Shown: in pieces, positions 1-64,000 of the stretch
How the letters are laid out: each line of letters starts with the position of its first letter
Position numbering within the stretch: position 1 is the stretch's first letter
DNA from: a bacterium
GTDB taxonomy: Bacteria > Patescibacteriota > Minisyncoccia > UBA6257 > Colwellbacteraceae
Direction of reading: 5' to 3'
Assembly: GCA_021787205.1 (NCBI GenBank)
Contig: JAJYME010000007.1
Coordinates: forward strand, 74,334 to 138,333
Length of the DNA stretch: 64,000 bases
Made by a program: the position numbers and the translations under genes
Notes under the pieces: generated by a model
What the model saw: only the letters and a program-made list of their open reading frames with translations
The model's database searches: none
Told to the model about the DNA's origin: nothing

Positions 1-9700: not shown

Positions 9701-9788
9701 GACCGTCAATCTCATCAACCGCCTCCTTCTGAGCCTTATTAAGCTTCCCATACGCCTCTTCGAAAACTTTGTTATAATCCTTTTCCAT
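6738..9788 (-). CDS. UvrD/PcrA-family helicase fused to a C-terminal PD-(D/E)XK (Cas4/AddB-like) nuclease domain with a Cys cluster
   Basis: N-terminal Walker A GPGTGKTQ and UvrD helicase motifs. The C-terminal ~250 aa carry CPWKYFY...DRIE...DFKTGK...CDDPKCEYC, the pattern of RecB-type nucleases with an Fe-S-binding cysteine set. Confidence 0.8.
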   Translation of the reverse strand: MEKDYNKVFEEAYGKLNKAQKEAVDEIDGPVMVIAGPGTGKTQILTMRIANICRKTDTEPENILALTFTEAAASSMKRRLVDLMGPGGYQVMISTFHGFANDVIKNFPEEFPRLIGAELLDDVTRIKFLREVIAALPLEKLKSAYDPDHYLKAINGAINDLKREGVSVDEFAEIIKGEKEGFELIADLYNEKGVNKGKKKTKYIELEKRIAKGEELVGIYREYEKKLQAERYYDYNDMLMEALRALKENDDLLLSIQERYQYILVDEHQDTNKTQNRIVELIASFHDNPNVFIVGDEKQAIYRFQGASLENFTYFQKLYPKSKLVFLEENYRSTQTILDSAHSVLAGKRPLLARSGSKDEKIRICSFTNPYSEIKFVAEDIKSKIASGVLPEEIAILYRENKDSREMSEMLSRYKIPFVIDPGESILYDHLIRKIIVILKAIDAFGSQKELIEAMHIDCFRIDQFDIVKILSAVSADKTSIFDILEDDDVLSSLKLKTERRIKRFYSFLKHRSAEKENVSLLKLYENVIKKSGLMRQVINRGNSIQDLEKINGLFKELKRFIQTEKSASLAKFLEHLEIMKENGFPLSKMVLSPETKKVRLMTAHKSKGLEFGYVYLINAVTNSWEGKRQRNLLPLPAKVYSLWGDKDLPESDKPEDERRLFYVALTRSKIGMTVTYSKFNEEGREQLPTVFVSEMRQDLLDYEDMSGYERDVSAGKELAFGKVEKKAEDEVLDQELIKEIVLKRGFSPTDINNYLDCPWKYFYANLLRIPQTVTKSSAYGTAIHAALADYFEHMQNGKEMSAEETFESFKASLGRQPITDSDKKELMKKGEKSLISFINHYAGTWEKNFLTETPISGGEIDGIPIKGRIDRIELLNNGKVRVIDFKTGKYKTMGQIIGTTKDSNGQIKRQIVFYKLLLQQLKERKYVFDYGTVDFVEPDDKGDFHRENLVPDEEDVKKLTDEIKFVYDEVTNLKFWNKRCDDPKCEYCQMRDLRRDKPMEIESQKYGDVDNSDEE

Positions 9789-9853
9789 TAGGTTAATGAT
9801 AGCACAAAAAACATCAAAAAATCTCCCGGTTAAGGGAGATTTTGATGATTATT

Positions 9854-10066
9854 TTATTTTTCTTCGGCAACCTGGGCTTCCAAGTACTTCTGCCAATCGG
9901 CATTTTCCTGCTTATTGGTTTCAAGCTTGGCAAGTTCGTGCAAAATGGCATCTTTGCCAGATTCGGCATGCCTCTTTTGCAAATATCCGGTAGTAATTTC
10001 AATGCGGATCAGGTTTTCTTTTACTTCGTCAAGAAGTTCGTTTAAGATTTCCTTTCTGTTCTTCAT
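9854..10066 (-). CDS. small charged helical protein, hypothetical
   Basis: 70-aa ORF just upstream of ftsX; the sequence MKNRKEILNELLDEVKENLIRIEITTGYLQKRHAESG... has no recognisable motif and the call is tentative. Confidence 0.3.
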   Translation of the reverse strand: MKNRKEILNELLDEVKENLIRIEITTGYLQKRHAESGKDAILHELAKLETNKQENADWQKYLEAQVAEEK

Positions 10067-10107
10067 AAGTCCTATTATACTAACTTTTCAATCGCGGTTT
10101 TGCAAGC

Positions 10108-11016
10108 TTAAACGGTAAGGTAGCGACGGACGACAATAACGGAAGAAATGACCCCGATACCGACGGCAAATAAGAGATTCAAGCCCAAAAAACCGAAAAT
10201 ATGGGTGATAAAATAGCTCCACATACTGAACTCAGGGATAATAACCCTGATAGCCGGGTTTGCCCAGAGGACAAACGGAGTGGTGATAATCGTCGCCAAG
10301 AAAGCGGAGACGATTCCGTAGATGGCACCGACGATAATATAAGGACCGCGCACGAAAGCGTTGGAGGCACCGACGAGTCTCATTATCCCGATCTCATCCT
10401 TATTGCTGTTGATAGCAAGGAGGATGGTGTTGAAAGAAACGATACCGGCGACAATCGACATGACGACAATCAGGATAAAGCCCATGCTCCTGCCGACATC
10501 CATGATCCTCGACAATCTCTCAATGACGGTCTGGTTCTGGCTGTAGCTGACATTAGTCACCATATTCTTGAATTTTTCATCCTTGAAATAATCGGCGATG
10601 ACGGCATAGCCTTTCGGATCATGAGCTTTGATATTAAGCGAAGCCTGAAGAGGGTTGCTCTCAATCTCTTGCAAAGCCCTTGTGACATCCTCATCACCAG
10701 CATGCCTTTCCTTGAACTTCTCCAAGGCGGCATCCTTCGAAATATAAGCGACCGATTTTACTTCGGGCATCTTTTCTAAAACGCCTTTAACCTGGAGAAC
10801 GTCATCTTCACTGACTGAATCGGCGAAGTCGACGCTGATGTCGATCTTATCCTTGATCGTCCCTAAAGACCTGTCTCCGATGACGCCGAAAATAAGAAGC
10901 CCTTGAAAGACGATAACGGCCAAAAGCATGACCAAAACGGTAGCGATGGAAACCAGATAGTTTCTGAGAAAATTCTGCAATCCATACTTAAAGACTCTGT
11001 ATAAAGTAGTGACCAT
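10108..11016 (-). CDS. ftsX: cell-division ABC transporter permease FtsX
   Basis: 302 aa, four TM segments with a large periplasmic loop; immediately downstream of and overlapping ftsE. Confidence 0.85.
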   Translation of the reverse strand: MVTTLYRVFKYGLQNFLRNYLVSIATVLVMLLAVIVFQGLLIFGVIGDRSLGTIKDKIDISVDFADSVSEDDVLQVKGVLEKMPEVKSVAYISKDAALEKFKERHAGDEDVTRALQEIESNPLQASLNIKAHDPKGYAVIADYFKDEKFKNMVTNVSYSQNQTVIERLSRIMDVGRSMGFILIVVMSIVAGIVSFNTILLAINSNKDEIGIMRLVGASNAFVRGPYIIVGAIYGIVSAFLATIITTPFVLWANPAIRVIIPEFSMWSYFITHIFGFLGLNLLFAVGIGVISSVIVVRRYLTV

Positions 11017-11696
11017 TAGGCTAAAATATATTTTCCTTTTTCTTCATCGCGGAGGATACGACCATCTTCCATGCTGATAACCCTCTTCTCAAGTTGGTTG
11101 ACAATATCCTTATTGTGAGTCGCTAGGATTACCGTGGTACCAAGCTCGTTGATCTTCATCAAAAGATTGATAATGCCCCAAGTGTTTATCGGATCAAGAT
11201 TTCCGGTCGGCTCATCGGCGATGATGACATCGGGATGATTGACCATGGCTCTCGCGATGGCAACTCTTTGCCTCTCGCCACCCGACAACTCGTTGATGAA
11301 ATTGTGCATCTTATTGCCAAGCCCCACCAAATCGAGGACCTGGGGAGTGATTTCCGCTATTTCCCTGTCGGGGCGGCCGGCAACCTCCATGGCAAAAACA
11401 ACATTCTCGTAAGCCGTCTTTCTCGGCAATAACCTGAAATCTTGAAAAATAATTCCCATATGACGCCTTAAGAACGGGAGGTTTTTAGACTTCATCCTGG
11501 CAACGTCATACGAACCAAAAACAATTCTTCCTTTCGTAGGTTTCTCTTCACCTATGAGCATCTTGATCAAGGTCGATTTTCCAGCTCCGGATCTTCCCAC
11601 TAAAGAGACAAATTCACCGGGTTCAATTTTAAAACTGATATCGGAAATGACTTCATTAGGCCCATATTTTTTTGAAACTCCATTAAATGTAATCAC
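11016..11696 (-). CDS. ftsE: cell-division ABC transporter ATPase FtsE
   Basis: Walker A GRSGAGKST, ABC signature LSGGERQR, Walker B IIADEP. Confidence 0.9.
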   Translation of the reverse strand: MITFNGVSKKYGPNEVISDISFKIEPGEFVSLVGRSGAGKSTLIKMLIGEEKPTKGRIVFGSYDVARMKSKNLPFLRRHMGIIFQDFRLLPRKTAYENVVFAMEVAGRPDREIAEITPQVLDLVGLGNKMHNFINELSGGERQRVAIARAMVNHPDVIIADEPTGNLDPINTWGIINLLMKINELGTTVILATHNKDIVNQLEKRVISMEDGRILRDEEKGKYILA

Positions 11697-11702
11697 TGTT
11701 AC

Positions 11703-12650
11703 TTATAAGTTTAACTCAGCTTCCACTAATTCATCAAGCTGGCCATTCAAAACATCGTCGACTTTTGATGTTTCATATTCCGTCCTGTGATCCTTGACCA
11801 TCTTGTAGGGATGGAGGACATAGGAACGGATTTGATGTCCCCATTCAATCGAAACTTTTGTTTTTAAATTAGAAATTTCAGTTTCCTGTTTTTCCTTCAT
11901 CAACTTCAAAAGCCTCGCCTTCAAAATATTCATCGCTATTTCCCTATTCTGTGACTGACCCCTCTCAACCGAGGAGGTAGCAGTCAGCCCGGTGGGAATG
12001 TGGGTAACCTTGACCACCGTTTCAACCTTGTTGGCGTTCTGTCCGCCCGGACCTGACGATCTGTTGAAATCAACCTTGATGTCCTTTTCCGGAATCTCAA
12101 TATCGGTTTTGATTTTTCCCAAATCAGGCAAGACTTCAACCAAAGCAAAGGAAGTGTGACGCAAGCCCTTGGAATCGTAGGGAGAGATCCTGACCAGACG
12201 ATGAACGCCCGATTCGTTCTTGAGAATGTTATAGGCGTCCTCCCCTTTTATCTCTATCGTATCATCATCGATCATCCTCGTTTTCCAACCGCGCCTTGCC
12301 GCATACAATCCATACATCTTCATCAGCATTCCGCCCCAATCGGCCGCATCCTCGCCGCCAGCTCCAGGGTAAACCGAGATCAAAGCCGGGAGATTCTCGT
12401 ATTCGTTCTTCGGCATATACTCCGCCTCAAAGGCCCTAGCCTCTTCCGCGTTCGTGATGCTTTCAAAATCGGTCACGAGATTCTTAAGCTTTCCGTATTC
12501 CTTGGTCTTCTCCTCCGCCTCAAAACGGTTCTTCGTCCAAAGATCCGGATTGGAGACCTCGAATTCAAGCTCCTTGAGCCTAGTCTTATTTTTTTCAATT
12601 TCAAACCTTTCACCTAGGTTTTTTAAGATAAAATCCAAATCTTCAGTCAT
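11703..12650 (-). CDS. prfB: peptide chain release factor 2; contiguous ORF with no programmed frameshift visible
   Basis: SPY(F) motif RISPYDSKGLRHTSF, GGQ motif SSGPGGQNANK and an RF2-like C-terminus. The N-terminus MTEDLDFILKNLGERFEIE... is in frame with no internal TGA. Confidence 0.9.
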   Translation of the reverse strand: MTEDLDFILKNLGERFEIEKNKTRLKELEFEVSNPDLWTKNRFEAEEKTKEYGKLKNLVTDFESITNAEEARAFEAEYMPKNEYENLPALISVYPGAGGEDAADWGGMLMKMYGLYAARRGWKTRMIDDDTIEIKGEDAYNILKNESGVHRLVRISPYDSKGLRHTSFALVEVLPDLGKIKTDIEIPEKDIKVDFNRSSGPGGQNANKVETVVKVTHIPTGLTATSSVERGQSQNREIAMNILKARLLKLMKEKQETEISNLKTKVSIEWGHQIRSYVLHPYKMVKDHRTEYETSKVDDVLNGQLDELVEAELNL

Positions 12651-12692
12651 AAATCAACCGTTATATATTACCACAAACCGAGCTCATTTTTA

Positions 12693-12721
12693 TTGACTTT
12701 TTTCTGTATTTGTGGTACAAT
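12693..12721 (+). promoter_or_regulatory. sigma70-like promoter for the GNAT gene
   Basis: TTGACT, 17-nt spacer, TACAAT. AGGAGG at 12753-12758 followed by TTG at 12768 suggests that TTG may be the true start. Confidence 0.45.
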
Positions 12722-12749
12722 TCACCCAGAAAACTAAAATATTCTTAAT

Positions 12750-13211
12750 TTGAGGAGGCAGTTTATCTTGGCAATATATCTGGAACAAAGCACGAGGAAA
12801 GACGCAAGGCTTTTGGAGTTGTGGAGACTACTGGACGATCAGGATGACTTTAACTTTCAGGCTACTATGACCGCTGACGAGCAAGACGTGAAGGAGATGA
12901 TATCAGACAACCTGTTTTTGACCTTTGATGAATCCGGGCAACCGATCGGATTCATCGGATTTTATACTTATTATGACCGAAAACGCAGGTACGGAGTCCG
13001 AATTTATATTATTCCCGAACAGCGCCGAAGAGGTTATGGACCCCAGTTGGTAGATATGCTAAGGCTCTTGGCGATAGAAAAACATTACAGCCAAATATTC
13101 GCCGTCGTCTGCAAAGATAATAACAGATCATCCAGGCTCTTCGAGAGAGACCTTAATTGGAGACTGGACCATCAGACCGACCGAAAAACCTACTTCTCCT
13201 GCCGACCTTAA
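12750..13211 (+). CDS. GNAT-family N-acetyltransferase; true start possibly the TTG at 12768
   Basis: RRRGYGPQL acetyl-CoA-binding motif (R/Q-x-x-G-x-G/A) within a beta-alpha fold. Confidence 0.6.
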   Translation: MRRQFILAIYLEQSTRKDARLLELWRLLDDQDDFNFQATMTADEQDVKEMISDNLFLTFDESGQPIGFIGFYTYYDRKRRYGVRIYIIPEQRRRGYGPQLVDMLRLLAIEKHYSQIFAVVCKDNNRSSRLFERDLNWRLDHQTDRKTYFSCRP

Positions 13212-13218
13212 GACCCCT

Positions 13219-13250
13219 CCCCCGAAGAGACCTTCGGGGGATTTATGTTT
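13219..13250 (+). terminator. rho-independent terminator of the GNAT gene
   Basis: CCCCCGAAG-AGAC-CTTCGGGGG stem followed by ATTTATGTTT. Confidence 0.6.
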
Positions 13251-13287
13251 GAAAAGAGACTCATTTTAAGATAAGATACCATGGTAT

Positions 13288-13360
13288 GCCGAAGTAGCTC
13301 AGCTGGTAGAGCAATGCTTTCGTAAAGCAGAGGTCGCGAGTTCGAATCTCGCCTTCGGCT
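13288..13360 (+). tRNA. tRNA-Thr (CGT)
   Basis: GCCGAAG-TA-GCTCAGCTGGTAGAGC-A-ATGCT-TTCGTAA-AGCAG-...-GCGAG-TTCGAAT-CTCGC-CTTCGGC-T. Anticodon loop TTCGTAA with a 27:43 mismatch. Confidence 0.75.
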
Positions 13361-13370
13361 CAGTATAAAG

Positions 13371-13397
13371 GGCGAGATTCTCGCCTTCGGCTCAGTA
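13371..13397 (+). repeat. partial direct duplicate of the tRNA-Thr 3' end, 18 nt after the tRNA, preceded by an inverted T-stem copy
   Basis: 13378-13397 TTCTCGCCTTCGGCTCAGTA repeats the 3' end of the gene at 13346-13365 (ATCTCGCCTTCGGCTCAGTA). GGCGAGA at 13371-13377 is the reverse complement of the T-stem 3' strand. Confidence 0.55.
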
Positions 13398-13410
13398 CGG
13401 ATAAGAATAA

Positions 13411-13440
13411 ATAAGACCCGCCTTGGCGGGTCTTATTTAT
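13411..13440. terminator. bidirectional hairpin terminator between tRNA-Thr and the convergent gene
   Basis: AAGACCCGCC-TTGG-CGGGTCTT stem with flanking A- and T-runs. Confidence 0.6.
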
Positions 13441-13456
13441 GGTTTTTATTTTTTAA

Positions 13457-13888
13457 TTACGGTTTCGGACTCTCAGCGGCAGAAGGCTGCTTCGCCGTCG
13501 CGCTTTGACCATCGGGAACGATCGGGGCGACATTGATTATCTTATGAATGGACGGACGATATAATATCGCCTGCATATATTTTCCACCATAAGCCAAGAG
13601 CTTGTCGCCGTTCTCCGCTTTAGCAAAGAAGGCTTGATCCTTCAACTTTTCTATGTCTGAAATCGTAGCAACTGTTGGTGTCTCGTCGGCCGGGAGTTCC
13701 ATTATCTTCCCCACCTCCCTCACCAACCTAGCCGTATCTTCTTTGGCCTCGATATTTGGGTCCTTTTTGAGATTATTGTATTTTACATAGAAATAAGCGG
13801 TCGATCCGAAAGCGACAACTAAAACCGCAATAATTCCGAAAAATAAAACTTTGTTTTTCTTCCCGAGCTTATCCGAGATCGGAGTCAA
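13457..13888 (-). CDS. membrane-anchored hypothetical protein
   Basis: 143 aa with an N-terminal TM helix (VLFFGIIAVLVVAFGSTAYFYV). Confidence 0.5.
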   Translation of the reverse strand: MTPISDKLGKKNKVLFFGIIAVLVVAFGSTAYFYVKYNNLKKDPNIEAKEDTARLVREVGKIMELPADETPTVATISDIEKLKDQAFFAKAENGDKLLAYGGKYMQAILYRPSIHKIINVAPIVPDGQSATAKQPSAAESPKP

Positions 13889-13971
13889 GGATCCTTCCAG
13901 GGTAGAAACTTTTTTTCTCTCATTGTTTGCTGATTATATTTTAGCAAAAATCAGGAATAGCAACAAGAAAA

Positions 13972-15588
13972 TCAACTGTTGTCCTTGACTGCTTTTATAA
14001 ACGAGACGAACAAAGGGTGAGGTTCCATGAATTTGCTCTTCAGCTCCGGGTGGGCCTGGGTAGCGACGAAGAAAGGATGTTGCTCTTTCGGAATCTCAAT
14101 GAACTCCACTAATTCGCCGTCCGGCGATTTGCCTGAAAAGACCAAACCGGATTTTTCCAAGTCGGCATGATAAGCCGGATTGACCTCATAGCGGTGGCGA
14201 TGACGTTCAGAAACCTCGCCGCCATTTTCCAAATTATAGATTCCAGAGACCACCATTCCAGGAGCGATGACGGCCGTATAAGCGCCAAGTCTTTGGTTGC
14301 CGCCCATCTTATCAAGATTCTTTTGGCTTTCCAGGATATCGATAACCGGGTGACTGGTTTCTTCGTTGTTTTCGGTCGTGTCGGCATCGTCCCAACCCAG
14401 AACGTTCCTGGCCCGCTCGATGACAGCCATCTGAAGGCCGTAGCAAAGTCCAAGGAAAGGAATCTTGTTGGTTCTGGCGATCCTTATGCCCTCTATCATG
14501 CCCTCAACTCCCCTCTTACCATATCCTCCAGGAACAATAATCCCGGAAACACCCTTTATCTCTTCCTCCAGATTCTCGCTTTCGGAATCAATAGGAACAA
14601 TATCGACTTTGACATCATTTTCAACACCGCCGTGAAAAAGAGCTTCTTTGACAGAGATATAGGCATCCGGATGATTGTGGTATTTGCCCACCATCCCAAC
14701 CCTTACAGTCTTCTCCGCGCTTCTGATTCTTTCCAGCTTTTCCCTCCATTCAAGCAAATTATTTGGCACCTCGTCCAAGGAGAATCTCTGAAGGACCGCG
14801 TTTAAGAGTCCTCTCTCCTCAAGGTTAACCGGTATCTCGTAAATATTCTTGGCGTCGACCGCCTCTATGATCCTCTCAACGGGGACGTTGCAAAACATTG
14901 AAATCTTATCGATATTTTCGGGAGCAACTTCTCTCTTGGCGCGAACAACCAAAACATCCGGCATCAATCCCAAACCCATCATCTGCCTGACCGAATTCTG
15001 TATCGGCTTCGTCTTCTCCTCATCCGACGGAAAGACATAATCGATCTTGACCACGTGGATGCTCAAGGACCTCTCCCGGCCGACTTCGATCATTATCTGC
15101 CTCATCGCTTCCAGAAAAGGGGCGATCTCCATATCTGATCCGACCGTTCCACCAATTTCTACAAGTAAGAAATCAGGGTTCTCTTCCGAGGCAGTCTTAT
15201 AAATCCTTGATTTTATCTCATCGGTAATATGGGGCACGACCTGGATCGTCTTGCCCAGGAACTCACCTCTCCTCTCCTTATCCAACACGGACCTGTAGAC
15301 AGAACCGCTGGTAAAATTGCTTCTCTTGTCCAAAGGCTTGGAAATAAACCTTTCATAATGACCGAGGTCGAGATCGGTTTCCGCACCGTCGTCAGTCACG
15401 AATACCTCGCCGTGCTGAAAAGGATTCATCGTACCCGCGTCTTCATTAAGATAAGGGTCGGTCTTTATCGAAAAAACAGAGTAATTGTGAGAGACCAAAA
15501 GTCTTCCCAACGAGGCGGCCGTTATCCCCTTTCCTATCCCGGAGATTACCCCTCCGGTGACAAATATGAAGCGAGTTTCTTTTTTCAT
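13972..15588 (-). CDS. pyrG: CTP synthase
   Basis: 538 aa with the N-terminal synthetase domain (FVTGGVISGIGKGI) and a C-terminal glutamine amidotransferase domain with GLCYGLQ. Confidence 0.95.
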   Translation of the reverse strand: MKKETRFIFVTGGVISGIGKGITAASLGRLLVSHNYSVFSIKTDPYLNEDAGTMNPFQHGEVFVTDDGAETDLDLGHYERFISKPLDKRSNFTSGSVYRSVLDKERRGEFLGKTIQVVPHITDEIKSRIYKTASEENPDFLLVEIGGTVGSDMEIAPFLEAMRQIMIEVGRERSLSIHVVKIDYVFPSDEEKTKPIQNSVRQMMGLGLMPDVLVVRAKREVAPENIDKISMFCNVPVERIIEAVDAKNIYEIPVNLEERGLLNAVLQRFSLDEVPNNLLEWREKLERIRSAEKTVRVGMVGKYHNHPDAYISVKEALFHGGVENDVKVDIVPIDSESENLEEEIKGVSGIIVPGGYGKRGVEGMIEGIRIARTNKIPFLGLCYGLQMAVIERARNVLGWDDADTTENNEETSHPVIDILESQKNLDKMGGNQRLGAYTAVIAPGMVVSGIYNLENGGEVSERHRHRYEVNPAYHADLEKSGLVFSGKSPDGELVEFIEIPKEQHPFFVATQAHPELKSKFMEPHPLFVSFIKAVKDNS

Positions 15589-15699
15589 CGTGCGTTTCTT
15601 TTATTGTAGCCCTTTTAAGAAACTTTTTATAACAAAGAAACTCCTTGGTTTTCCGCAAGAAACAATCTTATCCACAGACCACCCTTTTTGAGAAATAAA

Positions 15700-15727
15700 T
15701 TGTCAATCTCCCAAAACCGCTTAAAAT
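15700..15727 (+). promoter_or_regulatory. consensus-like plus-strand promoter in an intergenic region with no annotated plus-strand gene
   Basis: TTGTCA, 16-nt spacer, TAAAAT. A transcript from it would end at the hairpin terminator at 15830-15866, about 135 nt downstream. Confidence 0.35.
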
Positions 15728-15810
15728 CTACAAAATACCTCCCGCCATCATGGGGATAAGTGAAATAACCGCAAAAAACAGGAAAAAATACCCGGAGATA
15801 GAAGCAACAG

Positions 15811-15884
15811 TTCGATTCCCGCCTCATCCTTATATAAAAATACCCGCATAGGATGCAGGTATTTTTGATGAGCGAGTAGCGGGA
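15811..15884 (+). repeat. copy A of a ~74-bp direct repeat (right-flank-like TTCGATTCCCGCCTCATCC + terminator hairpin + antisense tRNA-Gly 3' end); copy B is 15991..16064
   Basis: The two copies differ at two positions (the g/a and a/g in TACCC[g/a]CATAGGATGC[a/g]GGTA) and lie 180 bp apart. Copy B runs into the real tRNA-Gly gene. Confidence 0.6.
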
Positions 15885-16009
15885 CGCTAGCTATCTCACG
15901 TCGCGGAAGTGTCCGCTCCTATGAAACCCACGGTTTCATAAACATCCTTCACGGAAGGGATACCTTCATCTCCCTTCCGACCCATCCCTATTCGATTCCC
16001 GCCTCATCC
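15866..16009 (+). repeat. tRNA-associated element copy L3: direct copy of the tRNA-Gly 3' end, a diverged core with hairpin TATGAAACC-CAC-GGTTTCATA, then an inverted copy of the tRNA-Gly T-arm
   Basis: Left flank 15866-15884 TGATGAGCGAGTAGCGGGA equals the antisense of the tRNA-Gly 3' end. The core aligns with L1 (TCACGTCG...CTCC-hairpin-AA.ATCCT-.ACGG...TCCC-CGACCC). Right flank 15985-16009 CCCTATTCGATTCCCGCCTCATCC shares TTCGATTCCCGC exactly with the tRNA-Gly T-arm. Confidence 0.5.
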
Positions 16010-16046
16010 TTATATAAAAATACCCACATAGGATGCGGGTATTTTT
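16010..16046. terminator. bidirectional hairpin terminator after tRNA-Gly (-), also closing the L3 element (+)
   Basis: A-run, TACCCACAT-AGG-ATGCGGGTA stem, T-run; an identical architecture occurs at 15830-15866. Confidence 0.55.
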
Positions 16047-16050
16047 GATG

Positions 16051-16122
16051 AGCGAGTAGCGGGAATCGAACCCGTGTCTCAACCTTGGGAAGGTTGCATA
16101 ATGGCCACTATACGATACTCGC
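16051..16122 (-). tRNA. tRNA-Gly (CCC)
   Basis: Reverse complement GCGAGTA-TC-GTATAGTGGCCATTATGC-A-ACCTT... with anticodon arm CAACC-TTCCCAA-GGTTG, T-arm CGGG-TTCGATT-CCCG and acceptor TACTCGC-T. Confidence 0.8.
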
Positions 16123-16136
16123 AAAGAAAACCGCGA

Positions 16137-16445
16137 TTACTCGCTGGCTTTCTGCGCTTTTTCAGGCGCGACAATGATTACCTTTTCTTGGGGCAACTTA
16201 TAATTGAAACGCGCTTTTAATTCCTTAATAACGGTCTCGGAGTTGGAAAAACCGTCGAGCTTCTTCTGAAGCTTGTCGTTCTCATCGGAGATCCTCATCA
16301 TATCCGCGGTAAGCTTTTCTTTTTCCGCTTTTGCCGCCGCGTAATCGGAATAGACATCCTTTCCGTATTTGACGATGATGCCTAAGGTTAAAACCAGACA
16401 AATTATATAAATAATTTTCTGAATCACCTTATGATTATAACACAA
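16137..16445 (-). CDS. FtsB/DivIC-like septum formation initiator; TM helix plus coiled coil
   Basis: N-terminal TM (IIYIICLVLTLGIIV), then a coiled coil, then a C-terminal IKELKARFNYKLPQEKVIIV resembling the DivIC family tail. Confidence 0.4.
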   Translation of the reverse strand: MCYNHKVIQKIIYIICLVLTLGIIVKYGKDVYSDYAAAKAEKEKLTADMMRISDENDKLQKKLDGFSNSETVIKELKARFNYKLPQEKVIIVAPEKAQKASE

Positions 16446-16448
16446 AAA

Positions 16449-18200
16449 CTACTTCTTCAATAATTCCTTGAAGATTTCCGGAGAGATGGTCACCCGACCA
16501 CGCTCCTTCAATCTTTTTTTACCGCGTTGCTGTTTCTTCCAAAGCTTTTCTTTTCTGGTTCGGTCTCCTCCATAGAGATAACCGGTGACGTCCTTTTTCA
16601 TAGCGGAGATATCCTCTCTCGCCAAAATCTTTCCCAACGCCTTGACCTGGATAACTTGGGTAAAGAGAGCTTTCGGAAGCAGCTCTTTCAACTCTTCAGC
16701 TGTTTTTCTGGCAATCCTTTCCGCTTCGTGCTTGTAAACGATCCTGGTCAATCCGGGAACTTCCTCAGTAGCCAGAATCACTTCCATCTTGGTGACGTTA
16801 GTCTTGGAATAACCGGCAAACTCGTAGCTGAAGGAGGCGAAGCCCAAGGAGACGGTCTTGATCTTATCATCAAAATCCGAAACGAGCTCAGACAACGGCA
16901 TCCTAGTCCTGACAATGACGTTGTCATCAAACGATTCTGTCTCAATTTCGTCCATTTGAAAGAACTCCTTCAAGGACAGAATCTTACCCAGGTAGGCCTG
17001 AGGAGTGACGATACGAACGATAACCACCGGCTCCATGACGCCGTTATTATCCTCTGGGAAATCCTTTGGACTTTGGATTATCGTCTCAACGCCCTGCTTG
17101 TCCTTCACTTTATAAGCGACTGAGGGGAAGCTGGTGATTACTTCAATATCAAACTCTCTCTCCAGACGGCTAGTGATGATTTCAAAGTGAAGCCTGCCTA
17201 AAAAACCGACTTTGAATCCTCTTCCCAAGACATCGCTATAATCCGAATCGATAGAAAGTGAAGCATCGGTAAGATGAAGTTTATTGAGGGCGCTCTTTAG
17301 ATTCTCATATTCGCCGCCATCCTCCGGATATAACGATACGAAAACTACCGGATTCGGCGGAGTATAACCGGGCAGAGGCTTGTCTCCGATCGTGTCTCCA
17401 ATACGCAAGATGCCCGGGTCTTTGATGCCGGTCGCGATATAACCGATGTCACCTTCCGAGATCTTATCCACCGGCGTCTGCTTCGGGGCGAAGACGCCGA
17501 CTTCTTTTATAAGAAAACTTTTATCGGCAGCGATCAGTCTCGTTGAAATCCTGGCTGAGAATTCGCCGGAAAAGATTCTGACATAAGCGATAATCCCCTT
17601 ATGGTCATCGTAGAAAGAATCAAAAATCAACGCCTGACTGCCCTCAGTAGCAGTAGGATGAGGAATGTCCCTCACTATGCCATCCAAGAGCTCCTTAACA
17701 CCTACACCGGTCTTTCCTGAAACTTTGAAGATTTCTTCTTCTGTCACTCCGATCAATTTTGCCAATTCTTTGATGACGGTGTTGAGTTGCGGAGGATTCA
17801 TGTCAACCTTGTTGACAGCGCCAATAATCCTGAGACCGGCCTTTTTAGCCGATTCAAAATTAGCCAGAGTCTGGGCCTGGATTCCCTGAGTCGCATCAAC
17901 CAAAAGAACCGCGCCTTCAACCGCTTTCAAGGCGCGGGAAACTTCGTAACCGAAGTCGGAATGGCCGGGGGTATCGATGAGATTCAAGACATAATTCTTT
18001 CCCTCATACTGATACTTCATTTTGACCGGCGCCATCTTGATGGTAATCCCCCTTTCACGCTCCAGTTCCATCTGATCCAGGAACTGAGGCTTCATCTCTC
18101 TAGAAGTAATCGTTCCCGTCACCTCCAGCATTCTGTCCGCCAAAGTTGACTTTCCGTGGTCAATGTGGGCAATAATGACAAAGTTTCTAATAAAATCCAT
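16449..18200 (-). CDS. lepA: translation elongation factor 4
   Basis: G-domain motifs AHIDHGKST, DTPGH, NKVD; full-length LepA similarity including the unique C-terminal domain. Confidence 0.95.
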   Translation of the reverse strand: MDFIRNFVIIAHIDHGKSTLADRMLEVTGTITSREMKPQFLDQMELERERGITIKMAPVKMKYQYEGKNYVLNLIDTPGHSDFGYEVSRALKAVEGAVLLVDATQGIQAQTLANFESAKKAGLRIIGAVNKVDMNPPQLNTVIKELAKLIGVTEEEIFKVSGKTGVGVKELLDGIVRDIPHPTATEGSQALIFDSFYDDHKGIIAYVRIFSGEFSARISTRLIAADKSFLIKEVGVFAPKQTPVDKISEGDIGYIATGIKDPGILRIGDTIGDKPLPGYTPPNPVVFVSLYPEDGGEYENLKSALNKLHLTDASLSIDSDYSDVLGRGFKVGFLGRLHFEIITSRLEREFDIEVITSFPSVAYKVKDKQGVETIIQSPKDFPEDNNGVMEPVVIVRIVTPQAYLGKILSLKEFFQMDEIETESFDDNVIVRTRMPLSELVSDFDDKIKTVSLGFASFSYEFAGYSKTNVTKMEVILATEEVPGLTRIVYKHEAERIARKTAEELKELLPKALFTQVIQVKALGKILAREDISAMKKDVTGYLYGGDRTRKEKLWKKQQRGKKRLKERGRVTISPEIFKELLKK

Positions 18201-18203
18201 TGC

Positions 18204-19676
18204 TTATAATCTAACAAGAGTTAGCACAATTGGCAATTCTTCTACAGAATCAAGGCTCTCATAGACATATTCGCTTTTTCCGGTTTCCTTAAAAACATAT
18301 CCGCCAGAAACGGTAATCTTGATCGAGACTGGCATATCCGCCCCCTTTAGCCCTTTATAGAGGAACCTGTAAGACCTTCCTGAAAGCATATCCATTTTAT
18401 CTCGGTATTTAAAAGAAAAGATTCTTCCAATATTGTCGAACTCCTTAACGGAGAGACTATCCGCCAAGCCTTCCAAACCGGCTGTCCTCTTGTTCTCGTT
18501 ATTCGCATTAAGAAATTCAACCGTCTTCGGAACGATGACAAAAAGGTTTTCCAATCCTCTTAAAGAATCCGGCTCCACCCTCTTTAAGGTAACTTCCGTT
18601 TCCTCAGTCCCGTCGGAGAAAAGCTCGGTATTGATTTCCACCTTCGCCCTCAAGGGACTGCTTTCCGAGGCGGTGAAAACTGGCCTTAAGGAAAGATGAT
18701 TAGTCTCCGGAGAGACCTCCGATCTTTTTTCTTTGGGTAAAACGACTTGAAGATTCCCGGCATCGATAATCTTTCCAACATCCTCGGAGAAAGAGAGCAG
18801 TTTTTCCATTGAAAAAATTACTAACCTTTCCCTGGAAACAAACAGGATAGATTTTAAGAAATCCTTCTTCTTTATAACGGCCTCTCTGATGTTGTCGCTA
18901 TCGACAACTATCTTTTCATCCGGAAACTCAATAATGCCGAGATCGTTTACGATTCGGCGGATTCCAGAGAGGTTGATGGCGATAAACGCCAGCTCGTCCT
19001 CGGGGTAAGATTGTTTAATCTTGAAAGCGAGGCTATCAAGATCGGCATAACCGCTCCTTGTAAGGAGGCTGGCAACTTCGGGGGTCGGAGTTAGCTCATT
19101 ATCGAGATCCAGTTTTCCGGAAGAGACTGGATATATCCTTGACTCTAAAATCTTTCCTCCAAGCGGACTGATCTGATTTTCGTCGATGAGCAAGAAAACA
19201 ATCTTCCCATCAGCGGCCATAATTCTCTTAATGGTAGAAATCCTAGTCTCCATCTCAGTCAAATCCAACTGCTTGGAAAGATAGCTTTGGCTCCCGGAAA
19301 CGGAGGCGACGGACATAGATCTAGTCCTTAATTCCTTAAGATCCGCAACTGAGGAAAGGAAATTATCCGTTAGTCTAAGCAGATTGTCGCCGTCAGTCAG
19401 GGCGTACTTGAAAAAATCAGCCGAAAAGGCATCCCTAGCCTTCTCAAAATTGCGAATTTCCGGGACATCGGAATGAGCCGCCACTTTTTTAGTCGCAGTA
19501 AAGGGATTCCATTCAGAAAAGGATAAAATATCATCAAGATGCCCGTTTTTGGGGTCAGCTTCAACCACGCGAATATCCGGATGCTTTTTTATCAAGGCAA
19601 CGCCTCCAAGCCCCGCCCCGACCGCAATAAGGATAAGAAAAAAAGCCACAACCGAAGGTTTTCCCTTTAGTATCAT
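18204..19676 (-). CDS. membrane-anchored extracytoplasmic protein, hypothetical
   Basis: 490 aa with an N-terminal TM anchor (VVAFFLILIAVGAGLGGVAL). LCP-family similarity was considered, but the conserved Arg/Asp residues are not evident. Confidence 0.5.
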   Translation of the reverse strand: MILKGKPSVVAFFLILIAVGAGLGGVALIKKHPDIRVVEADPKNGHLDDILSFSEWNPFTATKKVAAHSDVPEIRNFEKARDAFSADFFKYALTDGDNLLRLTDNFLSSVADLKELRTRSMSVASVSGSQSYLSKQLDLTEMETRISTIKRIMAADGKIVFLLIDENQISPLGGKILESRIYPVSSGKLDLDNELTPTPEVASLLTRSGYADLDSLAFKIKQSYPEDELAFIAINLSGIRRIVNDLGIIEFPDEKIVVDSDNIREAVIKKKDFLKSILFVSRERLVIFSMEKLLSFSEDVGKIIDAGNLQVVLPKEKRSEVSPETNHLSLRPVFTASESSPLRAKVEINTELFSDGTEETEVTLKRVEPDSLRGLENLFVIVPKTVEFLNANNENKRTAGLEGLADSLSVKEFDNIGRIFSFKYRDKMDMLSGRSYRFLYKGLKGADMPVSIKITVSGGYVFKETGKSEYVYESLDSVEELPIVLTLVRL

Positions 19677-19712
19677 ACTAACCAGTATATCTTATTTTGA
19701 ATGGCGTATCCA

Positions 19713-20264
19713 TCAAATATCCACCTCTCGTTTCCCCCTAAGAATCCTCCTGAACTTGATCAATTGGAGAATTATAAGCAAGATAACGACCGCCATGGCT
19801 GCTAAAATCAACCAAAAATAAAGATATAACCCGCCGATACCCCTCTTAACCATAAAGGTAGTCGAAATCTCCTCAGCAACCCCGCCTTGATCGACTGGCT
19901 CATAGGTCTGGATGAATATATTCAAAGTCTTCATGCCTCCCTTGGCGTCGCTTGGCACGGTCATGTAATCAATAAATGACGCCTGGGTTTCTACCGCTCT
20001 CAATACGTTTTCTCTGGCGATTATCGTATTCCCGTCGAACATCTGATACTCAATCCTTAAATCCCGTCTCCTTGTGTTTTCCGGATATTTTATCTCAACG
20101 TCAAAAAACACCTTATCGCCAGCCTTGACTTCAGTGTAGTTATCCGCGATTCTTGTTTCCAAGGATAGGGCGCTCGCCTTGGTGAACGTCGCAAAAAATA
20201 CGACTCCACATAAAGCGAGTATTAATGGCATTCTTTTATTTTTTATAAGACTTGTTTTCTTCAT
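19713..20264 (-). CDS. surface protein with signal peptide and C-terminal TM anchor, hypothetical; first gene of the surface cluster
   Basis: N-terminal signal (MPLILALCGVVFFATFTKASA) and a C-terminal hydrophobic helix plus basic tail (LYLYFWLILAAMAVVILLIILQLIKFRRILRGKR). Confidence 0.5.
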   Translation of the reverse strand: MKKTSLIKNKRMPLILALCGVVFFATFTKASALSLETRIADNYTEVKAGDKVFFDVEIKYPENTRRRDLRIEYQMFDGNTIIARENVLRAVETQASFIDYMTVPSDAKGGMKTLNIFIQTYEPVDQGGVAEEISTTFMVKRGIGGLYLYFWLILAAMAVVILLIILQLIKFRRILRGKREVDI

Positions 20265-20308
20265 CCGAACGATGGTCCGCTTTTAGACAAATGCAGTCTT
20301 GTTTGTTT

Positions 20309-21268
20309 TTATTTTTTTGATTTCAGGTTCTTGTTGACGGTAAAGATCAGAAAACCAACGAATAGTGACATAACTCCGATCAGGACGACGGGAACGAAGG
20401 GGGCGAGTTTCCGATTGCTAAAAGAATCGGTCCTCTGACCATCCTCCGACTTGATTGAAAAGGGCACAGAAAAAGTGTCTCTGATATCGTTGCCGTAAAC
20501 CGTATCAAGACGCAAAACGTATTTTCCTTCCGGGACACTGGGGGCGTATAAAAAATTCCTGTTATAAACCGCTTCGGTTTGAACAGATGTCGTATTTGTC
20601 TCCTTCCATATCTCCCCGCCTCTTGAGTCGATTACCGTAAACACCATATTCACCGGAGTAGAATCGCTTCCAAAGTTCTCGAAGGTGACATGAGCGGAAA
20701 GATCCTGAAGCTTTTTTATCTCGGCGGCGTCTATAAGAAGCCTTATATCAAAGACATGACTTAAGGATGGGTCCTTAACAGTCCCACCTACATCTCCCCG
20801 CCCGGTATATGGCTCGCTCCTGTAGATAGAAGGCCGATAATCGGTATAAATAATGCAGTTCTTGCAATCAAAGTTTATAACCCCGAACTTATCGCCCTCC
20901 AATCTTCCGGAAATCCTTCCCGATCTATCAATAAAGACGCCGTTAAAATCAATCCAGCCTAAATTATCATTCCAAGCTAACCCAGACATTCTGCCGTCCC
21001 TCGAAATCATAACGCCGCCGTCCTTCGGGGCCATATTGATCCACCCATAATTCGCATTCCAGACATACCCCGTCAGGCCGTTATCCGTAATTCTCACATT
21101 GCCATTCGGAGCTCCGAAGTTCAACCAACCCATCTCACTCCCCCAAGCATAGCCGTCATTTTTGTTCCCCAAAATGATATAGCCATCCGTCGTCGAGGCT
21201 CTGGCCCAATCAGAGGTGAATAAGATCATTGTCGAGAATAATATTGTTAAGAATATTTTTTTATTCAT
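20309..21268 (-). CDS. cell-surface repeat protein, paralog of 21328..22755: signal peptide, ~25-aa GW repeats (GYAWGS..GW.NF), conserved C-terminal domain, TM anchor
   Basis: Repeats GYAWGSEMGWLNFG / GYVWNANYGWINMA / GLAWNDNLGWIDFNG. The C-terminal FDIRLLIDAAE...TVQTEAVYNRNF...GKYVLRLDTVYGN block is shared with the neighbour, followed by a C-terminal TM. Confidence 0.6.
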   Translation of the reverse strand: MNKKIFLTILFSTMILFTSDWARASTTDGYIILGNKNDGYAWGSEMGWLNFGAPNGNVRITDNGLTGYVWNANYGWINMAPKDGGVMISRDGRMSGLAWNDNLGWIDFNGVFIDRSGRISGRLEGDKFGVINFDCKNCIIYTDYRPSIYRSEPYTGRGDVGGTVKDPSLSHVFDIRLLIDAAEIKKLQDLSAHVTFENFGSDSTPVNMVFTVIDSRGGEIWKETNTTSVQTEAVYNRNFLYAPSVPEGKYVLRLDTVYGNDIRDTFSVPFSIKSEDGQRTDSFSNRKLAPFVPVVLIGVMSLFVGFLIFTVNKNLKSKK

Positions 21269-21327
21269 AATTATTAATTAACCCAATCATTGGGCCTCGA
21301 CCTCATTGTCGGGAATCGCCTCTTTTT

Positions 21328-22755
21328 TTATATTTCCATTTTCTTTTTTTGTTCGTCTCTTTTCTTTTTAAGAAGGAAGAAGATAACGCCGACCGACACG
21401 ATAGCTGCAAAGCCGGCCAATAACCAATAAGGAGAAAAAACTTTCTTCCGACTTATTTCAAAATCAGCAAAGAATGTATCCTCGACATTTTGATTGTAGA
21501 GAGTCTTAAGTCTTAGTCTGTATTTTCCGGGCGCCAACTCGCCGGCATCGAAGAATCTTTTAATAAAGACTGCTTCGGTTTGAACCGTGGTCGAATCAGA
21601 ACCGCTCCAAACCTCTTCGCCTCCAGCGTTGATAATGGCAAATTCCATATTGATTGGAGTCGGAAGACGACCAAAACTGGTGAACATGACTCTCGCTACC
21701 AAGTCGCTAGCTTTGGAAACGGCGCCGCTATCCAACAAAAGCCTGATATCGAACAACTGGGCAGGCTGAGCCTCTTCTGGCGCCGGGGCGGGAGTCGGAG
21801 CGGGAGAAACCGCAGTCGGGACAATGCCGGGAGCGGGGGTGGGAGCAAGAGCAACGCCGGGAGCTGGAGTTGATGGAGCTGCCGGAGCAGGCTGGGCATA
21901 ATCAATCGAATTCGAAATCGTATCGGAACACGAGCCCCACTGTGTGCAGAACTTGGCATAGACAGTCTTCCTGCCAAAATCACCAGGCAATACCCAAGGC
22001 ACGGTAACGGAGGCGGATTCCCGATCGTATCTTATCTGGGAAGGGGTAGCCATATTGGCATCATTTGAAAGCCAGACCAGGTCAGTATTCCCATTGCCTA
22101 AGAGGGTCAGGGCCGTATTGACCGAAGCGGTCACTGGGGCGCCGTTATTTATCAAGACGTTAAAGCCGCCAGGCGGAGTGATGATCCCCTGTGGCGGAAC
22201 AACGCCTCCAGAGATTCCACCTCCTCCACCGCCGCCACCACCGCCACCACCGCCAACGGCTCGATAGCTTATCGGCCGAAAATCGGTCATGACATTACAA
22301 TTTGCGCAACTGAAATTAATCGTACCGACATTATCACCAATAGCCTGACCAATAAATCTGCCGGCAGAATTAATCAAAACACCGGAGAAATTAACCCAAC
22401 CGACGTTCGAACCCCAGGCAAATCCGGAAAGATTGCCGCTCGAGTCGACTCTAATACCGCCATTTGATGGCGATAAGCCGATCCAACCGGAATTGGAATT
22501 CCAGACATACCCGGTCAGGCCGCTATCTGTAATTCTCACGTTGCCGTTCGCGACCCTGAAATTAATCCAGCCAACCTTGCTACCCCAAGCATAACCGTCA
22601 TTGACAGTATTAGTCACGATCGTACCATTAGTTTCACTCGCCATTACGGTAAATGAAGTAAAGGTGAAAACAGCCAAGAGACCAACGCTGAAAATAAAGA
22701 GAAAACGTTTTTTAATTTTTAATCTTTCTTTCATCTGTCTTTTTTGAAATATCAC
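21328..22755 (-). CDS. cell-surface repeat protein paralog with a poly-Gly tract and a Pro/Ala-rich linker
   Basis: Same GW repeats and C-terminal domain as 20309..21268, plus G14 (encoded around 22215-22256) and an APAAPSTPAPGVALAPTPAPG... linker; C-terminal TM. Confidence 0.6.
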   Translation of the reverse strand: MIFQKRQMKERLKIKKRFLFIFSVGLLAVFTFTSFTVMASETNGTIVTNTVNDGYAWGSKVGWINFRVANGNVRITDSGLTGYVWNSNSGWIGLSPSNGGIRVDSSGNLSGFAWGSNVGWVNFSGVLINSAGRFIGQAIGDNVGTINFSCANCNVMTDFRPISYRAVGGGGGGGGGGGGGISGGVVPPQGIITPPGGFNVLINNGAPVTASVNTALTLLGNGNTDLVWLSNDANMATPSQIRYDRESASVTVPWVLPGDFGRKTVYAKFCTQWGSCSDTISNSIDYAQPAPAAPSTPAPGVALAPTPAPGIVPTAVSPAPTPAPAPEEAQPAQLFDIRLLLDSGAVSKASDLVARVMFTSFGRLPTPINMEFAIINAGGEEVWSGSDSTTVQTEAVFIKRFFDAGELAPGKYRLRLKTLYNQNVEDTFFADFEISRKKVFSPYWLLAGFAAIVSVGVIFFLLKKKRDEQKKKMEI

Positions 22756-22776
22756 AATTAAAGAACCCTCTCATTT

Positions 22777-25700
22777 TTAATTGCTGCCAGCCGCCTCACC
22801 TTGCGGCTGAGGAACGACAGGATCAATATTCTCGACCGGCGATGTTGATGGGATAACCTCGGGTAATGGGGTCGGCTCCGGAGCAATTTGAGATTCGCCT
22901 TCTGATAAGGTCCCCGATTCCGAAGGTTCAACCGGGCTGGTTTCTGACTCCGGCCCGGGGTTATCGGCTTCGCTAGGCTGCGGAAAATCCAGTTTTTCCT
23001 CCACTATTGGCGCATCAGATGAGGAAGATTCGACAACTCCTGATTCCGGCGGAGTGGCACTCTCCTCGGTTACACTAGGCGCTGAAGAAACAGGGACGAC
23101 GGGTGAAGCCGGCTGATCAAATTCAAAGAGTTTCTCTCTCTGGGCAAATGCATGCCAGAGAATCTTTACGTCGTTTTGAGGAATATATCCCTCACCGAAG
23201 GAGACGGAGAATCCGATCTTGGTGATGTCTTTTACGTACACAGGAGCATACTCTTTAAAGGAGGTAGCGGTGATGATTGGGAAAAAGTCGTAAGCACTCG
23301 AGAAGGAAACGCTGGCAGATGTTTCTCCGGCTCTCACAATTACCTCTCCAACAGAATCCTTATCAAGAGTGACATGTCCCCCGATAGAAATGGCGCCGGA
23401 AACGACCAAATCATTCAAGTCAGACTGAGAAACACCTGGGACGTTTAATGAAGCGATCTGGCTCTGCAAACTATTGATTTCAAGTTGCTGCTCATTGATA
23501 GCATTCACAAGAATCGGCGCCAGATGGGAATAAGCTATTCCCTTATATCCATCTTTATCCGTCGAGACGATTTCAGGGACGACCTGCTCCATCTTTTGAG
23601 CGCTAAACCCTATTTGAGGCGCAGAACCTCCGATAACGTTGTACCTTATCCCTTCCATTCTGGATACAAGACTCAGGGCATTATCGATCTTTGTGATGTT
23701 CTCCTTAAACCTCTCATCGGAAGAACTTTGCCAAGCTCCAAATTCATCGACATAACCATAGTTGCTCTTTTCCCCGACTTGGAACCTGTAAGACGATGTC
23801 TTCGTCCCGATTCCTATCTTTGAAGCTACCAAACCGTCGGTCGAAATGCTTGCGGAATAAATCCGAGCAATGGCCGATTCTGGCAAGATGGTCATATTGT
23901 TGTCCCGATAAAAAGTAAACTTATCGACTGCATCATAAGGTACCTCGGTCTTAACGCCGTTAAATAAATCTAAGCCGTCAACCAGTTGGTCATTAAAATT
24001 ATATTGAGTAATGGCATCGGGATTCGAGATGCTGCGAGTTTCTATTCTTGCAATCGGACTATCATCTTGCCAGGCCCGAATATAATCAAGATCGATTTGT
24101 CTGGAACCGGTAGTCTCAGTATGCATATTATACAAGGCCACGCCTAAATCCGCCGTCGGCCCGGCGCCAGAGACGGTTCCGCAATCGGTAAAATTAATAC
24201 CATCCGAGACGTCATAATCCATCAAGAATCTTACCGAAGTCGAGCTTTCGACTTGGATCCTTCCTAAGGCGAAAGCGGTGGTGCTGATTGTCCCAGAGCA
24301 GGTGACCGTACCAACGGTCGAGCCAGCGCTGCGGACAACTCCCACCCAGGAGGCATCATTGTTAGTCCAGAAGAAGATTCCGTTATTAGGCAGGGCATCA
24401 TTGGCTACCGGCGCCGCCGTCGCCCTATCCATCAGCCCCCAGACAATATCGTTGGTTGCATTGGTGACGTTAGTCCTGACTTTCATCTGGACGACCGGCA
24501 ATGAGGCTTTGGAGAAAATAGAGCTTAAGGCATTTCCGGCGGCACCAAAACCGATCAGAGCGCCAGTGTTGCTAGTCGTGCCGAAAGTCAGCCTGGCGAA
24601 GCCGCCGATACCGTCAAACGCCGTATAGGAAACGTTGTTGGAGGTGGTGTCAAAATACATCTGACCATTATCACCAATAACAGCGTTATCTGCCGTAATA
24701 GCGTTGGACGTATCGGCATTGAATTCCTCCGAAAAATAGGAGTTATTCCCAAAGAAACCGCCGGATTCAACTAACCCTCCGAAGACTTGGGTTCTGTTTT
24801 GAATCTTGAGGACGGAATAAGGAGTTACTCCATCAGAAGAGAAATCCAAGCCGTTGGGAATATAAACAGTGCTTCCATTCAGAGTAACAGTATCGGTTGA
24901 AGCGTTGCCAAGGATAGAATTTCCATTGACGGACAGGTCGTTATTGAATGTCTTATTACCGCCAAAAGTCTGGGTTGCGGCCGAAGTCAGGCCGGGATTG
25001 GTGATATCCGCCAGAGAGAGAGTGAGCACATTACTGGAAATTGAACCGCCGTTAGCGCTTGAACCGCTTGGAGTCGCAAGAGAAGTGATTATATTCGATC
25101 CGCCGGAAATCTTTGTGATGGCGATTCCTGCCGAACTATTGATGTCGGCGTCCATTATCGTCCCATTCAGAATCTTCGCAGAAGTAATCGCATCATTAGA
25201 GATAGTTAGAGCGCCAGTGTTGGAGAGGGTGGCGTCATTGGAAATTGAGACTGCGGCGGCGGTATTCGAGCCATTACCCACCCAGATCAAGCCGCTGTTT
25301 AAGGCAGTCCCTAATTTATTATTGAAAGTGCTCCAATCGGTGGAGGTGAGCGCTCCGCGAGCGGTCGCGGAAGCACTTGGAATATTGAAGGTATGTGTCG
25401 TTCCAGCGGAACTGATACCAAAATCCATTCCGGCAGTACCCGTGGCAAAAGTCTGGGTCGTCCCGGTCAGTCCGTTCAAAGACGTAATGCCCGAACCAGG
25501 CGAACCAAGAGCAGACCAACCAGTATTCACACTGTCGGTTGCCTTTACATACAAAACCCCATTAGCAGTATCGAGGGCAAGAGAACCCATGTCGGCAGAA
25601 ATATTTCCCTCCGGAGTGCCGGCCCTATTGTAAATACCAAAAGAATCAGTGCCATCACTGAAGTTAAGCCATTGTCCGGCAGAAGTCCTTGTAAACTTCG

Positions 25701-26034
25701 GCAAACCGGCGCCTGTGATGGCTAGCGTCAAATCGTTTCCACCAAGAGTGACTGAAGTTCCAGCATCGACAGTGAGAGCGTCGGCTAACTTTGTGAAATC
25801 AAGCGAATCATCAGTCAAGGCGATGGTGACTCCGGCATTCTCCGTGCCTGAGTTTGCAATGGTAAAGATGTTTTGTCCGCTGTCAGCAAGCGTAGCAACA
25901 TAATTGCCGGTGGTGTCAGCGCCAAGGGCGACAGCATTGCTGCCTATGGTTAAAGCCCCAGTATTACTTATCGTCGCATCACCCGACAAGGCGACACCGG
26001 TCGCGACATTAGATATGTTACCCACAAAAATCAA
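22777..26034 (-). CDS. large tail-fibre-like surface protein with beta-helix-type repeats and a phage-type intramolecular chaperone (peptidase S74-like) domain; probably the downstream part of a gene split by a frameshift from 26043..26837
   Basis: Recurrent G(A/L)LTSTDWSTFNNKLG / TGALTI repeats. SSDERFKENITKI...GIRYNV...GFSAQKMEQVVPEIV matches the SD.R.K.NI consensus of endosialidase/tail-spike C-terminal chaperone domains. About 300 further residues (Pro/Glu/Ser-rich) follow the domain. The track start TTG at 26034 is in frame with upstream coding sequence. Confidence 0.7.
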   Translation of the reverse strand: MIFVGNISNVATGVALSGDATISNTGALTIGSNAVALGADTTGNYVATLADSGQNIFTIANSGTENAGVTIALTDDSLDFTKLADALTVDAGTSVTLGGNDLTLAITGAGLPKFTRTSAGQWLNFSDGTDSFGIYNRAGTPEGNISADMGSLALDTANGVLYVKATDSVNTGWSALGSPGSGITSLNGLTGTTQTFATGTAGMDFGISSAGTTHTFNIPSASATARGALTSTDWSTFNNKLGTALNSGLIWVGNGSNTAAAVSISNDATLSNTGALTISNDAITSAKILNGTIMDADINSSAGIAITKISGGSNIITSLATPSGSSANGGSISSNVLTLSLADITNPGLTSAATQTFGGNKTFNNDLSVNGNSILGNASTDTVTLNGSTVYIPNGLDFSSDGVTPYSVLKIQNRTQVFGGLVESGGFFGNNSYFSEEFNADTSNAITADNAVIGDNGQMYFDTTSNNVSYTAFDGIGGFARLTFGTTSNTGALIGFGAAGNALSSIFSKASLPVVQMKVRTNVTNATNDIVWGLMDRATAAPVANDALPNNGIFFWTNNDASWVGVVRSAGSTVGTVTCSGTISTTAFALGRIQVESSTSVRFLMDYDVSDGINFTDCGTVSGAGPTADLGVALYNMHTETTGSRQIDLDYIRAWQDDSPIARIETRSISNPDAITQYNFNDQLVDGLDLFNGVKTEVPYDAVDKFTFYRDNNMTILPESAIARIYSASISTDGLVASKIGIGTKTSSYRFQVGEKSNYGYVDEFGAWQSSSDERFKENITKIDNALSLVSRMEGIRYNVIGGSAPQIGFSAQKMEQVVPEIVSTDKDGYKGIAYSHLAPILVNAINEQQLEINSLQSQIASLNVPGVSQSDLNDLVVSGAISIGGHVTLDKDSVGEVIVRAGETSASVSFSSAYDFFPIITATSFKEYAPVYVKDITKIGFSVSFGEGYIPQNDVKILWHAFAQREKLFEFDQPASPVVPVSSAPSVTEESATPPESGVVESSSSDAPIVEEKLDFPQPSEADNPGPESETSPVEPSESGTLSEGESQIAPEPTPLPEVIPSTSPVENIDPVVPQPQGEAAGSN

Positions 26035-26042
26035 TCCGCTGT

Positions 26043-26837
26043 TTAAGGCGGTCCCAATTTATTATTGAAGGTGCTCCAATCGGTTGAGGAGAGATAGCCG
26101 TTTGCCGTGCTGCTTGAAGCGCCGATCGAGAAGATCCCAGTCAGGGAGTCGTAAGAAAGCGGACTGGAAGCGGAAACGGCGCCACGGGCAAGAGTGTTCG
26201 AGAAGTACTTGTTGGTCGCTCCCTCCGTCAGGTTGTCGGTCGTCTTGCTGGAGAACCCGGTGTTGAACCTGGTCGTAGTGTAATAAAGATTGGTGTTCTC
26301 CGGAACAACCGAGGTGTCGAGAGTCTGCCAAGTCTTGTCGCCGCGATAATACTGGGCGGATGTTCCAGATGAGATCGCATTCTCCTTGCCGTTGAAGGTG
26401 CTCCAATCAGCCGAAGTCAACAATCCCCGATTAGCAGACGAGGCGCTGGGAAGGTTGAAAGTATGGACTCCTAGGGCTGAAGAAATCGTAAAATCAGTCC
26501 CAGTTGTCGAGGTCGCAAAAGTCTGGCTTCCATCCAAAAGACCGTTTATCGACAGAATTCCGCCGGAACCAGAGACTGCACCTCCATTCCAATATAAGAT
26601 CCCGCCAAGATTATAGAGCCTGTCGGTAGCCGGGGAGGGCGGGGTGGAAAGGCTAGCGAGATTCAAGTTGGAAAATATGTTTGCCACCACATTGCAATTA
26701 GAGTCTGTCGGTTGACAGCCCGGATCAGAAGTCTCTCCAGGAATGAAAGTAGCGTAAACGGGCTTTGATAAAATGGAGAATAAAGCGATTAAGGTGAGCG
26801 AAAGAAAAATATATTTTTTAATCAGTAGTTGTCTCAT
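26043..26837 (-). CDS. signal-peptide-bearing N-terminal fragment of the tail-fibre-like protein (shares the ..DWSTFN.K repeat motif with the large ORF)
   Basis: Signal peptide MRQLLIKKYIFLSLTLIALFSILSKPVYA. It ends ...YLSSTDWSTFNNKLGPP* where the intact internal repeat in the large ORF reads ...STDWSTFNNKLGTALNSGLIWVGN. A single missing A (AAATTGGGACCGCC versus AAATTAGGGACTGCC) shifts the frame. Confidence 0.6.
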   Translation of the reverse strand: MRQLLIKKYIFLSLTLIALFSILSKPVYATFIPGETSDPGCQPTDSNCNVVANIFSNLNLASLSTPPSPATDRLYNLGGILYWNGGAVSGSGGILSINGLLDGSQTFATSTTGTDFTISSALGVHTFNLPSASSANRGLLTSADWSTFNGKENAISSGTSAQYYRGDKTWQTLDTSVVPENTNLYYTTTRFNTGFSSKTTDNLTEGATNKYFSNTLARGAVSASSPLSYDSLTGIFSIGASSSTANGYLSSTDWSTFNNKLGPP

Positions 26838-26908
26838 AAGACTCTCAAATAAAAATCCACCAGATTCATCTGGCGGACTTCGACGGAGCCTCTTAAATTT
26901 ATTAAGAT

Positions 26909-26918
26909 TATTATAACA
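26909..26918 (-). promoter_or_regulatory. extended -10 (TGTTATAAT) candidate promoter for the surface-protein operon
   Basis: Minus strand TTGTTATAATAATC about 80 nt upstream of the start at 26837; no clear -35. Confidence 0.35.
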
Positions 26919-26950
26919 AAATAAGCTCGCTTGGGCAAAGACTTTTGTGG

Positions 26951-26980
26951 ATAAAAAAGAACAGGCTTAAGCCTGTTCTT
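26951..26980 (-). terminator. secA terminator hairpin overlapping the stop codon
   Basis: AGAACAGGC-TTAA-GCCTGTTCT stem followed by a T-run on the minus strand; the secA TAA stop lies in the loop. Confidence 0.55.
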
Positions 26981-29417
26981 TTTGGGCTTCTTCCGAGAGC
27001 CCCTCCGATGACAGCTCAGGGAGTTCCTCCTCATGGATTTCTTCCATTCTGTTAATCTGAGGCTGACGGGCAGCCTGTTCTTCGTCTTTGACAATTCTTA
27101 TTCGGAGAATGGTATCGTAGAGCCAATTATTCAGATTCTTCATAATGTCTTTGTAGAGCATATAACTCTCCTTGCGATACTCGACAAGAGGATCGTGCTG
27201 GCCATAAGCGCGGATACGGACAGTATCAGACAGGGCTTCCAGATCTTCCAAATGGTTCATCCAAAGGTTGTCGACAATATTAAGGACGATCGGCTTCAAG
27301 ACTTCCACTGGAGAAATGGCAGCGATCTTATCCAAAGCTTCCTGCCCTTTCTTCTCCTCGCCGTTATCAGCGTCCGCCTCTTCAACAATCATGCTGCTTC
27401 TGGCTTCAATCGCTGACTTCACGAATCCGCTGATGATCTCCCTCAGCTTCTCACCCTCAGCCTCCAAAACATCCTGACGGACTTTATAAACAGCCATCCT
27501 TTGCTTGTTTAAGATGTCATCGTAATCCAAAAGATGTTTTCTGGAATCGAAGTTGATACCCTCAACTTTTCTCTGAGCCTCAATAATGGCCTTAGAGACC
27601 ATGCGAGATTCGATTGGTTGATCCTCAGGGATTTTAAGCATCTGCATCATCCCCTTAAGCCTTTCTCCTCCAAAGATTCTCATCAAATCGTCTTCGAGAG
27701 AAAGATAGAATTGGGAAGAGCCGGGGTCTCCCTGACGGCCCGAACGGCCTCGAAGCTGGTTATCGATGCGTCTGGCATCATGCCTTTCAGTACCGATGAC
27801 ATGCAAACCTCCCAACGCCTTGATCTCATTGTACTTTTCCTCATTGAACGGTGACCCGCCCAAGATGATATCGACGCCGCGACCAGCCATATTGGTAGCG
27901 AGAGTAACGGACCCCCTCTTTCCGGCTTGGGCGATGATCTCTCCTTCCCTTTCGTGGTTCTTAGCATTCAAAGTCTCATGAGCGACGCCGGCTCTTGTCA
28001 GATATTTTGATAAAAGCTCGTTCTTCTCGATAGAGACGGTTCCGATAAGGACCGGTCGGCCCTGATTTCTCATCTCTCGGACAGACTCCACGATCGCCTT
28101 GTATTTGGCCTCTTCAGTACCATAGATAACATCCGCCAAATCGCGCCTGGCAATCGGCTTGTTTGTCGGGATAGTGACAGTCTCCAGATTATAAACCTTA
28201 TGGAACTCTTCGGCTGAAGTCTGGGCTGTTCCCGTCATACCGGAAATCTTCTTATAAAGACGGAAATAGTTCTGGATAGTTATCTGGGCATAGGTCTTTG
28301 ATTCCTCCTGGACTTTCACATTCTCCTTAGCCTCAATCGCCTGATGCAAACCTCCCGAGTAGCGGCGTCCCTGCATCAGTCTACCGGTGAACTGGTCGAC
28401 AATGATAATCTCACCGTCCTTGACCACGTAATCCTTATCCAAAACAAATAAGGCCTTGGCCTTCAGACATTCCTCAAGGTAGTGGACCAATCTCATATTC
28501 TCGGAAGAGAAGAGATCGGTAAGATTAAGCTTTCTTTCCACTTTGTCGATTCCGGCTTCCGTTATCTCAACGGTGCGGAGTTTCTCGTCAACGACAAAAT
28601 CCTCTTCATTGTTAAGATCGGCGACCGCCTTTGTCATTATCTTATAATACTCACTAGACTCAGCGTCTGGAGCGGAGATAATAAGAGGAGTTCTTGCCTC
28701 ATCGATTAAGATGGAGTCAACCTCGTCGATAACGGCATAGTTGTGTCCACGCTGGACCTGGGAAGCGACAGTCGGAGCGAGGTTATCCCTTAAGTAATCG
28801 AAACCGAACTCATGATTCGTTCCATAGGTGATATCTGCCCAATAGGCCTCTCGTCTGCCGACGGCTCTTAAGTATCTGTTCTCAACTTTGAAGGCAGCGG
28901 TCTGATCACGCTTCTCATCAATGTTCTCAGTCTCCATCGACGGATCATAGACAAAAGCGCCGTCGTGAACCAAGCAGGAAACGCGAAGTCCCAGAAGATG
29001 ATAAATCTGCCCCATCCAGACAGCGTCACGTTTTGCCAAATAATCATTAACGGTAATCACGTGAACCCCATCTCCCGTCAGGGCATTGAGATAGGTCGGA
29101 AAGACAGCCGAAAGAGTCTTTCCTTCTCCGGTCATCATTTCAACGATAGTGCCGCGATGAAGATTGATGCCTCCCATCAGCTGGGTATCGTGGGCTCTTT
29201 GCTTCAAAGTTCTCTTAGCCGCTTCCCTAACCAAGGCGTAAGCCTCGGGGAGGGCCAGATTAAGATCAAATCCGCCTTTTATTTTGTCTTGGAGCTTATA
29301 GGACCGTTCCTTAAGGGCCTCATTCGTTAATCCCTCAATTTCCGGCTCGAAAGCATTTATCAAACCAACTTGTTTTTTAACCAATTTTTCCGACTTGCCG
29401 GAAAACAACTTAAGCAT
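26967..29417 (-). CDS. secA: preprotein translocase ATPase SecA
   Basis: Full SecA domain organisation (DEAD motor, PPXD, HSD/HWD). Start placed at MLKLFSGKS (29417), 23 codons inside the track ORF. Confidence 0.95.
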   Translation of the reverse strand: MLKLFSGKSEKLVKKQVGLINAFEPEIEGLTNEALKERSYKLQDKIKGGFDLNLALPEAYALVREAAKRTLKQRAHDTQLMGGINLHRGTIVEMMTGEGKTLSAVFPTYLNALTGDGVHVITVNDYLAKRDAVWMGQIYHLLGLRVSCLVHDGAFVYDPSMETENIDEKRDQTAAFKVENRYLRAVGRREAYWADITYGTNHEFGFDYLRDNLAPTVASQVQRGHNYAVIDEVDSILIDEARTPLIISAPDAESSEYYKIMTKAVADLNNEEDFVVDEKLRTVEITEAGIDKVERKLNLTDLFSSENMRLVHYLEECLKAKALFVLDKDYVVKDGEIIIVDQFTGRLMQGRRYSGGLHQAIEAKENVKVQEESKTYAQITIQNYFRLYKKISGMTGTAQTSAEEFHKVYNLETVTIPTNKPIARRDLADVIYGTEEAKYKAIVESVREMRNQGRPVLIGTVSIEKNELLSKYLTRAGVAHETLNAKNHEREGEIIAQAGKRGSVTLATNMAGRGVDIILGGSPFNEEKYNEIKALGGLHVIGTERHDARRIDNQLRGRSGRQGDPGSSQFYLSLEDDLMRIFGGERLKGMMQMLKIPEDQPIESRMVSKAIIEAQRKVEGINFDSRKHLLDYDDILNKQRMAVYKVRQDVLEAEGEKLREIISGFVKSAIEARSSMIVEEADADNGEEKKGQEALDKIAAISPVEVLKPIVLNIVDNLWMNHLEDLEALSDTVRIRAYGQHDPLVEYRKESYMLYKDIMKNLNNWLYDTILRIRIVKDEEQAARQPQINRMEEIHEEELPELSSEGLSEEAQKEQA

Positions 29418-29489
29418 TATTAAATTATCGCTTGATTCCAGCCAAATATCAAGGTTTTTCTTGACAAAAATCGCCAAAACAAGCAAAAA

Positions 29490-29520
29490 AGCACGTCTTT
29501 ATGACGCGCTTTTGCCTTAG
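29490..29520 (-). terminator. terminator after hpf
   Basis: GCGCGTC-ATAAA-GACGTGC stem followed by TTTTTTGC on the minus strand. Confidence 0.45.
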
Positions 29521-29531
29521 TTTCAAATTAT

Positions 29532-29843
29532 CTAAACAGTCTCCTTATATTCCTTCAACTCCCTTGCTAAAACCTCTTTCACCTCATCGATTGCCGCGTG
29601 CAAATCCTCATGCGTTTTTTCAACTCTCAATACTTTCTTAGGAACGCCAAGATTAGCTTCGGCATAAAAGACTTCCCCCTTGCTGTGATGCATATTCATT
29701 TTTCCAACTTCAAAATCGAGAAGAATAGCCCCATCAAGATCAAGGTCTCCTAAAAGCTTTTGGATGTAGTTCATTTTTTCTTCAATGTATCCCTTGATTG
29801 ACGGAGTCAAATCAAAATTTTTTGCTTTGATGTTAATCTTCAT
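29532..29843 (-). CDS. hpf: ribosome hibernation-promoting factor / RaiA family
   Basis: MKINIKAKNFDLTPSIKGYIEEK... with the characteristic beta-alpha-beta-beta-beta-alpha fold; start at the internal Met (29843). Confidence 0.8.
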   Translation of the reverse strand: MKINIKAKNFDLTPSIKGYIEEKMNYIQKLLGDLDLDGAILLDFEVGKMNMHHSKGEVFYAEANLGVPKKVLRVEKTHEDLHAAIDEVKEVLARELKEYKETV

Positions 29844-29903
29844 AATTTCATTATAGCAAAACCAAAAAATCACGGCAAAAACCGTGATTTGATTTGGGTA
29901 AAA

Positions 29904-31322
29904 TTACAGATTTTCATAGTACTTTCCAAGAGCAAACAAATCGCGATCATGGAAATGAGGAGCGATGAGCTGGAAATCAACCGGCATCGAGGCATCCCTG
30001 CCTTTGACTGGAACCACTATTCCCGGAAGACCAGCCAGGTTTACAGGCATAGTGAGAATGTCAGAAAGATACATCTTCATGGCGTCGTCAGTCCTCTCTC
30101 CGATCTTGAAGGCGGTCGTAGGAGAAGTCGGGGAAAATATATAGTCAACCTCCTTGAAGGCTTCTGTGAAATCCTTTCTTATCAAAGCTCTCACCTTCTG
30201 GGCCTTGGTGTAATAAGCGTCATAGTGGCCGGCCGACAAGACAAAAGATCCCATGAGGGCGCGTCTTTTTGTTTCTTCTCCGAATCCCTCACCTCTGGTC
30301 TTCATATATAAGTCAAAAAGATTGCTAGCTTCGACATCCCTGGCGTATCTGATGCCATCGTACCTCTCAAGATTGGTCGAAACTTCAGCAAACATAATGA
30401 TGTAATAGACGGAGAGGGCATATTTTGAATGGGGCAAGGAAATCTCCTTGAACTTGAAACCCTTGTTTTTCAATTCGTCGATAGTGACTTGGATAGCGCT
30501 TTCCGTTTCTTTATCCAACCCCCCGACAAAGTATTCTTTGGGCAAACCGATAGTGATATCAGAAGGGTTGCTGAGATTGATAGCCTCAACATCCTTATCA
30601 ACAGAAGTGGAATCACGCCCATCCTTCCCTCTCAAGGCCGAATATATCATTTCAGCATCCTCAACGGTCTTGGCAAACGGTCCGACTTGGTCAAGACTCG
30701 AGGCCATTGCCATCACGCCAAATCGGGAGACTTGGCCGTAAGTCGGCTTCATGCCGACAACGCCGCAAAAAGAGGCTGGCAAACGGATTGAACCGCCCGT
30801 ATCCGATCCCAGGGCTCCAAGAGCCATATTTGAGGCAACAGCGGCAGCGGAGCCGCCAGAAGAACCGCCAGCTACGCATTCCAGATTCCAGGGGTTCTTT
30901 GTGACCCCATAAGCCGAGTTTTCGGTGGAAGAACCCATAGCAAATTCATCCATGTTGGCGCGGCCGAGGATGTTCACCCCCTCCGCTTCTAACTTTTTGG
31001 TGACGGTAGCATCATAAGCGGCTCGATAATTGGCAAGGATCTTTGAACCCGAGGAGGCAATCTGCCCCTCGATCAAAATATTGTCCTTGAAAGCCATCGG
31101 AACCCCCTCCAAAGAACCGAGGTCGCGTTTGGAGGCAATTTTCTTATCGCTCTCCGCCGCTTTTTCCAAAGCTCTTTCGTTAAAAGTCTCAAGATAGACA
31201 TTAAGGAGAGGATTGTTCTCCTTAATATTTTTAAGATATTCCTCGGTCGCCTCCCTGACTGAGAAATCCCCGTTTCTCAGGCCGTCCTTGAATTTTCTGA
31301 TTGTTAAATCCTTTATATCCAT
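29904..31322 (-). CDS. gatA: Glu-tRNA(Gln)/Asp-tRNA(Asn) amidotransferase subunit A
   Basis: Amidase signature GGSSGGSAAAVA with the Ser-cisSer-Lys triad context; 472 aa. Confidence 0.95.
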   Translation of the reverse strand: MDIKDLTIRKFKDGLRNGDFSVREATEEYLKNIKENNPLLNVYLETFNERALEKAAESDKKIASKRDLGSLEGVPMAFKDNILIEGQIASSGSKILANYRAAYDATVTKKLEAEGVNILGRANMDEFAMGSSTENSAYGVTKNPWNLECVAGGSSGGSAAAVASNMALGALGSDTGGSIRLPASFCGVVGMKPTYGQVSRFGVMAMASSLDQVGPFAKTVEDAEMIYSALRGKDGRDSTSVDKDVEAINLSNPSDITIGLPKEYFVGGLDKETESAIQVTIDELKNKGFKFKEISLPHSKYALSVYYIIMFAEVSTNLERYDGIRYARDVEASNLFDLYMKTRGEGFGEETKRRALMGSFVLSAGHYDAYYTKAQKVRALIRKDFTEAFKEVDYIFSPTSPTTAFKIGERTDDAMKMYLSDILTMPVNLAGLPGIVVPVKGRDASMPVDFQLIAPHFHDRDLFALGKYYENL

Positions 31323-31330
31323 ATTAGAAA

Positions 31331-31630
31331 TTATTTTTCTCTCACAGCCGGGACTTCCAGATAATTGTCCTTTGTCTCCGGAAAATCCGAATAGCCCTTT
31401 CCCTGCAGATCATTGTCGGAATCGTCCTCCCTGACGATGTTCTGAAGTTCTCCGCCGCCATAGACGGGGGAAACATTATCGGTGTCCACTTGTTGCAATT
31501 CATCAAAGTGGCGCAAAAGGTTTTCAGCATCACGAAGCAACCTCTCCGCTTGCTGTTCCGAGGAAATTTCGATTCTCGTCAAACGAGACAGATGATTTAA
31601 TGTTTCTTTATCTATCGGATTCTTATCCAT
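31331..31630 (-). CDS. gatC: amidotransferase subunit C
   Basis: 99 aa directly upstream of gatA; LSRLTRIEISSEQ...FDELQQVDT fits the GatC pattern. Confidence 0.75.
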   Translation of the reverse strand: MDKNPIDKETLNHLSRLTRIEISSEQQAERLLRDAENLLRHFDELQQVDTDNVSPVYGGGELQNIVREDDSDNDLQGKGYSDFPETKDNYLEVPAVREK

Positions 31631-31665
31631 TCCCTAAAAATACCATTTTTTGCCTATTTTTACAA

Positions 31666-31696
31666 ACAAAAAACCGTTTTCTAAAGATTGAAAACG
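31666..31696 (-). terminator. rho-independent terminator
   Basis: AAAACCGTTTTC-TAAAGAT-TGAAAACGGTT stem followed by TTTTTTGTTTG on the minus strand. Confidence 0.55.
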
Positions 31697-31721
31697 GTTG
31701 TCTTAAATTAATGCAAAAACT

Positions 31722-32075
31722 TCAGTTTTTCTCTTCGTATCGTCCGACGATACGTTTAATTCCGATCTTAGACCCATTGATTTCTACCTCTTCTTTCTCT
31801 CTCATCCCGACAATCCTGGATATCGGATTGCCGCGCCCAGTGACAATCAAGTCTTTTCCTTCGTATTCCTCAAACCTTTTATCATTCCCTGGCTTGTCTA
31901 AAACAACAATGTAAAAACCATCTTCGTCGCCACCCCTGTCAACTGAGACAATCTCAATTATCAGGCCGACTTCAACTGTTTTAGCCAAGACCTCACACAT
32001 ACCAATCACCTCCCCTCTTTGCATAAATTGGATATGTTCTCCAATTCTTTTAACACAAAAGAATATCCGCGTCAA
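31722..32075 (-). CDS. hypothetical small protein; possible alternative start at 32024
   Basis: 117-aa ORF with an internal Met (MQRGEVIGMCEVLAKT) 17 codons in that could be the true start; no recognisable motif. Confidence 0.4.
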   Translation of the reverse strand: MTRIFFCVKRIGEHIQFMQRGEVIGMCEVLAKTVEVGLIIEIVSVDRGGDEDGFYIVVLDKPGNDKRFEEYEGKDLIVTGRGNPISRIVGMREKEEVEINGSKIGIKRIVGRYEEKN

Positions 32076-32117
32076 AGACGCGGATATTCTTATCTCCAGG
32101 CTAACCTAGCCGGTTCT

Positions 32118-34154
32118 CTATTTTTCCTGACCTATTAATTTCATAAACCCTTCTTCGGAAAGAATCGCAATGCCGAGTTCCCTAGCTCGATCGGCCTTGC
32201 TCCCGGGGTTCTCGCCAACGACGACATAATCAGTCTTCTTACTTACCGACTCCGACGTCTTTCCGCCAAGCTCTCTGATTTTTTCTTTTATCTCTTCCCT
32301 CTCAAAATTAAGAAGGGTGCCTGTGACGACAAAGGTCTTCCCATCAAGCTTTCCGCTAGAGGATTGTCTCTCATGCCAAATAATCACTCCGGCCTTGTCC
32401 AATCTTTCCATCAATTCCTTATTCTCTCCATCGGCAAACCAATCCTCAATTCCCTTCGAGATTTTTTCCCCGATATCTTCAAGAGAAACAAAATCAGCGG
32501 ATGTCTTTCCTCCAAAAAACTCCCAGACCTCCATCGGCCTGATATTCTTGCTGTCCTTGTATTCCTTGGCGAGAGTTCTTGCCGTCTCCACTCCAACCTG
32601 AGGAATCCCCAAAGAATAAATGAACCTCTCCAAGGAAACCCGGGATTTTTCCCTTACTTCGTTCACGATTTTTTCGGCCGATTTTTCCCCGAAACCATCG
32701 AGAACTTCAATATCCCCCTTATCAAGCTCGAAGATGTCAGCCGCATCCGAAACCAAACCTTCATCCATGAATCGCTCGATGATCTTCGGCCCCATGCCTT
32801 CGATATTGAAAGCAGCCTTGGAGACCAAATGAATCAACTTCTCCTTATGGACAGCGCCACAATTCTTGTTTGAGCAGCGGAAGAAAGCTCCGTCACGGAC
32901 GACCGGCGCTCCGTCAACAGGACAGGAAGTTGGCATATGAATAACCCTCTCTTCTCCCGTTCTTAAATTATCCAAAACGTCGGTGATTTGGGGGATGACA
33001 TCCCCTGCCCGAGAGATAATAACCGTATCGCCAATCTTGAGACCCAGCTTTTCTATCTGGTCCATGTTATGAAGGGTGGCGTGGGTAATCTTGATACCGG
33101 TCAACTCGACTGGGCGCATAATAGCCACCGGGGTCAAGATTCCCGTTCTCCCGACTTGGAATCTGACATCCTCGACAACCGTAGTCGCCTCTTTTGGAGA
33201 AAATTTATAAGCGATCCCGGCTCTCGGAGTCTTACCGACAACTCCCCCATCCTCGTAGACACCGTTATCGTTTGTAATAACGACGATACCGTCAATCTCA
33301 TAATCAAGCCTGTCTCTATTTTTATCGTCTCCCCAAAAATCCCTGAACTTAAAGACTTCCTCCAAGGAATGGACAAGCTTATTGTGCTGATTGGTCTTGA
33401 AACCCCACTCTGCCAGGATTTCGTGTTCTTCGCTATGACTTTCCGTCTCAAGACCGATGACTATGTCATATTCGAACGAATTAAGTTTTCGACTGGCAGT
33501 GACCTTAGGGTCAAGCTGCCTGACCGATCCGGCGGCCACGTTGCGGGGATTGGCATATATCTGCTTACCTTCCTTCTCCTGTTCCCTATTGATTCTCTGA
33601 AACTCACTCTTGTTCAAAAAAACCTCGCCACGAACGACCAGATGTTTCGGAAATTCCCTTTTGCTGCTTTCTAACCTCAAAGGAATGGCTTCGACGGTCC
33701 TGATGTTTTCGGTTATGTCTTCTCCGACATTGCCGTCACCCCTGGTCGCCGCCCTGATCAAGACTCCTTCATCATAAGTAAGCTCAATAGCCAAGCCGTC
33801 TATCTTTAATTCGCAATAAAATTCAGGCTTAAGATTACGTTTCAAATAATTCTCCAGACGCTTGAACCAATCCCTCATATCCATCTCAGAAAAAGCGTCG
33901 TTGAAAGAAAGCATCCTGGACTCATGTTTGGCCTTCTGAAACTCCGGCAGGGCCTCGCCGCCGACTCTTTGGGTCGGAGAATCCGGCGTTATGAATTCAG
34001 GATACTCGGTTTCCAAGTCAAAAAGCTCCTTTTTCAAGGAATCAAGGGCTTGCTCGGAAATGGTAAGTCTGTCGTGCAGATGATACTCCCGGCGATGCTT
34101 CTCGATTTCCCTCTTCAGAAGCTCTATTCTCCCTTTTGCTGATATCTTATCCAT
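32118..34154 (-). CDS. ligA: NAD-dependent DNA ligase
   Basis: Adenylation motif KIDGLAIELTY, OB fold, four-Cys Zn finger, HhH repeats, C-terminal BRCT; 678 aa. Confidence 0.95.
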   Translation of the reverse strand: MDKISAKGRIELLKREIEKHRREYHLHDRLTISEQALDSLKKELFDLETEYPEFITPDSPTQRVGGEALPEFQKAKHESRMLSFNDAFSEMDMRDWFKRLENYLKRNLKPEFYCELKIDGLAIELTYDEGVLIRAATRGDGNVGEDITENIRTVEAIPLRLESSKREFPKHLVVRGEVFLNKSEFQRINREQEKEGKQIYANPRNVAAGSVRQLDPKVTASRKLNSFEYDIVIGLETESHSEEHEILAEWGFKTNQHNKLVHSLEEVFKFRDFWGDDKNRDRLDYEIDGIVVITNDNGVYEDGGVVGKTPRAGIAYKFSPKEATTVVEDVRFQVGRTGILTPVAIMRPVELTGIKITHATLHNMDQIEKLGLKIGDTVIISRAGDVIPQITDVLDNLRTGEERVIHMPTSCPVDGAPVVRDGAFFRCSNKNCGAVHKEKLIHLVSKAAFNIEGMGPKIIERFMDEGLVSDAADIFELDKGDIEVLDGFGEKSAEKIVNEVREKSRVSLERFIYSLGIPQVGVETARTLAKEYKDSKNIRPMEVWEFFGGKTSADFVSLEDIGEKISKGIEDWFADGENKELMERLDKAGVIIWHERQSSSGKLDGKTFVVTGTLLNFEREEIKEKIRELGGKTSESVSKKTDYVVVGENPGSKADRARELGIAILSEEGFMKLIGQEK

Positions 34155-34182
34155 TGATCAAATTATAAGCCATTTGGAGCCA

Positions 34183-34204
34183 AATAAAAAACAAGCCCCG
34201 AGGG
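34183..34204 (-). terminator. rho-independent terminator
   Basis: ACAAGCCC-CGA-GGGCTTGT stem followed by a T-run on the minus strand. Confidence 0.55.
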
Positions 34205-34220
34205 CTTGTTTTGATATATC

Positions 34221-34940
34221 TTATCTCTTTACCAAGACGATTCTTCCATTTTTTTGGAGCATATTGCCAAAGGTAGCAAAATTATTATTGACGCTTCCAT
34301 CGCCAATCGCGTAGGCGATTTGAGCCTTGACGGGAATCTCCATCGGTCTTGCAGCGACAACGTAAGTCAGGATATTCTCTCCGGCCGAGAGTGGCGTATA
34401 AATATCACCAGAAAGATCGGTCTTTATGCCGGAAGCAGCGCTCGACATACCGACGTAGATTGATCTCGTGTAAGCCGATTGGTTCAAATCAACCTCCTTA
34501 GCCCAATTAAAAACCTGGGAGACACCGCCAATGACCGTGCATTCACCAGTCGTATAAACCTTGGTATTGTCAACCAAGCCGTTAAAAGTAAGAAAAACCG
34601 TATCCTTGCCCTCGATATTGGCAGCTTCTTCTTTTATCTCAATGGTATTGCCGTTCAAAACAAGGTCGACGGAGGGAAAAAGAAAGGCTTTTTTCCCTGA
34701 TTGGGTTTCGCTCGCAAGCAAAGCTTCCGCCTCTGGCTGGGTCATATAGGTGAAGTACTTATCGATGTCAGCCTGAGTCTTCAAGATGATTTCTTTGCTC
34801 GCGACAGCCTGCTTTACGCTGCCTCGATTCATAATCGGAGACTTAAGAACAAAGTAAACTCCAGTGCCGACAGCCAGCAGGACAAAGATGCCGATGACAG
34901 CGCTTATTATTTTTTTGTTGTCGAGATTATCTTTCTTCAT
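34221..34940 (-). CDS. membrane-anchored hypothetical protein adjacent to the pilin cluster
   Basis: N-terminal TM (IISAVIGIFVLLAVGTGVYFVL) and an extracytoplasmic body. Confidence 0.5.
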   Translation of the reverse strand: MKKDNLDNKKIISAVIGIFVLLAVGTGVYFVLKSPIMNRGSVKQAVASKEIILKTQADIDKYFTYMTQPEAEALLASETQSGKKAFLFPSVDLVLNGNTIEIKEEAANIEGKDTVFLTFNGLVDNTKVYTTGECTVIGGVSQVFNWAKEVDLNQSAYTRSIYVGMSSAASGIKTDLSGDIYTPLSAGENILTYVVAARPMEIPVKAQIAYAIGDGSVNNNFATFGNMLQKNGRIVLVKR

Positions 34941-34973
34941 ATTTGATTTATTATAATACTTTTCAAGCTTTTA

Positions 34974-35381
34974 TTAAATTGTTTTCTTTGTGAATCGGAT
35001 ATCAAGAACCCTGGTCGTCTTCCCATTATCGTTGGCGCCCGTTGATGACCAGTCGTCATACATCGGCTGGGAATCAGTCCTTTTGAAACTGAAGCTTCCC
35101 TTCTCGGTAGTTTTTACCACACTGCTGCTCCCGACAATTTGCGGGCAGTAGCCGGAAACGGCGTCATAAGAGGCGTGTCCGAACTCATTAAAGAGAACGC
35201 ACTCTATGCCTGTATCAGCAATAAAGATCGCGTCCATCGTCTGATCGGAGCTGGAGAGATTCCTGAATCCGGAAAGGACAAGAAAGGTGCCAAGAGCCGC
35301 AGCGCCCAAGGCGGCCACCGAAAGCAAGACCACCATCATGACCATCGTCTGTCCGGATATCGATTTTTTGTTTTTTATCAT
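34974..35381 (-). CDS. pilin-like / minor pseudopilin candidate
   Basis: KKSISGQTMVMMVVLLSVAALGAA hydrophobic N-terminus after a Gly, but no canonical Glu5. Confidence 0.45.
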   Translation of the reverse strand: MIKNKKSISGQTMVMMVVLLSVAALGAAALGTFLVLSGFRNLSSSDQTMDAIFIADTGIECVLFNEFGHASYDAVSGYCPQIVGSSSVVKTTEKGSFSFKRTDSQPMYDDWSSTGANDNGKTTRVLDIRFTKKTI

Positions 35382-35905
35382 AACTTCTTGTAATAAATAA
35401 GCCTCGCGCTGATTGTCGTTTGCGCCCTTTCCAAAACTACGCCTTGACCATTCTTGACTACGATATTAACCACCACTCTCGGCGTCGTCTTATTGCCGCC
35501 GCCACTGTTGTCAGTGACCATAAACCAGCCCTCAGTCGTCAATTCGCTAGTGGTTAATGGATAATCGTTGGTGTCATTGACTATTTTATTGAGTCTTCCG
35601 GCGTTGAATTGATAAGTAATTTTCTCGCCCTTGTAATTGATGAAAGAAAAGCTGTCGACGGCGGAGTAGCTGGGATTAACGCTGTTTAAGAAATCCTTGC
35701 CCGTTCTCACCTCTCTCGCCAATTGTTCCATGACGGTGCTCACATTATCAATGGCAGCCGATTTTTGAGCTGTCAGCTTTGAAGTCTTAATGATCTGGAC
35801 AAAGATAGTGGTTGAAATAACCGTCACTAAGGTAAACAACGACAAAGAGATCATAAGCTCCATAAGGGTAAAACCCTTGATATTAGATTTTTTAATCATC
35901 GCCAA
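35378..35905 (-). CDS. type IV pilin-like / pseudopilin with prepilin N-methylation motif
   Basis: KGFTLMELMISLSLFTLV, the classic G/FTLxE prepilin peptidase site plus hydrophobic helix. Confidence 0.75.
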   Translation of the reverse strand: MAMIKKSNIKGFTLMELMISLSLFTLVTVISTTIFVQIIKTSKLTAQKSAAIDNVSTVMEQLAREVRTGKDFLNSVNPSYSAVDSFSFINYKGEKITYQFNAGRLNKIVNDTNDYPLTTSELTTEGWFMVTDNSGGGNKTTPRVVVNIVVKNGQGVVLERAQTTISARLIYYKKL

Positions 35906-36510
35906 TTGAATAAATAAGTTTCCGTCTTAACTGTCTGCCAGTTTCCCCTTCTGTCTGGCCAGGTGACATAAGAGACCAATCTCAAAGCATTCCCAGAGCT
36001 GACAGATTCGACCCCAACCGCCCTTTTGAATTTGCTTGAAACATTGCTCCCTCCCGTAGCATAACTGTAAAGTCCGCTTACCTTATCATAATTAAGAAAA
36101 GTCATCCCGTTCCTTTCCGCAGAGCTGATTCCATCCGAAGGATCAAAGTTGCCAGGATTAGAGATTCTCTTGCCGCTCGTATTCACGTCCTTGTAATCAA
36201 GCTGGTAATAGTTGCCCACGACCTGAAAATCGGCGTTCCAGTTGGCGCCGTAAGGATCGGACCTAGTGACGGCGTTTCTCAAGCTGCGGCCATCAACGAT
36301 ATTCTTGGCAACCTCTATTCCTTCGGCCGCCAGAAAGGTAGCCGTCGCCCTGTCGCCGACTATTTCCATCCTTCCAAGTGAGGAAACCACGGCACCCAAC
36401 ATGCCTATGACGCCAAAGGTCAGGAGAAGGATAGCGATTACCGCCTCATTAAGGGTTTGTCCTCGCTGCCAATAAATCCTGTCATTTTTTTTATCAAATA
36501 TTCCCTTCAT
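35896..36510 (-). CDS. minor pilin / pseudopilin
   Basis: RGQTLNEAVIAILLLTFGVIGM has the G-x4-E motif with Glu at +5. Confidence 0.65.
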   Translation of the reverse strand: MKGIFDKKNDRIYWQRGQTLNEAVIAILLLTFGVIGMLGAVVSSLGRMEIVGDRATATFLAAEGIEVAKNIVDGRSLRNAVTRSDPYGANWNADFQVVGNYYQLDYKDVNTSGKRISNPGNFDPSDGISSAERNGMTFLNYDKVSGLYSYATGGSNVSSKFKRAVGVESVSSGNALRLVSYVTWPDRRGNWQTVKTETYLFNWR

Positions 36511-36514
36511 TTAT

Positions 36515-37129
36515 TTATTTTTGAACAGCGTCAATCAAGCCGTATTTATTCAAGATTATTTTCTTTGTCTTTTGAGGGCTCCTTTTCGAATAAACCCCGA
36601 TAGCGACATCGGAATTAATGACACTCCCACCCTTGGAAAAAGTCGCCGTCGGATCGGGAGGAGTATAAACAATGCTGGTCGCGCAAGATCCCGCGGTGAA
36701 ATTGGAGTCCATATTGGCCCAGTTAGCTCCATAAAAACAAGCCAAATCGATTCCCGATTCCCCGACGAAAGTATCAGTAGAAGTGTTTAATAACTGGTCG
36801 GCTACATCATAGCGTCCGACACTGCCTCCCGAAGCGCAACTCCCGCCCGATTGCTTATCTATAAAGATAGTCGCCTTGCGGGAAGCGGTATCGATATAGA
36901 CCCCATATCCGCAGAAGGCGCCGTTTGCAGAAACGCTGTTCATTGCCAGAGTCTTGGCTCGAAAGAAAAGGCTTCTAAGCTTTTCGTGCTGGATAGAGAG
37001 CGACAAGTTTTCATTCCTGGCTTTGGTCGAAAGACCGGCAATGGCCACGATGACTGAGATGATCAGAATAACCATCATCATTTCAATCAAAGTAAATCCC
37101 CCGATTATCCCCTTCTTGTTTTGCCTCAT
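36515..37129 (-). CDS. type IV pilin (major pilin candidate)
   Basis: GGFTLIEMMMVILIISVIVAIAG canonical prepilin leader and N-terminal helix; start placed at the internal Met (37129). Confidence 0.8.
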   Translation of the reverse strand: MRQNKKGIIGGFTLIEMMMVILIISVIVAIAGLSTKARNENLSLSIQHEKLRSLFFRAKTLAMNSVSANGAFCGYGVYIDTASRKATIFIDKQSGGSCASGGSVGRYDVADQLLNTSTDTFVGESGIDLACFYGANWANMDSNFTAGSCATSIVYTPPDPTATFSKGGSVINSDVAIGVYSKRSPQKTKKIILNKYGLIDAVQK

Positions 37130-37203
37130 TGGAATAATTATAACCCAAAACGGGGAAAGACAAAAAAACAACATGAGTTAACATGTTGTTTTTTTGCATT
37201 CAG

Positions 37204-37914
37204 TTATTTGCTAAGGTCAGAAATGATTTGTTGGACTCTCTCCTTGGGATAAGCTCCATCAATGGTTCCTTTAGCCTCGCCATTCACGACGACGACCGCA
37301 AAAGGAGTTCCTTGAAGCCCGGATTCCTGGCCATTCGCGGCTTGCTCCTTGATTTTCTGATCATAAGAAGCCTTGTCGCAAGAGGAGATATTGGCACCGG
37401 ACTTGGAAGCGACAGCCGCAAGATCGATCTTAGCACCTTCTGATTTGTCATAGGCAGCGAAGGTATTGTCGACAAACTTCCAATAAGCGCTGTCTCCGCC
37501 CTTGGCATAGACACACTCAGCCGATTCGGCGGCTTCTTGAGCTTGGGGATGGAACGGCAGAGGGAAATAGCGGAGGACTAATGCGATCTCGCCATTTGAC
37601 TCATCAACAATGTTCTTGATAATCGGATGGAACTTCGAGCAATAAGGGCATTCGAGGTCAGTGTAAGCGACAACTTTAATCTTGGCCTTCTTGTTGCCAT
37701 AGATATGGTCTTGAGAGGTAATCTTGGCAACGTTCAGATAGGCCTTGCTCTCAGGTTGCTGGCCCTGCTGCTGATCCTGTGGCTGACCTTGTTGCTGATT
37801 GCCCGCAACGTTGTTCCCCTTATTAGCGTACAAAACGGCGGCGCCCACCAAAGCTCCCGCGATAATGATCGAAATGGGAACTAAAAGTTTCTCTAATTTC
37901 AATGAATCCTTCAT
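37204..37914 (-). CDS. DsbA-family thiol:disulfide oxidoreductase
   Basis: N-terminal anchor, Q-rich linker, CPYC active site in a thioredoxin fold. Confidence 0.75.
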   Translation of the reverse strand: MKDSLKLEKLLVPISIIIAGALVGAAVLYANKGNNVAGNQQQGQPQDQQQGQQPESKAYLNVAKITSQDHIYGNKKAKIKVVAYTDLECPYCSKFHPIIKNIVDESNGEIALVLRYFPLPFHPQAQEAAESAECVYAKGGDSAYWKFVDNTFAAYDKSEGAKIDLAAVASKSGANISSCDKASYDQKIKEQAANGQESGLQGTPFAVVVVNGEAKGTIDGAYPKERVQQIISDLSK

Positions 37915-37957
37915 GATTTGCTAATTATAGCACAAAACATTTTCAAGAAAAACAAAA

Positions 37958-37980
37958 AACGGCGAGTTGCCGTTTTTTAT
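37958..37980 (-). terminator. terminator after rpsR
   Basis: AACGGC-GAGT-TGCCGTT stem with a T-run. Confidence 0.5.
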
Positions 37981-37985
37981 CTTGC

Positions 37986-38198
37986 TTATCTCTTTACGAA
38001 AGGAAGCAAAGCCATAAATCTTGCTCTTTTGACAGCTTGCGCGAGTTTGCGCTGATGCTTGGCGCAAGTTCCGGTGTGCTTAGGATCGATGATCTTAGCT
38101 TGTCCGGAGACGAAGCGCTTTAACAAGTCAACTTCTTTGTAGTCGATGTCAATCAAATTCTGAGAGCAGAAATAACACTGTTTTTCTGTAATCTTCAT
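37986..38198 (-). CDS. rpsR: 30S ribosomal protein S18
   Basis: 70 aa with the CYFC and R-x-ARF-x-ALLP hallmark. Confidence 0.95.
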
Positions 38199-38211
38199 TT
38201 TATTTTATTTA

Positions 38212-38688
38212 TTAAAACGGTAAATCTTCCGGACGGATATCCAAGACATCGTCTTCGATTTCAATGACGGGAACATCTTCTTTTCCTTCAGTTTTAGCAT
38301 TTGAGCCGAAGCTGTTGTTTGAGGAGGATGATCTTTCGTAGCTGCCTCCACCCTGATTAGCAGAGCGAGGACCAAGCTGCAAAGATTCTCCCATTATTTC
38401 CGTCACGTACCTCTTGCTTCCGTCTTTGGCTTCATAACTCCTGGTCTGGAGCCTGCCCTCGACTAAAACAAGAGAACCCTTGGTCAAGAATTGGCTAGCG
38501 ACGTCAGCCTGCCTTCCGAAAAAGACGACATTGTGAAATTCGCTGGCTTCCTTCTTTTGTCCGGATTTGTCGGTCCACACTCTGTTGGTAGCGATGCTGA
38601 AGCTCGTTACCCGCTCTCCGCTAGTGGTCGTCCTGGTTTCAGGATCGGCCGTAACTCTGCCAAGTATGAAAACCTTGTTAAGATTCAT
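38212..38688 (-). CDS. ssb: single-stranded DNA-binding protein
   Basis: OB-fold N-terminus, Gly-rich linker, acidic C-terminal DIRPEDLPF tail. Confidence 0.95.
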   Translation of the reverse strand: MNLNKVFILGRVTADPETRTTTSGERVTSFSIATNRVWTDKSGQKKEASEFHNVVFFGRQADVASQFLTKGSLVLVEGRLQTRSYEAKDGSKRYVTEIMGESLQLGPRSANQGGGSYERSSSSNNSFGSNAKTEGKEDVPVIEIEDDVLDIRPEDLPF

Positions 38689-38697
38689 AAGTTTTTA

Positions 38698-39105
38698 TTA
38701 TCCTAAAATTTCTTGAAGCTTTTCATCAAGAGAATTGTCATCGACCGGAGCGGACTTAACTTCCGCTTCTGTTTCCTTCTTTTCAGCCTTAGGCGCTTCC
38801 TCGGAAGCGAAAGACTTGGTGGGTTTGGCAGGAACCGGAGTGACGATCAAAGATCGCAAAACTCCTTCGGCAAACCTTAATTTTTTCTCTATCTCGGGCG
38901 CCTTCTCGGGCAAAGCCGAAAAGACAATCGAGCCAAAGAAAGCGGAAGTCTGCTTGTTGATGGGATAGGCCAATCTGATTTCGGCATATCTTCCTTCGGA
39001 AAGGATTTCTCCTTGCGCTCCCGCAATGACCGCCTTGACGGTCTCTTTATCGCCCTCTCTGAGGGTCAAAAAAGATATTTCGTATTGTCTCGTACCTTCT
39101 AACAT
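38698..39105 (-). CDS. rpsF: 30S ribosomal protein S6
   Basis: Conserved rpsF-ssb-rpsR gene order and S6 N-terminal similarity. Confidence 0.85.
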   Translation of the reverse strand: MLEGTRQYEISFLTLREGDKETVKAVIAGAQGEILSEGRYAEIRLAYPINKQTSAFFGSIVFSALPEKAPEIEKKLRFAEGVLRSLIVTPVPAKPTKSFASEEAPKAEKKETEAEVKSAPVDDNSLDEKLQEILG

Positions 39106-39147
39106 ACGTCTGTTATTCTGCCAGAAAATGGAGGAAAAGTCAATTCG

Positions 39148-39180
39148 GGCAATCCCGCCAAATTGGCGGGATTTTTTGGT
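39148..39180 (+). repeat. ATCCCGCC-stem hairpin with a plus-side T-run; member of a recurring hairpin family
   Basis: AATCCCGCC-AAATT-GGCGGGATT followed by TTTTGGTTTTTT. Related hairpins sit at 52003, 54196 and 56543. Confidence 0.5.
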
Positions 39181-39206
39181 TTTTTATTTCTCCGTATAAA
39201 GGCAAC

Positions 39207-39232
39207 GAACAAAAAATCGCCGATTTCTCGGC
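39207..39232 (-). terminator. greA terminator
   Basis: AATCGCCGA-TTTCT-CGGCGATT stem followed by TTTTTTGTT on the minus strand. Confidence 0.55.
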
Positions 39233-39234
39233 GA

Positions 39235-39693
39235 TTAATTGATAGAGATGATTTTGTATTTTATCTCACCCGCTGGGGCGGAAACGACGGCGATGTCGCC
39301 GACTTTCTTTCCCACTAAGGCCTTTCCGATCGGAGATTCGTTAGAAATCAATCCTTCCTCGGGTTTGGCTTCGGATGAGCCGACAATGGAAAACTTCTTG
39401 GTCTTCTTATTGACCTCGACTTCCACTTCGGAACCGATATCGACAAAGTCGGATCGTCCTCCTTTCTGGATGACGCTGGCGTTCTTGATTATATCTTCAA
39501 GTTCGTCGATCCTGTCTTCGATGTCGGATTGCTCTTCCCTGGCGCTGTCATATTCCGCGTTCTCAGAGAGATCTCCGTATTCCTTGGCGCGCTTCAAGCG
39601 CTCCGCGACTTCGATTCTCTTCGTAGTTTTCAGATCCTCCAGCTCGGCTTTCAGGTCAATCAATCTCTGTTCCGATAAATAATACTTCTTCAT
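39235..39693 (-). CDS. greA: transcription elongation factor GreA
   Basis: N-terminal coiled-coil with acidic tip (DLSENAEYD), C-terminal FKBP-like domain; 152 aa. Confidence 0.95.
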   Translation of the reverse strand: MKKYYLSEQRLIDLKAELEDLKTTKRIEVAERLKRAKEYGDLSENAEYDSAREEQSDIEDRIDELEDIIKNASVIQKGGRSDFVDIGSEVEVEVNKKTKKFSIVGSSEAKPEEGLISNESPIGKALVGKKVGDIAVVSAPAGEIKYKIISIN

Positions 39694-39738
39694 AAAATTA
39701 TATTGATTATTCCCGCCATTAGGACGGGAATAATTGTT

Positions 39739-40425
39739 CTAGCGACTTTTTATCCTGTTTATGATTGAGATAAAAAACACTTTAACAGAACGCAAAACAA
39801 AAGAAATAATTTCCTTTAGGGTATGTTTTTGCGGTTCTTTGTGAAGCAAAACTCCTACTTCGGCGATTTCTATGCGGTTTTGCTTCAAATCAAACATAAG
39901 CTCAACCATGGAATCGAATTTTGTTTCGTTTCCAAGGACGGGAGCGATCTTTTGTTTGGCGCAGACGAAGGGTGTCATAAGATCGGACACTTTCGGATGC
40001 ACAAGACGGCCAAAGCCCGAGATGACAGAATTGCCAATCCCGGAATTGTCCATCCTCTTTCCAAAAGCGATATCAACCTCTTCGTCGCTATCCAAAAAGT
40101 CAGCCAGCTTCAGAAGCTCAATCATAGGAGCCTCATCGCTCAAGGCAAACAAACGGTATTCCCCGCTTGCTTCCCTCATCCCCGCTTTAATAAGGTCGGT
40201 TCTGTTCTTTTCTCCGGTCTTCAAGAATTTGATCCCGGTAACTCCGGCGATCTTTTTTATTGATTCCGGCGCCGTTTCCAGTGAATTTTCACCGAGAATT
40301 ATGATTTCATAATCCTTTCCCAGCTCTTTCAAGCGCCTGTCGGCATCAACGACTTGGAGCAGCAATTGATCAGCTGCCCCAATGTCGTGAAACAAGACCG
40401 AGATATACGGACGGTTTGTATTCAT
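39739..40425 (-). CDS. family 2 glycosyltransferase (polyprenol-phosphate sugar transferase-like)
   Basis: 228 aa, soluble GT-A-like fold with a DSD-like motif. Confidence 0.55.
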   Translation of the reverse strand: MNTNRPYISVLFHDIGAADQLLLQVVDADRRLKELGKDYEIIILGENSLETAPESIKKIAGVTGIKFLKTGEKNRTDLIKAGMREASGEYRLFALSDEAPMIELLKLADFLDSDEEVDIAFGKRMDNSGIGNSVISGFGRLVHPKVSDLMTPFVCAKQKIAPVLGNETKFDSMVELMFDLKQNRIEIAEVGVLLHKEPQKHTLKEIISFVLRSVKVFFISIINRIKSR

Positions 40426-40438
40426 ATATAAATTGTTT

Positions 40439-40840
40439 TTAGCGTTTCGCCCATTGAGGAGCTCTTCTCGCCTTCTTCAATCCCGGTTTCTTTCTTTCAA
40501 CCATTCTTGAATCGCGGGTCAAGAGACTGTTGCTCTTGAGTCCCTTGACGAGGGTAGAATCCAACTTAGCAATGGCGCGAGCCAGTCCCAAAGAGACGGC
40601 TTCAGCCTGAGCGGAAAGTCCGCTTCCGGAAATCTTAACGGAGACGGAAACCTTTTCCGGCAAAGTGACTTTGGCGAGAGGTTTTCCGGCAGCGAGACGC
40701 TGCTCTTCAGTCTTGAAGTATTCGTTTACGTCCTTGCCATTGACGACAAAGCCGGTATTTCCAGGGAAAATCCTTACGCGAGCGGTAGCGGTCTTCCTTC
40801 TTCCAACGCCTTCAAAAAATTTTTGAGTGTCTTTCTTCAT
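40439..40840 (-). CDS. rpsI: 30S ribosomal protein S9
   Basis: GRRKTATARV...KKPGLKKARRAPQWAKR. Confidence 0.95.
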   Translation of the reverse strand: MKKDTQKFFEGVGRRKTATARVRIFPGNTGFVVNGKDVNEYFKTEEQRLAAGKPLAKVTLPEKVSVSVKISGSGLSAQAEAVSLGLARAIAKLDSTLVKGLKSNSLLTRDSRMVERKKPGLKKARRAPQWAKR

Positions 40841-40844
40841 AGAG

Positions 40845-41189
40845 TTATTCTTCTATAATCAAGCGCTTCATTCTTTTTGCCTGGAGCTTGTTCTTGGGAA
40901 GCATGTGTTCGACAGCATTCCTCAAAACGAAGGCCGGGCTTTTGGCGAAGGCTTCTTTGTAAGTTTTTTCTTTAAGATGTCCCATATATCCGGTATGGCG
41001 GTAGTAGATTTTCTGTTCAGCCTTTTTTCCGGTTATTTCGATATCTCTGATGTTTTTGATGACGACGCGATTTTCACCTTCAAGCCTGGGTTCATATTCA
41101 GCTGAATCCTTTCCTTGAAGAAGAAGCGCAATCTTCGTGGCGAAACGGCCTACTTTTTGATTTTTCGCGTCCAAAATTATTTCTTTCAT
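40845..41189 (-). CDS. rplM: 50S ribosomal protein L13
   Basis: Position upstream of rpsI and L13-like sequence; 114 aa. Confidence 0.85.
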   Translation of the reverse strand: MKEIILDAKNQKVGRFATKIALLLQGKDSAEYEPRLEGENRVVIKNIRDIEITGKKAEQKIYYRHTGYMGHLKEKTYKEAFAKSPAFVLRNAVEHMLPKNKLQAKRMKRLIIEE

Positions 41190-41197
41190 ATTATATT

Positions 41198-41548
41198 TTA
41201 GACAAATTCAATTTTAACCATTTCGACCCCATCACGCATCCTGACCTTTCCGGTCTTTAAGATGCGGAGGTAACCTCCCTTTCTATCCATATATTTCGGT
41301 GCAATCTCATGATACAGCTTGAATGCCGGTTTTTCAGGAAGGCGGCTAATCAAGAGTTTTAATGAAGCGAGGTCCTGCTTCTTTGCGAGGGTGACCATTT
41401 TCTCAACACGCGGACGGATTTCTTTTGCTCTCGCCGGAGTAGTTTGAATGGCGCCCTCAAGGATCAAGGAGGTCATCAATGATTTGACGAACTGTCTCCT
41501 ATCACCTTTCTCCCTTCCAAATTTTGTACCTTTAACAGAGTGGCGCAT
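41198..41548 (-). CDS. rplQ: 50S ribosomal protein L17
   Basis: MRHSVKGTKFGRE...GGYLRILK. Confidence 0.95.
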   Translation of the reverse strand: MRHSVKGTKFGREKGDRRQFVKSLMTSLILEGAIQTTPARAKEIRPRVEKMVTLAKKQDLASLKLLISRLPEKPAFKLYHEIAPKYMDRKGGYLRILKTGKVRMRDGVEMVKIEFV

Positions 41549-41564
41549 TGTAATTTAATTCCTT

Positions 41565-42269
41565 TTATTCTTCAGACTCTTCAATCTCCGCGACTTTGGC
41601 GCAGTGATCCAAGAGGATCTTTGAGGCTTTTCTCAAAGCCTTTGACGGACTGATCGAACCGTCAGTTTCAATATTCAAAATGACGCGATTAAAATCCGTC
41701 CTGTCGCCGACGCGCATATTTTCAGTTGCGAGTCCGACATTGATGACTGGAGTAAAAACAGCATCAAGAGCGATGACGCCGACATCTAATTTGCCGAACT
41801 TCATCTTCTCAACCGGGACATAACCTAATCCTTTATCTACTGTAATTTCCATTTCCACTTCCGCCTTTTTGTCAGTAGTGGTAAAAAGATGGATTTCAGG
41901 ATTGATAACTTTCACGAAAGCGTTACCTTTGATGTCCGCTCCGGTGACCTCCTTCTCCCCCTTAACTTTAAGGGAAAGGACCTGAGGTTCGTCCGCGTTA
42001 AATTCGAAACGGATCTTCTTAAGATTCAAACCGATATCGACGACATCTTCTAAGACGTGGTCAACGGTTACGAATTCATGAAGAACCCCTTTGATTTTAA
42101 ATTGGACAACGGCAGCCCCGGGAAGCGATGACAAGAGGATTCTTCTCAACGCATTTCCAAAGGTCAAACCGTATCCGGGATATAATCCCTCGATTTCGAA
42201 AACGCCAAGTTTACCGTCGTCAGACACCTTTTTAACTTTAACGCTATCGCTTAGATAGGTGTAATTCAT
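41565..42269 (-). CDS. rpoA: DNA-directed RNA polymerase alpha subunit, N-terminal domain only (no alpha-CTD)
   Basis: 234 aa covering the alpha dimerisation/assembly domain; conserved rpsD-rpoA-rplQ order. Confidence 0.85.
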   Translation of the reverse strand: MNYTYLSDSVKVKKVSDDGKLGVFEIEGLYPGYGLTFGNALRRILLSSLPGAAVVQFKIKGVLHEFVTVDHVLEDVVDIGLNLKKIRFEFNADEPQVLSLKVKGEKEVTGADIKGNAFVKVINPEIHLFTTTDKKAEVEMEITVDKGLGYVPVEKMKFGKLDVGVIALDAVFTPVINVGLATENMRVGDRTDFNRVILNIETDGSISPSKALRKASKILLDHCAKVAEIEESEE

Positions 42270-42292
42270 TTTATGTCTTTGGTTTTTATTTA

Positions 42293-42901
42293 TTATTTAA
42301 GGTAGTAGTTAACGACCAAGTCCAAGTCGAAAGGAATTTCAACGTCTCTCGGTTCGGTTAAGACTTCAACAGCCTTCTTTTCCTTATCAAGCTTGAGCCA
42401 AGCCGGAGCTTCAAAGTTCTTGAAGCGGTTGTCGGCGGCGGCGATAGCCTGATGTTCGGCGCTTTCAGCTCTGAAAGCGATTCTGTCTCCAATTCTTACA
42501 GCGTAAGAAGGAGTAGTAACCTTTCTTCCGTTAACAGTGATGTGTCCGTGTCCGACGAGCTGCTTGGCAACTCTTCTGGAACCGGCCAAACCGGAACGAA
42601 AAACAATGTTATCAAGGCGAGATTCAAGTGATCTGACCAAGGCGACGTGAGTAGGTTCCTTCGAGGCGTTAGCCAAGTCGAAGTACTTTCCCATTTGCTT
42701 TTCGGTTAATAGGTAGCTGAAGCGAACTTTTTGCTTTTCGGCAAGTTGTTTGCCGAATTCACTTACTTTTTTGAAAGAGCGAGGGTGAGCTCCAGGACGA
42801 GTCGGACGCTTTGCATGGGCGCATTTACCCGAGGCGCAGCGATCGGCTTTGAGCATCAATTTTGTTCCCAACGCGCGTTCCTTTTTTTCAAGAATTCTCA
42901 T
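42293..42901 (-). CDS. rpsD: 30S ribosomal protein S4
   Basis: 202 aa with an N-terminal Zn-ribbon-like cysteine pair and an S4 RNA-binding domain. Confidence 0.95.
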   Translation of the reverse strand: MRILEKKERALGTKLMLKADRCASGKCAHAKRPTRPGAHPRSFKKVSEFGKQLAEKQKVRFSYLLTEKQMGKYFDLANASKEPTHVALVRSLESRLDNIVFRSGLAGSRRVAKQLVGHGHITVNGRKVTTPSYAVRIGDRIAFRAESAEHQAIAAADNRFKNFEAPAWLKLDKEKKAVEVLTEPRDVEIPFDLDLVVNYYLK

Positions 42902-42909
42902 GTCGTTTA

Positions 42910-43356
42910 TTAAACTCTTCTCACTTTCTTAGGTTTAGGTCCATTATGCGGGACGGGAGTAACATCCTTGATCGAAAGGATATTAAATCCGTGGTTGATA
43001 AGGGAACGGATCGCCGAATCTCGACCGACGGAAACTCCGGAGACGATAACATCAACATTGAAAGGACCTGATTTCGCAATCTTCTCAGCGATAGTCGCGA
43101 CGACTTTCTGAGCGGCGAACGGGGTCGCTTTCTTGGGACCGGCAAATCCAAGGGAACCGGCGGATGCCCAGGCGACGACATTTCCGTTGGTGTCAGTAAC
43201 AGTGATTAACGTGTTATTGAAAGAAACGTTGATGTAAACGCGGCCAGCATCAAAGCTCTTCGACTTCTTTGCAGGAGTCTTGTCGGCTTTCTTAGCGCTA
43301 GTCTTTTTGGTTGCAGTGGTTTTTTTAGTTGTGGTTGTGGTTTTTTTCTGTGCCAT
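42910..43356 (-). CDS. rpsK: 30S ribosomal protein S11 with a K/T-rich N-terminal extension
   Basis: C-terminal GFNILSIKDVTPVPHNGPKPKKVRRV. Confidence 0.95.
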   Translation of the reverse strand: MAQKKTTTTTKKTTATKKTSAKKADKTPAKKSKSFDAGRVYINVSFNNTLITVTDTNGNVVAWASAGSLGFAGPKKATPFAAQKVVATIAEKIAKSGPFNVDVIVSGVSVGRDSAIRSLINHGFNILSIKDVTPVPHNGPKPKKVRRV

Positions 43357-43362
43357 ATTCCA

Positions 43363-43743
43363 TTATTTGAGTTCAACCTTTCTCTTTCCGCTAGTCGCGG
43401 TGGCTCTCTTATTGCCACGAACGGTGCGGGTGTTGGTCTTGGTTCTCTGTCCACGGACAGGAAGATGACGAGCATGTCTCGTACCTCTGTATGAACCGAT
43501 GTCTTTTAAGCGATTGATGTTGGATTTGATTTCCGTTCTCAATTCTCCTTCGATCTTGTATTCCTCGAGGGCTTCCTTGATCTTGTTGATTTCAGCGGGA
43601 GTCAGATCCTTCGCTCTGGTGTCAGGATTGATACCAGTCTTGGCTAAGATGTCCTTGGCGAGCTTGGGGCCGATGCCGTAGACATAGCGAAGCGCAATTT
43701 CAGAGCGCTTTTCATCAGGGATATTAATACCAGCTATTCTCAT
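43363..43743 (-). CDS. rpsM: 30S ribosomal protein S13
   Basis: MRIAGINIP...YRGTRHARHLPVRGQRTKTN. Confidence 0.95.
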   Translation of the reverse strand: MRIAGINIPDEKRSEIALRYVYGIGPKLAKDILAKTGINPDTRAKDLTPAEINKIKEALEEYKIEGELRTEIKSNINRLKDIGSYRGTRHARHLPVRGQRTKTNTRTVRGNKRATATSGKRKVELK

Positions 43744-43780
43744 AGTAATTAATTATGCTAAATATTGTTTATTTGTTTTT

Positions 43781-43897
43781 TTAACCCTGTCTTTGTTTGT
43801 GTTTGGGTATCTTTGAACAGATTACATAGATTCGACCGTGTCTGCGGACAATCTTGCAATCCTTACAGATTTTTTTTACTGATGGACGAACTTTCAT
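43781..43897 (-). CDS. rpmJ: 50S ribosomal protein L36; 38 aa, below the track's length cutoff
   Basis: Hand translation gives [38 protein letters not shown], an L36 zinc ribbon, in the expected infA-rpmJ-rpsM position. Confidence 0.85.
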
Positions 43898-43907
43898 TGT
43901 ATATATA

Positions 43908-44105
43908 TTACAATCTTCTTGTTATTCTTCCTCTTTTCTCGTCATAAGGAGTCATTTCTACCAGAACCTTATCTCCGAGAACGATTTTAATGTGGTTTTT
44001 TCTCATCTTTCCCGCGAGATAGGCGAGGACTTCCCTTCCGTCTTCAAGTTGAACCTTGAAAGTCGTTGCCGGTAAGGCCTCGATGACTTGTCCTTGTATT
44101 GTCAT
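43908..44105 (-). CDS. infA: translation initiation factor IF-1
   Basis: 65 aa S1-like OB fold; [24 protein letters not shown]. Confidence 0.9.
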
Positions 44106-44328
44106 TGAAAATTGGTGATAACGCTAATGTTTTGTTGGGATGTACGCAAAAAAGTCACTCCAGGTTTTATCGCCTCTGTAATTTCCGGATTTTGTTCCGA
44201 AAAGGAGTCCAGCAACGATTAGGAGTTGACTATTTTATCTTTATGCAGCCGCTGCAAAAAGCGAGATCCCGCCTTTTTAGCTATCTATTTATACTATTAA
44301 ACAGGAAAAAGGTCAAGGAGAAACAAAA

Positions 44329-44356
44329 AGAGGCAGGGTGTCTACCCTGCCTCGTT
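44329..44356 (-). terminator. strong rho-independent terminator after gene 44359..44799
   Basis: GAGGCAGGGT-GTCT-ACCCTGCCTC stem followed by TTTTTGTTT on the minus strand. Confidence 0.6.
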
Positions 44357-44358
44357 CT

Positions 44359-44799
44359 TTAGCACTCAATCGTATGATTATCTTCGCCACCGTAGTAGAA
44401 GACTTTGACCGGCTCCAAGTTGTCACGATAGGTCCCGTCTTGCTCCAGGACCTTCTGCCTCCTGTGACGAGCCAGGACCGAAAGAAGTTCGATCTTGACG
44501 TCTTTGGCGGCGTTCGTGATGATGTTCCCCGCCATGACAAGAAGCGAAGCGAGCTCCACCGTGCCTATAGTCTTGCCGATGTCGTCTCTCAGGCCGAATT
44601 CGCCAATAGGCTTGTCGTCCTGAAAGAACAGGACGCTGCAAAGCGTCGGATCTGCCTGGTCGTCCACCCTGATTTGATAGATGCCTTTCAGCATATCAAC
44701 TCCTGCCAATTCCTCGGGCAAGGTTGACTGTATCCAAATCCTGGCGGCTTGCACTTTCGCATTGAAATCCTCGTCGTTAAGGATTAACTTGCCTTTCAT
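44359..44799 (-). CDS. hypothetical protein (last gene of a three-gene operon of unknowns)
   Basis: 146-aa cytoplasmic-looking ORF ending ...GGEDNHTIEC. Confidence 0.5.
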   Translation of the reverse strand: MKGKLILNDEDFNAKVQAARIWIQSTLPEELAGVDMLKGIYQIRVDDQADPTLCSVLFFQDDKPIGEFGLRDDIGKTIGTVELASLLVMAGNIITNAAKDVKIELLSVLARHRRQKVLEQDGTYRDNLEPVKVFYYGGEDNHTIEC

Positions 44800-44897
44800 T
44801 CAAACCACCCCTTCAGAAATAATTGAGTTGTGATAGGTTTCTGCCTTAGTAATACCCCAAAATAACAAGAAAAGCAACCCGCCAGGGTTGCTTTCTC

Positions 44898-46640
44898 TTA
44901 TTTAACGATAATATTTATTCTCGACTGGTCCTTAGGGACAAACCTGATAAAGAACGGCCAGAGCTCGCTTTTCACGTTCTCAGCGCCAGCAATCGAGGCA
45001 ATTGAGGCCCGAAAGGAGTTGTAATTCTCCCCGGCAATCCTCTGCCTGAAGTCATTAGCGTTGAACTCCCTGGTCCAAGAGCCCGAGACAACGACCGGGA
45101 TAGTCGCCTTATTGGCTGCCCAATCAACGGTCGGGGCGCTATAGGTGACTTTGACAGATTTGGGAGTCAGAGAAACTCCTTCCTTGTCGATGAAGGCATT
45201 GCTAGCCAGGGAAACGATGTCGCTTTCTCTGACCGCTAAGACTTTGGTCTCAATCGAGATCCCGTAGCTGAATTCGCCTTTGGCATCAGGATCAGCAGTG
45301 ACTCCCTCGCGAGAGACGACTGTTGTCTTACCTTCAGGAACAGCGGTGAAGCCGCTCGGCATATTCATTGCCACGTCTGAGCTTAGGGCTTCCTCGACAT
45401 TCTTATGGGACTCCTCTTTCGCTTTTTGAAGGTCAGCATCAGTAGCCACCTTCATAACACCCGAGAAGCCGCCAGAAACACCATCCTTGAAGACACCGTA
45501 GAAACCGTTATATTTGGCAGTTCCTTGGAATCCGGGGATTTTAAGCTTCTCTTCAGAAGGACCGAAATTATAAGATTCGCCAACAGCATCCGCCTCAGCC
45601 GTCGCTATAATCGATGAAGGATTGATTTGCCCTTCGGAGATCTTGGCTCCGGGGACAGTAATAGCGGAGGTTAGACGGTAAACCTTGCCGTCTGAGGTAG
45701 TGAACCTGGTGTTCTTAACTAAGAGTTGAGGGTCGGAACTGTAGGCGTTCCAAATAGTAATCTTGCCGCTAGATTTCTTATGGACTTCTTTTTCCCCGGT
45801 AGCAATAAACTTAAAGACACCGGATTTTGAGGTCTTGAATATTTGGATTGGAACTGAGGAATCGCCAATGCTGGAAATATTGGTAGCGCCCGAGACGTTT
45901 GCAGTCCACTCGTATGGCATTTCCTTAAGAGTCACTTCCACATTCGCTTTTGGCAGAACAAAGAAACTCAAGTAAGCGCCACCGGCCAGGATCAGAAAAA
46001 TTCCCAGAGTGATAGCTTTCCTAACGAGGGAAAATTTTTTTATCTCTCCAGTTTCTTCGTCCGTCTCGTAGGCTATCTCGCTGTAAGAGACGGCATTAGG
46101 CTCTGCCTGGTCGTCTTCTGGCTCAGCGCGCTTGGCTTCGCCGTTTTGGCTGCGATCGCCGAAGCCGTTCTTAAAAAAACTGTAATCGGAGATCTTGCGG
46201 CTGGCCAAGTATTCCCTTTCCGCCTCGACTGCTTCCTCCTTTTTCTCTTCAGCTTCAACCCCATTGGTGACATTCGTTTCCTCAATGCTTCGGCCATCGT
46301 GAAGCTTGTCTCCCCTCATGACATACATGTTCATTCCTCCGGATTTTTTGGAGGGCACGATGTCGGCGAACTTATTATTCTTTCTTCGGGAAAAAACCGC
46401 ATCGGTCACATCAAGCCCGGCAAAAGAAGCGGCGTCCAAGACGTCCTGGCTGACCGACTCTATGGTCACATTCTTTTTAAGAGCGGATGATTCTCTTTTT
46501 ATAAGCTTGAAACTTTTAGGATCATTCAAGAGGGCCGAATCCTTAGGGATGTAGATTATGACCTCGGTTTCGTGGGTAGACAAGAGCCTATCGATTACGC
46601 TCGGAGCAAGATCTGTTTTTTGAATGTATATTTTTTTCAT
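44898..46640 (-). CDS. hypothetical bitopic membrane protein with a large extracytoplasmic C-terminal region
   Basis: 580 aa; ~200-aa acidic cytoplasmic N-terminus, one TM (ITLGIFLILAGGAYLSFFVL), then ~350 aa Ser/Thr/Gly-rich beta-type sequence. Confidence 0.55.
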   Translation of the reverse strand: MKKIYIQKTDLAPSVIDRLLSTHETEVIIYIPKDSALLNDPKSFKLIKRESSALKKNVTIESVSQDVLDAASFAGLDVTDAVFSRRKNNKFADIVPSKKSGGMNMYVMRGDKLHDGRSIEETNVTNGVEAEEKKEEAVEAEREYLASRKISDYSFFKNGFGDRSQNGEAKRAEPEDDQAEPNAVSYSEIAYETDEETGEIKKFSLVRKAITLGIFLILAGGAYLSFFVLPKANVEVTLKEMPYEWTANVSGATNISSIGDSSVPIQIFKTSKSGVFKFIATGEKEVHKKSSGKITIWNAYSSDPQLLVKNTRFTTSDGKVYRLTSAITVPGAKISEGQINPSSIIATAEADAVGESYNFGPSEEKLKIPGFQGTAKYNGFYGVFKDGVSGGFSGVMKVATDADLQKAKEESHKNVEEALSSDVAMNMPSGFTAVPEGKTTVVSREGVTADPDAKGEFSYGISIETKVLAVRESDIVSLASNAFIDKEGVSLTPKSVKVTYSAPTVDWAANKATIPVVVSGSWTREFNANDFRQRIAGENYNSFRASIASIAGAENVKSELWPFFIRFVPKDQSRINIIVK

Positions 46641-46734
46641 GAAGATAAAAGGTGTTCTTAATTCCCAAATCTTTTGAAAGATTGTCGGGAATCCAAAGTA
46701 TTGCCAGTTTCCCGGCTGTGCGGGGATAGAATTG

Positions 46735-47706
46735 TTAATGATTGCTTGTAAGCCATTTCATCCTTCTCTTGGCAATGCGATTGAAGCAGTCGTCAATGGA
46801 AGACTTGCCGTACTCGTAATGGACTATCTCCTTGTCGGAGACAAAGGGCAGAAACTCGATCTTAAGAGGAAGGGTCCTGGGATAGGATATGGCGTCAGTT
46901 TCAAGATCGGTCAAATCCTCGCACATAACATAGACTAATGGCTTCTTTATTTTAACATTTAATGAAGTTGCCGTCATCTCTTTGAAGAAGTCCTCAAAAA
47001 GACCGGAGAGGCTCGGGCGGAAGAATTTTTTCAAATCCTGAGACATCTCCTCATTGGCATAATTAGAGACAATCCTTTTAGCCGTATCAGCTCCGACCTG
47101 CATAAAGGAGGCAACTCCCTCGAATACCCTGTCTGAGCCCCAGCCGATCTCCCCTAAGGGATATAAGCCATCCTTGTCATCGGCGTGATAGAGATAGGTC
47201 TTTTCCTTCGTGACATTGGCGAAGATGAATTCCTTGTTCTTAGAATCCCTCTTCATCGCCCAGGCGCAAGCAGAATTATTCTCAAGGGTAAACGAAACTT
47301 CCCCCTTCCTGGGAGTATGATTCTCGATATCCTCGGACAAATCCCTGGTGACCATTGTTTCCACAAGCCCCACTTCAATAGTTCTCGACTTGAAGCCGAT
47401 CGGGTTTTGGACCGCGGCCCCGTCAAGCTTGATGTATAAAACGCGGACATCGGTCAGGACGACATCAAGCTCTGAGATGTTGTGTTTGGCGGCGAATTTT
47501 TTTCTTTCATCGTCAAACATCTTCCAGATAGCGCTGGTAATGGCGCTTTCGATTTCCGCTTCGGTTATTTCTTCGTTTTGCTTGTCACGCGATGAGACGC
47601 GGGATGAATAAACAGCAGTCCCGTAAACGGGGTCAATGGATAATGCGTATTTTTTTTCCTCTTCAATCGGAATATATCGGAAAGACATATAAACATTATA
47701 GAACAA
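46735..47706 (-). CDS. hypothetical protein
   Basis: 323 aa. The N-terminal YALSIDPVYGTAVYSS loosely resembles an actin-like ATPase phosphate-1 loop, but not convincingly. Confidence 0.5.
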   Translation of the reverse strand: MFYNVYMSFRYIPIEEEKKYALSIDPVYGTAVYSSRVSSRDKQNEEITEAEIESAITSAIWKMFDDERKKFAAKHNISELDVVLTDVRVLYIKLDGAAVQNPIGFKSRTIEVGLVETMVTRDLSEDIENHTPRKGEVSFTLENNSACAWAMKRDSKNKEFIFANVTKEKTYLYHADDKDGLYPLGEIGWGSDRVFEGVASFMQVGADTAKRIVSNYANEEMSQDLKKFFRPSLSGLFEDFFKEMTATSLNVKIKKPLVYVMCEDLTDLETDAISYPRTLPLKIEFLPFVSDKEIVHYEYGKSSIDDCFNRIAKRRMKWLTSNH

Positions 47707-47713
47707 AGAAAAA

Positions 47714-47737
47714 ACACCGCAAAATCTTGCGGTGTTT
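47714..47737. terminator. bidirectional hairpin terminator
   Basis: ACACCGCAA-AATC-TTGCGGTGT stem between an A-run and a T-run. Confidence 0.55.
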
Positions 47738-47749
47738 TTTTATAAAAAA

Positions 47750-47866
47750 AATTACGTCTTCTCGCTTTCCTCGAACCTCCAGCGGGTTCTCAGGCATATT
47801 GCGATTTGCGACATTTCATGTCGACCAAGCCAAATCGCAACATATGCCGCTCTGAAGACGTAAATT
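47750..47866. repeat. 117-nt nested palindrome with 12-bp terminal inverted repeats between the alaS stop and its terminator
   Basis: Outer AATTACGTCTTC / GAAGACGTAAATT. Inner GGCATATTGCGATTTG / CAAATCGCAACATATGCC. Central CGACA-TTTCA-TGTCG, plus a GAACC..GGTTC hairpin in the left arm. Confidence 0.5.
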
Positions 47867-47871
47867 ATCTT

Positions 47872-49737
47872 TTATTTCTCCAAAACGGCTTTGATGCGCC
47901 TGATCCCGGATGAGGAGGCCTCCTCTTTAACAATCTTAAAGCGACCCAGCTCAGAAGTGTTCGATACGTGAGGGCCGGAACAGATTTCGTAAGAAGCGAC
48001 GGTGTCACCTTCTCCCATCTTATAAACCTTCACCTTCTCTCCATAACGAGATTCGAAAACACCCATCGCCCCCTTTTCTTTGGCTTCAGGGACGGTCATC
48101 TCTTCGAAAGAAACAGGCAGTGACTCCGCAATCCAACCATTCACCATGTCCTCAACCTGTTTCAATTGCTCCGAAGTTAACTTCTCCGGGTTATTGAAAT
48201 CAAGTCTGGCCCTCTCAGGCGTGATATTGGAGCCTTTCTGAGTCACGTGGTCTCCGAGAACTTTCCTTAAAGCGGCCAACATAAGATGAGTGGCGGTATG
48301 AAGCCTAGTAGTCTCCTCCGAGACATCGCCTAAACCGCTCTTAAACATTCCGGCGGACAGGGAGCGCGAAAGATCCTGGTGCTTCTTGTACTCTTCGTCG
48401 AATTCGGCGCGAATAAAAGAGATTCCTTTTTCAATAACCAGCTCCTCAGTCATCTCGACGGGGAAACCGTAGCTCTGATAAAGGTTGAAGGCATCGACTC
48501 CGGACAACTTACCATCAGCGGAGAACTCCTCAAATTTTTGCAGCCCCTTCTCCAAAGAGATAGCAAACTTCTCCTCTTCCTTTTTAAGCTCGGAGGAAAC
48601 GAATTCCCTATTTCGAACAAGCTCCGGATAAACATCGCCGTAAATGTCGATAACTATCTCAGCCAGCTCATTCAACCAGATCCCCTCGATACCAAGATTC
48701 CTGCCGAACCTGGCGGCGCGACGGATGAGACGGCGGACAAAATAATTCTGCCCGATGTTGCCGGGGGCAACACCCTTATCATCGCCCACGATAAAAGTCG
48801 CCGCCTTGATATGATCAGAGATAATCTCAAACTCCTTTGGATGTTGATAATAAGTCTTATGAGAAAGCTCTCCGATCTTCCTTATCAACGGTTGGAAGAG
48901 ATCTGACTCAAAAATATTATTGTAGTCGTTGGCCGCCAAGATGATCCTTTCCAAGCCGCCGCCAAAATCAACATTCTTGTTTTTCATCTCTTTCCAGCCA
49001 TCTTCGGTTTTCACATATTGCATAAAAACGGAGTTGCCGATTTCCAAGAATCTGCCGCAATCACAATTCAAATGGCAATGCTCGCCGAATTTTTTATCGT
49101 GGGAACGCCCGGTGTCATAAAAAGTCTCCGAATCCGGACCTCCAGGCTCTCCGGTCTTGTCAGATCCCCTGTCCCACCAATTCTTGTCCCTGTAGGCCAT
49201 GATGCGAACCTTGTCAAAATCGACGGGAACGCCAGGACCGAAATCACCCTTACCGGTCGTATCCGGTCCGACTCCGGCGGCGATGCCATATTGGCCGAAT
49301 ATTTCCTGAAGGATTCTGATCGATTCCTCATCCTTAGGGATACCTTTCTCCTCATCACCGACATAAACCGTCTGATAAAGACGTTTGGGGTCGATTTCCA
49401 ACTCCTCAATCAAAAACTGATACCACCACTTCAATTGCTCATTTTTGAAATAATCGCCCAATGACCAGTTGCCAAGCATCTCAAAAAAGGTGTTATGCCT
49501 GTGATCGCCGACTTCCTCAATGTCTCCGGAACGGAAACATTTCTGCGAATCGACGAGACGGTTTCCTTCAGGGTGGGATTCGCCCAAAAGATAGGGAACC
49601 AAGGGAAACATGCCGCTGTTGGTGAACAGAAGCGTTGAGTCCCCTTCCGGGATAAGCGAAGCGGAAGCGATTACTTTATGGTTTCTCTTTGCAAAAAAAT
49701 CGAGATAACGTTGACGAATTTCCTTTGAGCTTAACAT
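47872..49737 (-). CDS. alaS: alanine--tRNA ligase, short form lacking the C-Ala domain
   Basis: FTNSGM class II motif, editing-domain HxxxH (HTATHLM) and CSGPHV motif; 621 aa against ~870 in E. coli. Confidence 0.9.
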   Translation of the reverse strand: MLSSKEIRQRYLDFFAKRNHKVIASASLIPEGDSTLLFTNSGMFPLVPYLLGESHPEGNRLVDSQKCFRSGDIEEVGDHRHNTFFEMLGNWSLGDYFKNEQLKWWYQFLIEELEIDPKRLYQTVYVGDEEKGIPKDEESIRILQEIFGQYGIAAGVGPDTTGKGDFGPGVPVDFDKVRIMAYRDKNWWDRGSDKTGEPGGPDSETFYDTGRSHDKKFGEHCHLNCDCGRFLEIGNSVFMQYVKTEDGWKEMKNKNVDFGGGLERIILAANDYNNIFESDLFQPLIRKIGELSHKTYYQHPKEFEIISDHIKAATFIVGDDKGVAPGNIGQNYFVRRLIRRAARFGRNLGIEGIWLNELAEIVIDIYGDVYPELVRNREFVSSELKKEEEKFAISLEKGLQKFEEFSADGKLSGVDAFNLYQSYGFPVEMTEELVIEKGISFIRAEFDEEYKKHQDLSRSLSAGMFKSGLGDVSEETTRLHTATHLMLAALRKVLGDHVTQKGSNITPERARLDFNNPEKLTSEQLKQVEDMVNGWIAESLPVSFEEMTVPEAKEKGAMGVFESRYGEKVKVYKMGEGDTVASYEICSGPHVSNTSELGRFKIVKEEASSSGIRRIKAVLEK

Positions 49738-49808
49738 TGGTTTTAACTGAGATTATACGCAAAAAGCCGGGATTTGTCATCCCGACTTCGAATCTTATCA
49801 ATTTGGTC

Positions 49809-51506
49809 TTAATTGCGGACAACCCCATCACCGGATCTCACCGTCGGATCGTCTTTAAGCTCGGTGCTGATTTCGCCGAAGTAATTGTTGTACTGCCTCA
49901 GGGTATAAGTATCGTCAGCGGTGATATCCGACTCCGTAATAACGGAACCGTATCCGCCCATATCGGCCGGACTCGGCAGATAGGAAAGCTGAATGACGGC
50001 TTGAGGATCGTCCTTAATCACTCCAGCGCCGGCAGGCAATTTCCCGATGGTCCAGATGAGATATCCATCAGACTCAGAGATCGTGCCAATATTCGTCCTA
50101 TTCTGACCGGTAGCTCTGACCCCTGGAGAGAGCTTTGATCTGACGACGACATTTTCCATGTCGGCGCCGACAGTCGCCAGGTTCATTCTTAAGACATACT
50201 CAGTCGCTTGCCCCACCCTTGGGGGAAACGGGCCGGAATTAAGGATGCCGGAAGCGGCATCGCGGTAAAACAACTTTTGGGTAAGATTGGCTTCTCCGGC
50301 AACTTTATTCTCAAGGCTCAGGACGTTGATGACGGTCTGGCCGTTCATATCCCCCTCGACTGACGCCTTGATCTTCACCGAATAATTCTTATCACTATAG
50401 TTTCTCATCGCAAATGCCTCCTTGGCGTTAACGTAAAAGGAAATAACCGTCTTATCACCCGGTTTCAAAGAAGCCAGCCTGGGCAGAACACTTTGGTCCC
50501 AGGTTATCTTATTCCCCGAAACTCTCATCCCCTCTTTTGAGGAGATTGTCGTGACGTCGATCATCTTGGAATCAAGCTCGGCAGCCAGGACGACGTTTTT
50601 AATCTCATTGGAGCTGAGGTTGCTAAGACCGATGTCGTATTTAAGTTCCGCGCCGGAAACGACCGTAATCCCGCTCGGGCTGTCATTCAAGGAAATGCTC
50701 ATCCCTAAGCTGGACTTGTCGCCCTTGATGGAAAAATCTTTCTCCGCCAGGACGGTTTTCTGGCCATCGGTCCCGTTAACCTTAACAACCCGAATGACAA
50801 TCTTTTCCTCCTTGCCTTCTTCCAAGGTGGCTAATCCCGAGAAGGTCCTCTTCTTTTCCGAATTGACGGGAAGACTCAAGCTCTCGCCGGAATTGAAGTT
50901 GGTAGAGATGCTATCGGGGATATCAGCCTCCAAGACGACGTTCCATTCCCTATCCGATTTGTTTCTTAGGTCAACGCTCCAATCGAATCTATCCCCTCCC
51001 TTAACGGCTTCCGGCGCCGTAATCGAGATGTCGACAGGAGTGTCGACAAGGATTTCTTTGGTTGCCGTCAAACGCAGTTTCTGCCCCAAATTCTTGGGAG
51101 TATAAAGAGCAACCGCGTGTAAGACGCGATCGAGGTTCTTATCCTTAACGATGATTGAAAAATCCTCTTTTACCGTCTCTCCGACGTCCACCACGGACAT
51201 TTCCCTCAAGGCCCTCAGTTGGTCTTCGTTCGATTCAAAAACAACCCCAGTCGGCAAGACTAACTCAATCGATGAATTCTCCAAAGGAGTCTTTGAGTTA
51301 TTCTGAAGGGTGACGGAAATCACAGTCGGCACCCCGACGACGACGGACTTCGGCAAATCGAAATCAAGTTGGACCCCATCCCCTCTAAAAAATGAAATGA
51401 ATAAGAACAAACCGATGGCGGACAAGATAAGTCCTCCAACTAAAAGGATTCCCCACTGCGTTTTTCTCGGACGCTCCTTAAACTTCTTGATAGACAAGAC
51501 TGGCAT
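49809..51506 (-). CDS. N-terminally anchored cell-surface protein with repeated Ig-like (DUF11/CARDB-like) domains, hypothetical
   Basis: TM anchor WGILLVGGLILSAIGLFLFISFF followed by ~100-aa beta-rich repeats. The annotated start overlaps recO by 67 nt, so the true start may be downstream. Confidence 0.55.
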   Translation of the reverse strand: MPVLSIKKFKERPRKTQWGILLVGGLILSAIGLFLFISFFRGDGVQLDFDLPKSVVVGVPTVISVTLQNNSKTPLENSSIELVLPTGVVFESNEDQLRALREMSVVDVGETVKEDFSIIVKDKNLDRVLHAVALYTPKNLGQKLRLTATKEILVDTPVDISITAPEAVKGGDRFDWSVDLRNKSDREWNVVLEADIPDSISTNFNSGESLSLPVNSEKKRTFSGLATLEEGKEEKIVIRVVKVNGTDGQKTVLAEKDFSIKGDKSSLGMSISLNDSPSGITVVSGAELKYDIGLSNLSSNEIKNVVLAAELDSKMIDVTTISSKEGMRVSGNKITWDQSVLPRLASLKPGDKTVISFYVNAKEAFAMRNYSDKNYSVKIKASVEGDMNGQTVINVLSLENKVAGEANLTQKLFYRDAASGILNSGPFPPRVGQATEYVLRMNLATVGADMENVVVRSKLSPGVRATGQNRTNIGTISESDGYLIWTIGKLPAGAGVIKDDPQAVIQLSYLPSPADMGGYGSVITESDITADDTYTLRQYNNYFGEISTELKDDPTVRSGDGVVRN

Positions 51507-51973
51507 AAGAAAATTATATTACTTTTCGAGAAATAAACAATTTTTTCACTGCCGCAAATTCCACACTTGGCATACTTAGGATCATATCCCGCCAAGGACA
51601 GGATGAGATTGGAATCGTTTCTTCCGGAAAGAAGATTATTCACGACACCGTCAAAAAAGATCTCGTCCGGGAACTCAAAAGGAATGATCGAGTTTATAAG
51701 ATCAAGGGTCCTCATGTATTCAGGGCCGGAGACCTTATCAACAAGAAGGGCCTCCGCGAGACGAAGATTCGAATCGTGCGTCTTCCTAACCAAGCGCAGA
51801 GACGAGAAAGAGCCGGGCTCCAGATGTCCCGCCAATTTGGAAGTGATCTTCCCGGCGCTGCCAGCCTTAGCCTTTACCTTGCCGAATTCCGCAGTCAGGA
51901 TGACATACGAATAATCAACCTCGTTGACGACGGTCTTATCCAAAACCAAACCTTTTATCTGATACTCGATCAT
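51440..51973 (-). CDS. recO: DNA repair protein RecO, compact form
   Basis: N-terminal OB fold and a C-terminal four-Cys zinc motif CGICGS...CQSC; 177 aa. Confidence 0.7.
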   Translation of the reverse strand: MIEYQIKGLVLDKTVVNEVDYSYVILTAEFGKVKAKAGSAGKITSKLAGHLEPGSFSSLRLVRKTHDSNLRLAEALLVDKVSGPEYMRTLDLINSIIPFEFPDEIFFDGVVNNLLSGRNDSNLILSLAGYDPKYAKCGICGSEKIVYFSKSNIIFLCQSCLSRSLRSVREKRSGESF

Positions 51974-52002
51974 TGAATATGAAGATTATAACAAAAATCC
52001 CG

Positions 52003-52036
52003 CAAAGAGAGATATCTCTCCTTGCGGGATTTGTCC
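52003..52036 (-). terminator. long ATCCCGC-stem hairpin (15 bp) acting as terminator of the 3D-domain gene, followed by an extended -10 for recO
   Basis: ATCCCGCAAAGAGAG-ATA-TCTCTCCTTGCGGGAT, then TTTTGTTATAATC on the minus strand (TGTTATAAT about 17 nt upstream of the recO ATG). Confidence 0.5.
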
Positions 52037-52076
52037 GGATATAAACTGATTTCTTTTTGTTTTGGTTTTTTGCCTT

Positions 52077-52559
52077 TTAGAGGACTTCGATTCGGGCTTT
52101 TCTTAAACCGAACTTTATTGCTTCTTCTCTCGTTTGGAACCAGATATCCAACTTCCTATCGTTTTTAGGAGCCATCCTGTCTTCTACGGTGAAGACGGAA
52201 TTTCCCTGATAGTTTATAGGATTACCTGTCGTTAAGTCCACGATGCGGACTTTAGTTCCTAGCGGAAGCCAGTTTGCGGCGACAATGCCCGGTCTTACAT
52301 TTTTACCGGACGCCGTTATAAACGGTGTATCGTCTGTCTGCCCCTCTTCTGAGGAGTAGGCCGTAATTACTGTTTCCACCGACCTTGAGGAAGAAAACTC
52401 GTTCTTGGCAAGAAGCGAATCGTCCCCAGGAACAAGATATGGATGACTCTGAACCATCGGAGCGGGCGAAGTTACTTGATTATCTGAAATAGTTCCGGAA
52501 GTAATCAAGCTCGCCGCCATAGCCGTTCCCAAAGCGAGAAACTTACTCATTTGCGGCAA
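52077..52559 (-). CDS. 3D-domain (MltA/YuiC-like, double-psi beta-barrel) cell-wall protein
   Basis: Signal peptide, then TASG...GIVAANWLPLGTKVRI...DRMAPKNDRKLDIWF matching the 3D-domain pattern. Confidence 0.65.
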   Translation of the reverse strand: MPQMSKFLALGTAMAASLITSGTISDNQVTSPAPMVQSHPYLVPGDDSLLAKNEFSSSRSVETVITAYSSEEGQTDDTPFITASGKNVRPGIVAANWLPLGTKVRIVDLTTGNPINYQGNSVFTVEDRMAPKNDRKLDIWFQTREEAIKFGLRKARIEVL

Positions 52560-52658
52560 TAAAAAATTCCCTTTATAGGGGACTCTTTTACTGCTTGCCT
52601 AAAGTATAGCACAAACCAGACCACGGGTCAATACTTTTGTCAAAAAACCGCATAAAAC

Positions 52659-52994
52659 CTAGGCTTTTTGACCGTCTCCGGTCCCTTTTGGCGGCTCCTT
52701 AGGCAGACCCCACTGCCAACGAGGCTTCTCTCCTGTCTTGTGGGCGATAATAATGAGAAGAGCGGTAAGCGCAGCAATCGGCAAAGCGAATGTTAGAAAA
52801 TTGCTTCCCGAATCAGGATTTCCAGGGATATTTTTTTCTCTGGTAAGCGCGATGCCCAGGACAAGCAGGATATAAAGGGAGACAACAAACCAGCCCTGCC
52901 ATCTTACCGGAGTCCAACCCCAGCCATAGGCTTTCGCCTTGAACCAATAACCCTTCGGGTTGTCTTTGAGATAAGAAACATATCTGCTGAACAT
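52659..52994 (-). CDS. small membrane protein, hypothetical
   Basis: 111 aa with two predicted TM helices and a Trp-rich N-terminus. Confidence 0.4.
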   Translation of the reverse strand: MFSRYVSYLKDNPKGYWFKAKAYGWGWTPVRWQGWFVVSLYILLVLGIALTREKNIPGNPDSGSNFLTFALPIAALTALLIIIAHKTGEKPRWQWGLPKEPPKGTGDGQKA

Positions 52995-53041
52995 ACTTTC
53001 ATTATACTAAAGTCCTGGAGAAAAATCTTTGTCGCAAGGAT

Positions 53042-53326
53042 CTAGAGGAACGCTTTCAAGAGGAAGCCGACCAGGATTGCCTGAACCACCAAGATTCCAA
53101 AGAACCAAGCCAGGAAACTGCTTTTTCTGGTTTTATGACGGAACATTCTCATGGCAAGGATCGCCCCGACTGAGCCCCCAAAAAGAGCCAGCCCAAGGAG
53201 AGTCCTTTCCCGGACCCGGCGGACATCGGTGCCGGCGGCCGCCTTGTCAAAACCATAAACAAGCAAGGTAAAGACGTTGATTGCGATAAGATATATGAAA
53301 ATTATTTCCCATGATATATTTCCCAT
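53042..53326 (-). CDS. DUF1294-family small membrane protein
   Basis: FDK..A......RVRERTLL.LALFGGS.GA...MR.FRHKTRK..F pattern typical of DUF1294. Confidence 0.55.
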   Translation of the reverse strand: MGNISWEIIFIYLIAINVFTLLVYGFDKAAAGTDVRRVRERTLLGLALFGGSVGAILAMRMFRHKTRKSSFLAWFFGILVVQAILVGFLLKAFL

Positions 53327-53394
53327 TGTGTATATAACTATCTATTTAATAACATCAAGATTCACTATATTAATAAATAATCCCCTTTCGGGGA

Positions 53395-53628
53395 TTATTT
53401 ATCTAGCCATTCTTCTTTAGGAATCCCCGATTGTATAATTATTGATCTTAAGGTTTTCGGATTAATCACATCCCCTTTATGAAATGGTATCGTGACGATT
53501 CTTTCCTGCCCGTTGTAAAAACAAGAATAGTACATATGGCTGCCTCTCATATGAGTATTTGAAAACCCATATTTTTTGAGAAATCTCATAACATCCTCAG
53601 CTCTCCAATTTAACAATCCTCTTACCAT
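53395..53628 (-). CDS. hicA: HicA-family mRNA interferase toxin
   Basis: FLKKYGFSNTHMRGSHMYY...VTIPFHKGDVINPKTLRSIIIQSGI matches the HicA/YcfA consensus (RGSH, VP.H, L..IlkqaG). Confidence 0.7.
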   Translation of the reverse strand: MVRGLLNWRAEDVMRFLKKYGFSNTHMRGSHMYYSCFYNGQERIVTIPFHKGDVINPKTLRSIIIQSGIPKEEWLDK

Positions 53629-53630
53629 AT

Positions 53631-53960
53631 TTATGCGGTTACGAGTCTTTTATTCATATTAAGTTCGCCAAATGTAAATATTCTATTTTTGTTTTTTTCA
53701 GTTTCACGCTCCTCCCACATTATCGTATACTCCTTATCGGGAACCTGATTTAGAACATCTGGTCTCGCTTTTACTTTAATAGCGGTCTCAACATATCCTT
53801 TCAATGCCTCAAAGAGAAGCATCATTGCTTCTTGAGGAGTTGACCCCGTCTCAACAATATTAAACTCCAATCCTACAGCAAACCAATCATTGCCCTCTTT
53901 AAAAACAATATATCTCACCGAACCCTTTTGAAGAGTATTTTTATATCGCTTTATTGCCAT
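53631..53960 (-). CDS. hicB: HicB-family antitoxin (UPF0150 / RNase H-like N-domain)
   Basis: 109 aa immediately upstream of hicA with a 3-bp gap. YIVFKEGNDWFAVGLEFNIVETGSTPQEAMMLLFEAL fits the HicB N-domain pattern. Confidence 0.6.
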   Translation of the reverse strand: MAIKRYKNTLQKGSVRYIVFKEGNDWFAVGLEFNIVETGSTPQEAMMLLFEALKGYVETAIKVKARPDVLNQVPDKEYTIMWEERETEKNKNRIFTFGELNMNKRLVTA

Positions 53961-54036
53961 TAATTAAATTATATGAAAGTTTTACTATCTTTACAAACAC
54001 GTATTTTATGTATCAAATTCACCTACAAAACATCCC

Positions 54037-54056
54037 CTTCGCAGGGGATATTTTTT
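54037..54056. terminator. bidirectional hairpin terminator downstream of tRNA-Leu
   Basis: ATCCCC-TTCGCA-GGGGAT stem with an A-run on one side and a T-run on the other. Confidence 0.55.
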
Positions 54057-54057
54057 G

Positions 54058-54141
54058 TGCGCAAGAGAGGACTCGAACCTCCAAGCCCTTGCGGGCGCTA
54101 CCACCTCAAGGTAGTGCGTCTACCAATTTCGCCACCTGCGC
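54058..54141 (-). tRNA. tRNA-Leu (GAG), long variable arm
   Basis: Reverse complement GCGCAGG-TG-GCGAAATTGGTAGACGC-A-CTACC-TTGAGGT-GGTAG-CGCCCGCAAGGGCT-TGGAG-GTTCGAGT-CCTCT-CTTGCGC-A. Confidence 0.8.
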
Positions 54142-54195
54142 GTGATATGAATACATCTTACGACAATTCCGCCAAATTATCAAGTTTATATTACG

Positions 54196-54216
54196 CAATA
54201 TCCCGCCCTTCGGCGG
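54196..54216. repeat. ATCCCGCC-TTCG-GCGGGAT hairpin between rplS and tRNA-Leu (family member)
   Basis: Perfect 8-bp stem with a 4-nt loop; same stem sequence as the 39148 hairpin. Confidence 0.45.
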
Positions 54217-54237
54217 GATATGCGAATATATATTTCT

Positions 54238-54564
54238 TTAATAAGAGAGGCCGAGCTTCTCTTTGATCTTCTTAACCGGCAATTCTCTAACATAGTAGAG
54301 CTTGGATCGGCTAATTTTCTTAGGAGAAGAAACTATTTCAATCTTCGCGATAAGCGGAGAATGGACAGGATAAATCTTTTCCAATCCATATTCGCCTAAT
54401 TTTCCGCGAACGGTAATAGTCGCGCCATTCTCATTACCGCGCTTGTGGGCGATAATGATTCCGGAGAAGACGCTGATACGCTCTTTGTCTCCTTCCTTGA
54501 TGCGCTCATGAACCTTAATCTTGGCTCCCGGCTTCAAATTTTTCAGGATTTCCTGGTCAATCAC
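54238..54564 (-). CDS. rplS: 50S ribosomal protein L19
   Basis: 108 aa; ...ERISVFSGIIIAHKRGNENGATITVRG.... Confidence 0.95.
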   Translation of the reverse strand: MIDQEILKNLKPGAKIKVHERIKEGDKERISVFSGIIIAHKRGNENGATITVRGKLGEYGLEKIYPVHSPLIAKIEIVSSPKKISRSKLYYVRELPVKKIKEKLGLSY

Positions 54565-54574
54565 GTTATCTATA

Positions 54575-55297
54575 TTAGATTATTTTAAGGGTTTCCGTCA
54601 AGTCTTCCGGCAAATCCGCCATTATTTTGACCTTTTTCCCCTTCCGGTCGATAAAAGACAGCTGGTGACAGTGGAGAAACTGACGATTAAGCTTAAGCTC
54701 GGTCTTTTTCTCCTTCTTGCCGCCATAAAGCTTATCTCCGACAATCGGATGCCCGATTGAGGCTAAATGGACCCTGATCTGGTGAGTGCGCCCGGTTTTC
54801 GGGCTTACTTCCAGCAAGGTGAACTCTTGATACCTCTTTTTGACCTTATATCCAGTCTGAGCATCTTTCACCATCTTGCCGCCATGGATGGTCCTTTTGG
54901 TGGTGCCGCTTATAAGCCCGATAGGCTTATCAATCACCCCCTCGTCATTCTTGACCTCGCCAAAGACGAGAGCGAGATAAGTCTTATGCATCTCCGCCTG
55001 CTGGAAAAGAGATTTGAGATAATCAAAAGATTCCTGGCTTCGGGCCACAAGCATAGCGCCAGAGGTCTCTTTATCAAGCCTATGGACAATGCCCGGACGG
55101 AATTCGGGATCGTCGCCGACCGTTTTCGTTTCTGGATAGTTCTTAACAATCCAATCAGTCAGATATACTTCGCCCTCCTTGTCGCCCTCCTCCCTTTTGG
55201 CCTTAGCTTCCTCCAAATGCTTGATGCGATGGACGGTGACGCCATAGGGTTTGTTAATGGCGATATAATCCTTGTCTTCTTTAATAACTTCTATCAT
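54575..55297 (-). CDS. RluA-family pseudouridine synthase (second copy)
   Basis: HRLDKETSGAMLVA catalytic motif; 240 aa without an S4 domain. Confidence 0.85.
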   Translation of the reverse strand: MIEVIKEDKDYIAINKPYGVTVHRIKHLEEAKAKREEGDKEGEVYLTDWIVKNYPETKTVGDDPEFRPGIVHRLDKETSGAMLVARSQESFDYLKSLFQQAEMHKTYLALVFGEVKNDEGVIDKPIGLISGTTKRTIHGGKMVKDAQTGYKVKKRYQEFTLLEVSPKTGRTHQIRVHLASIGHPIVGDKLYGGKKEKKTELKLNRQFLHCHQLSFIDRKGKKVKIMADLPEDLTETLKII

Positions 55298-56121
55298 TAG
55301 TCTAGAAAAATCTTATTTGCTTTTATTTTCGAACCAAAGAATCCGCTCCCAAGACTCTCAAACTTCTCTGTTAGATCGGTAGTATAGAATTCAGTCACGC
55401 CATTACGGCTCAGCCTTGAATCAATTTCACCGTCCCTGCTTAAATAATCAATCAACTTCTTGGGAACAACCTTTTCACTGGAGATGATTTCGATCTCATC
55501 ACCAACCAGGCCTCTTATCTTGTCTTCCAAAATCCCGTAATGAGTGCACCCTAAGATTAGCGTGTCTATCCCCTCCTCGATTAAGGGATCAAGGTATTTT
55601 TTAAGAAGAAAGTCGGCGGCCGGAGAGTCGTGTTCGCCCTCCTCGATCAGGGGAACTAAGAGCGGGCAGGCATTCTGATATATCTCCGCCTGGGGAAAAA
55701 TCTTCTTGATTTCCCTAATGAACGCCCCAGACTTGACCGTACCTTCAGTAGCGATGACGCCAATCTTTCCATTCTTCGATCTTTCAACTGCTTCTTCCGC
55801 TCCCGGGATCAGGACGCCAAGCACCTTCTTCTTGGGATAGAGTTCGGGCAAATATTCCTGCTGGATTTTGCGAAGAGCCTCGGAAGAGGCCGTATTGCAA
55901 GCAAAGACGACGAGCTCGCAGTCATTCCTAAATAGAAAATCAGTCGCTTGTTTGGAGAACTCATAGATGACATCTTGCGAGCGGGCGCCATAAGGAGCCC
56001 GGGCGGTATCGCCGAGATAAACGAAATCATATTCCGGCATTTCTCTCACTATCCCTCGGAGAACATTTATCCCCCCGAAGCCAGAGTCAAAAACGCCGAT
56101 ACTTTTTTTGTCCTTGTTCAT
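55297..56121 (-). CDS. murI: glutamate racemase
   Basis: IGVFDSGFGG and CNTAS motifs. Start at the internal Met MNKDKKSIGVF (56121) rather than the track start 56163. Confidence 0.9.
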   Translation of the reverse strand: MNKDKKSIGVFDSGFGGINVLRGIVREMPEYDFVYLGDTARAPYGARSQDVIYEFSKQATDFLFRNDCELVVFACNTASSEALRKIQQEYLPELYPKKKVLGVLIPGAEEAVERSKNGKIGVIATEGTVKSGAFIREIKKIFPQAEIYQNACPLLVPLIEEGEHDSPAADFLLKKYLDPLIEEGIDTLILGCTHYGILEDKIRGLVGDEIEIISSEKVVPKKLIDYLSRDGEIDSRLSRNGVTEFYTTDLTEKFESLGSGFFGSKIKANKIFLD

Positions 56122-56188
56122 ATTATGTCCAATTCCCTTTGTATTCATATTACAACAATCCAAAACAAAAGACAGTAATGACTAGCCT

Positions 56189-56219
56189 AACAAAAGGCCG
56201 CAACAATCACGTTGCGGCC
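56189..56219 (-). terminator. hairpin terminator immediately upstream of murI, closing a GC-rich minus-strand region
   Basis: GGCCGCAAC-AATCAC-GTTGCGGCC stem followed by TTTTGTT on the minus strand. Confidence 0.5.
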
Positions 56220-56220
56220 A

Positions 56221-56570
56221 GGGAGATCATCCAACCTTCTTTCTCGATCTCGGCTCAGCCACTCCGGAGAGGACCCGGTTCGTGTAACGCCGTCCGCGCC
56301 CGCAGGTGACCTCAACGCTCCCGACCGCCCTTACAGCACGAACGGACTGATCGAAACCACACAGGAGCGGCCAACGGCAACAGCTCAGAACGCAAAGCGC
56401 CTTCCGGGGAGTCATCCTCCTAGCGAAACGGACCCAGTCCATAAAACCGAACTTCTTCATAAACCCCCACTCCTCTCTTTGGGTCAAGCCGAAAATTAAT
56501 AAAAATTTCTGATTCCAGTCTAGCATGACGGGATAAAAATACAAAATCCCGCCCTTTCGGATAGGATTTT
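56221..56570. ncRNA. GC-rich ~330-nt putative structured RNA of unresolved identity and strand; RNase P RNA is a candidate
   Basis: Sharp local GC excess in an AT-rich genome, and the only ORFs are compositionally implausible. The plus strand shows RNase-P-like motifs in the right order (GTAACGCC; GCAACAG..GCAAAGCGCC; TAAACCCCCAC; CAAGCCGAAAAT; CTAGCATGAC; ACAAAATCCCGCC). The minus strand shows GGAGGATGACTCCCCGG (cf. GGAGGAAAGTCCGGG), a possible P4 pairing with a bulged U, and a 3' terminator. Neither reading is complete. Confidence 0.3.
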
Positions 56571-56571
56571 T

Positions 56572-56710
56572 GCGGGTGATACCGGACATCAAACAAATTT
56601 CTCTTAAACAAGAAATTTCATAAAACCTCTCGGTTTTATGGGAATCCTATGCGGGGAAAACCACCAGACATTTCTCCCAGACCCCTTTTCGGTTCGAGTC
56701 CTCATCGCCA
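56572..56710 (+). repeat. tRNA-associated element copy L2: degenerate direct copy of the tRNA-Val 3' end, a core with the identical 9-bp hairpin, and an inverted copy of the tRNA-Val T-arm/acceptor end
   Basis: Core hairpin CATAAAACCTCTCGGTTTTATG at 56619-56640, identical to L1. The core aligns with L1 throughout (..GRAAATCCTAT.CGG.GAAAACC.CC......TT.TCCC..ACCCC.TTTCGGTTC). Right flank CGGTTCGAGTCCTCATCGCCA shares GGTTCGAGTCC and ATCGCC exactly with the tRNA-Val 3' end. Left flank GCGGGTGATACCGGACATCAAAC matches the antisense tRNA-Val end at 16 of 21 positions. Confidence 0.5.
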
Positions 56711-56715
56711 TAAAT

Positions 56716-56746
56716 AAAACCCCTCTTGCGAGGGGCTTTATTTTTT
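56716..56746. terminator. bidirectional intrinsic terminator between the L2 element (+) and tRNA-Val (-)
   Basis: AAAACCCCTC-TTGCGA-GGGGC stem followed by TTTATTTTTT. Confidence 0.65.
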
Positions 56747-56747
56747 G

Positions 56748-56821
56748 TGGGCGATACTGGACTCGAACCAGTGACCTTTACAATGTCAATGTAACGCTCT
56801 AACCAGCTGAGCTAACCGCCC
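56748..56821 (-). tRNA. tRNA-Val (GAC)
   Basis: Reverse complement GGGCGGT-TA-GCTCAGCTGGTTAGAGC-G-TTACA-TTGACAT-TGTAA-AGGTC-ACTGG-TTCGAGT-CCAGT-ATCGCCC-A. Confidence 0.8.
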
Positions 56822-56859
56822 TCAATTGTCTTTATAAATTCCGCGGAGCGAAATTTATG

Positions 56860-56931
56860 TGGGCGTACTTGGAATCGGACCAAGGACCTCTGTCTTATCA
56901 GGACAGCGTTCTACCACTGAACTATGCGCCC
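56860..56931 (-). tRNA. tRNA-Ile (GAT)
   Basis: Reverse complement GGGCGCA-TA-GTTCAGTGGTAGAAC-G-CTGTC-CTGATAA-GACAG-AGGTC-CTTGG-TCCGATT-CCAAG-TACGCCC-A. Confidence 0.8.
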
Positions 56932-56946
56932 TCAAAATGTATTAAC

Positions 56947-56975
56947 AATATAATACATTCCGCAGGTTTAATCAA
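56947..56975 (-). promoter_or_regulatory. candidate promoter for the tRNA-Ile/tRNA-Val operon
   Basis: Minus strand TTGATT, 17-nt spacer, TATATT, about 15 nt upstream of tRNA-Ile. Confidence 0.4.
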
Positions 56976-56990
56976 CCCCCCATCTATATT

Positions 56991-57290
56991 TTAAATAGCT
57001 GATTTTACAGGGGACGACCCCGATCCGGCTGGTTGGGCCTCCTTGGTTTCCGGCAGCGCCTCGGCGGGAACCGGAGCGGTCGTTGGCTTTGCGCCACCAA
57101 TGCTCAATTCAGCCGCCTGGCTGAGATTGAACTTATCACTGGTCGCAGTCACCTCAGGGATATTAGTCACCTCACCAACTTCCCTTACAAGCCAGACGAG
57201 AGAACCTATCAGAATGCCGGTAAACAAGACTATGACCAAGATACTAATGGCAATTATTCTTTTATCGTTTTCCGATTTCTTATTCTTCAT
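56991..57290 (-). CDS. small bitopic membrane protein, hypothetical (possible pilus-assembly accessory)
   Basis: 99 aa with one TM helix (IIAISILVIVLFTGILIGSLVWLV) and a Pro/Ala-rich tail; lies next to the PilO-like gene. Confidence 0.4.
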   Translation of the reverse strand: MKNKKSENDKRIIAISILVIVLFTGILIGSLVWLVREVGEVTNIPEVTATSDKFNLSQAAELSIGGAKPTTAPVPAEALPETKEAQPAGSGSSPVKSAI

Positions 57291-57305
57291 TTTTTTGACG
57301 TCAAA

Positions 57306-57818
57306 TTATTTATAAAAAACCTTTCCGGTAATCTTAGCCTGATAGGAAACGCCGCTCTGAGTGTTTATTTCAAAGTTCCCAAACTTGATAAAATAACGGC
57401 TGTTCTCGAGATCCTTAAGAAAGGCAATGATCTTATTATAATCACCGTATATTTCCAAAGAAAAGTTAGCCCTGCCGACTCCCCCTCCTTCCTCCTCGCC
57501 GATAAACTTGATGTCGGCGGCAACGCCGTCGGTAGAAGCGATTTGTTTCACCTCCCCTTGGAAGGTGAAGAGCTGGTTTTTCCCAGGCAGAGCATTCTTA
57601 AGAGGGCTGATATAATTGTCCGCCTTCTTCTCCTCCTGCAGCAACTCGCTGAGATTGTTTTTTATCTTAAGGTTCTCCGCTCGCGTCGTTTTGGCGAGAG
57701 TAATCGAATTCTCCGTCGTCTCAATATCGCGAGCCACAAAAATCACCAATATCGCCAAAGCTGAAACCAAACCAAGACTTATTCCTAATTCTTTTATGAG
57801 AGCTTTTTTGAAATCCAT
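57306..57818 (-). CDS. PilO/PilN-like type IV pilus assembly protein (TM + coiled-coil + ferredoxin-like domain)
   Basis: TM LGISLGLVSALAILVIFV, then a coiled coil, then a C-terminal beta-rich domain; divergent from dprA. Confidence 0.45.
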   Translation of the reverse strand: MDFKKALIKELGISLGLVSALAILVIFVARDIETTENSITLAKTTRAENLKIKNNLSELLQEEKKADNYISPLKNALPGKNQLFTFQGEVKQIASTDGVAADIKFIGEEEGGGVGRANFSLEIYGDYNKIIAFLKDLENSRYFIKFGNFEINTQSGVSYQAKITGKVFYK

Positions 57819-57852
57819 ATGATTTATTATCGTTTGTAATATAATAACATAT

Positions 57853-58689
57853 ATGCCAATTATTCCAAAATATCTGGAAGAGGCTCTACCGAAGCTTAAG
57901 GATCTTTATATAAGAGGAAAGGAGTTAGAAAAAAACTTTTCCGGAGTCGCTATCGTCGGGACCAGACGCGCAAGCGCCATAGGCGCAGACATCGCCGAAA
58001 AGACGGCTTACGAGCTCGCGAGATATGGAATACCTATAATAAGCGGGTTGGCCGTTGGAATCGACTCAGCGGCCCATAGAGGCGCCCTGAAGGCAGGAGG
58101 AAATACTGTCGCCGTCTTGGGCTGCGGAACGGACATCGTCTACCCCCTTCAAAACAAACCTTTATATGAAGAGATCCTGGGAAAAGGCGGCTCGATCGTT
58201 TCCCAATATCCGGATGGCGAAGTCCCCGGAAGATACACTTTCCTTGAAAGAAACAAGATAATTGCCGGTCTTTCAGTTGCGGTCATAATAATCGAGGCGC
58301 CCCTGCGATCGGGGTCAATCAACACCGCAAACCACGCTATCGATTTTGGAAGAGAAGTCTTGGTTTTTCCCGGTCCTTACAATCATTCGAATTACGGCGG
58401 CAGCCATAAGCTGATCAGAGACGGAGCAAGGCTCGTGAGTTCGGTTGACGACGTTTTAGAAGACTTGAATCTTAATACCTTGTTTCCAAAAACGGCCTCA
58501 AAAACATCCTTTGGAAGCAAAGAAGAGGAAAAGATATTCGAAGCGATAAAAGATAATGGCGAACCGATGACAGTTGACAAAATAATTTCCGCAACTAAAC
58601 TTGAAACGCAGAAGGTGCTGATAAATTTGGCGAAAATGACTGTTTGCGGAATAATTATAGAGACAGGCGGCAGATACGCAATCAAATAA
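57853..58689 (+). CDS. dprA: DNA-processing protein A (DprA/Smf), Rossmann core + C-terminal winged helix
   Basis: GLAVGIDSAAHRGALKAGGNTVAVLGCGTDIVYP and the downstream DprA motifs; 278 aa. Confidence 0.9.
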   Translation: MPIIPKYLEEALPKLKDLYIRGKELEKNFSGVAIVGTRRASAIGADIAEKTAYELARYGIPIISGLAVGIDSAAHRGALKAGGNTVAVLGCGTDIVYPLQNKPLYEEILGKGGSIVSQYPDGEVPGRYTFLERNKIIAGLSVAVIIIEAPLRSGSINTANHAIDFGREVLVFPGPYNHSNYGGSHKLIRDGARLVSSVDDVLEDLNLNTLFPKTASKTSFGSKEEEKIFEAIKDNGEPMTVDKIISATKLETQKVLINLAKMTVCGIIIETGGRYAIK

Positions 58690-58694
58690 ACGAC

Positions 58695-60827
58695 ATGCCC
58701 ACAAAAAAGACAACGACAAAAAAGACAACCGCCGCCAAGGGCTCCGGCGCGGCTAAAACAAAAAAGACTGTGAAGAAGACAACCTCGAAAAGGAAGGTCT
58801 CGACGAAGACGGAATATGACGCAAACGGGAAGACTTTGATCATAGTCGAATCCCCCACAAAAGCCAGAACCATATCCGGTTTTTTAGACAACACCTACAA
58901 AATAGAATCGTCCTTCGGACATATAAGAGATTTGCCCAAATCAAAATTAGGAATAGACGAGGAAACATTCGAGCCAAGCTATGTAATCCCGACTAAATCG
59001 AGAAAGAGAGTCAATGAACTTAAAAAGCTCGCTTCGGAGGCAAAAGAGACGATTCTCGCGACAGATGAAGACCGTGAAGGAGAAGCCATCGCCTGGCACC
59101 TTAAGGAGATATTAGGGATCAGTGACGCTGATGAAAAAAGGATCGCTTTCCACGAAATCACCAAACCGGCAATCGAAGAGGCGCTGCAACATCCAAGAAA
59201 AATAGAGAACTCGCTAGTCGACGCCCAAACCGCCAGAAGAATCTTAGACAGGTTGGTCGGCTACAAGCTCTCCCCCTTCCTATGGAGAAAGGTAATGAAG
59301 GGCTTATCTGCCGGAAGGGTCCAATCAGCCGCAGTCCGATTGATAGTCGAGCGCGAAGAAGAGATAAGGAAGTTCCTGCCGGAAACTTACTACACCGTTT
59401 CCGCCGACCTTAAGACCGAAGACGGCAAGCAGGATTTCGAAGCCGATCTTTCAAAAATAAACGGTAAGGCCCTGCCTAAGCCGGGAATAAAAACCAAAGA
59501 GGAAGCGGAGAAGATAACTGCCGATTTGAGAGTCGCCGATCTTTCTACGACTGACACCGAAACTAAAGAATCGCGACGCAACCCCTACCCCCCGTTTACG
59601 ACGAGCACTTTGCAACAAGAAGCTTCGAGACGACTGAGGTTATCGGCGAAGATGACGATGAATATTGCCCAGGGTTTGTATGAGAAGGGCTATATCACCT
59701 ATATGAGAACCGACTCAGTCAATCTCTCCAACGAGTCACTGGCGGCGGCGGAGGCTTGGATAAAACAGAACCTTGGCGAAAAATATGCTACCGAGACTTT
59801 CAGGAGGTTTAAGACAAAATCGAAATCAGCCCAGGAAGCCCACGAGGCCATCCGCCCGACCAATCCTTCAAGAGGGGCGGACAGTCTCCATTTGGAAGAA
59901 AGGGACAAGAAGCTCTATGACTTGATATGGAGAAGGTTCATGGCCTCCCAACTGCCACAAGCGGTTTTTGAGCAAAACAGGGCCGTAATTGAAGCAAAGA
60001 CGGGCAAGGAGAATTACGAACTGATTGCTTCCGGAAGCAAGTTGAAATTCGACGGGTTCCTCAAAGTTTGGCCGACGGAATTCGAGGAAAAAACGCTGCC
60101 TTATATTGAAAAAGGATCCCATCCGATATTAATCAAAGCGGCTTTTGAAGAGCACCAGACCGAACCGCCAGCGAGATATAACGAAGCCTCGCTTATCAAG
60201 ACCTTGGAAGATGAGGGAATCGGCAGGCCGTCAACTTACGCCTCGATTGTCTCCGTCATCCAGGAAAGGAATTACGTGGAAAAGAATGAGGCCAAGAGGT
60301 TCGTGCCGACCCAGACCGGAGAATTGGTAAACAAATTGTTGGTTGAAAACTTCCCCGAAGTGGTTGATGTCAAATTTACCGCCTCGATGGAAGAGGAATT
60401 CGATGATATTGCCGAAGGAAAGATCGATTGGAAAACGACCATTGGAAAGTTCTATACTCCGTTCTCCAAGAATCTGGCAGAGAAATACGAAACCGTCGAA
60501 AAACAAAATACCGACGAGCCCTCAGATGAGATCTGTGAGAAATGCGGTAAGCCGATGGTCATAAAAACCGGAAGATTCGGAAAGTTCTTAGCCTGCACCG
60601 GTTACCCGGAATGCAAGAACACCAAGAAAATCTTAAAGGAGGACCTGATCGTAAAGATAAATAACGAACCGGTCATCTGCCCGAAATGCAGGATTGGAAA
60701 TATCATAAAGCGCCGATCGAAAGCGAGAAGGATCTTCTTCGGCTGCTCCAACTATCCCAACTGCGATTACGCCACCTGGGACGACCCGTCAAAACCAAAG
60801 AAAGAAACAAAAAAACAAGACGAATAA
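58695..60827 (+). CDS. topA: DNA topoisomerase I with a K/T-rich N-terminal tail and C-terminal Zn ribbons
   Basis: TOPRIM motif LIIVESPTKARTISGF, DxD motif at ATDEDREGEAIAWH, active-site Tyr context, and C4 fingers (CEKCGKP, CTGYPEC, CPKCRIG, CSNYPNCDY). Start placed at 58695, just after the dprA stop. Confidence 0.95.
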   Translation: MPTKKTTTKKTTAAKGSGAAKTKKTVKKTTSKRKVSTKTEYDANGKTLIIVESPTKARTISGFLDNTYKIESSFGHIRDLPKSKLGIDEETFEPSYVIPTKSRKRVNELKKLASEAKETILATDEDREGEAIAWHLKEILGISDADEKRIAFHEITKPAIEEALQHPRKIENSLVDAQTARRILDRLVGYKLSPFLWRKVMKGLSAGRVQSAAVRLIVEREEEIRKFLPETYYTVSADLKTEDGKQDFEADLSKINGKALPKPGIKTKEEAEKITADLRVADLSTTDTETKESRRNPYPPFTTSTLQQEASRRLRLSAKMTMNIAQGLYEKGYITYMRTDSVNLSNESLAAAEAWIKQNLGEKYATETFRRFKTKSKSAQEAHEAIRPTNPSRGADSLHLEERDKKLYDLIWRRFMASQLPQAVFEQNRAVIEAKTGKENYELIASGSKLKFDGFLKVWPTEFEEKTLPYIEKGSHPILIKAAFEEHQTEPPARYNEASLIKTLEDEGIGRPSTYASIVSVIQERNYVEKNEAKRFVPTQTGELVNKLLVENFPEVVDVKFTASMEEEFDDIAEGKIDWKTTIGKFYTPFSKNLAEKYETVEKQNTDEPSDEICEKCGKPMVIKTGRFGKFLACTGYPECKNTKKILKEDLIVKINNEPVICPKCRIGNIIKRRSKARRIFFGCSNYPNCDYATWDDPSKPKKETKKQDE

Positions 60828-60844
60828 AATCGTCTTGTTTTTTA

Positions 60845-62440
60845 TTACATCGGATTCCTGACGCGGCAACAAAGCATCGAACCGGAGGCGAGAGCCGTCC
60901 CTGACCAAGTATAGTAACCGGCGGGGCAAGAGGTCGTAGTTCCGCTGCTATAAGAAACCAGGACGCAGGTGTTATTGTAAGAAACTAGCGGTCCGTGGAT
61001 ATCCAGGAAACCGAAGTTCGAGGTCGTGCTCTGAGTAATGCTCCAGGAGGCGGAGGAATAATCAGTGGTCGTTCTCGTAATCCAGGCATCCACCGACAAG
61101 CGGTAATAATAAGCGCTGTTTCCAATATCACCGAAGGCAATGGCAACGTTGCCGGCGGAATTGATTCCGACATATTTGCTCCAGGAATCAGTGCCTTCGT
61201 CTTGCAGCTTGTAATTGACGACCGCTCCGGTCGCCCCATCGATGCTGCCGGTGCTTCCAGAATAAGGATAACCGACGACAGTAAAATCAACCGAATCCGG
61301 GGTGCCATAGGCATAACCGTGAACCCTGATCCTGAACATCAAGTTTGAGCTTCTCGGAATCGGAGTGTTGATGATCCAGGCGCCGGAAACAGTCCCGTCT
61401 TGAGCCGAGGAAACGACCTCGGGATAAAAGCGTTCGGTGGTATTTCCCCCAACGCTTGTCTTTTGCAACCTCGTCGTGCCGTTGACATCAAGGGTAGTCG
61501 CAGGAGCGCTCGTTCCAATGCCGACCCTGCCATTCTGATCGATTCTCAACCTCTCGTAATTGCCAGCGCTGGCATTCGGAGTCGAATAGAAAGCCAAAGC
61601 CGATCCGTGAGCAGTCGAGGTCCAATTTTCCGTTGCAAAAGCCTGGAGGCCGGTAGACATTCCCGCCATACCTGTTCCGTCATGACCGCTAATACTCAAG
61701 CCTCCGATCGAAGTGCCAGAGGTGACGGCGGTTGGTGACGCTTGAGTTCCTAAAGCGGTCCTGAACCTGATCCAGTTACCGGAGGAACCAAACTCATCCA
61801 TCTCTATTGACGAATTAGCCGAATCAAAAATATGGATCTTAGCCAAAGGGGCCGAGGAGCTGCCAAAGCCGACATTGGTGGGGAAAGCGTAGTTCCCGCC
61901 GCCAGTATTAGCGCCGAAATTGCCCGATGAGACATTGCCGGCAGAAATGGTTCCCGACAAGGGGCCGACGAAGGCGGTCGCCGTAACTGTTCCGTTCACG
62001 TCCAAAGCCGTGCCGGGGTTTGCTTTACCGATACCAATATTACCGGAGGTATCGATAACCAGCCTGTCCGCCGAGGCGGTATTATCCCTGATTTTGAAAT
62101 ACCCGATTGAAGGAGAACCGGAAAAGATTCCCCACTCCCTGCCGCCGACGGCAGTATCGGTCAAGAGATAGACAGGGATAAGACCGGAGGTCTTTGTCGT
62201 CCTCTTGGCGTTAGTAAGACCGCTATCGGGATTAGTGGCGCCAATGCCGACATTACCGTTTGATTTAAGATATAAAGAGTTAGCCGGAGTCGAGGCTTCG
62301 ATATAAATCGAGCCAGTTCCCCCAGTCGGATTGACCGAAGGATCGGAATAAGCCGCAGCCTGATTAAACAGGGATAAAAATAGCGCCGATAAGAATATCG
62401 GCAACAAAAGGGGCGTCCTGTTTTCAAAGATATTTTTCAT
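60845..62440 (-). CDS. secreted protein with tail-fibre-type G.IGIGT..P...LDVNG repeats and a Cys-containing C-terminal domain, hypothetical
   Basis: Signal peptide LLLPIFLSALFLSLFNQAAA. Repeats SGNVGIGATNPDSGL / SGNIGIGKANPGTALDVNGTV / NGRVGIGTSAPATTLDVNGTT. C-terminal region with 5 Cys. Confidence 0.6.
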   Translation of the reverse strand: MKNIFENRTPLLLPIFLSALFLSLFNQAAAYSDPSVNPTGGTGSIYIEASTPANSLYLKSNGNVGIGATNPDSGLTNAKRTTKTSGLIPVYLLTDTAVGGREWGIFSGSPSIGYFKIRDNTASADRLVIDTSGNIGIGKANPGTALDVNGTVTATAFVGPLSGTISAGNVSSGNFGANTGGGNYAFPTNVGFGSSSAPLAKIHIFDSANSSIEMDEFGSSGNWIRFRTALGTQASPTAVTSGTSIGGLSISGHDGTGMAGMSTGLQAFATENWTSTAHGSALAFYSTPNASAGNYERLRIDQNGRVGIGTSAPATTLDVNGTTRLQKTSVGGNTTERFYPEVVSSAQDGTVSGAWIINTPIPRSSNLMFRIRVHGYAYGTPDSVDFTVVGYPYSGSTGSIDGATGAVVNYKLQDEGTDSWSKYVGINSAGNVAIAFGDIGNSAYYYRLSVDAWITRTTTDYSSASWSITQSTTSNFGFLDIHGPLVSYNNTCVLVSYSSGTTTSCPAGYYTWSGTALASGSMLCCRVRNPM

Positions 62441-62582
62441 ATGATCTCCCTTTTGGATCTATGTCATAATTCTAACACGGAAAGATAAAATAACTAAGCA
62501 GAAGTTATACACAGCAGAGACTGATGCCGAAAAAATGTCTCTTTGTAAAAAAGCCAGTATTGTGATAAGCTGTCAAATACAC

Positions 62583-64000
62583 ATGGATATCAAGGAGTAC
62601 GTAAAGCTTTATCCGGACAGCTTGATCGCCAGAAGCTATGCTTTTGCCGAGAAGGCCCACTCCGGGCAAAAAAGAGCTTCAGGCGAGGCTTACTTCGAGC
62701 ATCCAAAAAAAGTGGCCGCCTTCCTGCTTGAATGGAACATGGACGAGGAGACGATTGCCGCCGGACTTCTTCATGACGTAGTAGAAGACACCGAATGCAG
62801 CATGGAAGATATCAAAAAGGAATTTGGCGATCACGTCGCCTTTCTAGTTGACGGCATTACAAAGCTCGGACGCGTCAAATACCGCGGGGAAGAAGCCCAA
62901 AGGGAAAATATCAAGAAATTGATATTAGCCTCCTCGGAGGATATAAGAGTCCTCATCATCAAGCTGGCTGACAGGTATCACAACATGCAAACATTGAAGT
63001 ATCTCAAGCCTGAGAAACAGTATCGCATCGCTCTCGAAACTTACGAAATCTACGCCCCCATCGCCTATCGATTAGGAATGCAGCATCTCTCCGGAGAACT
63101 TGAAGACCTGGCTTTCCCCTATATCAACCCCGACGGATACAAGTGGCTCATTTCAAACGTCAAAGTCAAATACGAAGACAGGGAAAAATACCTGCACCGG
63201 ATCAAGCCGATTGTCGTCGCCGCCCTTAGGGATGCGGGAATAGAACCGGTAAAAATAGACTTCCGCGCTAAGAGATATTCAAGCCTTTACAAGAAGCTCG
63301 TCCGCTACGATATGAACATCGAAAGGATCTATGACCTTATCGCCTTCCGTATAATCGTCAACTCGCTAGCCGACTGCTATGCTGCCCTGGGGGTCATCCA
63401 CTCGCTTTGGCCGCCGGTACCGGGACGATTCAAAGACTATATCGCCATGCCAAAACCAAACGGCTACAAGAGCTTGCACACGGTCGTCTTCGGAAAAGGA
63501 AACCAACATCCGATAGAATTCCAAATCAGGACCCAGGAAATGCACGAGAGCGCCGAGAACGGAATCGCCGCCCACTGGGCTTATGAGGAAAAGAAGGGTA
63601 CCCAGGATTACTCGGAGAGAATCGCTTCCATTGCCAAGGAGAAAGAGATCCAATGGGTAAAACAACTGAGAAACTGGCAGAATGAATCATCAGACGACCC
63701 AGATTTCATCGACTCGATGAAAATTGATTTTTTCAAGGACAGGATCTTCGCTGTCACTCCCAAAGGAGAAGTGATCGACTTGCCAGCCGGAGCCACACCA
63801 GTCGATTTTGCTTACAGAATCCATTCGACCGTCGGCGACCAGACGATAGGAGCGAAGATAAACGGCGACGTGGTGCCCTTGGATGCCGAACTCCACTCCG
63901 GAGACGTTTGCGCCGTCGTCACCCAGAAAGGAAAGAAACCTTCATCCGCCTGGCTTGAATTCGTAAAGACCGCCCATGCCAAACAGTGCATCAGAAGGGC
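62583..64000 (+). CDS. RelA/SpoT-family (p)ppGpp synthetase/hydrolase; N-terminal part, continues beyond the window end
   Basis: Hand translation from the ATG at 62583 gives MDIKEYVKLYPDSLIARSYAFAEKAHSGQKRASGEAYFEHP...LLHDVVEDT, the HD hydrolase motif, and later a synthetase-domain region. Absent from the ORF track because there is no in-window stop. Confidence 0.85.
   Translation, partial: MDIKEYVKLYPDSLIARSYAFAEKAHSGQKRASGEAYFEHPKKVAAFLLEWNMDEETIAAGLLHDVVEDTECSMEDIKKEFGDHVAFLVDGITKLGRVKYRGEEAQRENIKKLILASSEDIRVLIIKLADRYHNMQTLKYLKPEKQYRIALETYEIYAPIAYRLGMQHLSGELEDLAFPYINPDGYKWLISNVKVKYEDREKYLHRIKPIVVAALRDAGIEPVKIDFRAKRYSSLYKKLVRYDMNIERIYDLIAFRIIVNSLADCYAALGVIHSLWPPVPGRFKDYIAMPKPNGYKSLHTVVFGKGNQHPIEFQIRTQEMHESAENGIAAHWAYEEKKGTQDYSERIASIAKEKEIQWVKQLRNWQNESSDDPDFIDSMKIDFFKDRIFAVTPKGEVIDLPAGATPVDFAYRIHSTVGDQTIGAKINGDVVPLDAELHSGDVCAVVTQKGKKPSSAWLEFVKTAHAKQCIRR

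Follow-up and report, generated by a model that had tools for sequence, protein, structure and literature searches.

In the classification of integration sites, a repeat that runs from the T-loop to the 3' end of a tRNA gene marks integration of the T-loop class. Folded sites are found in other systems: the attP site of CTX phage comprises two inverted dif-like sites about 90 nt apart, folded, and integron attC sites carry R''/R' core sites (consensus RYYYAAC and GTTRRRY) and work with the IntI integrase. The genomes of Patescibacteria are tiny, their tRNA genes occur in single copy, and to our knowledge few mobile elements have been described in this group. The nearest paper to the present subject reports group I introns in the anticodon loops of patescibacterial tRNA genes, a separate phenomenon, and did not detect group II introns in Patescibacteria (PMC13011429).

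Here we describe a family of 95-115-nt non-coding, highly structured modules that lie just downstream of tRNA genes. The analysis concerns a stretch of 64,000 nucleotides (the window) from a bacterium of the Colwellbacteraceae (GenBank assembly GCA_021787205.1, contig JAJYME010000007.1, positions 74,334 to 138,333 of the forward strand). A preliminary description of this DNA had reported, beside tRNA-Gly, a diverged copy (L3) of an element present at two further loci (L1 and L2), enclosed by a 74-bp direct repeat that it attributed to a recent duplication or to successive insertions at the same tRNA. That observation is correct and its interpretation broadly right; the repeat is, in addition, a recurrent property at the level of the family. 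The element matches no described RNA family or mobile-element type, and full-text literature searches found no description of such an architecture. Our preferred reading, held tentatively and at slightly less than an even chance, is a non-autonomous, structured insertion element or mobile RNA gene associated with tRNA tails, whose flanks are copied from the target and whose repeats recombine.

The duplicated unit beside tRNA-Gly

The resident tRNA-Gly(CCC) gene is intact and occupies 16050-16122 on the minus strand (ARAGORN; Rfam tRNA model, 54 bits at 16051-16122). A repeat search of the window recovered the 74-nt direct repeat at 15811-15884 and 15991-16064, with 72 of 74 positions identical and a spacing of 180 nt, exactly as had been reported. 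We refer to the repeated segment as unit A, which is read on the minus strand, in the sense of the tRNA. Its tRNA-proximal copy (copy 1, 15991-16064; repeat family D1, junction alignments) contains the last 14-15 nt of the tRNA gene, and its distal copy (copy 2, 15811-15884) was recovered both by the repeat search and by alignment against shuffled sequence, where a 55/55-nt alignment with two mismatches scored 100 and the shuffles averaged 13. The short repeat itself consists of 15866-15884, which is identical to 16046-16064; the preliminary description had taken it for the last 19 nt of tRNA-Gly, and it is indeed a copy of the tRNA 3' end, but only 14 nt belong to the tRNA (T60 to discriminator 73) and the other 5 nt are trailer.

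Read in tRNA sense, unit A begins with the last T-loop base and continues through the 3' strand of the T-stem, the 3' strand of the acceptor stem, the discriminator and the trailer into a hairpin, and then into an inverted flank composed of T-loop, T-stem 3' strand and trailer, from which the acceptor strand (TACTCG) is missing. In copy 1 the hairpin lies at 16016-16046 on the minus strand (inverted repeat I5) and has a 10-bp stem with one G.U pair, flanked by an A-run and a T-run. With its stem and a TTTTT on that strand it is terminator-like; its absence from the consensus terminator scan list is probably due to a stem that absorbs the A/T runs. The inverted flank of copy 1 (15991-16015, minus strand; inverted repeat I3) reads TTCGATTCCCGC-CTCATCC on the plus strand, where TTCGATTCCCGC, at 15991-16002, is the sense sequence of the T-loop and T-stem 3' strand of tRNA-Gly, as the preliminary description had recognised. 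Aligned with the tRNA, this flank matches at 12/12 and 6/6 positions on the two sides of the 6-nt gap, and its minus strand supplies the 5' strand of the stem that closes L3. Copy 2 repeats the same parts, with the direct copy of the tRNA 3' end at 15866-15884, a second hairpin at 15836-15866 and a second inverted flank at 15811-15835. The junction alignments thus bear out the composition proposed for the repeat (tRNA 3' end, terminator-like hairpin, inverted tRNA-derived flank), and because it joins a tail, a hairpin and an inverted tail, unit A forms one extended, imperfect palindrome with the terminator-like hairpin at its centre (I3).

The two substitutions between the copies fall in the hairpin stems. 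They had been read as one mismatch per hairpin at different stem positions; the positions hold, whereas the mismatches (A.C) exist only on the plus strand and become G.U and U.G wobbles on the minus strand, the one that is probably transcribed. Between the repeats lie 106 nt (161 nt if counted from the 19-nt repeat) with no plausible ORF; these 106 nt, at 15885-15990 on the minus strand, are the L3 core.

A spurious tandem duplication introduced by assembly or binning has to be considered at such a locus: the window derives from a metagenome-assembled genome, the assembly of a sister species (L009) has a run of Ns exactly within its repeat, and short-read contigs break there. Yet the two copies differ at two positions, both structure-preserving transitions, and in two sequencing runs of the same strain, assembled independently by Logan (L006 and L007), the contigs stop exactly 30 nt into the repeat, the behaviour of a k=31 graph that branches at a true repeat with two continuations in the reads. 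The same layout is moreover found in three assemblies and at a second locus, and the sister-species assembly shows the identical architecture with a repeat sequence of its own. We therefore regard an artefact as a very unlikely origin of the repeat and give this explanation hardly any credence.

A family of structured modules behind tRNA genes

The family comprises six copies in three assemblies, with loci in relatives retrieved through their neighbouring proteins. In the window, L1 follows the initiator tRNA-fMet gene (3623-3695) and extends over 3453-3590 on the minus strand, its core standing between an inverted flank and 18 nt that directly repeat the tRNA 3' end; L2 follows tRNA-Val (56747-56821) at 56573-56712, also on the minus strand; and L3 follows tRNA-Gly(CCC). 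A further copy (L22L) lies after tRNA-Leu(CAA) in assembly L022, about 6.6 kb past the end of the window; since 13 kb of L022 match the window at 99.99% identity, this copy belongs to the same strain. The remaining two occur in the sister species represented by L009, whose pyrG is 86% identical at the protein level, after tRNA-Gly (L9G) and tRNA-Thr (L9T). Five different tRNAs are thus associated with the family, and all six copies lie downstream of an intact tRNA in the orientation of that tRNA.

That the L3 core aligns with L1 and L2 had been claimed at the outset, and nhmmer supports it with E-values of about 1e-31 to 1e-33. A covariance model built from five copies (R1) scored 90.9 bits for L1, 90.1 bits for L2 and 93.1 bits for L3 (match at 15884-15990, E=7.5e-24; the L3 core was also found by nhmmer). 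All six copies fall between 80 and 100 bits, and the next best match in about 330 kb of sequence (the window, relatives and viral candidates) reached 13.8 bits. The R1 search found no copy in relatives with about 70% pyrG identity. Exact-pattern scans of genome and metagenome collections with the P2-J1 motif, a pattern that would miss the sister-species copy, returned chance matches only (L001-L004). Scans of viral contigs yielded no family member, and blastn against phage and plasmid records gave no match. The family is small and restricted to a narrow lineage of Patescibacteria related to Candidatus Colwellbacteria; for the CTP synthase of the window, the top matches that carry a name belong to Candidatus Colwellbacteria and other Patescibacteria.

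Against Rfam 15 in gathering mode, only tRNAs passed the threshold and no family was assigned to the core. In E-value mode, weak overlaps with the core region appeared below an E-value of about 0.3, far under the gathering score, and the other matches rested on tRNA, terminator or flank. No Rfam 15 covariance model for self-cleaving ribozymes, tmRNA or Y-RNA-like RNAs matched the core. Motifs of a hammerhead-type core (CUGANGA ... GAAA), sought by eye, were not conserved across the copies.

All six copies share one layout. Behind the intact tRNA comes a spacer or terminator; next is the T-loop-to-trailer segment of that tRNA in inverted orientation, then the core, and last the same segment in direct orientation. 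Small deletions apart, the inverted flank of each copy corresponds to its own tRNA, reverse-complemented, from about G53 to the trailer, and the direct flank repeats that tRNA through the trailer, beginning at T60, at the end of the T-loop, or elsewhere in that loop. Because the flanks match the T-loop bases specific to each tRNA and the trailers specific to each species, they are copied locally and are not carried by the element. An origin by reverse transcription, with the flank as a primer-binding site, was rejected because the flank carries the genomic trailer rather than CCA.

Placed between the inverted and the direct copy of the tRNA tail, the core lies at the apex of a long hairpin, a pseudo 'T-arm/acceptor' helix. 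Together with three hairpins inside the core, this closing helix is predicted to form a four-way junction, and the resident tRNA is never interrupted. In L3, on the minus strand, hairpin P1 (15952-15979, 9 bp, CGGAAGGGA / TCCCTTCCG) shows compensatory changes in 6 of its 9 pairs over the six copies; P2 (15920-15940, 9 bp, TATGAAACC-GTG-GGTTTCATA, also located by pattern match) is paired in 100% of cells, with four compensatory pairs; and the variable hairpin P3 (15903-15916, GCGGA-CACT-TCCGC) covaries in 5/5 pairs. The stem of P3 occupies the same position with unlike sequence in four other copies, and the fMet copy is without it. Of the 130 cells in a hand-made alignment of the six sequences, fitted to the structure, 98.5% are paired, and compensatory changes affect 15 of the 23 pairs; none of 500 shuffles reached these values, and pairing fell to 35-55% when the 3' partners were slid as a control. 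RNAalifold recovered the same three helices, with P2 extended by two U.G pairs, and single-copy folds that included the flanks returned the closing stem and three hairpins (z-scores from -2.9 to -5.9). The modules are unlikely to imitate an acceptor stem for aminoacylation or CCA addition, since the inverted flank of L3 has lost the acceptor strand and the 3' trailer is base-paired.

The helices are joined by motifs common to the family, GGGTCGG, CCGTNNNGGA and GTGAGAT. The last, at 15893-15899 on the minus strand, is the minus-strand image of the TCACGTCG region of the preliminary description; it stands directly before the direct flank in five copies and reads GTGAAAT in L1. It resembles the T-loop sequence from G53 to T59, GTTCGAT, with TC changed to GA, so that pairing with the inverted T-loop would give tandem G.A/A.G pairs, which may have a structural role.

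The P2 loop is GAGA or GGAA in four copies and GTG in L3, and the G.U pairs and the two inter-repeat substitutions are tolerated only on the tRNA-sense strand; the loops and wobble pairs together indicate that this is the relevant strand. Promoter scans found none inside the elements on either strand, the only sigma-70-like promoters being those upstream of the tRNAs, so any expression would come from read-through from the tRNA promoters.

A rival explanation is a structured non-coding RNA gene beneficial to the host, which would be co-transcribed with the tRNA and freed by tRNA 3' processing, would use the tRNA-derived closing stem as a handle for processing or stability, and would multiply only by rare local duplication, with the 74-bp repeat as a by-product of gene conversion involving the neighbouring tRNA tail. 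The GNRA-type loops and wobble pairs on the tRNA-sense strand, the shared orientation of the six copies, and the conservation of the single-stranded junction motifs (GGGTCGG, CCGTATAGGA and GTGAGAT) beside covarying helices favour this explanation. So do the lack of a terminator between tRNA and element at Thr, with only a weak hairpin at fMet, and the direct copies of 16-19 nt, which stay near-identical to the tRNA while the adjacent sequence has diverged beyond recognition. The closing stem, on the other hand, draws on varying parts of the tRNA tail and has lost the acceptor strand in L3; an Rfam match is absent, and no function can be proposed. We consider this explanation rather unlikely, though a serious competitor, on these grounds and on those of distribution given below.

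Constraint, gain and loss among relatives

Between the window and the sister species the cores of L3 and L9G are 84% identical, compared with 40% at third-codon positions of pyrG, which are saturated, and 67% in the downstream intergenic DNA, which also contains many gaps. We interpret the core as a discrete unit under selection, one that has come to stand behind various tRNAs. Such identity over saturated synonymous divergence is a point for a host-beneficial RNA, and it fits a selfish element equally well.

The direct repeats fall into two classes, all of which begin in the T-loop: the short class, of 16-19 nt, comprises L1, L2 and L9T, and the long class, of 63-74 nt, comprises L3, L9G and L22L. 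At fMet, Val and Thr a longer, decayed repeat was not significant beyond the 16-19 nt (p = 0.15-0.48). Where the repeat is long, its copies are nearly identical, at 72/74 positions in L3, 54/54 visible positions in L9G and 62/63 at Leu(CAA). Between species, in contrast, A units differ strongly, with unlike terminator stems and unlike deletions in the inverted flank, even though within a genome they are 97-100% identical; the L9G repeat, for example, has a terminator different from that of the window, and its two visible copies are identical. Repeat copies that are 97% identical, when neutral sites between the sister species are saturated, are young, and the inverted flank within both Leu(CAA) units had already decayed relative to the tRNA, so that duplication of the unit is younger than the element. 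To this extent the recent event inferred in the preliminary description stands, but the repeat-core-repeat arrangement recurs at the Gly locus of the sister species and at Leu(CAA) and is therefore a recurrent property of one subfamily, not a one-off. The long repeat arises through repeated duplication, gene conversion or re-insertion. In L22L the second A unit runs into AAGGA, the bases with which the core begins, beyond which lies an older, diverged copy of trailer and terminator, a succession that suggests later partial re-copying rather than a clean target duplication.

The shorter allele anticipated for a sister genome is present in L008, a closer relative (pyrG 90% identical), in which tRNA-Gly is followed by one terminator and a remnant of the inverted flank (GCGGATCGAAT), a single unit with the core absent. 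This allele is what recombination between two A units would be expected to leave. The Gly copy is accordingly present in the window and in L009 and absent in the closer relative, and at the Val site both the core and the inverted flank are missing from the relatives L021 and L018. The window itself carries a core-less remnant after tRNA-Thr (13372-13394, plus strand), GCGAG-ATT-CTCGC-CTTCGGCTCA, i.e. GCGAGATT-CTCGCCTTCGGCTCA, which is L9T with the DNA that separates its two GYGAGATT repeats taken out. A simple short target duplication around the core was rejected as a general feature, the 8-nt GYGAGATT repeat being confined to the Thr copy. Among the alleles compared, none was an unambiguous empty site lacking any inverted flank at the same locus and in the same species.

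For a host-beneficial RNA, this patchiness among very close relatives is awkward, as are tRNA partners that vary between genomes and neighbouring genes that are inconsistent. Constraint and strand evidence fit a host RNA and a mobile element equally; the patchy distribution fits the former less well.

In the related genomes L010 and L016, other, unrelated inserts of 115-230 nt separate tRNA-Gly from a repeated 3' end whose start falls at the same position, and they bring to mind a different source of mobility, in which the module would be a decayed remnant, or a cis-mobilisable miniature, of T-loop tyrosine-integrase elements. The direct copies would then be attL and attR, and the core an att-proximal arm, perhaps a folded single-strand att site like CTX-phage attP or integron attC. 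A direct repeat that starts inside the T-loop and extends through the tRNA 3' end is what T-loop-class integration classically leaves, and the inverted target-like arms with a spacer of about 100 nt recall the folded CTX-phage attP. Set against this are the absence of an integrase and of ORFs, with only 106-161 nt between the repeats, and the lack of any integrase in the inspected regions, which amount to roughly 90 kb; in that same stretch of genome we found no recombinase, transposase, reverse transcriptase or HUH nuclease, and the neighbours of L3 are pyrG, a DivIC-like gene, murI and tRNAs. One core is moreover shared by five tRNAs with perfectly local repeats, whereas site-specific recombination would import the tail of the previous host, and covariation of the hairpins is unexpected for duplex arm-type binding sites. 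We judge this origin improbable.

A proposed route of spread and comparison with known systems

Under the reading that we prefer, an insertion element or mobile RNA gene associated with tRNA tails, the conserved core would be the selected unit, and the flanks would be copied from the target when a new copy becomes established. The most plausible route may be U-turn or template-switch DNA synthesis at hairpins. The T-loop sequence GTTCGA, near-universal and nearly palindromic, could seed the switching and supply the microhomology, so that tail orientations would alternate. The pattern to be expected is tail forward, hairpin, tail reversed, core, tail forward, to which subfamily A would add a hairpin and a reversed tail. 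The 74-bp repeat would then represent the whole 3' module (tail, terminator and inverted flank) copied to the far side of the core, an event presumed to recur in one subfamily, and the resulting direct repeats could recombine and collapse to a single core-less unit like that of L008. Transcription would probably proceed by read-through from the tRNA promoter.

A bolder version, to which we assign a small probability, pictures a new kind of mobile entity, a structured RNA or single-strand element with T-arm-like hairpins as its specific target. Such an element would construct a landing hairpin from the neighbouring tRNA tail in both orientations, spare the single-copy tRNA, and spread without a protein of its own, relying on the replication and repair of the host or on an activity of the RNA itself, with the conserved tandem G.A motif and the purine-rich junctions as an active or recognition centre.

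Protein-less, constrained modules behind tRNA genes could represent a new selfish use of these genes as safe harbours; alternatively, they could make up a class of RNAs linked to tRNAs, with a regulatory or processing role, that has escaped recognition. Such loci also have practical consequences: they break short-read assemblies, the pseudo-tRNA fragments they contain can mislead annotation, and they offer recombination substrates that lead to strain-level length polymorphism beside essential genes.

Several described systems share part of this anatomy. Small tRNA-precursor and 3'-trailer RNAs, as well as tRNA-like processing signals, are likewise stably structured, share the orientation of a tRNA, lie directly downstream of it and have no separate promoter. 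The modules, however, have no Rfam match, and a duplicated tail with an inverted flank is not known from the described examples. Quasipalindrome template switching and fold-back inverted duplication also produce alternating direct and inverted segment copies at hairpins (here the terminator and the core), with microhomology at the junctions, yet template switching alone leaves unexplained both the spread of one core to many tRNA loci and its conservation. Palindrome-associated elements derived from IS200/IS605 have subterminal hairpins, lack terminal inverted repeats and target duplications, insert 3' of a fixed tetra- or pentanucleotide and depend on TnpA, a Y1 HUH enzyme. The modules contain hairpins, and (N)GAA precedes the core in all six copies, extended to GAAC in five; direct repeats are present, however, and TnpA was not found in the roughly 90 kb of genome inspected. 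Unlike retron msr/msd loci, L3 has no reverse transcriptase among its adjacent genes (pyrG, the DivIC-like gene, murI and tRNAs).

With the integrative elements of the tRNA T-loop class, the modules share the direct repeat from T-loop to 3' end, the intact tRNA, the insert downstream of it and the repeat-mediated loss that gives a shorter allele. They differ from these elements in having no integrase or coding capacity, a length of about 100-160 nt, an extra inverted tail, five different tRNAs and covarying hairpins.

MITEs and REPINs are also small, non-coding and hairpin-rich, occur as several copies per genome in intergenic DNA near terminators, and are patchily distributed. In contrast to MITEs, the inverted repeats of the modules are local copies of the target that vary between copies and are not carried by the element, and in place of a short target duplication of fixed length there are repeats of 16, 17, 18, 63, at least 63 and 74 nt. 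The copy number is very low compared with MITEs and REPINs, the copies, instead of being near-identical, have diverged and carry compensatory changes, and no cognate transposase or RAYT was seen in the approximately 90 kb of genome inspected.

Integron attC hairpins and CTX attP resemble the modules in their inverted target-like arms, their spacer of about 100 nt, a bulged hairpin and near-identical palindromic boundary units. The arms of the modules, unlike theirs, are tRNA-derived, and the T-loop is only loosely like GTTRRRY/RYYYAAC: the element ends GTTCGAT and ATCGAAC each match the attC consensus at 6/7 positions, an agreement that the T-loop explains, and IntI was not seen, so that the modules do not amount to integron cassettes or attC sites. 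While failing at least one defining feature of each, the element thus resembles MITEs/REPINs, tRNA-integrating islands and folded att sites separately.

Repeated tRNA segments at tRNA-Leu(CAA), tRNA-Thr and tRNA-Asp

At the tRNA-Leu(CAA) locus, about 6.7 kb beyond the window end (1660-1715 in L022, an assembly of the same strain), the second repeat unit of the family copy runs into AAGGA, the opening 5 nt of the core, beyond which the trailer and terminator occur a third time in diverged form; this arrangement indicates that at least two events took place there in succession.

In the window, the 3' part of tRNA-Thr (13288-13361) is partly duplicated in direct orientation 10 nt past the gene, at 13372-13394 (+); the duplicate reads GCGAG-ATT-CTCGC-CTTCGGCTCA, the T-loop being reduced to ATT. 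It matches the flanking sequences of the element at the Thr locus of L009, a sister-species assembly, minus the core, a match that makes it either a footprint or an unoccupied pseudo-T-arm.

At about 3780-3870, between tRNA-Asp (3909-3982) and tRNA-fMet, the T-loop and 3' end of tRNA-Asp recur in inverted orientation past the terminator of that tRNA (CGTTCAAATCCCCAAGCTGGCAGAAC on the + strand). The hairpin-rich sequence that comes next is not recognised by the covariance model built from family copies, and may represent an element of this general type, either a distinct or a degenerate one.

Probable co-transcription of element L1

The tRNA-Met at 3623-3695 (-) contains a C1xA72 mismatch, which is typical of bacterial initiator tRNA. 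A strong promoter of its own (TTGACA-17-TACAAT, 3737-3709) serves this gene, and only a weak hairpin separates it from L1, the family copy at this locus, so that the element is probably co-transcribed with the tRNA.

Other elements and gene modules behind tRNAs

Structured elements of ~150 nt are found immediately 3' of tRNA-Thr in the relatives L010 (11870-12140), L012 (6263-6420), L011 and L013, with terminal inverted repeats of ~25 nt (GGCTGGTTCTTATTTCCGGAAAAAG / CTTTTTCCGGAAACAAGAACCAGCC in L012); two related elements are arranged in tandem in L010. These elements constitute a family distinct from that of the window.

In the sister species L018, the site of element L2 (tRNA-Val) is occupied by a restriction-modification module (7339-9513), positioned directly 3' of the tRNA-Val terminator and encoding a fusion of a LexA/S24 domain with a DNA methylase, as well as a Bsp6I-like endonuclease. 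Two genes, one of them for a HicA-family toxin, form a small module (window about 53400-53960; L022:18482-19047) that adjoins the terminator of tRNA-Leu(GAG) (54057-54141) on its downstream side.

Inserts at tRNA-Gly in other relatives

At the tRNA-Gly loci of L016 (6776-7020) and L010 (5198-5320), relatives whose pyrG identity is about 70%, the 3' end of the tRNA is present twice, and the duplicate starts at the same T-loop position. Between the tRNA and this duplicate lie inserts of about 230 nt in L016 and 115 nt in L010, which are unrelated; in L010 the displaced duplicate retains the ancestral acceptor sequence. These loci suggest that the T-loop-to-3'-end junction is a general hotspot for insertion in this clade.

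Follow-up and report, generated by a model that had tools for sequence, protein, structure and literature searches.

The locus considered here lies on the minus strand of a 64-kb stretch of bacterial DNA (the window), between secA and lepA and among housekeeping genes, with lepA, pyrG, RF and ftsEX on one side and secA, hpf, gatA and ligA on the other. An earlier note on this DNA had described a cluster of five genes. Five ORFs, of 183, 319, 475, 1085 and 264 aa, are indeed present with the coordinates and lengths that it gave, but ORF264 and ORF1085 make up one gene, and the cluster thus comprises four genes, one of them frameshifted (Table 1). Likewise, the claim that all five products carry signal peptides or membrane anchors holds for the 183-, 319- and 475-aa proteins and fails for ORF1085, which by itself is devoid of hydrophobic segments; the signal peptide lies on the 264-aa fragment.

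On balance, the cluster is best read as a chromosomal operon of a small-genome (Patescibacteria/CPR-type) bacterium, encoding a surface fibre together with membrane-anchored neighbours; the assignment to Patescibacteria is drawn from relatives and gene content rather than from a marker-gene phylogeny. The 183-aa gene accompanies this module in related lineages and in four distant loci. In related lineages, the 490-aa gene is invariably placed next to lepA, on the side of the 183-aa gene and between the two; its product matched no family and was not found in the distant loci, and it is possibly a lineage-specific member of the module.

Table 1. Features of the fibre locus, in coordinates of the window.
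Feature	Position (strand)	Description
490-aa protein	18204..19676 (-)	N-terminal membrane anchor
183-aa protein	19713..20264 (-)	N-terminal signal peptide, C-terminal transmembrane (TM) anchor
Short GW paralogue, 319 aa	20309..21268 (-)	GW domain ~20828-21196; beta-sandwich ~20444-20761
Long GW paralogue, 475 aa	21328..22755 (-)	GW domain ~22261-22635
Fibre gene	22777..26837 (-)	One 1353-aa coding sequence; ORF264 (26043-26837) plus ORF1085 (22777-26034)
Fibre: acidic tail	22780..23124 (-)	115 aa, Pro/Ser/Glu-rich, low complexity
Fibre: beta-sandwich domain	23119..23433 (-)	Merged aa ~1136-1240, after the chaperone
Fibre: Peptidase_S74 core	23566..23721 (-)	Predicted catalytic Ser at ORF1085 aa 772 (merged 1040, codon 23719-23721); Lys at +5
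Fibre: frameshift site	26053..26055 (-)	GGG run; expected GGGG or equivalent Gly codon, then ACC
Fibre: N-terminal domain	26523..26750 (-)	~aa 30-105, xxPGETxxPxCxPTDxxC..., two conserved Cys
Fibre: signal peptide	26751..26837 (-)	~aa 1-29; hydrophobic segment aa 4-32
Promoter-like site	26910..26938 (-)	TTGCCC-17-TATAAT, TG upstream; between secA and fibre start; consensus match only

Chromosomal setting

The position of the fibre gene between secA and lepA is also found in the related, diverged lineage L001, and in L089/L090 the gene order is identical as far as lepA. The flanks are all housekeeping genes. Phage structural, integrase and lysis genes are absent throughout the window (the earlier note had stated that the first two are missing nearby), and GC content is even along it (0.42-0.50). 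The locus is therefore very unlikely to be what is left of a degenerating prophage or tailocin, with a fibre that merely survives from a phage tail, although the region of the intramolecular chaperone (IMC) matches phage tail-fibre PHROGs and phage S16 gp37 and the fibre gene is disrupted. In addition to the setting, the fibre carries a Sec signal peptide, and neither its N-terminal domain nor the GW domain of its putative partners was found in 2.9 million viral contigs. A tail fibre encoded by a prophage or tailocin is ruled against by the housekeeping flanks and the syntenic position in related lineages, and the description of the locus as a domesticated tail-fibre module is borne out by a phage-like mosaic protein at a chromosomal site that is kept in a related lineage. 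The adhesin role and the episymbiotic lifestyle put forward in that note would be inference. The second tail-fibre-type protein reported at 60845-62440 also stands, since PHROG tail-fibre families match it (E=9e-16) and a signal peptide is present.

Frameshift in the fibre gene

The split of the fibre gene is a 1-nt deletion at the GGG run. Adding one G restores the frame (...STDWSTFNNKLG|TALNSGLIFVGN...), and the repaired junction agrees with a paralogous stretch inside the gene that is intact (~25300-25315, 'tta ggg act gcc tta aac'). The orthologue P0001 aligns without a break over the ORF264/ORF1085 junction, and relatives in which the gene is one intact ORF (P0008, P0011, P0013, P0015 and others) agree with it in N-terminus and S74 domain. 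It is only by merging the two ORFs that a fibre with a signal peptide results. The 264-aa product was found on 5 contigs, and an independent Logan assembly (L088) is identical at the frameshift site. The fibre orthologue of the L001 lineage is disrupted by an in-frame TAG, and the fibre gene of L069 is disrupted too. Since the split from L001, the fibre has evolved under purifying selection (pN 0.30-0.33 vs a saturated pS of ~0.78).

The frameshift separates the signal peptide from the body, and the fibre may thus not be made in an exported form. Here it is probably not displayed, the gene being either a recent pseudogene or an OFF variant, and the system may be decaying in the disrupted genomes (this one, L001 and L069). 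Display of the fibre in spite of the split, whether through -1 ribosomal slippage on G_GGA or with the deletion a minority variant or consensus artefact, seems unlikely. A tRNA-Gly moving -1 from GGA to GGG would yield exactly the consensus ...KLG-TALNSG... (junction peptide ..NNKLGTALNSGLIF..), but the site departs from the canonical X_XXY_YYZ heptamer, and the deletion recurs in the independent assembly. The downstream ORF stays open over 1085 codons and the protein is under evolutionary constraint, both as slippage would have it. While disruptions fall at similar positions in three genomes, those of the other two are unlike this one in kind and position (an in-frame TAG, a codon that these genomes read as a normal stop, and another frameshift), so that there is no conserved recoding signal.

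Domain architecture of the fibre

From its sequence, VYA|T is the likely cleavage site of the fibre signal peptide. An HMM of the Patescibacteria-type N-terminal domain behind it, built from 17 relatives, matches 48 of 82 GW loci. The N-domain of this fibre matches 16 of the 120 top homologues, none of these 16 bearing a Bdellovibrio-type name. The shaft consists of ~110-aa 'SxDWSTFNNK' modules, which are homologous to the giant-protein shafts of Bdellovibrionales and Chitinophagales (40-42% identity to the Bdellovibrionales giant protein P0012). The central region that follows (merged aa ~640-960) is lineage-specific and has no glycosidase or lyase family match, even at E<=10.

The segment that the earlier note had likened to the auto-cleaving chaperone of phage tail spikes proved to be a genuine S74 domain. 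PF13884 matches ORF1085 residues 772-823 well above its cutoff (E=6.6e-11; 42.8 bits, cutoff 22), and the region is also hit by PHROG tail-fibre families (E down to 1.7e-22), in each case through the very C-terminal end of the phage profile. The Ser and Lys of the dyad (SDERFK, merged aa 1040-1045) are nearly invariant across an alignment of 22 relatives. The AF2 model of the chaperone has a pLDDT of 89-96, and its best Foldseek match is the MyRF ICA (7dc3; E=3e-5, TMt 0.63), with 3gw6 and 4uw8 also listed.

The chaperone does not form the extreme C-terminus, as 314 residues separate the catalytic Ser from the protein end, vs about 127-177 in canonical relatives. These comprise the chaperone (~95 aa), a beta-sandwich (~105 aa) and the acidic tail. 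The ~300 residues of Pro/Glu/Ser-rich sequence once described after the S74 segment shrink accordingly, since only the 115-aa tail is of low complexity (19% Pro, 17% Ser, 16% Glu; net charge -22), the remainder being chaperone and folded domain. Nor is the extension unusual: it is common to 14 relatives and typical of those in Patescibacteria. The tail of the orthologue is acidic too, with a different sequence. The beta-sandwich is kept in 13 of the 22 aligned relatives and is modelled with a pLDDT of 85-94; its fold weakly resembles those of H-type lectins (3wmp, E=5e-3, TMt 0.56; 4q56 and 2ccv, E ~0.03-0.05) and of C-terminal domains of tailspikes and pyocin fibres, and it has no Pfam match, H_lectin included, at E<=10. 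The unusual internal position of the S74 chaperone bears on the reuse of such domains outside phages.

S74 domains typically end endosialidases and depolymerising tailspikes (PMC10769870), and the fibre could accordingly be mainly an enzyme, a tailspike-like depolymerase of host or matrix polysaccharide, with the GW proteins acting in the same pathway by binding carbohydrate or cell wall. Tailspikes and depolymerases end in domains (7eea, 9k4a, 2vbe) to which the post-IMC domain bears a likeness, and Trp-rich repeats would be typical of glycan binders. However, no beta-helix catalytic domain was identified in the fibre, and its central region, which matches no glycosidase or lyase family, is lineage-specific, as expected of a variable binding module; an enzymatic role is thus rather improbable.

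GW-domain proteins and their linkage to fibre genes

The 475-aa protein is composed of a signal peptide, the GW domain, a Gly-rich run, a middle domain, a Pro/Ala linker, a beta-sandwich and a C-terminal TM anchor. The 319-aa protein begins with a signal peptide and ends in a TM helix (aa 294-313). As had been noted, the two are paralogues with a shared C-terminal domain (42% identity, E=1e-28), and their N-domains are 53% identical (E=4e-52). Neither matched Pfam, NCBIfam or PHROG. The term 'GW' merely describes the GYAWxxxxGWINF motif of a ~125-aa, all-beta, Trp-rich domain; the 'GW-type repeats' claimed before matched no Pfam family, and a relation to any described GW module is thus not shown. 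In the 319-aa protein, the domain gives a confident all-beta model (pLDDT 90-98), whose fold has no convincing match in PDB or BFVD. The family numbers ~6,260 cluster representatives (E<=1e-3), nearly all from Patescibacteria; the domain mostly lies directly behind the signal peptide. Many members are short, stand-alone proteins, and some carry a dockerin in place of the TM anchor, which fits surface display.

The linkage of fibre and GW genes, widely conserved across Patescibacteria, is new here; the earlier note had missed it, although no other feature of the locus is as informative. The recurrent order, on one strand, is the fibre gene, often a gene for a small membrane protein, and the GW gene. 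According to detection with our own HMM and phmmer on six-frame ORFs, and counted without an explicit genome-wide background, a fibre-type ORF directly adjoins the GW gene in 41 of 59 informative loci (GW loci for which 4 kb or more of the upstream DNA was available), and none was detected beside it in the other 18. All 58 of 58 fibre-type ORFs share the strand of the GW gene, in a group whose genes are often co-oriented anyway. Reverse look-ups from P0015 and P0013 both show fibre, small TM protein and GW protein. At the present locus, the small TM protein is absent from its usual place between the two, and a homologue is encoded ~6 kb away, at 13457-13888.

Adjacency need not mean that the GW proteins bind the fibre; co-regulation or a common role in the envelope could also account for it. 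The GW proteins might be independent envelope proteins (e.g., wall-binding or S-layer-like) that adjoin fibre genes by way of a shared neighbourhood of secreted proteins. This has some appeal, given the 18 informative loci without a detected adjoining fibre gene, the many short, stand-alone members and a fold that offers no functional clue. It is nevertheless considered a minority view, as immediate adjacency and the fixed order of fibre, small TM protein and GW protein hold in Patescibacteria of distant classes, whichever of the two genes the search starts from. Cys pairs are also conserved in the most conserved parts of both partners, which is only suggestive.

Proposed mechanism and significance

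The gene structure, domains, frameshift, synteny and linkage are observed; the explanation that joins them, a chromosomal surface-fibre operon whose fibre is docked on GW proteins and is frameshifted in this genome, is considered reasonably probable. The fibre would be a Sec-exported mosaic of ~1350 aa, made up of signal peptide, N-domain, shaft, central region and S74 chaperone. Trimerisation would be driven by the chaperone, which would afterwards sever itself at Ser1040 by means of the Ser/Lys dyad, and the released C-terminal fragment would, unlike that of phages, carry the lectin-like beta-sandwich and the acidic tail. The C-terminally anchored downstream proteins are envisaged to hold their GW domains off the membrane on beta-sandwich and Pro-rich spacers and to dock the conserved fibre N-domain at the cell surface, which would leave the variable distal part of the fibre free to bind a partner or host surface. 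Docking on the GW proteins is proposed because the fibre itself lacks an anchor and the two genes are adjacent and co-oriented across Patescibacteria. Autocleavage would remove the lectin-like domain together with the chaperone, which is hard to fit to a simple tip-adhesin picture.

How Patescibacteria (CPR) recognize and hold their hosts is largely obscure beyond type IV pili (PMC11665869). The locus offers a concrete and widespread candidate for host attachment, namely secreted, tail-fibre-like proteins such as Bdellovibrio deploys on its prey, with a genetic tie to an un-annotated and large family of domains that is almost restricted to Patescibacteria. More tentatively, the fibre, the small TM protein and the GW protein may form an undescribed, Patescibacteria-wide attachment apparatus, with the GW proteins as platform and the distal fibre parts setting host range; the S74 cut would free a lectin-plus-acidic-tail trimer with a role of its own, and the recurrent stops and frameshifts would represent ON/OFF switching of a costly or phage-targeted structure. 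Testable hypotheses include a complex of GW and fibre N-domains, S74 cleavage, and glycan binding by the post-chaperone domain. The fibre-GW gene pair also provides a search handle for host-range determinants in metagenomes.

Comparison with known systems

The best fold matches of the post-chaperone beta-sandwich are H-type lectins (Helix pomatia agglutinin, SLL-2, discoidin II) and the C-terminal knobs of tailspikes and R-pyocin fibres (TMt 0.5-0.56). These matches score weakly (E 5e-3 to 5e-2), the Pfam profile H_lectin gives none, and the domain here lies downstream of the predicted cleavage site. With phage IMC domains (K1F endosialidase, 3GW6; T5 pb1, 4UW8; S16 gp37, 6F45), the chaperone shares the Pfam match, the Ser/Lys dyad, the predicted fold and the place after a shaft. 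In contrast, the phage domain ends its protein, PHROG matches reaching the last residues, whereas 220 more residues follow here, and the fibre has a Sec signal peptide and no virion context. The best structural match, MyRF, has an internal S74-type domain with functional sequence on either side of the cut. However, MyRF is a eukaryotic membrane-bound transcription factor, and no TM segment follows the domain here; the likeness is at the domain level only.

The closest system as a whole is the S74 subgroup of the mosaic adhesive trimers (MATs) of Bdellovibrio bacteriovorus, e.g., Bd3182 (Caulton et al., 2024; PMC10769870), which are cell-encoded surface adhesins of a bacterium that attacks other bacteria, and whose self-cleavage and surface location were shown by experiment. 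Patescibacteria are not among the taxa of that paper's supplement. MATs share a conserved ~130-aa beta-rich N-terminal domain (PMC10769870). The N-domain here seems to be of another type, and bears no similarity to the N-termini of the Bdellovibrionales homologues. Moreover, an additional, conserved beta-sandwich and an acidic tail lie behind the S74 domain here, and the fibre gene is linked to genes for GW-domain anchors, none being described for MATs. The envelopes differ as well, that of Patescibacteria being monoderm-like and that of Bdellovibrio having a Gram-negative outer membrane. On the other hand, like a MAT, the fibre is encoded by the cell rather than by a prophage, and has a signal peptide (here after repair of the frameshift only), a long repetitive shaft with modules related to those of Bdellovibrionales, variable distal parts in a mosaic and a C-terminal S74 domain with SDxxxK; Bdellovibrio lives on other bacteria, as this organism may. 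The fibre is probably the Patescibacteria counterpart of the Bdellovibrio MAT fibres, one that would serve in adhesion and would be docked on GW-domain anchors.

Organization of the Fibre Locus

The earlier note described five consecutive minus-strand ORFs, all of which were found at exactly the coordinates and lengths claimed. Sequence comparison indicates that two of them, ORF264 and ORF1085, are a single gene encoding a tail-fibre-like exported protein (22777-26837). ORF264 ends in ...STDWSTFNNKLGPP*, and the reading goes on in the next frame as TALNSGLIFVGN...; an internal copy of the junction sequence, STDWSTFNNKLGTALNSGLIWVGN, lies within ORF1085. In the DNA, the intact copy reads "aaa tta ggg act gcc tta aac" and the disrupted one "aaa ttg gg- acc gcc tta aac", which indicates that one G has been lost from a short run; a 1353-aa protein results once the missing base is put back. 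The alignment with the closest relative (P0001, 60% identity) runs unbroken through the junction, and in many relatives one ORF encodes the same signal peptide, the same N-terminal motif, and an S74 (Peptidase_S74, PF13884) intramolecular chaperone domain. No hydrophobic segment was found in ORF1085 by itself, the signal peptide being carried by ORF264. Since an independent Logan assembly (L088) shows the same 1-nt deletion and five contigs carry the 264-aa product, the deletion is real and no assembly slip. A good sigma-70-like promoter match (TTGCCC-17-TATAAT, with TG upstream) lies between secA and the fibre start, and no convincing terminator was found within the cluster.

The window corresponds to part of contig DAHWOP010000007.1 (497 kb; GCA_027339325.1). 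The cluster is flanked on its lower-coordinate (downstream) side by lepA, pyrG, a release factor, ftsE/ftsX, and an AddA-like helicase, and on its higher-coordinate (upstream) side by secA, hpf, gatA, ligA, and AlaRS, with topA and dprA farther out. The lepA start lies only 4 nt beyond a 490-aa gene, and GC content is level throughout the window. A diverged relative (L001, LepA 89% identical) has an identical layout (secA, fibre, 171, 468, 326 aa, three small membrane proteins, 182, 495 aa, lepA), and a third lineage (L089/L090) has the order fibre-467-315-183-494-lepA. These housekeeping flanks, together with synteny in diverged lineages, rule out a prophage origin and bear out the previous observation that phage structural and integrase genes are absent nearby.

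Coordinates of the features discussed (window positions unless a locus is named; aa positions in the merged fibre protein)
Feature	Location	Strand	Basis
183-aa ORF	19713-20264	-	ORF check
319-aa ORF	20309-21268	-	ORF check
475-aa ORF	21328-22755	-	ORF check
1085-aa ORF (ORF1085)	22777-26034	-	ORF check
264-aa ORF (ORF264)	26043-26837	-	ORF check
Run that lost one G	26053-26055		intact vs. disrupted copy
Promoter match	26910-26938	-	
143-aa small TM protein homologue	13457-13888	-	E = 6e-20
Fibre signal peptide	about aa 1-29		
Conserved N-terminal domain, xxPGETxxPxCxPTDxxC	about aa 30-105		
Shaft of "SxDWSTFNNK / SGDATISNTGALT" modules	after N-domain		
Lineage-specific central region	about aa 640-960		
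S74 chaperone	from catalytic Ser, aa 1040		
531-aa exported protein	60845-62440	-	
Possible surface-protein group	44898-51506	-	
565-aa protein of that group	49809-51506	-	
Large ORFs flanking AlaRS	44898-46640, 46735-47706	-	
In-frame TAG in fibre orthologue	L001 9932-9934		
Fibre length variants	L001 10001-13363		
Fibre frameshift	about L069 1225-1330		
Distant module version	L003 5292-13347		
DsbA/thioredoxin-like gene	L086 2505-3263		

Anatomy of the Fibre Protein

The chaperone segment proposed in the earlier note is matched by PF13884 at ORF1085 residues 772-823 (E = 6.6e-11, 42.8 bits; cutoff 22), and none of the five proteins has any other Pfam match. The S74 region is also matched by PHROG tail-fibre families with E-values down to 1.7e-22, always at the extreme end of the phage profile; among solved structures, sequence comparison finds only the chaperone-bearing C-terminal part of phage S16 gp37 (6f45). 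In an alignment of 22 relatives, the Ser and Lys of the SDERFK motif are near-invariant. The AF2 model of the chaperone (pLDDT 89-96) has the MyRF ICA domain as its best fold match (7dc3; E = 3e-5, TMt 0.63), with endosialidase 3gw6 and T5 4uw8 also in the list. The N-terminal region, the central region, and the post-S74 domain have no Pfam match at E<=10, and the central region is common only to the window fibre and its orthologue.

The roughly 300 Pro/Glu/Ser-rich residues previously reported behind S74 are not all of that kind: the chaperone is followed by a conserved folded domain of ~105 aa, a beta-sandwich (AF2 pLDDT 85-94), and then by a 115-aa C-terminal tail to which the description does apply (19% Pro, 17% Ser, 16% Glu; net charge -22). 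The motif of the folded domain, ...GHVxLGKDTVGEAxI...PxIT.T...GF...FxWHAFAQKG, is present in 13 of the 22 relatives, and its fold weakly matches H-type lectins (3wmp, E = 5e-3, TMt 0.56; 4q56; 2ccv) as well as C-terminal domains of tailspikes and R-pyocin fibres. Behind the Ser, 257-391 residues are typical of relatives that share the N-terminal motif, as opposed to about 127-177 in canonical relatives, so that the extension characterises the family rather than the window gene alone.

GW-Domain Proteins and Their Linkage to the Fibre

The 319-aa and 475-aa proteins are indeed paralogs, with N-domains 53% identical (E = 4e-52) and C-domains 42% identical (E = 1e-28); the 183-aa protein was considered as a further paralog of the shared C-domain and rejected, as it has no BLAST similarity. 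The GW domain (~125 aa) consists of four GYAWxxxxGWINF-like hairpin repeats and terminates in NFDCxNCxVxTDxRP, in which two Cys are invariant. The "GW-type repeats" of the earlier note do not correspond to a described family, as no Pfam, NCBIfam, or PHROG match was obtained, and GW is used here as a descriptive name only. In the AF2 model, the domain is all-beta (pLDDT 90-98), with a beta-sandwich (pLDDT 72-92) and then a C-terminal TM helix behind it; Foldseek against PDB and BFVD returned only generic Ig-like matches, these to the beta-sandwich.

An exhaustive profile search recovers 6,260 cluster representatives at E<=1e-3, 2,926 at <=1e-10, and 700 at <=1e-30, with the domain usually at residues about 25-145, right behind the signal peptide; in some members a dockerin replaces the TM anchor. 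The genome collection contains 171 confirmed stretches, and the best 79 loci are nearly all from Patescibacteria MAGs (including Magasanik-, Kaiser-, Nomura-, and Staskawiczbacteria, Paceibacterota, and Gracilibacteria). GW-domain and fibre genes were also seen on Proteobacteria-labelled contigs, namely L068 (Bradyrhizobium manausense) and L014, L016, L023, and L077 ("Gammaproteobacteria" MAGs), which are probably contaminating or mis-binned Patescibacteria DNA.

Linkage was assessed by comparing six-frame ORFs of the GW loci with the window protein segments and an HMM of the fibre N-domain. A fibre-type ORF is present in 48 of 82 GW loci. Where the upstream sequence reaches 4 kb or more (59 loci), such an ORF immediately adjoins the GW gene in 41; every one of the 58 fibre-type ORFs shares the strand of the GW gene. 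Most often, the fibre is followed by a small N-terminally anchored protein resembling the 171-aa protein of L001 and then by the GW protein. Conversely, for two independently chosen fibre homologues, P0015 (Falkowbacteria) and P0013, the next two genes encode a small TM protein and a GW protein. The small TM protein is gone from the window locus, its N-terminally anchored 143-aa homologue being displaced by ~6 kb, past lepA and pyrG. Conserved Cys pairs occur in the fibre N-domain and in the GW domain alike. No relative of the GW domain was found among 2.9 million viral contigs, nor was the fibre N-domain found in viral contigs, so that phages share the chaperone end, and the N-terminal end and the partner gene are apparently cellular.

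In a distant version of the module (L003), the fibre (1305 aa) shares the N-terminal motif and has a weak F5/8 type C match and no S74; it is followed by a 248-aa small TM protein, a GW protein with a terminal dockerin and no TM anchor, and two TM-anchored proteins of unknown family; a cohesin identity for these last two was dropped for want of Pfam support. Separately, a DsbA/thioredoxin-like gene lies shortly upstream of a Falkowbacteria fibre gene (L086).

Disruption of Fibre Genes

The fibre gene is broken in the window genome, and this is a caveat. Three independent lesions fall soon after the signal peptide and N-domain: the 1-nt deletion of the window, an in-frame TAG in place of Gln in the L001 orthologue (..AGTTS*YYRGDK..), and a frameshift just past the N-domain in an unrelated MAG (L069). 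The ORFs downstream of the lesions stay open for >1000 codons, and fibre pN (0.30-0.33) is well below pS (about 0.78), much as in neighbouring genes; synonymous sites are saturated, so that a proper dN/dS is unobtainable and only pN and pS are given. Reassignment of the TAG is rejected, as TAG is a normal stop codon in these genomes, where it terminates other genes (L001, 3 of 21; window, 7 of 52). Programmed frameshifting or recoding is unlikely, because lesion sites and types differ between genomes, and neither a canonical slippery heptamer nor a conserved site is present. The lesions are explained most economically by recent inactivation or ON/OFF variation. The L001-type cluster members (1120, 1010, and 907 aa; P0397-P0400) all start downstream of the TAG and differ by whole ~110-aa tandem repeat units, which could reflect real copy-number variation or assembly repeat collapse. 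Contigs L088, L089, and L090 break off inside the fibre repeat region.

Other Surface-Protein Candidates

The second tail-fibre-type protein proposed previously, a 531-aa exported protein, does carry the repeats ("NVGIGT...L.V.G") and matches PHROG tail-fibre families (E = 9e-16). It has a Cys-rich C-terminus but no S74, Pfam match, or GW neighbour, and its gene is convergent with topA. A further surface-protein group may be encoded around AlaRS, whose gene is flanked by two large ORFs without a Pfam match; a 565-aa protein of this stretch has DUF11 and transglutaminase-C Ig-like matches.

Proposed Mechanism

As judged from sequence, the locus combines an exported mosaic fibre gene with S74 and membrane-anchored GW proteins in tight, conserved linkage. 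Beyond domain identity and gene linkage, we infer the following. By established S74 biology and the example of the mosaic adhesive trimer (MAT) fibres of Bdellovibrio (PMC10769870), the chaperone would drive trimerisation and then cut at Ser1040. The N-domain would sit near the cell and, because the fibre has no anchor of its own, would require a partner. The adjoining GW proteins are the obvious docking candidates, because their conserved domain is projected on a beta-sandwich and Pro-rich spacers. The variable central part of the fibre would bind the target surface, and the lectin-like domain and acidic tail past the cut might be a released lectin, an assembly aid, or retained non-covalently.

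Comparison with Known Systems

The observation in the earlier note was largely right and its interpretation is partly supported; what is added is a fibre-GW module found across Patescibacteria (CPR) and a large unannotated domain family. A full-text literature search found no paper connecting S74 or intramolecular chaperones with CPR bacteria, and the MAT-like proteins of other taxa listed in the MAT paper include none from Patescibacteria (PMC10769870). Among described systems, the Bdellovibrio MAT family comes closest; it consists of cell-encoded trimeric fibres with signal peptides, of which 13 of 21 end in S74, and for which self-cleavage and surface location have been experimentally shown (PMC10769870). 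The window fibre resembles it in its shaft, which shares 40-42% identity with the shaft of a giant protein from Bdellovibrionales. On the other hand, its N-terminal domain is of another type, its S74 is internal rather than terminal, with an extra folded domain and acidic tail behind, it has GW partner genes, and its host belongs to the Patescibacteria.

Follow-up and report, generated by a model that had tools for sequence, protein, structure and literature searches.

A one-base deletion at a repeated module junction splits a gene for a predicted secreted, tail-fibre-like surface protein

The window analysed here is a 64,000-nucleotide stretch of contig JAJYME010000007.1 (assembly GCA_021787205.1), probably from an uncultured small-genome bacterium of the CPR/Patescibacteria. 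It is bacterial chromosome, with ligA, gatC/gatA, hpf and secA upstream of the locus of interest and lepA downstream; none of the four hypothetical proteins in between matches a PHROG, and prfB, taken as a positive control for programmed frameshifting, is a single ORF in the window. At the locus itself lie two minus-strand ORFs (Table 1), the downstream one extending the protein of the upstream one in the -1 frame. The alternative frame at the junction reads ...IGTALNSGLIFVGNISNVATGV... and runs directly into the large ORF, and insertion of one base there yields a protein of 1353 residues with no internal stop, in which FNNKLGTALNSGLIFVGN spans the junction. Together the two ORFs make up one gene, interrupted by a single missing base, because the fused reading recreates a conserved module junction that is contiguous at the same site in a closely related strain, L003. 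An earlier note on this DNA had proposed as much, and its expectation of a signal-peptide-bearing protein of ~1350 residues agrees with the computed length and with a signal peptide read by eye. N-termini equivalent to this predicted signal peptide are also present in orthologs and homologs. The homologs P0002, P0006 and P0008 are built in the same way, with a signal peptide, an N-terminal Cys motif, modules and an S74 domain. In practice, the two annotated "hypothetical proteins" should be treated as one interrupted gene.

Table 1. Features of the split gene and its surroundings (positions in the window)
Feature	Position	Strand	Description
Whole gene, as intact	22777..26837	-	1353-aa secreted modular fibre protein, predicted from one-base restoration, the L003/P0123 junction and homologs
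Upstream ORF, N-terminal fragment	26043..26837	-	264 aa, predicted signal peptide, ends ...STDWSTFNNKLGPP (LGPP) in the ORF listing and translation; exact product on 5 contigs
Signal-peptide coding part	26751..26837	-	MRQLLIKKYIFLSLTLIALFSILSKPVYA / TF; predicted by eye from basic n-region, hydrophobic core and VYA cleavage-type site
Promoter-like site	26910..26938	-	TTGCCC-17-TATAAT with TG extension, upstream of the ATG; consensus match only
Frameshift site	26053..26055	-	G3 run, one base short; G4 in the intact allele, G3 also in Logan contig L010
Premature stop	26043..26045	-	TAA resulting from the frameshift (translation)
Downstream ORF	22777..26034	-	1085 aa from TTG at 26034 (NCBI: 1082 aa from GTG at 26025); -1 frame; no signal peptide
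Repeat copy 1	26018..26093	-	bears the deletion; module junction ...STDWSTFNNKL / GTALNSGLIFVGN
Repeat copy 2	25274..25350	-	intact in the window; reads ...STDWSTFNNKLGTALNSGLIWVGN
G3 run of copy 2	25309..25311	-	intact in the window; 2-nt deletion in strain L003 (TTA--GACTACC)
Motif copy 0	26385..26408	-	DWSTFNGK, then an alternative ENAISSGT... continuation
Peptidase_S74 intramolecular-chaperone domain	23566..23721	-	starts at SDERFKENI; PF13884, E 6.6e-11, ORF residues 772-823

The break falls within a duplicated protein module (DWSTFNNKLGTALNSGLI[FW]VGN). Copies 1 and 2 of the corresponding DNA repeat form a 77-column alignment in which 68 positions are identical, 8 are mismatched and one is a 1-nt gap, and a repeat search returned a 41-nt core with 90% identity between the two copies; judged from these alignments, their similarity is far above chance. 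The repeat at the break is therefore real, as had been described, although "near-identical" was generous for an identity of ~88%. The module junction, DWxxFNxKL...L....I.VGN, occurs as a contiguous sequence 57 times among the homologs (in 20 of 120). Diversity-generating retroelement-type mutagenesis was rejected as a source of the differences between the copies, which are not adenine-specific.

Measured against copy 2, the missing base looks like an A (TTAGGG versus TTGGG), and this was how the note had read it. The closest intact allele, that of L003, carries TTGGGGACC at the frameshift site and is in frame there (AAATT-GGGACC in the window versus AAATTGGGGACC in L003); its copy 1 reads TTG GGG where copy 2 has TTA GGG. 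The window alone cannot tell the base, and with the L003 allele in hand the simplest description is a G4 run shortened by one G to the G3 run of Table 1; we prefer this to a missing A.

Fibre proteins of the S74 class adopt a trimeric fold and cleave themselves once folded; their S74-type domains bear a catalytic Ser at the cleavage site and a Lys five residues on, as established in endosialidase work. Both residues are found at the start of the domain in the translated gene (SSS-D-E-R-F-K-ENI), and the PF13884 match, with a score of 42.8 bits, clears the cut-off of 22. Residues 695-866 are matched by ten PHROG families that carry a tail fibre or baseplate annotation, the best E value being 1.3e-22, and PHROG tail-fibre C-termini align to residues 745-864; there is also a match to PDB 6f45, a long tail fiber distal subunit (E 5e-4). 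The structure prediction for the central domain (mean pLDDT 42.6) was too poor for a fold search. On these features we predict a modular surface protein that is secreted, resembles tail fibres and carries a C-terminal S74 chaperone.

The label "tail-fibre-like" given previously suits the protein at the level of its domains (Peptidase_S74, the PHROG C-termini, some modules), but not the gene as a piece of prophage. With phage tail fibres and endosialidase-type tailspikes (e.g., PDB 6f45) the protein shares the C-terminal S74 domain with its Ser...Lys motif (SDERFK), a long modular repetitive region ahead of it, and some modules that are also common to IMG/VR viral contigs, at 25-57% identity. 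Unlike them, it is encoded on a chromosome between secA and lepA, has a predicted Sec-type signal peptide, and continues past S74 for ~220 extra residues with an acidic proline-rich tail. A phage or prophage tail fibre gene was rejected on the housekeeping neighbours and the absence of phage genes nearby. Viral contig scans found no close viral ortholog: the DNA pattern had no match, and the protein scan gave distant module and S74 matches only.

Strain L003 is 98.6% identical to the window; over 10,980 aligned columns the two differ by 155 substitutions and no more than two indels. Both indels fall inside the fibre gene, and the flanking genes, about 7 kb, are indel-free. One is the window deletion, where the L003/P0123 gene has an intact junction at the copy 1 site. 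The other is a lesion in L003 itself: a 2-nt deletion (G3 to G1) in the G run of copy 2, at the site matching the copy 1 frameshift, accompanied by a nearby G-to-A change. Under uniform mutation over homopolymer runs of at least 3, the chance that two indels would both strike the paralogous G run is ~1/570 to 1/189 (0.002-0.005). Substitutions are not significantly clustered near the indel sites (P 0.16-0.76), and no donor copy of the L003 lesion (TTAGACTACC) is present in the window, in L002 or in L003.

Despite these lesions, the gene is under purifying selection. In the restored frame, the window and L003 differ at 61 synonymous and 13 non-synonymous sites, and dN/dS is 0.11, 0.07 and 0.05 in three segments, compared with 0.04 for SecA. 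Neither relaxed selection (dN/dS near 1) nor the additional lesions of a decaying pseudogene were found; each allele carries a single lesion. The lesion is thus young and lies in a selected gene, and a fixed pseudogene, an option allowed by the earlier note, does not fit values of 0.05-0.11 along the whole restored frame. Very low dN/dS is also expected from broken alleles that are still expressed or that often revert.

The ortholog in a sister species (L002), which keeps the secA/lepA synteny, is broken in a different way, by an in-frame TAG at codon 160 (CAG-to-TAG). Its N-terminal ORF occurs on 12 contigs, among those shown, ENA assemblies from at least 5 different samples. It has no frameshift at the position matching the window's site, and its junction (FNSKLSSTLADG) lacks the Gly codon. 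The split point therefore varies by lineage, at residues 264, 520 and 159. The sister-species contigs compared are 99.96-100% identical over their aligned parts, too alike to gauge selection downstream of the TAG. Further alleles or orthologs were found neither among genome contigs scanned with the central domain nor among metagenome contigs searched by DNA pattern and by neighbour; a scan of genome contigs with the conserved 468-aa neighbour gave one locus, holding just the 3' end of the gene.

Three origins had been offered for the split: a sequencing or assembly error, a genuine mutation, or an on/off slip. An error of sequencing, assembly or polishing in the repeat, with the true gene intact, would be in keeping with the way assemblies break in this region: contig L007 terminates in a chimeric join of motif copies, L010, L019 and L020 stop at or close to the repeats or the gene (L019 and L020 directly after secA), and other split genes occur in low-coverage sister-species assemblies. 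However, Logan contig L010, built by a different assembler from single runs (SRR13201255) and recorded in 2 samples, carries exactly this deletion, as do 5-6 NCBI/ENA contigs, although these supporting assemblies possibly derive from related samples of one study and so perhaps not from independent populations. Moreover, the exact identity between copies, ~14 nt, is too short for k-mer assemblers to yield a 1-nt deletion. A chimera of repeat copies as the source of the indel was rejected, since no inter-copy path gives TTGGGACC, though it does explain the end of L007. We consider an error very unlikely, because the independent Logan assembly and the 5-6 contigs carry the deletion and the flanks are indel-free against L003; split calls in repeat-rich genes of this kind deserve a second look before they are put down to assembly errors. 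If the deletion is real, ribosomes might still produce the full-length protein by a -1 slip at G_GGA, where tRNA-Gly would re-pair from GGA to GGG ahead of the TAA, and the split would be only apparent. Such a single-tRNA slip is chemically possible within the 16 nt that separate the -1-frame TAA from the 0-frame TAA, purifying selection is ongoing, and bL9, the loss of which raises frameshifting, is reportedly missing from some CPR lineages. Against this, the overlap (A AAT TGG GAC CGC CTT AA) has no canonical X XXY YYZ heptamer, downstream folds are no better than those of shuffled sequences (z -0.41, -1.62, +0.17 and -0.63; for the first, minimum free energy -19.8 kcal/mol versus a shuffle mean of -18.5), an Rfam scan returned tRNAs and no other family, and the site is not conserved in orthologs. 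L003 is in frame at the window's site, which leaves no scope for a frameshift signal to have evolved at that position, and its own lesion requires a +1 shift where the window requires -1 and the sister species stop read-through; three such recoding events are implausible, and we give recoding very little credence. Two genuine genes, one for a small secreted protein and one for a large cytoplasmic or re-initiated protein, are what the gene callers report, and with candidate TTG and GTG starts 9-18 nt past the stop, termination-reinitiation is conceivable. The junction, however, cuts a conserved module that is continuous in L003, the split lies at a different position in each lineage (none at the same position was found in related genomes), and the downstream product lacks a signal peptide yet has a domain typical of extracellular fibres. 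A consensus scan found neither promoter-like nor terminator-like sites at the ORF junction, nor is any clear ribosome-binding motif visible by eye, and this arrangement is scarcely credible.

A genuine mutation is the origin we favour. In this reading, to which we assign a probability of roughly 0.6, a recent 1-nt DNA deletion knocked out a selected surface-fibre gene, one of several independent knock-outs. Loss of one G (G4 to G3) at a module junction of the ~1353-aa fibre gene would have shortened the exported product to 264 residues, without the C-terminal chaperone that S74-type fibres require for folding, and would have left 1082-1085 codons without a signal peptide. The fibre would then be effectively OFF in the window strain, because the exported fragment lacks the chaperone and the remainder lacks the means of export, and we infer that the truncated products are non-functional. 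At least three lineage-specific knock-outs would have arisen independently, in the copy 1 G run (window), in the copy 2 G run (the 98.6%-identical strain) and by CAG-to-TAG (sister species). Their recurrence would come from selection to lose or vary the fibre, combined with a repeat motif that is prone to indels locally; plain random recent knock-outs would require an additional, putative hotspot or selective filter. The coincidence of the two indels in copies 1 and 2 is also what a contingency locus would produce, in which the few G residues behind the conserved AATAAATT motif at every module junction are a site-specific indel hotspot and the fibre is toggled by gain or loss of G in any copy. 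The slip of the earlier note thus has circumstantial backing, L003 being broken at the matching site. The product is a surface protein with a predicted signal peptide, strong purifying selection despite lesions is what reverting alleles would show, and frame-changing differences in tract length do separate close strains (G3 versus G4 in copy 1, G3 versus G1 in copy 2). The TTG GGG of copy 1 in L003, beside TTA GGG in copy 2, fits a delete-then-reinsert history and an ordinary synonymous substitution equally well. Column 44 of the motif, which is C,C,T in the window but T,T,T in L003, gives a hint of gene conversion among the copies, a weak one once multiple testing is allowed for. On the other side, these tracts of 3-4 nt, neither long homopolymers nor multi-unit repeats, fall well short of known slippage tracts, whose length is typically at least 7, and the longer runs of the gene (G5 twice, T5 five times and A6, the longest) are unchanged between the window and L003. 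The 2-nt loss with its G-to-A change is no simple reversible slip, the sister species has a nonsense codon elsewhere and no Gly codon at the junction, and the background of the window strain yielded no ON allele. A reversible switch is accordingly possible, but on this evidence we hold it to be unlikely. Its more specific form, in which indels would strike specifically at the G run after AATAAATT of each junction, perhaps through gene conversion or template switching between motif copies, and so make up a multi-site switch, is somewhat more doubtful. If true, it would be an on/off switch for an attachment fibre without a long simple-sequence repeat, and the strong purifying selection would stem from alleles cycling ON and OFF. 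Homopolymer-tract phase variation of surface proteins is marked by reversible, high-frequency switching within populations; the present locus resembles it in that closely related strains have different tract lengths, with a resulting change of frame in a surface-protein gene, and differs from it in that the tract is of 3-4 nt and one lesion combines a 2-nt loss with an adjacent substitution.

For tiny, probably host-dependent bacteria there are few candidates for what mediates contact with other cells, and large secreted proteins that resemble phage fibres are one of them. Each lineage that could be checked has its own fresh break in the gene, under a constraint comparable to that on secA. Repeated breaks together with secA-like constraint suggest a fibre that benefits the cell but at a cost, perhaps through acting as a phage receptor or recognition target; if so, it would be lost or toggled repeatedly in natural populations. 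A parallel may be drawn with BadA of Bartonella henselae, likewise a large surface fibre of modular build in which domains are repeated, although it is a trimeric autotransporter of a cultured pathogen and belongs to another protein family with another export route. BadA carries frameshifts in different domains depending on the strain, and its expression is absent in 2 of 8 strains (PMC8859334). Repeat-driven recombination is suspected in BadA (PMC8859334) as it is in the present gene, where, unlike in BadA, the window and L003 lesions occupy homologous positions of two repeat copies.

The fibre-like surface gene is split by a frameshift into two minus-strand ORFs and contains an internal repeat, as the earlier note reported (see the table). 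The second frame at the junction, which is −1 relative to the upstream frame, translates as ...IGTALNSGLIFVGNISNVATGV... and is open to 22777. In silico, one base added after AAATT restores a 1353-aa protein with no internal stops. Of the 77 aligned columns of repeat copy 1, at the break, and copy 2, 68 are identical, 8 are mismatched and one is a 1-nt gap, and the repeat search returned a core of 41 nt at 90%; the repeat is present, but "near-identical" was too strong a term for a similarity of ~88%. The reading of the two ORFs as one fused gene is supported by the restored junction, DWSTFNNKL-GTALNSGLIFVGN, which is a conserved contiguous module boundary, and by a close strain that is in frame there. 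Of the 120 best homologs, 20 contain the pattern DWxxFNxK[LIV]...[LI]....[ILV].[VIL]GN, with 57 occurrences in all; the gene itself holds a further one, and the homolog P0002 goes on ...FNNKLTSTLSSGQIFVGNISNVATGVAMSGDATLDNAGVLTIGANTVALGADTTGNYVA, parallel to the window across the break. A promoter-like site lies 5' of the ATG, and a search of the ORF junction found neither promoter-like nor terminator-like sites.

Features of the split gene, its neighbors and its homologs (window positions unless a locus is named)
Feature	Position	Strand or source	Description
Upstream ORF	26043..26837	-	264 aa, ATG start, C-terminus ...GYLSSTDWSTFNNKLGPP*, TAA at 26043-26045
Downstream ORF	22777..26034	-	1085 aa from TTG 26034 (ORF listing); stop-free down to 22777
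Repeat copy 1	26018-26093		Carries the deletion
Repeat copy 2	25274-25350
Promoter-like site	26938-26910		5' of the ATG
Peptidase_S74 intramolecular chaperone	start at SDERFKENI	-	Domain matches
Secreted hypothetical protein	21328-22755	-	468 aa, conserved
Gly-codon run	22217-22255		13 codons; (CCN)13 on the plus strand
prfB	11703-12650	-	Release factor 2, TIGR00020, E 1.4e-97; single 315-aa ORF with short N-terminus
Small-gene cluster	34221-37914	-	L004 1-3623; upstream of ligA
L002 TAG-interrupted region	L002 7455-8003	ENA ERZ13693050 NODE_665	Ortholog of window 22777-26837; split into a 159-aa ORF with signal peptide and a 1120-aa remainder
L002 in-frame TAG	L002 7932-7934		Codon 160
L002 tandem unit	L002 8001-8970		Unit of ~110 aa
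L012 overlapping ORFs	L012 37..2490 and 2447..4219	ENA ERZ27247703 k141_841289	Region 2414-2490

The fibre protein carries what is, judged by eye, a Sec-type signal peptide. It has the motif PGETSDPGCQPTDSNCNV in common with the intact homologs P0002, P0006 and P0008, repeated modules centred on [ST]xDWSTFNxK, and a central domain known from only a handful of proteins; the Peptidase_S74 domain is followed by another domain and then by a tail that is acidic and rich in proline. Named homolog sources are Falkowbacteria, Moraniibacteriota, CPR3, Parcubacteria and Nomurabacteria, and also Bdellovibrionales, Chitinophagales and Saprospiraceae; one syntenic locus is labelled Saccharibacteria. The window itself is probably of CPR/Patescibacteria origin. 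The description "tail-fibre-like" fits the domains, yet the gene does not belong to a phage: it is chromosomal, directly downstream of secA and followed by four hypothetical proteins (no matches in Pfam, NCBIfam or PHROG) and then lepA. The window is a bacterial chromosome segment with pheS, a UvrD/PD-(D/E)XK helicase-nuclease, ftsEX, prfB, pyrG, lepA, secA, gatCA, ligA, alaS, topA and eight tRNAs, and is identical in sequence to NCBI GCA_027339325.1 contig DAHWOP010000007.1 (497 kb).

Cluster look-up identified a strain variant, ENA ERZ27237050 contig k141_1050903 (L003). Across 10,980 columns it is 98.56% identical to the window, from which it differs by 155 substitutions and only two indel events. 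At copy 1, L003 has AAATTGGGGACC, in frame, and its product there, NNKLGTALNSGLIFVGN, is exactly what the restoration predicted; hence a G4 run has lost one base in the window. The window reads TTAGGGACTGCC at copy 2, whereas L003 reads TTA--GACTACC, lacking 2 nt of the paralogous G run and carrying a G-to-A change as well, which results in ORFs of 520 and 837 aa. The lesions of the two strains are therefore different but occupy the same relative position of the two repeat copies. Homopolymer runs of at least 3 nt number 570 in the 11-kb region and 189 in the gene (including G5 twice, A6, and T5 five times), and from these counts the probability of a second indel falling in the paralog of the first is ~0.002-0.005. 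Candidate explanations for the shared position are a repeat-associated hotspot and a selective filter for clean truncation at a module boundary. One motif position, which is C,C,T in the three copies of the window and T,T,T in L003, weakly hints that the copies undergo gene conversion, which could give rise to local indels.

Sequencing or assembly error, an option in the earlier note, is disfavored. Repeats do break short-read assemblies, as seen from contig L007 (GCA_021843935.1 JAKBUK010000027.1), whose chimeric end (4849-4952) has ACCGATTGGAGCACTTTCAAC of motif copy 1 and then the sequence following motif copy 0; another contig, L010, begins in the repeat. However, an artefact appears unlikely, because the G3 allele of the window recurs in L010, a Logan per-run assembly (SRR13201255) recorded in two samples, and on 5-6 NCBI/ENA contigs, because exact identity between copies 1 and 2 spans only ~14 nt, and because there are no other indels between the window and L003 in ~7 kb of neighboring genes. 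Comparison of the two strains in the restored frame gives 61 synonymous and 13 non-synonymous differences; dN/dS is 0.11 ahead of copy 1, 0.07 from copy 1 to copy 2 and 0.05 beyond copy 2 (SecA, 0.04). The whole gene has been strongly constrained for nearly all the time since the strains split, and each lesion is therefore recent or reversible; an old pseudogene is ruled against by the values of 0.05-0.11. Recoding is unlikely, although a low-level single-tRNA slip at G_GGA may occur. The junction lacks an X XXY YYZ heptamer, none of the folds downstream of it outperformed shuffled sequence (z −0.41, −1.62, +0.17 and −0.63), and an Rfam scan of the window returned only tRNAs. Moreover, the window strain would require −1 frameshifting, L003 +1 frameshifting, and the sister species stop read-through.

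Most likely, the window strain has recently undergone a real 1-nt deletion that turned off a surface-fibre gene under selection, one of what are most likely several independent knock-outs in the same ortholog group. The deletion would cut the exported product short of the chaperone domain needed by such fibres and would leave the remainder of the protein without a signal peptide. Phase variation, the "on/off slip within a repeated module" of the earlier note, is plausible but unproven. The indels do fall at paralogous sites of the two copies, constraint on the gene continues, and the product is at the surface; against a reversible switch, the tracts are only 3-4 nt, the L003 lesion combines a 2-nt loss with an adjacent substitution, and in the sister species the break is a nonsense codon at another site. 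The strain-specific frameshifts of BadA, a repetitive fibre adhesin of Bartonella henselae, resemble this pattern; BadA is not expressed in two of eight strains, and recombination driven by repeats is suspected (PMC8859334). Frameshifts in surface-protein genes are ordinary events; less ordinary here are the strong constraint and the occurrence of parallel lesions at paralogous sites.

The syntenic ortholog in the second species (P0001, locus L002; 60% identity) is interrupted by a CAG-to-TAG change replacing the Gln of TSQYYRGDK. Its N-terminal ORF is present on 12 contigs, the ENA assemblies shown representing at least five samples, and four contigs compared with L002 are 99.96-100% identical where aligned. 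The other 15 called genes in this locus end in TAA (13) or TGA (2), none in TAG. The number of copies of this gene's tandem unit (...YYTTARFNASLATKTTDNL...DWSTFNNKENQITAGTTSQYYRGDK...) varies between assemblies, with 3, 2 or 1 in P0001, P0127 and P0126 (1120, 1010 and 907 aa); either the copy number truly varies or short reads have collapsed the unit. In L012, a more distant homolog, the central domain is shared but is preceded by a beta-helix (pectate-lyase-like) region. The L012 gene is also split into overlapping ORFs, and judging from the reading LLNADS | NRFFGLVVNRSSGTGIGV a single A may have been inserted near 2428-2430.

For the secreted protein downstream of the fibre gene, Pfam, NCBIfam and PHROGs gave no family match; identity is 51% to its counterpart in the sister species and ~56% to that in a Saccharibacteria-labelled MAG. 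It has GYAWGSKVGW-type repeats, and its Gly tract is of equal length in L003. The window prfB shows no trace of the CUU UGA C programmed +1 frameshift that is usual for this gene, and the presence of prfB agrees with UGA serving as a stop codon in this organism. The small-gene cluster upstream of ligA has N_methyl (prepilin-type) signals, adjoins a thioredoxin/DsbA-like gene, and possibly encodes pseudopilins or a set of type IV pilus-related proteins.

Follow-up and report, generated by a model that had tools for sequence, protein, structure and literature searches.

The tRNA-Val locus and its surroundings

L2 is a stretch of hairpins and tRNA-derived repeats that lies between murI (55297-56121, minus strand) and a tRNA-Ile/tRNA-Val pair in the window, by which we mean the whole 64-kb stretch of DNA analyzed. 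Both tRNA genes are on the minus strand: tRNA-Val(GAC) (56747-56821), the 3′ end of which is copied at L2, and tRNA-Ile (56859-56931), its partner in the tRNA-Ile/tRNA-Val unit. The MurI, LepA, and DprA proteins have relatives that place the source organism in the Parcubacteria/Paceibacteria, near Candidatus Colwellbacteria. For the repeats, we use X for the tRNA segment from T-loop to trailer, X′ for its inverted copy, and H for the block composed of X, the terminator or spacer, and X′ (H1 is proximal to the tRNA, and H2 distal). On the murI side, H2 ends with its outer arm, a decayed inverted copy of the tRNA-Val 3′ end (56504-56529, plus strand), which was recognized by its alignment with the proximal inverted copy: GACTGGAATCAGAAA (distal) aligns with GACTCGAACCGAAA (proximal), within a ~90-nt direct repeat formed by H1 and H2 (~68% identity). 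H2 also includes a hairpin (T2; AAAATCCCGCC-CTTTC-GGATAGGATTTT, 56543-56571, both strands) with A/T runs on both sides, a decayed duplicate of the tRNA-Val terminator; T2 aligns with the tRNA-Val terminators of the source genome and its relatives, and it is the terminator portion of a weak match to the rnk leader. The left arm, TGCGGGTGATACCGGACATCAAAC (56571-56594, plus strand), is an antisense copy of the tRNA-Val segment from T-loop to trailer, i.e., a direct repeat on the tRNA strand; it deviates from tRNA-Val by about four transitions and one indel, and has a direct-repeat score of 29 (null 95th percentile: 19). The unit had initially been delimited at 56572-56746; with the decayed second tRNA end, terminator, and inverted copy, it is larger and reaches left to ~56504.

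The segment between the two arms (all on the plus strand) consists of a variable linker hairpin P0 (AAATTTCT/AGAAATTT, 56595-56618), the position of which is taken by unrelated hairpins in the other copies of the family; the P1 hairpin (CATAAAACC-TCTC-GGTTTTATG, 56619-56640, 9 pairs); a joining segment (56641-56651) conserved in the five-copy alignment, with the consensus RAMWTCCWWYR followed by CGG; the P2 hairpin (56652-56680; 10 pairs, three of them mismatched in L2, and a 9-nt loop); and a conserved 3′ tail, ACCCCTTTTC (56681-56690), the ACCC of which is invariant in all five copies. The right arm (56691-56710, plus strand) is a sense copy, in orientation opposite to the gene, of the tRNA-Val sequence that starts at G52 in the T-loop and ends at the discriminator base. 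Small deletions affect the junction of T-stem and acceptor, and the inverted-repeat score is 25 (null 95th percentile: 19); the arm pairs with the left arm, closing the element. The initial annotation described this flank as an exact copy of the tRNA-Val T-arm and acceptor end, and GGTTCGAGTCC (11/11) and ATCGCC (6/6) of tRNA-Val are indeed present, in opposite orientation; but the copied segment is not the T-arm, since the 5′ strand of the T-stem is absent and only the T-loop and the 3′ strands are represented. Between the right arm and tRNA-Val lies a two-way intrinsic terminator of the tRNA-Ile/tRNA-Val unit (56711-56746, both strands), identified by the terminator scan and by comparison with a relative (locus L015); the scan places the hairpin CCCCTC-TTGC-GAGGGG, followed by a T-run, at 56720-56746.

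A GC-rich block (56196-56470; GC 0.58-0.68 vs. ~0.46 in the window), with a strong bias of A over T and C over G on its plus strand, stands where relatives have a DUF2164 gene. It has neither an Rfam nor a Pfam match, its fold is not significant (z-scores of -0.3 and -0.8), and it is unlike all other sequence that we fetched (it is not homologous to the GC-rich inserts of the relatives). It had been proposed that L2 may be the 3′ extension of a plus-strand RNA encoded by this block. However, the block has a single terminator, which is on the minus strand (56196-56219); our searches revealed no plus-strand promoter ahead of any copy of the element; and the hairpin with T-runs on both strands at 56543-56571, between the block and L2, would stop a plus-strand transcript coming from the block, so L2 is not its 3′ extension. 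The layout offered as the other possibility, a free-standing unit with the order flank-core-flank-terminator-tRNA (minus strand) as at L3, is the one that our analysis bears out. Public annotation places a 120-aa gene at 56227-56592 (GC-rich block plus left edge of L2) and one of 54 aa at 56638-56802 (L2 core plus tRNA-Val); neither has a family match, and both are probably spurious. Elsewhere in the window, a HicA toxin gene (Pfam E 1e-12) and its small upstream partner are located at 53395-53960, between tRNA-Leu and a DUF1294 gene.

The core family and its arrangement at tRNA genes

Three copies of the ~100-nt core are found in the 64-kb window, L1 (tRNA-fMet), L2 (tRNA-Val), and L3 (tRNA-Gly), and two further copies in a relative that we call species B (LepA 89% identical to that of the window; loci L016-L019, L011, and L022), one beside tRNA-Gly and one beside tRNA-Thr; the family thus comprises five copies in two species. 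All five are located downstream of, and antisense to, the neighboring tRNA gene, within ~20-45 nt of the tRNA 3′ end, and each is flanked by an inverted pair that is the T-loop-to-trailer segment of that very tRNA. A BLAST search with 56451-56830 against the window aligned 56619-56703 (L2) with 3491-3575 (L1) at 83.5% identity over 85 nt (E 7e-21; alternatively, 72 of 88 columns), and the P1 hairpins of the two copies are identical (22/22). So the repeat and the shared hairpin that were first noticed are real, but the two cores are not near-identical, as they had been called: their true identity is 82-84%. A degenerate pattern of the P1 hairpin and the next motif has three sites in the window (3495, 15923, and 56623) and none in 100 shuffles; a covariance model built from L1 and L2 retrieved L3 (E 2.5e-10) and no other new match in the window; and two covariance models (R1 and R2) found the five copies, and no more, in ~197 kb from the source genome and relatives. 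Scans of public genome, metagenome, and viral collections with the exact P1-to-P2 pattern gave 2, 5, and 0 matches, respectively, all coding or unrelated, and added no new members. Rfam searches (at the gathering score and at E<=10) around L1, L2, L3, and the tRNA-Thr copy of species B returned no consistent match, the weak ones being neither common to the copies nor at gathering score; Pfam has no match for the element, and a full-text literature search found no description of such an element, which does not prove that none exists.

On the plus strand, the order of the parts is left arm, a conserved ATCTCACG-like start (degenerate in L2), P0, P1, joint, P2, ACCC tail, and right arm, the last starting at G52/G53 of the tRNA T-loop. 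Across the five copies, 91.6% of the cells in P1 and P2 are paired. Changes on both sides occur in 11 of the 19 pairs (4 of the 9 pairs of P1; 7 of 10 in P2, which has 9-10 pairs), and changes on one side only in none; shuffled and slid controls scored far below the real alignment. Given that no pair changed on a single side, there were no G-U steps, which weakly favors hairpins formed by DNA.

L1 (3453-3582, plus strand) has exact arms and lies downstream of the initiator tRNA-fMet (3623-3695, minus strand); L3 (15810-16049, plus strand), downstream of tRNA-Gly, is composed of H2 (15810-15884), the core (15885-15990), the inverted arm (15991-16009), and a terminator (16010-16049). The arms of L1 and L3 match their tRNAs exactly over 18-19 nt, and they continue into the genomic trailer instead of CCA, indicating that they were copied from DNA. 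Local alignments revealed the same plan at every locus (tRNA 5′ part, H1, core, and H2), in which the tRNA 3′ end, in two inverted copies, forms a palindrome centered on the core. Since H is specific to each locus and the core is shared, the tRNA-derived parts come from the target and not from the element. At tRNA-Gly, H1 and H2 are identical at 72 of 74 positions in the window and at 64 of 64 in species B, with 64% identity between the H blocks of the two species; H1 and H2 of tRNA-Val are ~68% identical. At 13362-13397 (plus strand) in the window, a palindrome without a core is accompanied by a further copy of the tRNA-Thr 3′ end, at a position where species B has a full element; in that species, H2 of tRNA-Thr is followed by what appears to be a decayed second core. 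Remnants of still older blocks lie farther out at L3: past its H2, at 15690-15810, the window contains a degenerate terminator and inverted tRNA-end pieces that are orthologous in locus L031 of another relative, so the tRNA-Gly array is older than that split. The arrays are polar, with the freshest unit nearest to the tRNA; alternatively, gene conversion keeps the two blocks alike.

We tested 25 tRNAs from the window and the fetched loci, and direct and inverted copies of the 3′ end were significant only where an insert is present; 17 other tRNAs that were tested had no such copies of their own 3′ end downstream. Downstream of tRNA-Asp in the window (region 3790-3869), its 3′ end recurs as a decayed inverted copy at 3846-3869, preceded by an insert of ~55 nt. 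This insert did not match the core, even with filters off, and was rejected as a member of the family; it may represent an element that is older or of another kind. A C1:A72 mismatch, as in initiators, is present in the tRNA at 3623-3695, which also has its own strong promoter-like sequence (TTGACA-17-TACAAT; 3737-3709, minus strand).

Occupied, empty, and core-less sites in related genomes

Besides species B, we compared species C, which is closer to the source genome (LepA 92-93% identical; loci L015 and L031), relative D (locus L028), and the more distant relative E (locus L027). The tRNA-Val site is occupied in the window and empty in L015 and in species B. At the start of L015 are the tRNA-Val 3′ end and a terminator stem-loop that is the same as in the window (CCCCTCGCAAGAGGGG, 16/16), and DUF2164 and murI come immediately afterwards; in species B, tRNA-Val has a plain terminator, followed by a restriction-modification system, the DUF2164 gene, and murI. 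The presence of the stem-loop in the element-free L015 indicates that the terminator beside L2, a genuine hairpin with a T-run that the initial annotation had assigned to the element as its own, is native to tRNA-Val. The tRNA-Gly site is occupied in the window and in species B, and core-less in L031 of the closer relative, where we found the orthologous terminator and a short inverted copy (GCGG-ATCGAAT), without the core and without the second block; the distal sequence of L031 aligns well with the window. At tRNA-Thr, which is occupied in species B, the window keeps just the palindrome GGCGAGA-TT-CTCGCC and the second 3′ end copy; this remnant corresponds to the two arms of species B, with the core removed between AATCTC(A/G)C repeats. 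Judging from these comparisons, L2 is a lineage-specific insertion, and cores can vanish while the palindrome stays.

Several other features of these loci were observed. Relative to species B, an in-place inversion affects the tRNA-Thr gene together with its flank (13288-13397 in the window; 14868-15110 in L017), between an acetyltransferase gene and a pyrG-adjacent gene. Unrelated GC-rich hairpin inserts lie behind tRNA-Gly and tRNA-Thr in L028; the inserts at 10192-10310 and 16864-17140 of L028, and at 5984-6129 of L027, are all GC-rich and hairpin-rich, and one has perfect inverted repeats of 25 nt. The tRNA-Gly insert of L027, which follows an inverted tRNA-end copy, was rejected as a family member (its core remained unmatched even with filters off). 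In this clade, tRNA 3′ flanks seem to serve generally as a landing zone. Short-read contigs from the source species and its nearest relatives (the starts of L009, L010, L020, L021, L024, and L025, and the end of L030) break inside tRNA-Ile or just past tRNA-Gly, which suggests that the repeats at these loci disturb assembly.

Among the five copies, L2 is the most decayed and oldest-looking: three of the 10 pair positions of its P2 are unpaired, its arms deviate from tRNA-Val (those of L1 and L3 are exact), and its DNA fold is the weakest (z-scores of -1.5/-2.4, vs. -3.6 to -6.8 for the other copies). The degraded P2 and the ~68% identity of its H1 and H2 mark it as an old copy, and its initial description as the best-conserved one had to be reversed. 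For comparison, only 36.5% of the four-fold degenerate sites of lepA are identical between the window and species B, so neutral sites are saturated. The tRNA-Gly cores of the two species are nevertheless 75-79% identical, with P2 and the tail identical at 28 of 28 positions; they are either under selection, or recent insertions in both species that derive from active lineages related to each other. That H1 and H2 are nearly identical favors recent insertions over selection. The suggestion that the copies have been spreading or undergoing gene conversion finds support here: copies have spread and been lost, and their flanks have undergone gene conversion or been duplicated anew, given that sites are occupied in some and empty in other close relatives, and that the flank blocks are 97-100% identical within a genome and 64% identical between species.

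Interpretation and comparison with known systems

The best explanation for these observations is an element composed of the P0, P1, and P2 hairpins and conserved single-stranded motifs, lodged just downstream of tRNA genes. We infer in part that L2 is a decayed copy of a ~105-nt non-coding, non-autonomous, site-specific mobile DNA element, a reading that we consider to have about an even chance of being correct. The element comes and goes between close relatives, and older units decay farther away from the tRNA; this, the several tRNA targets with matching arms, the freshly duplicated blocks, the covariation restricted to Watson-Crick pairs, and the lack of a consistent way of being transcribed all argue for mobility. 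The folded single strand would be recognized and moved by an enzyme encoded elsewhere, with the conserved T-loop sequence as the junction; the target might serve as template for the arms, for instance if synthesis folds back at the terminator hairpin and H is duplicated afterwards. L2 would then be an old insertion behind the native terminator of tRNA-Val, now decaying. Neither the window nor ~130 kb of the relatives yielded a gene for a transposase, recombinase, or reverse transcriptase, and we know of no transposition mechanism that yields an inverted as well as a direct target duplication of 20-75 bp, so the proposed mechanism is conjectural. Other observations speak against mobility: the native terminator at tRNA-Val leaves the origin of the inverted copy unexplained, the identity of P2 and tail in the tRNA-Gly copies and of P1 in L1 and L2 could equally mean selection for a host function, and the family numbers just five copies from two species.

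More tentatively, and with considerable doubt, we propose that each insertion writes the terminal inverted repeats anew from the target, the element itself not carrying them. A ~105-nt core that forms hairpins would seek out the T-loop region behind a tRNA gene, and fold-back priming at the terminator, then duplication of the whole palindrome (resembling the duplication of repeats at the CRISPR leader), would place new inverted and direct copies of the tRNA 3′ end around it. If true, such target-written repeats would represent an undescribed mechanism of transposition or homing, in a phylum with very few known mobile elements.

The main rival to a mobile element is a functional structured RNA, a less probable alternative, in which the core is a 3′ trailer co-transcribed with the tRNA, or an antisense RNA, with a closing stem that mimics or sequesters the acceptor/T-arm end, acting for example in 3′ processing, CCA addition, or tRNA stability. 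The strong covariation of P1 and P2 would suit an RNA, as would the identical P2 and tail of the tRNA-Gly copies despite saturated synonymous sites. In L1 and the tRNA-Thr copy of species B, no terminator intervenes between tRNA and core, and co-transcription with the tRNA is to be expected. Two A.C mismatches on the core strand become G.U pairs on the tRNA strand, although the informative cells are too few to decide the strand by wobble pairs. The plus strand spells, in order, the 5′ strands of acceptor and T-stem, the core, the T-loop, and the 3′ strands of T-stem and acceptor, so that arms and core amount to an interrupted tRNA minihelix. On the other hand, there is no core-strand promoter to be found, and strong terminators part the tRNA from the core in three of the five copies (L2, L3, and the tRNA-Gly copy of species B). 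The element is dispensable, being lost or absent at orthologous tRNAs of close relatives; deletions in the arms break the acceptor helix, and the arms of L2 have been left to decay. Tandem arrays decaying outward and duplicated blocks of 64-74 nt are also unexplained by a structured RNA, and no Rfam family matches. Two narrower candidates were rejected: a tRNA-like or tmRNA-like gene (ARAGORN and Rfam find only the true tRNAs, the T-arm is interrupted, and the arms follow the genomic trailer instead of CCA), and the primer-binding site of a retroelement (the L3 arm runs into the trailer CATCA, not CCA).

It is improbable, in our judgment, that the loci are scars of an integrase acting at tRNA 3′ ends, i.e., that a miniature cis-mobilizable element with its own copy of the tRNA end integrated repeatedly and built the arrays. 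Tyrosine integrases that target tRNAs classically cross over in the T-loop, and the direct repeats of the tRNA 3′ end around the insert, the junctions in the T-loop, and the polar arrays with the freshest unit by the tRNA would all fit. But the terminator next to tRNA-Val is native, so the proximal block was not brought by an element, and the X-terminator-X′ block is locus-specific while the core is shared, so the tRNA-derived part came from the target. The inverted copy is left unaccounted for, we saw no integrase gene in the window or in ~130 kb of the relatives, and a double-stranded circle of 180 bp would be an unlikely substrate for recombination. We consider it very unlikely that the structures are passive by-products of palindrome extension, slippage, and gene conversion around tRNA terminators, lacking any dedicated mobility, with the core spreading just by ectopic recombination through the T-loop sequence common to tRNA loci. 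Such an origin would account for blocks bounded by T-loop sequences with a self-complementary center (TCGA or TTCGAA), which might serve as short slippage repeats, for the loss of the window tRNA-Thr core between AATCTC(A/G)C repeats, and for the concerted evolution of the H blocks; yet the same core occurs at four tRNA species (fMet, Val, Gly, and Thr) with arms matching each, its hairpin pairing is kept by compensatory changes, and most tRNAs of the same genomes have no such structures.

The architecture, in which a shared core has arms taken from the adjacent tRNA and duplicated palindromic blocks stay identical within a genome, is unusual and fits none of the families compared below; it points either to a novel mode of target choice and copying, or to a novel class of tRNA-linked structured RNA. 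The genomes of Patescibacteria are tiny and thought to be poor in mobile DNA; a family of small elements gained and lost at tRNA genes as species diverge reveals an active source of genome change in these bacteria. The element also seems to break short-read assemblies at tRNA loci, and it yields spurious open reading frames in the public record.

Like REP, BIME, and REPIN sequences, which are mobilized by RAYT (HUH) transposases, the units described here are small, non-coding, and extragenic, form long hairpins from two inverted repeats around a spacer, occur in arrays of alternating orientation with alternating short and long linkers, and lie at the 3′ ends of transcription units, near terminators. 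A REP, however, is one family sequence throughout a genome, a single shared palindromic unit; here, the units copy the adjacent tRNA (the arms are fMet-, Val-, Gly-, and Thr-specific) and it is the spacer, the core, that is conserved. No RAYT (Y1 HUH) gene is present in the window and its ±10-kb flanks. MITEs share the size (~100-180 bp), the lack of coding capacity, the multiple copies, the bounding inverted repeats, and presence or absence among close relatives; in our family these repeats are locus-specific and tRNA-derived. They differ in that the terminal inverted repeats here derive from the target, the flanking duplication is 18-75 bp and palindromic instead of a fixed 2-10 bp, the sequence examined contains no transposase of an autonomous insertion sequence, and no parent insertion sequence is known for the element. 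IS200/IS605-derived, palindrome-associated elements have subterminal hairpins, lack inverted repeats and duplications, and go with TnpA/TnpB or an omega-RNA; here, P1 and P2 could be subterminal hairpins, but arms and duplications are present, and a single weak match to IS605-orfB-I (11.8 bits, vs. a gathering score of 94) is at chance level.

Integrative elements that target tRNAs, and their derivatives without an integrase (CIMEs), also insert at the tRNA 3′ end, with direct repeats of that end flanking the insert, junctions in the T-loop, and tandem accretion. Our element is ~100 times smaller, has no integrase that we could find, and has an extra inverted copy; and whereas those elements bring the tRNA-proximal copy of the 3′ end and the sequence after it, the proximal terminator here is native, being the same at tRNA-Val in the element-free relative. 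Nor does a terminator travel with the element, since the terminator or spacer differs at every locus and pre-dates the element at tRNA-Val. The resemblance to integron attC sites and to attP(+) of CTX phage lies in an imperfect inverted repeat that folds into a stem imitating a double-stranded target, with bulged bases and a variable central part. Unlike attC, the element has no R′/R″ boxes: instead of RYYYAAC...GTTRRRY, its inner ends read GTTCGAG, GTTCAAT, GTTCGAT, and GTTCTAA, in which the fourth base is C and not a purine. We found neither an integron integrase nor an Xer context, and what the stem imitates is the end of a tRNA gene, not attI or dif. Finally, the arms on the plus strand spell strands of acceptor and T-stem and the T-loop, as in tRNA-like minihelices (the tmRNA domain and viral 3′ structures), although ARAGORN and Rfam do not detect them, the core interrupts the T-arm, the acceptor 3′ strand is partly deleted, and the arms follow the genomic trailer and not CCA. 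Taken together, the element resembles REP/BIME/REPIN sequences, MITEs, tRNA islands, and single-strand att sites, and lacks a defining feature of each; we could match its arrangement, with arms that are inverted copies of the 3′ end of the neighboring tRNA, to no described element.
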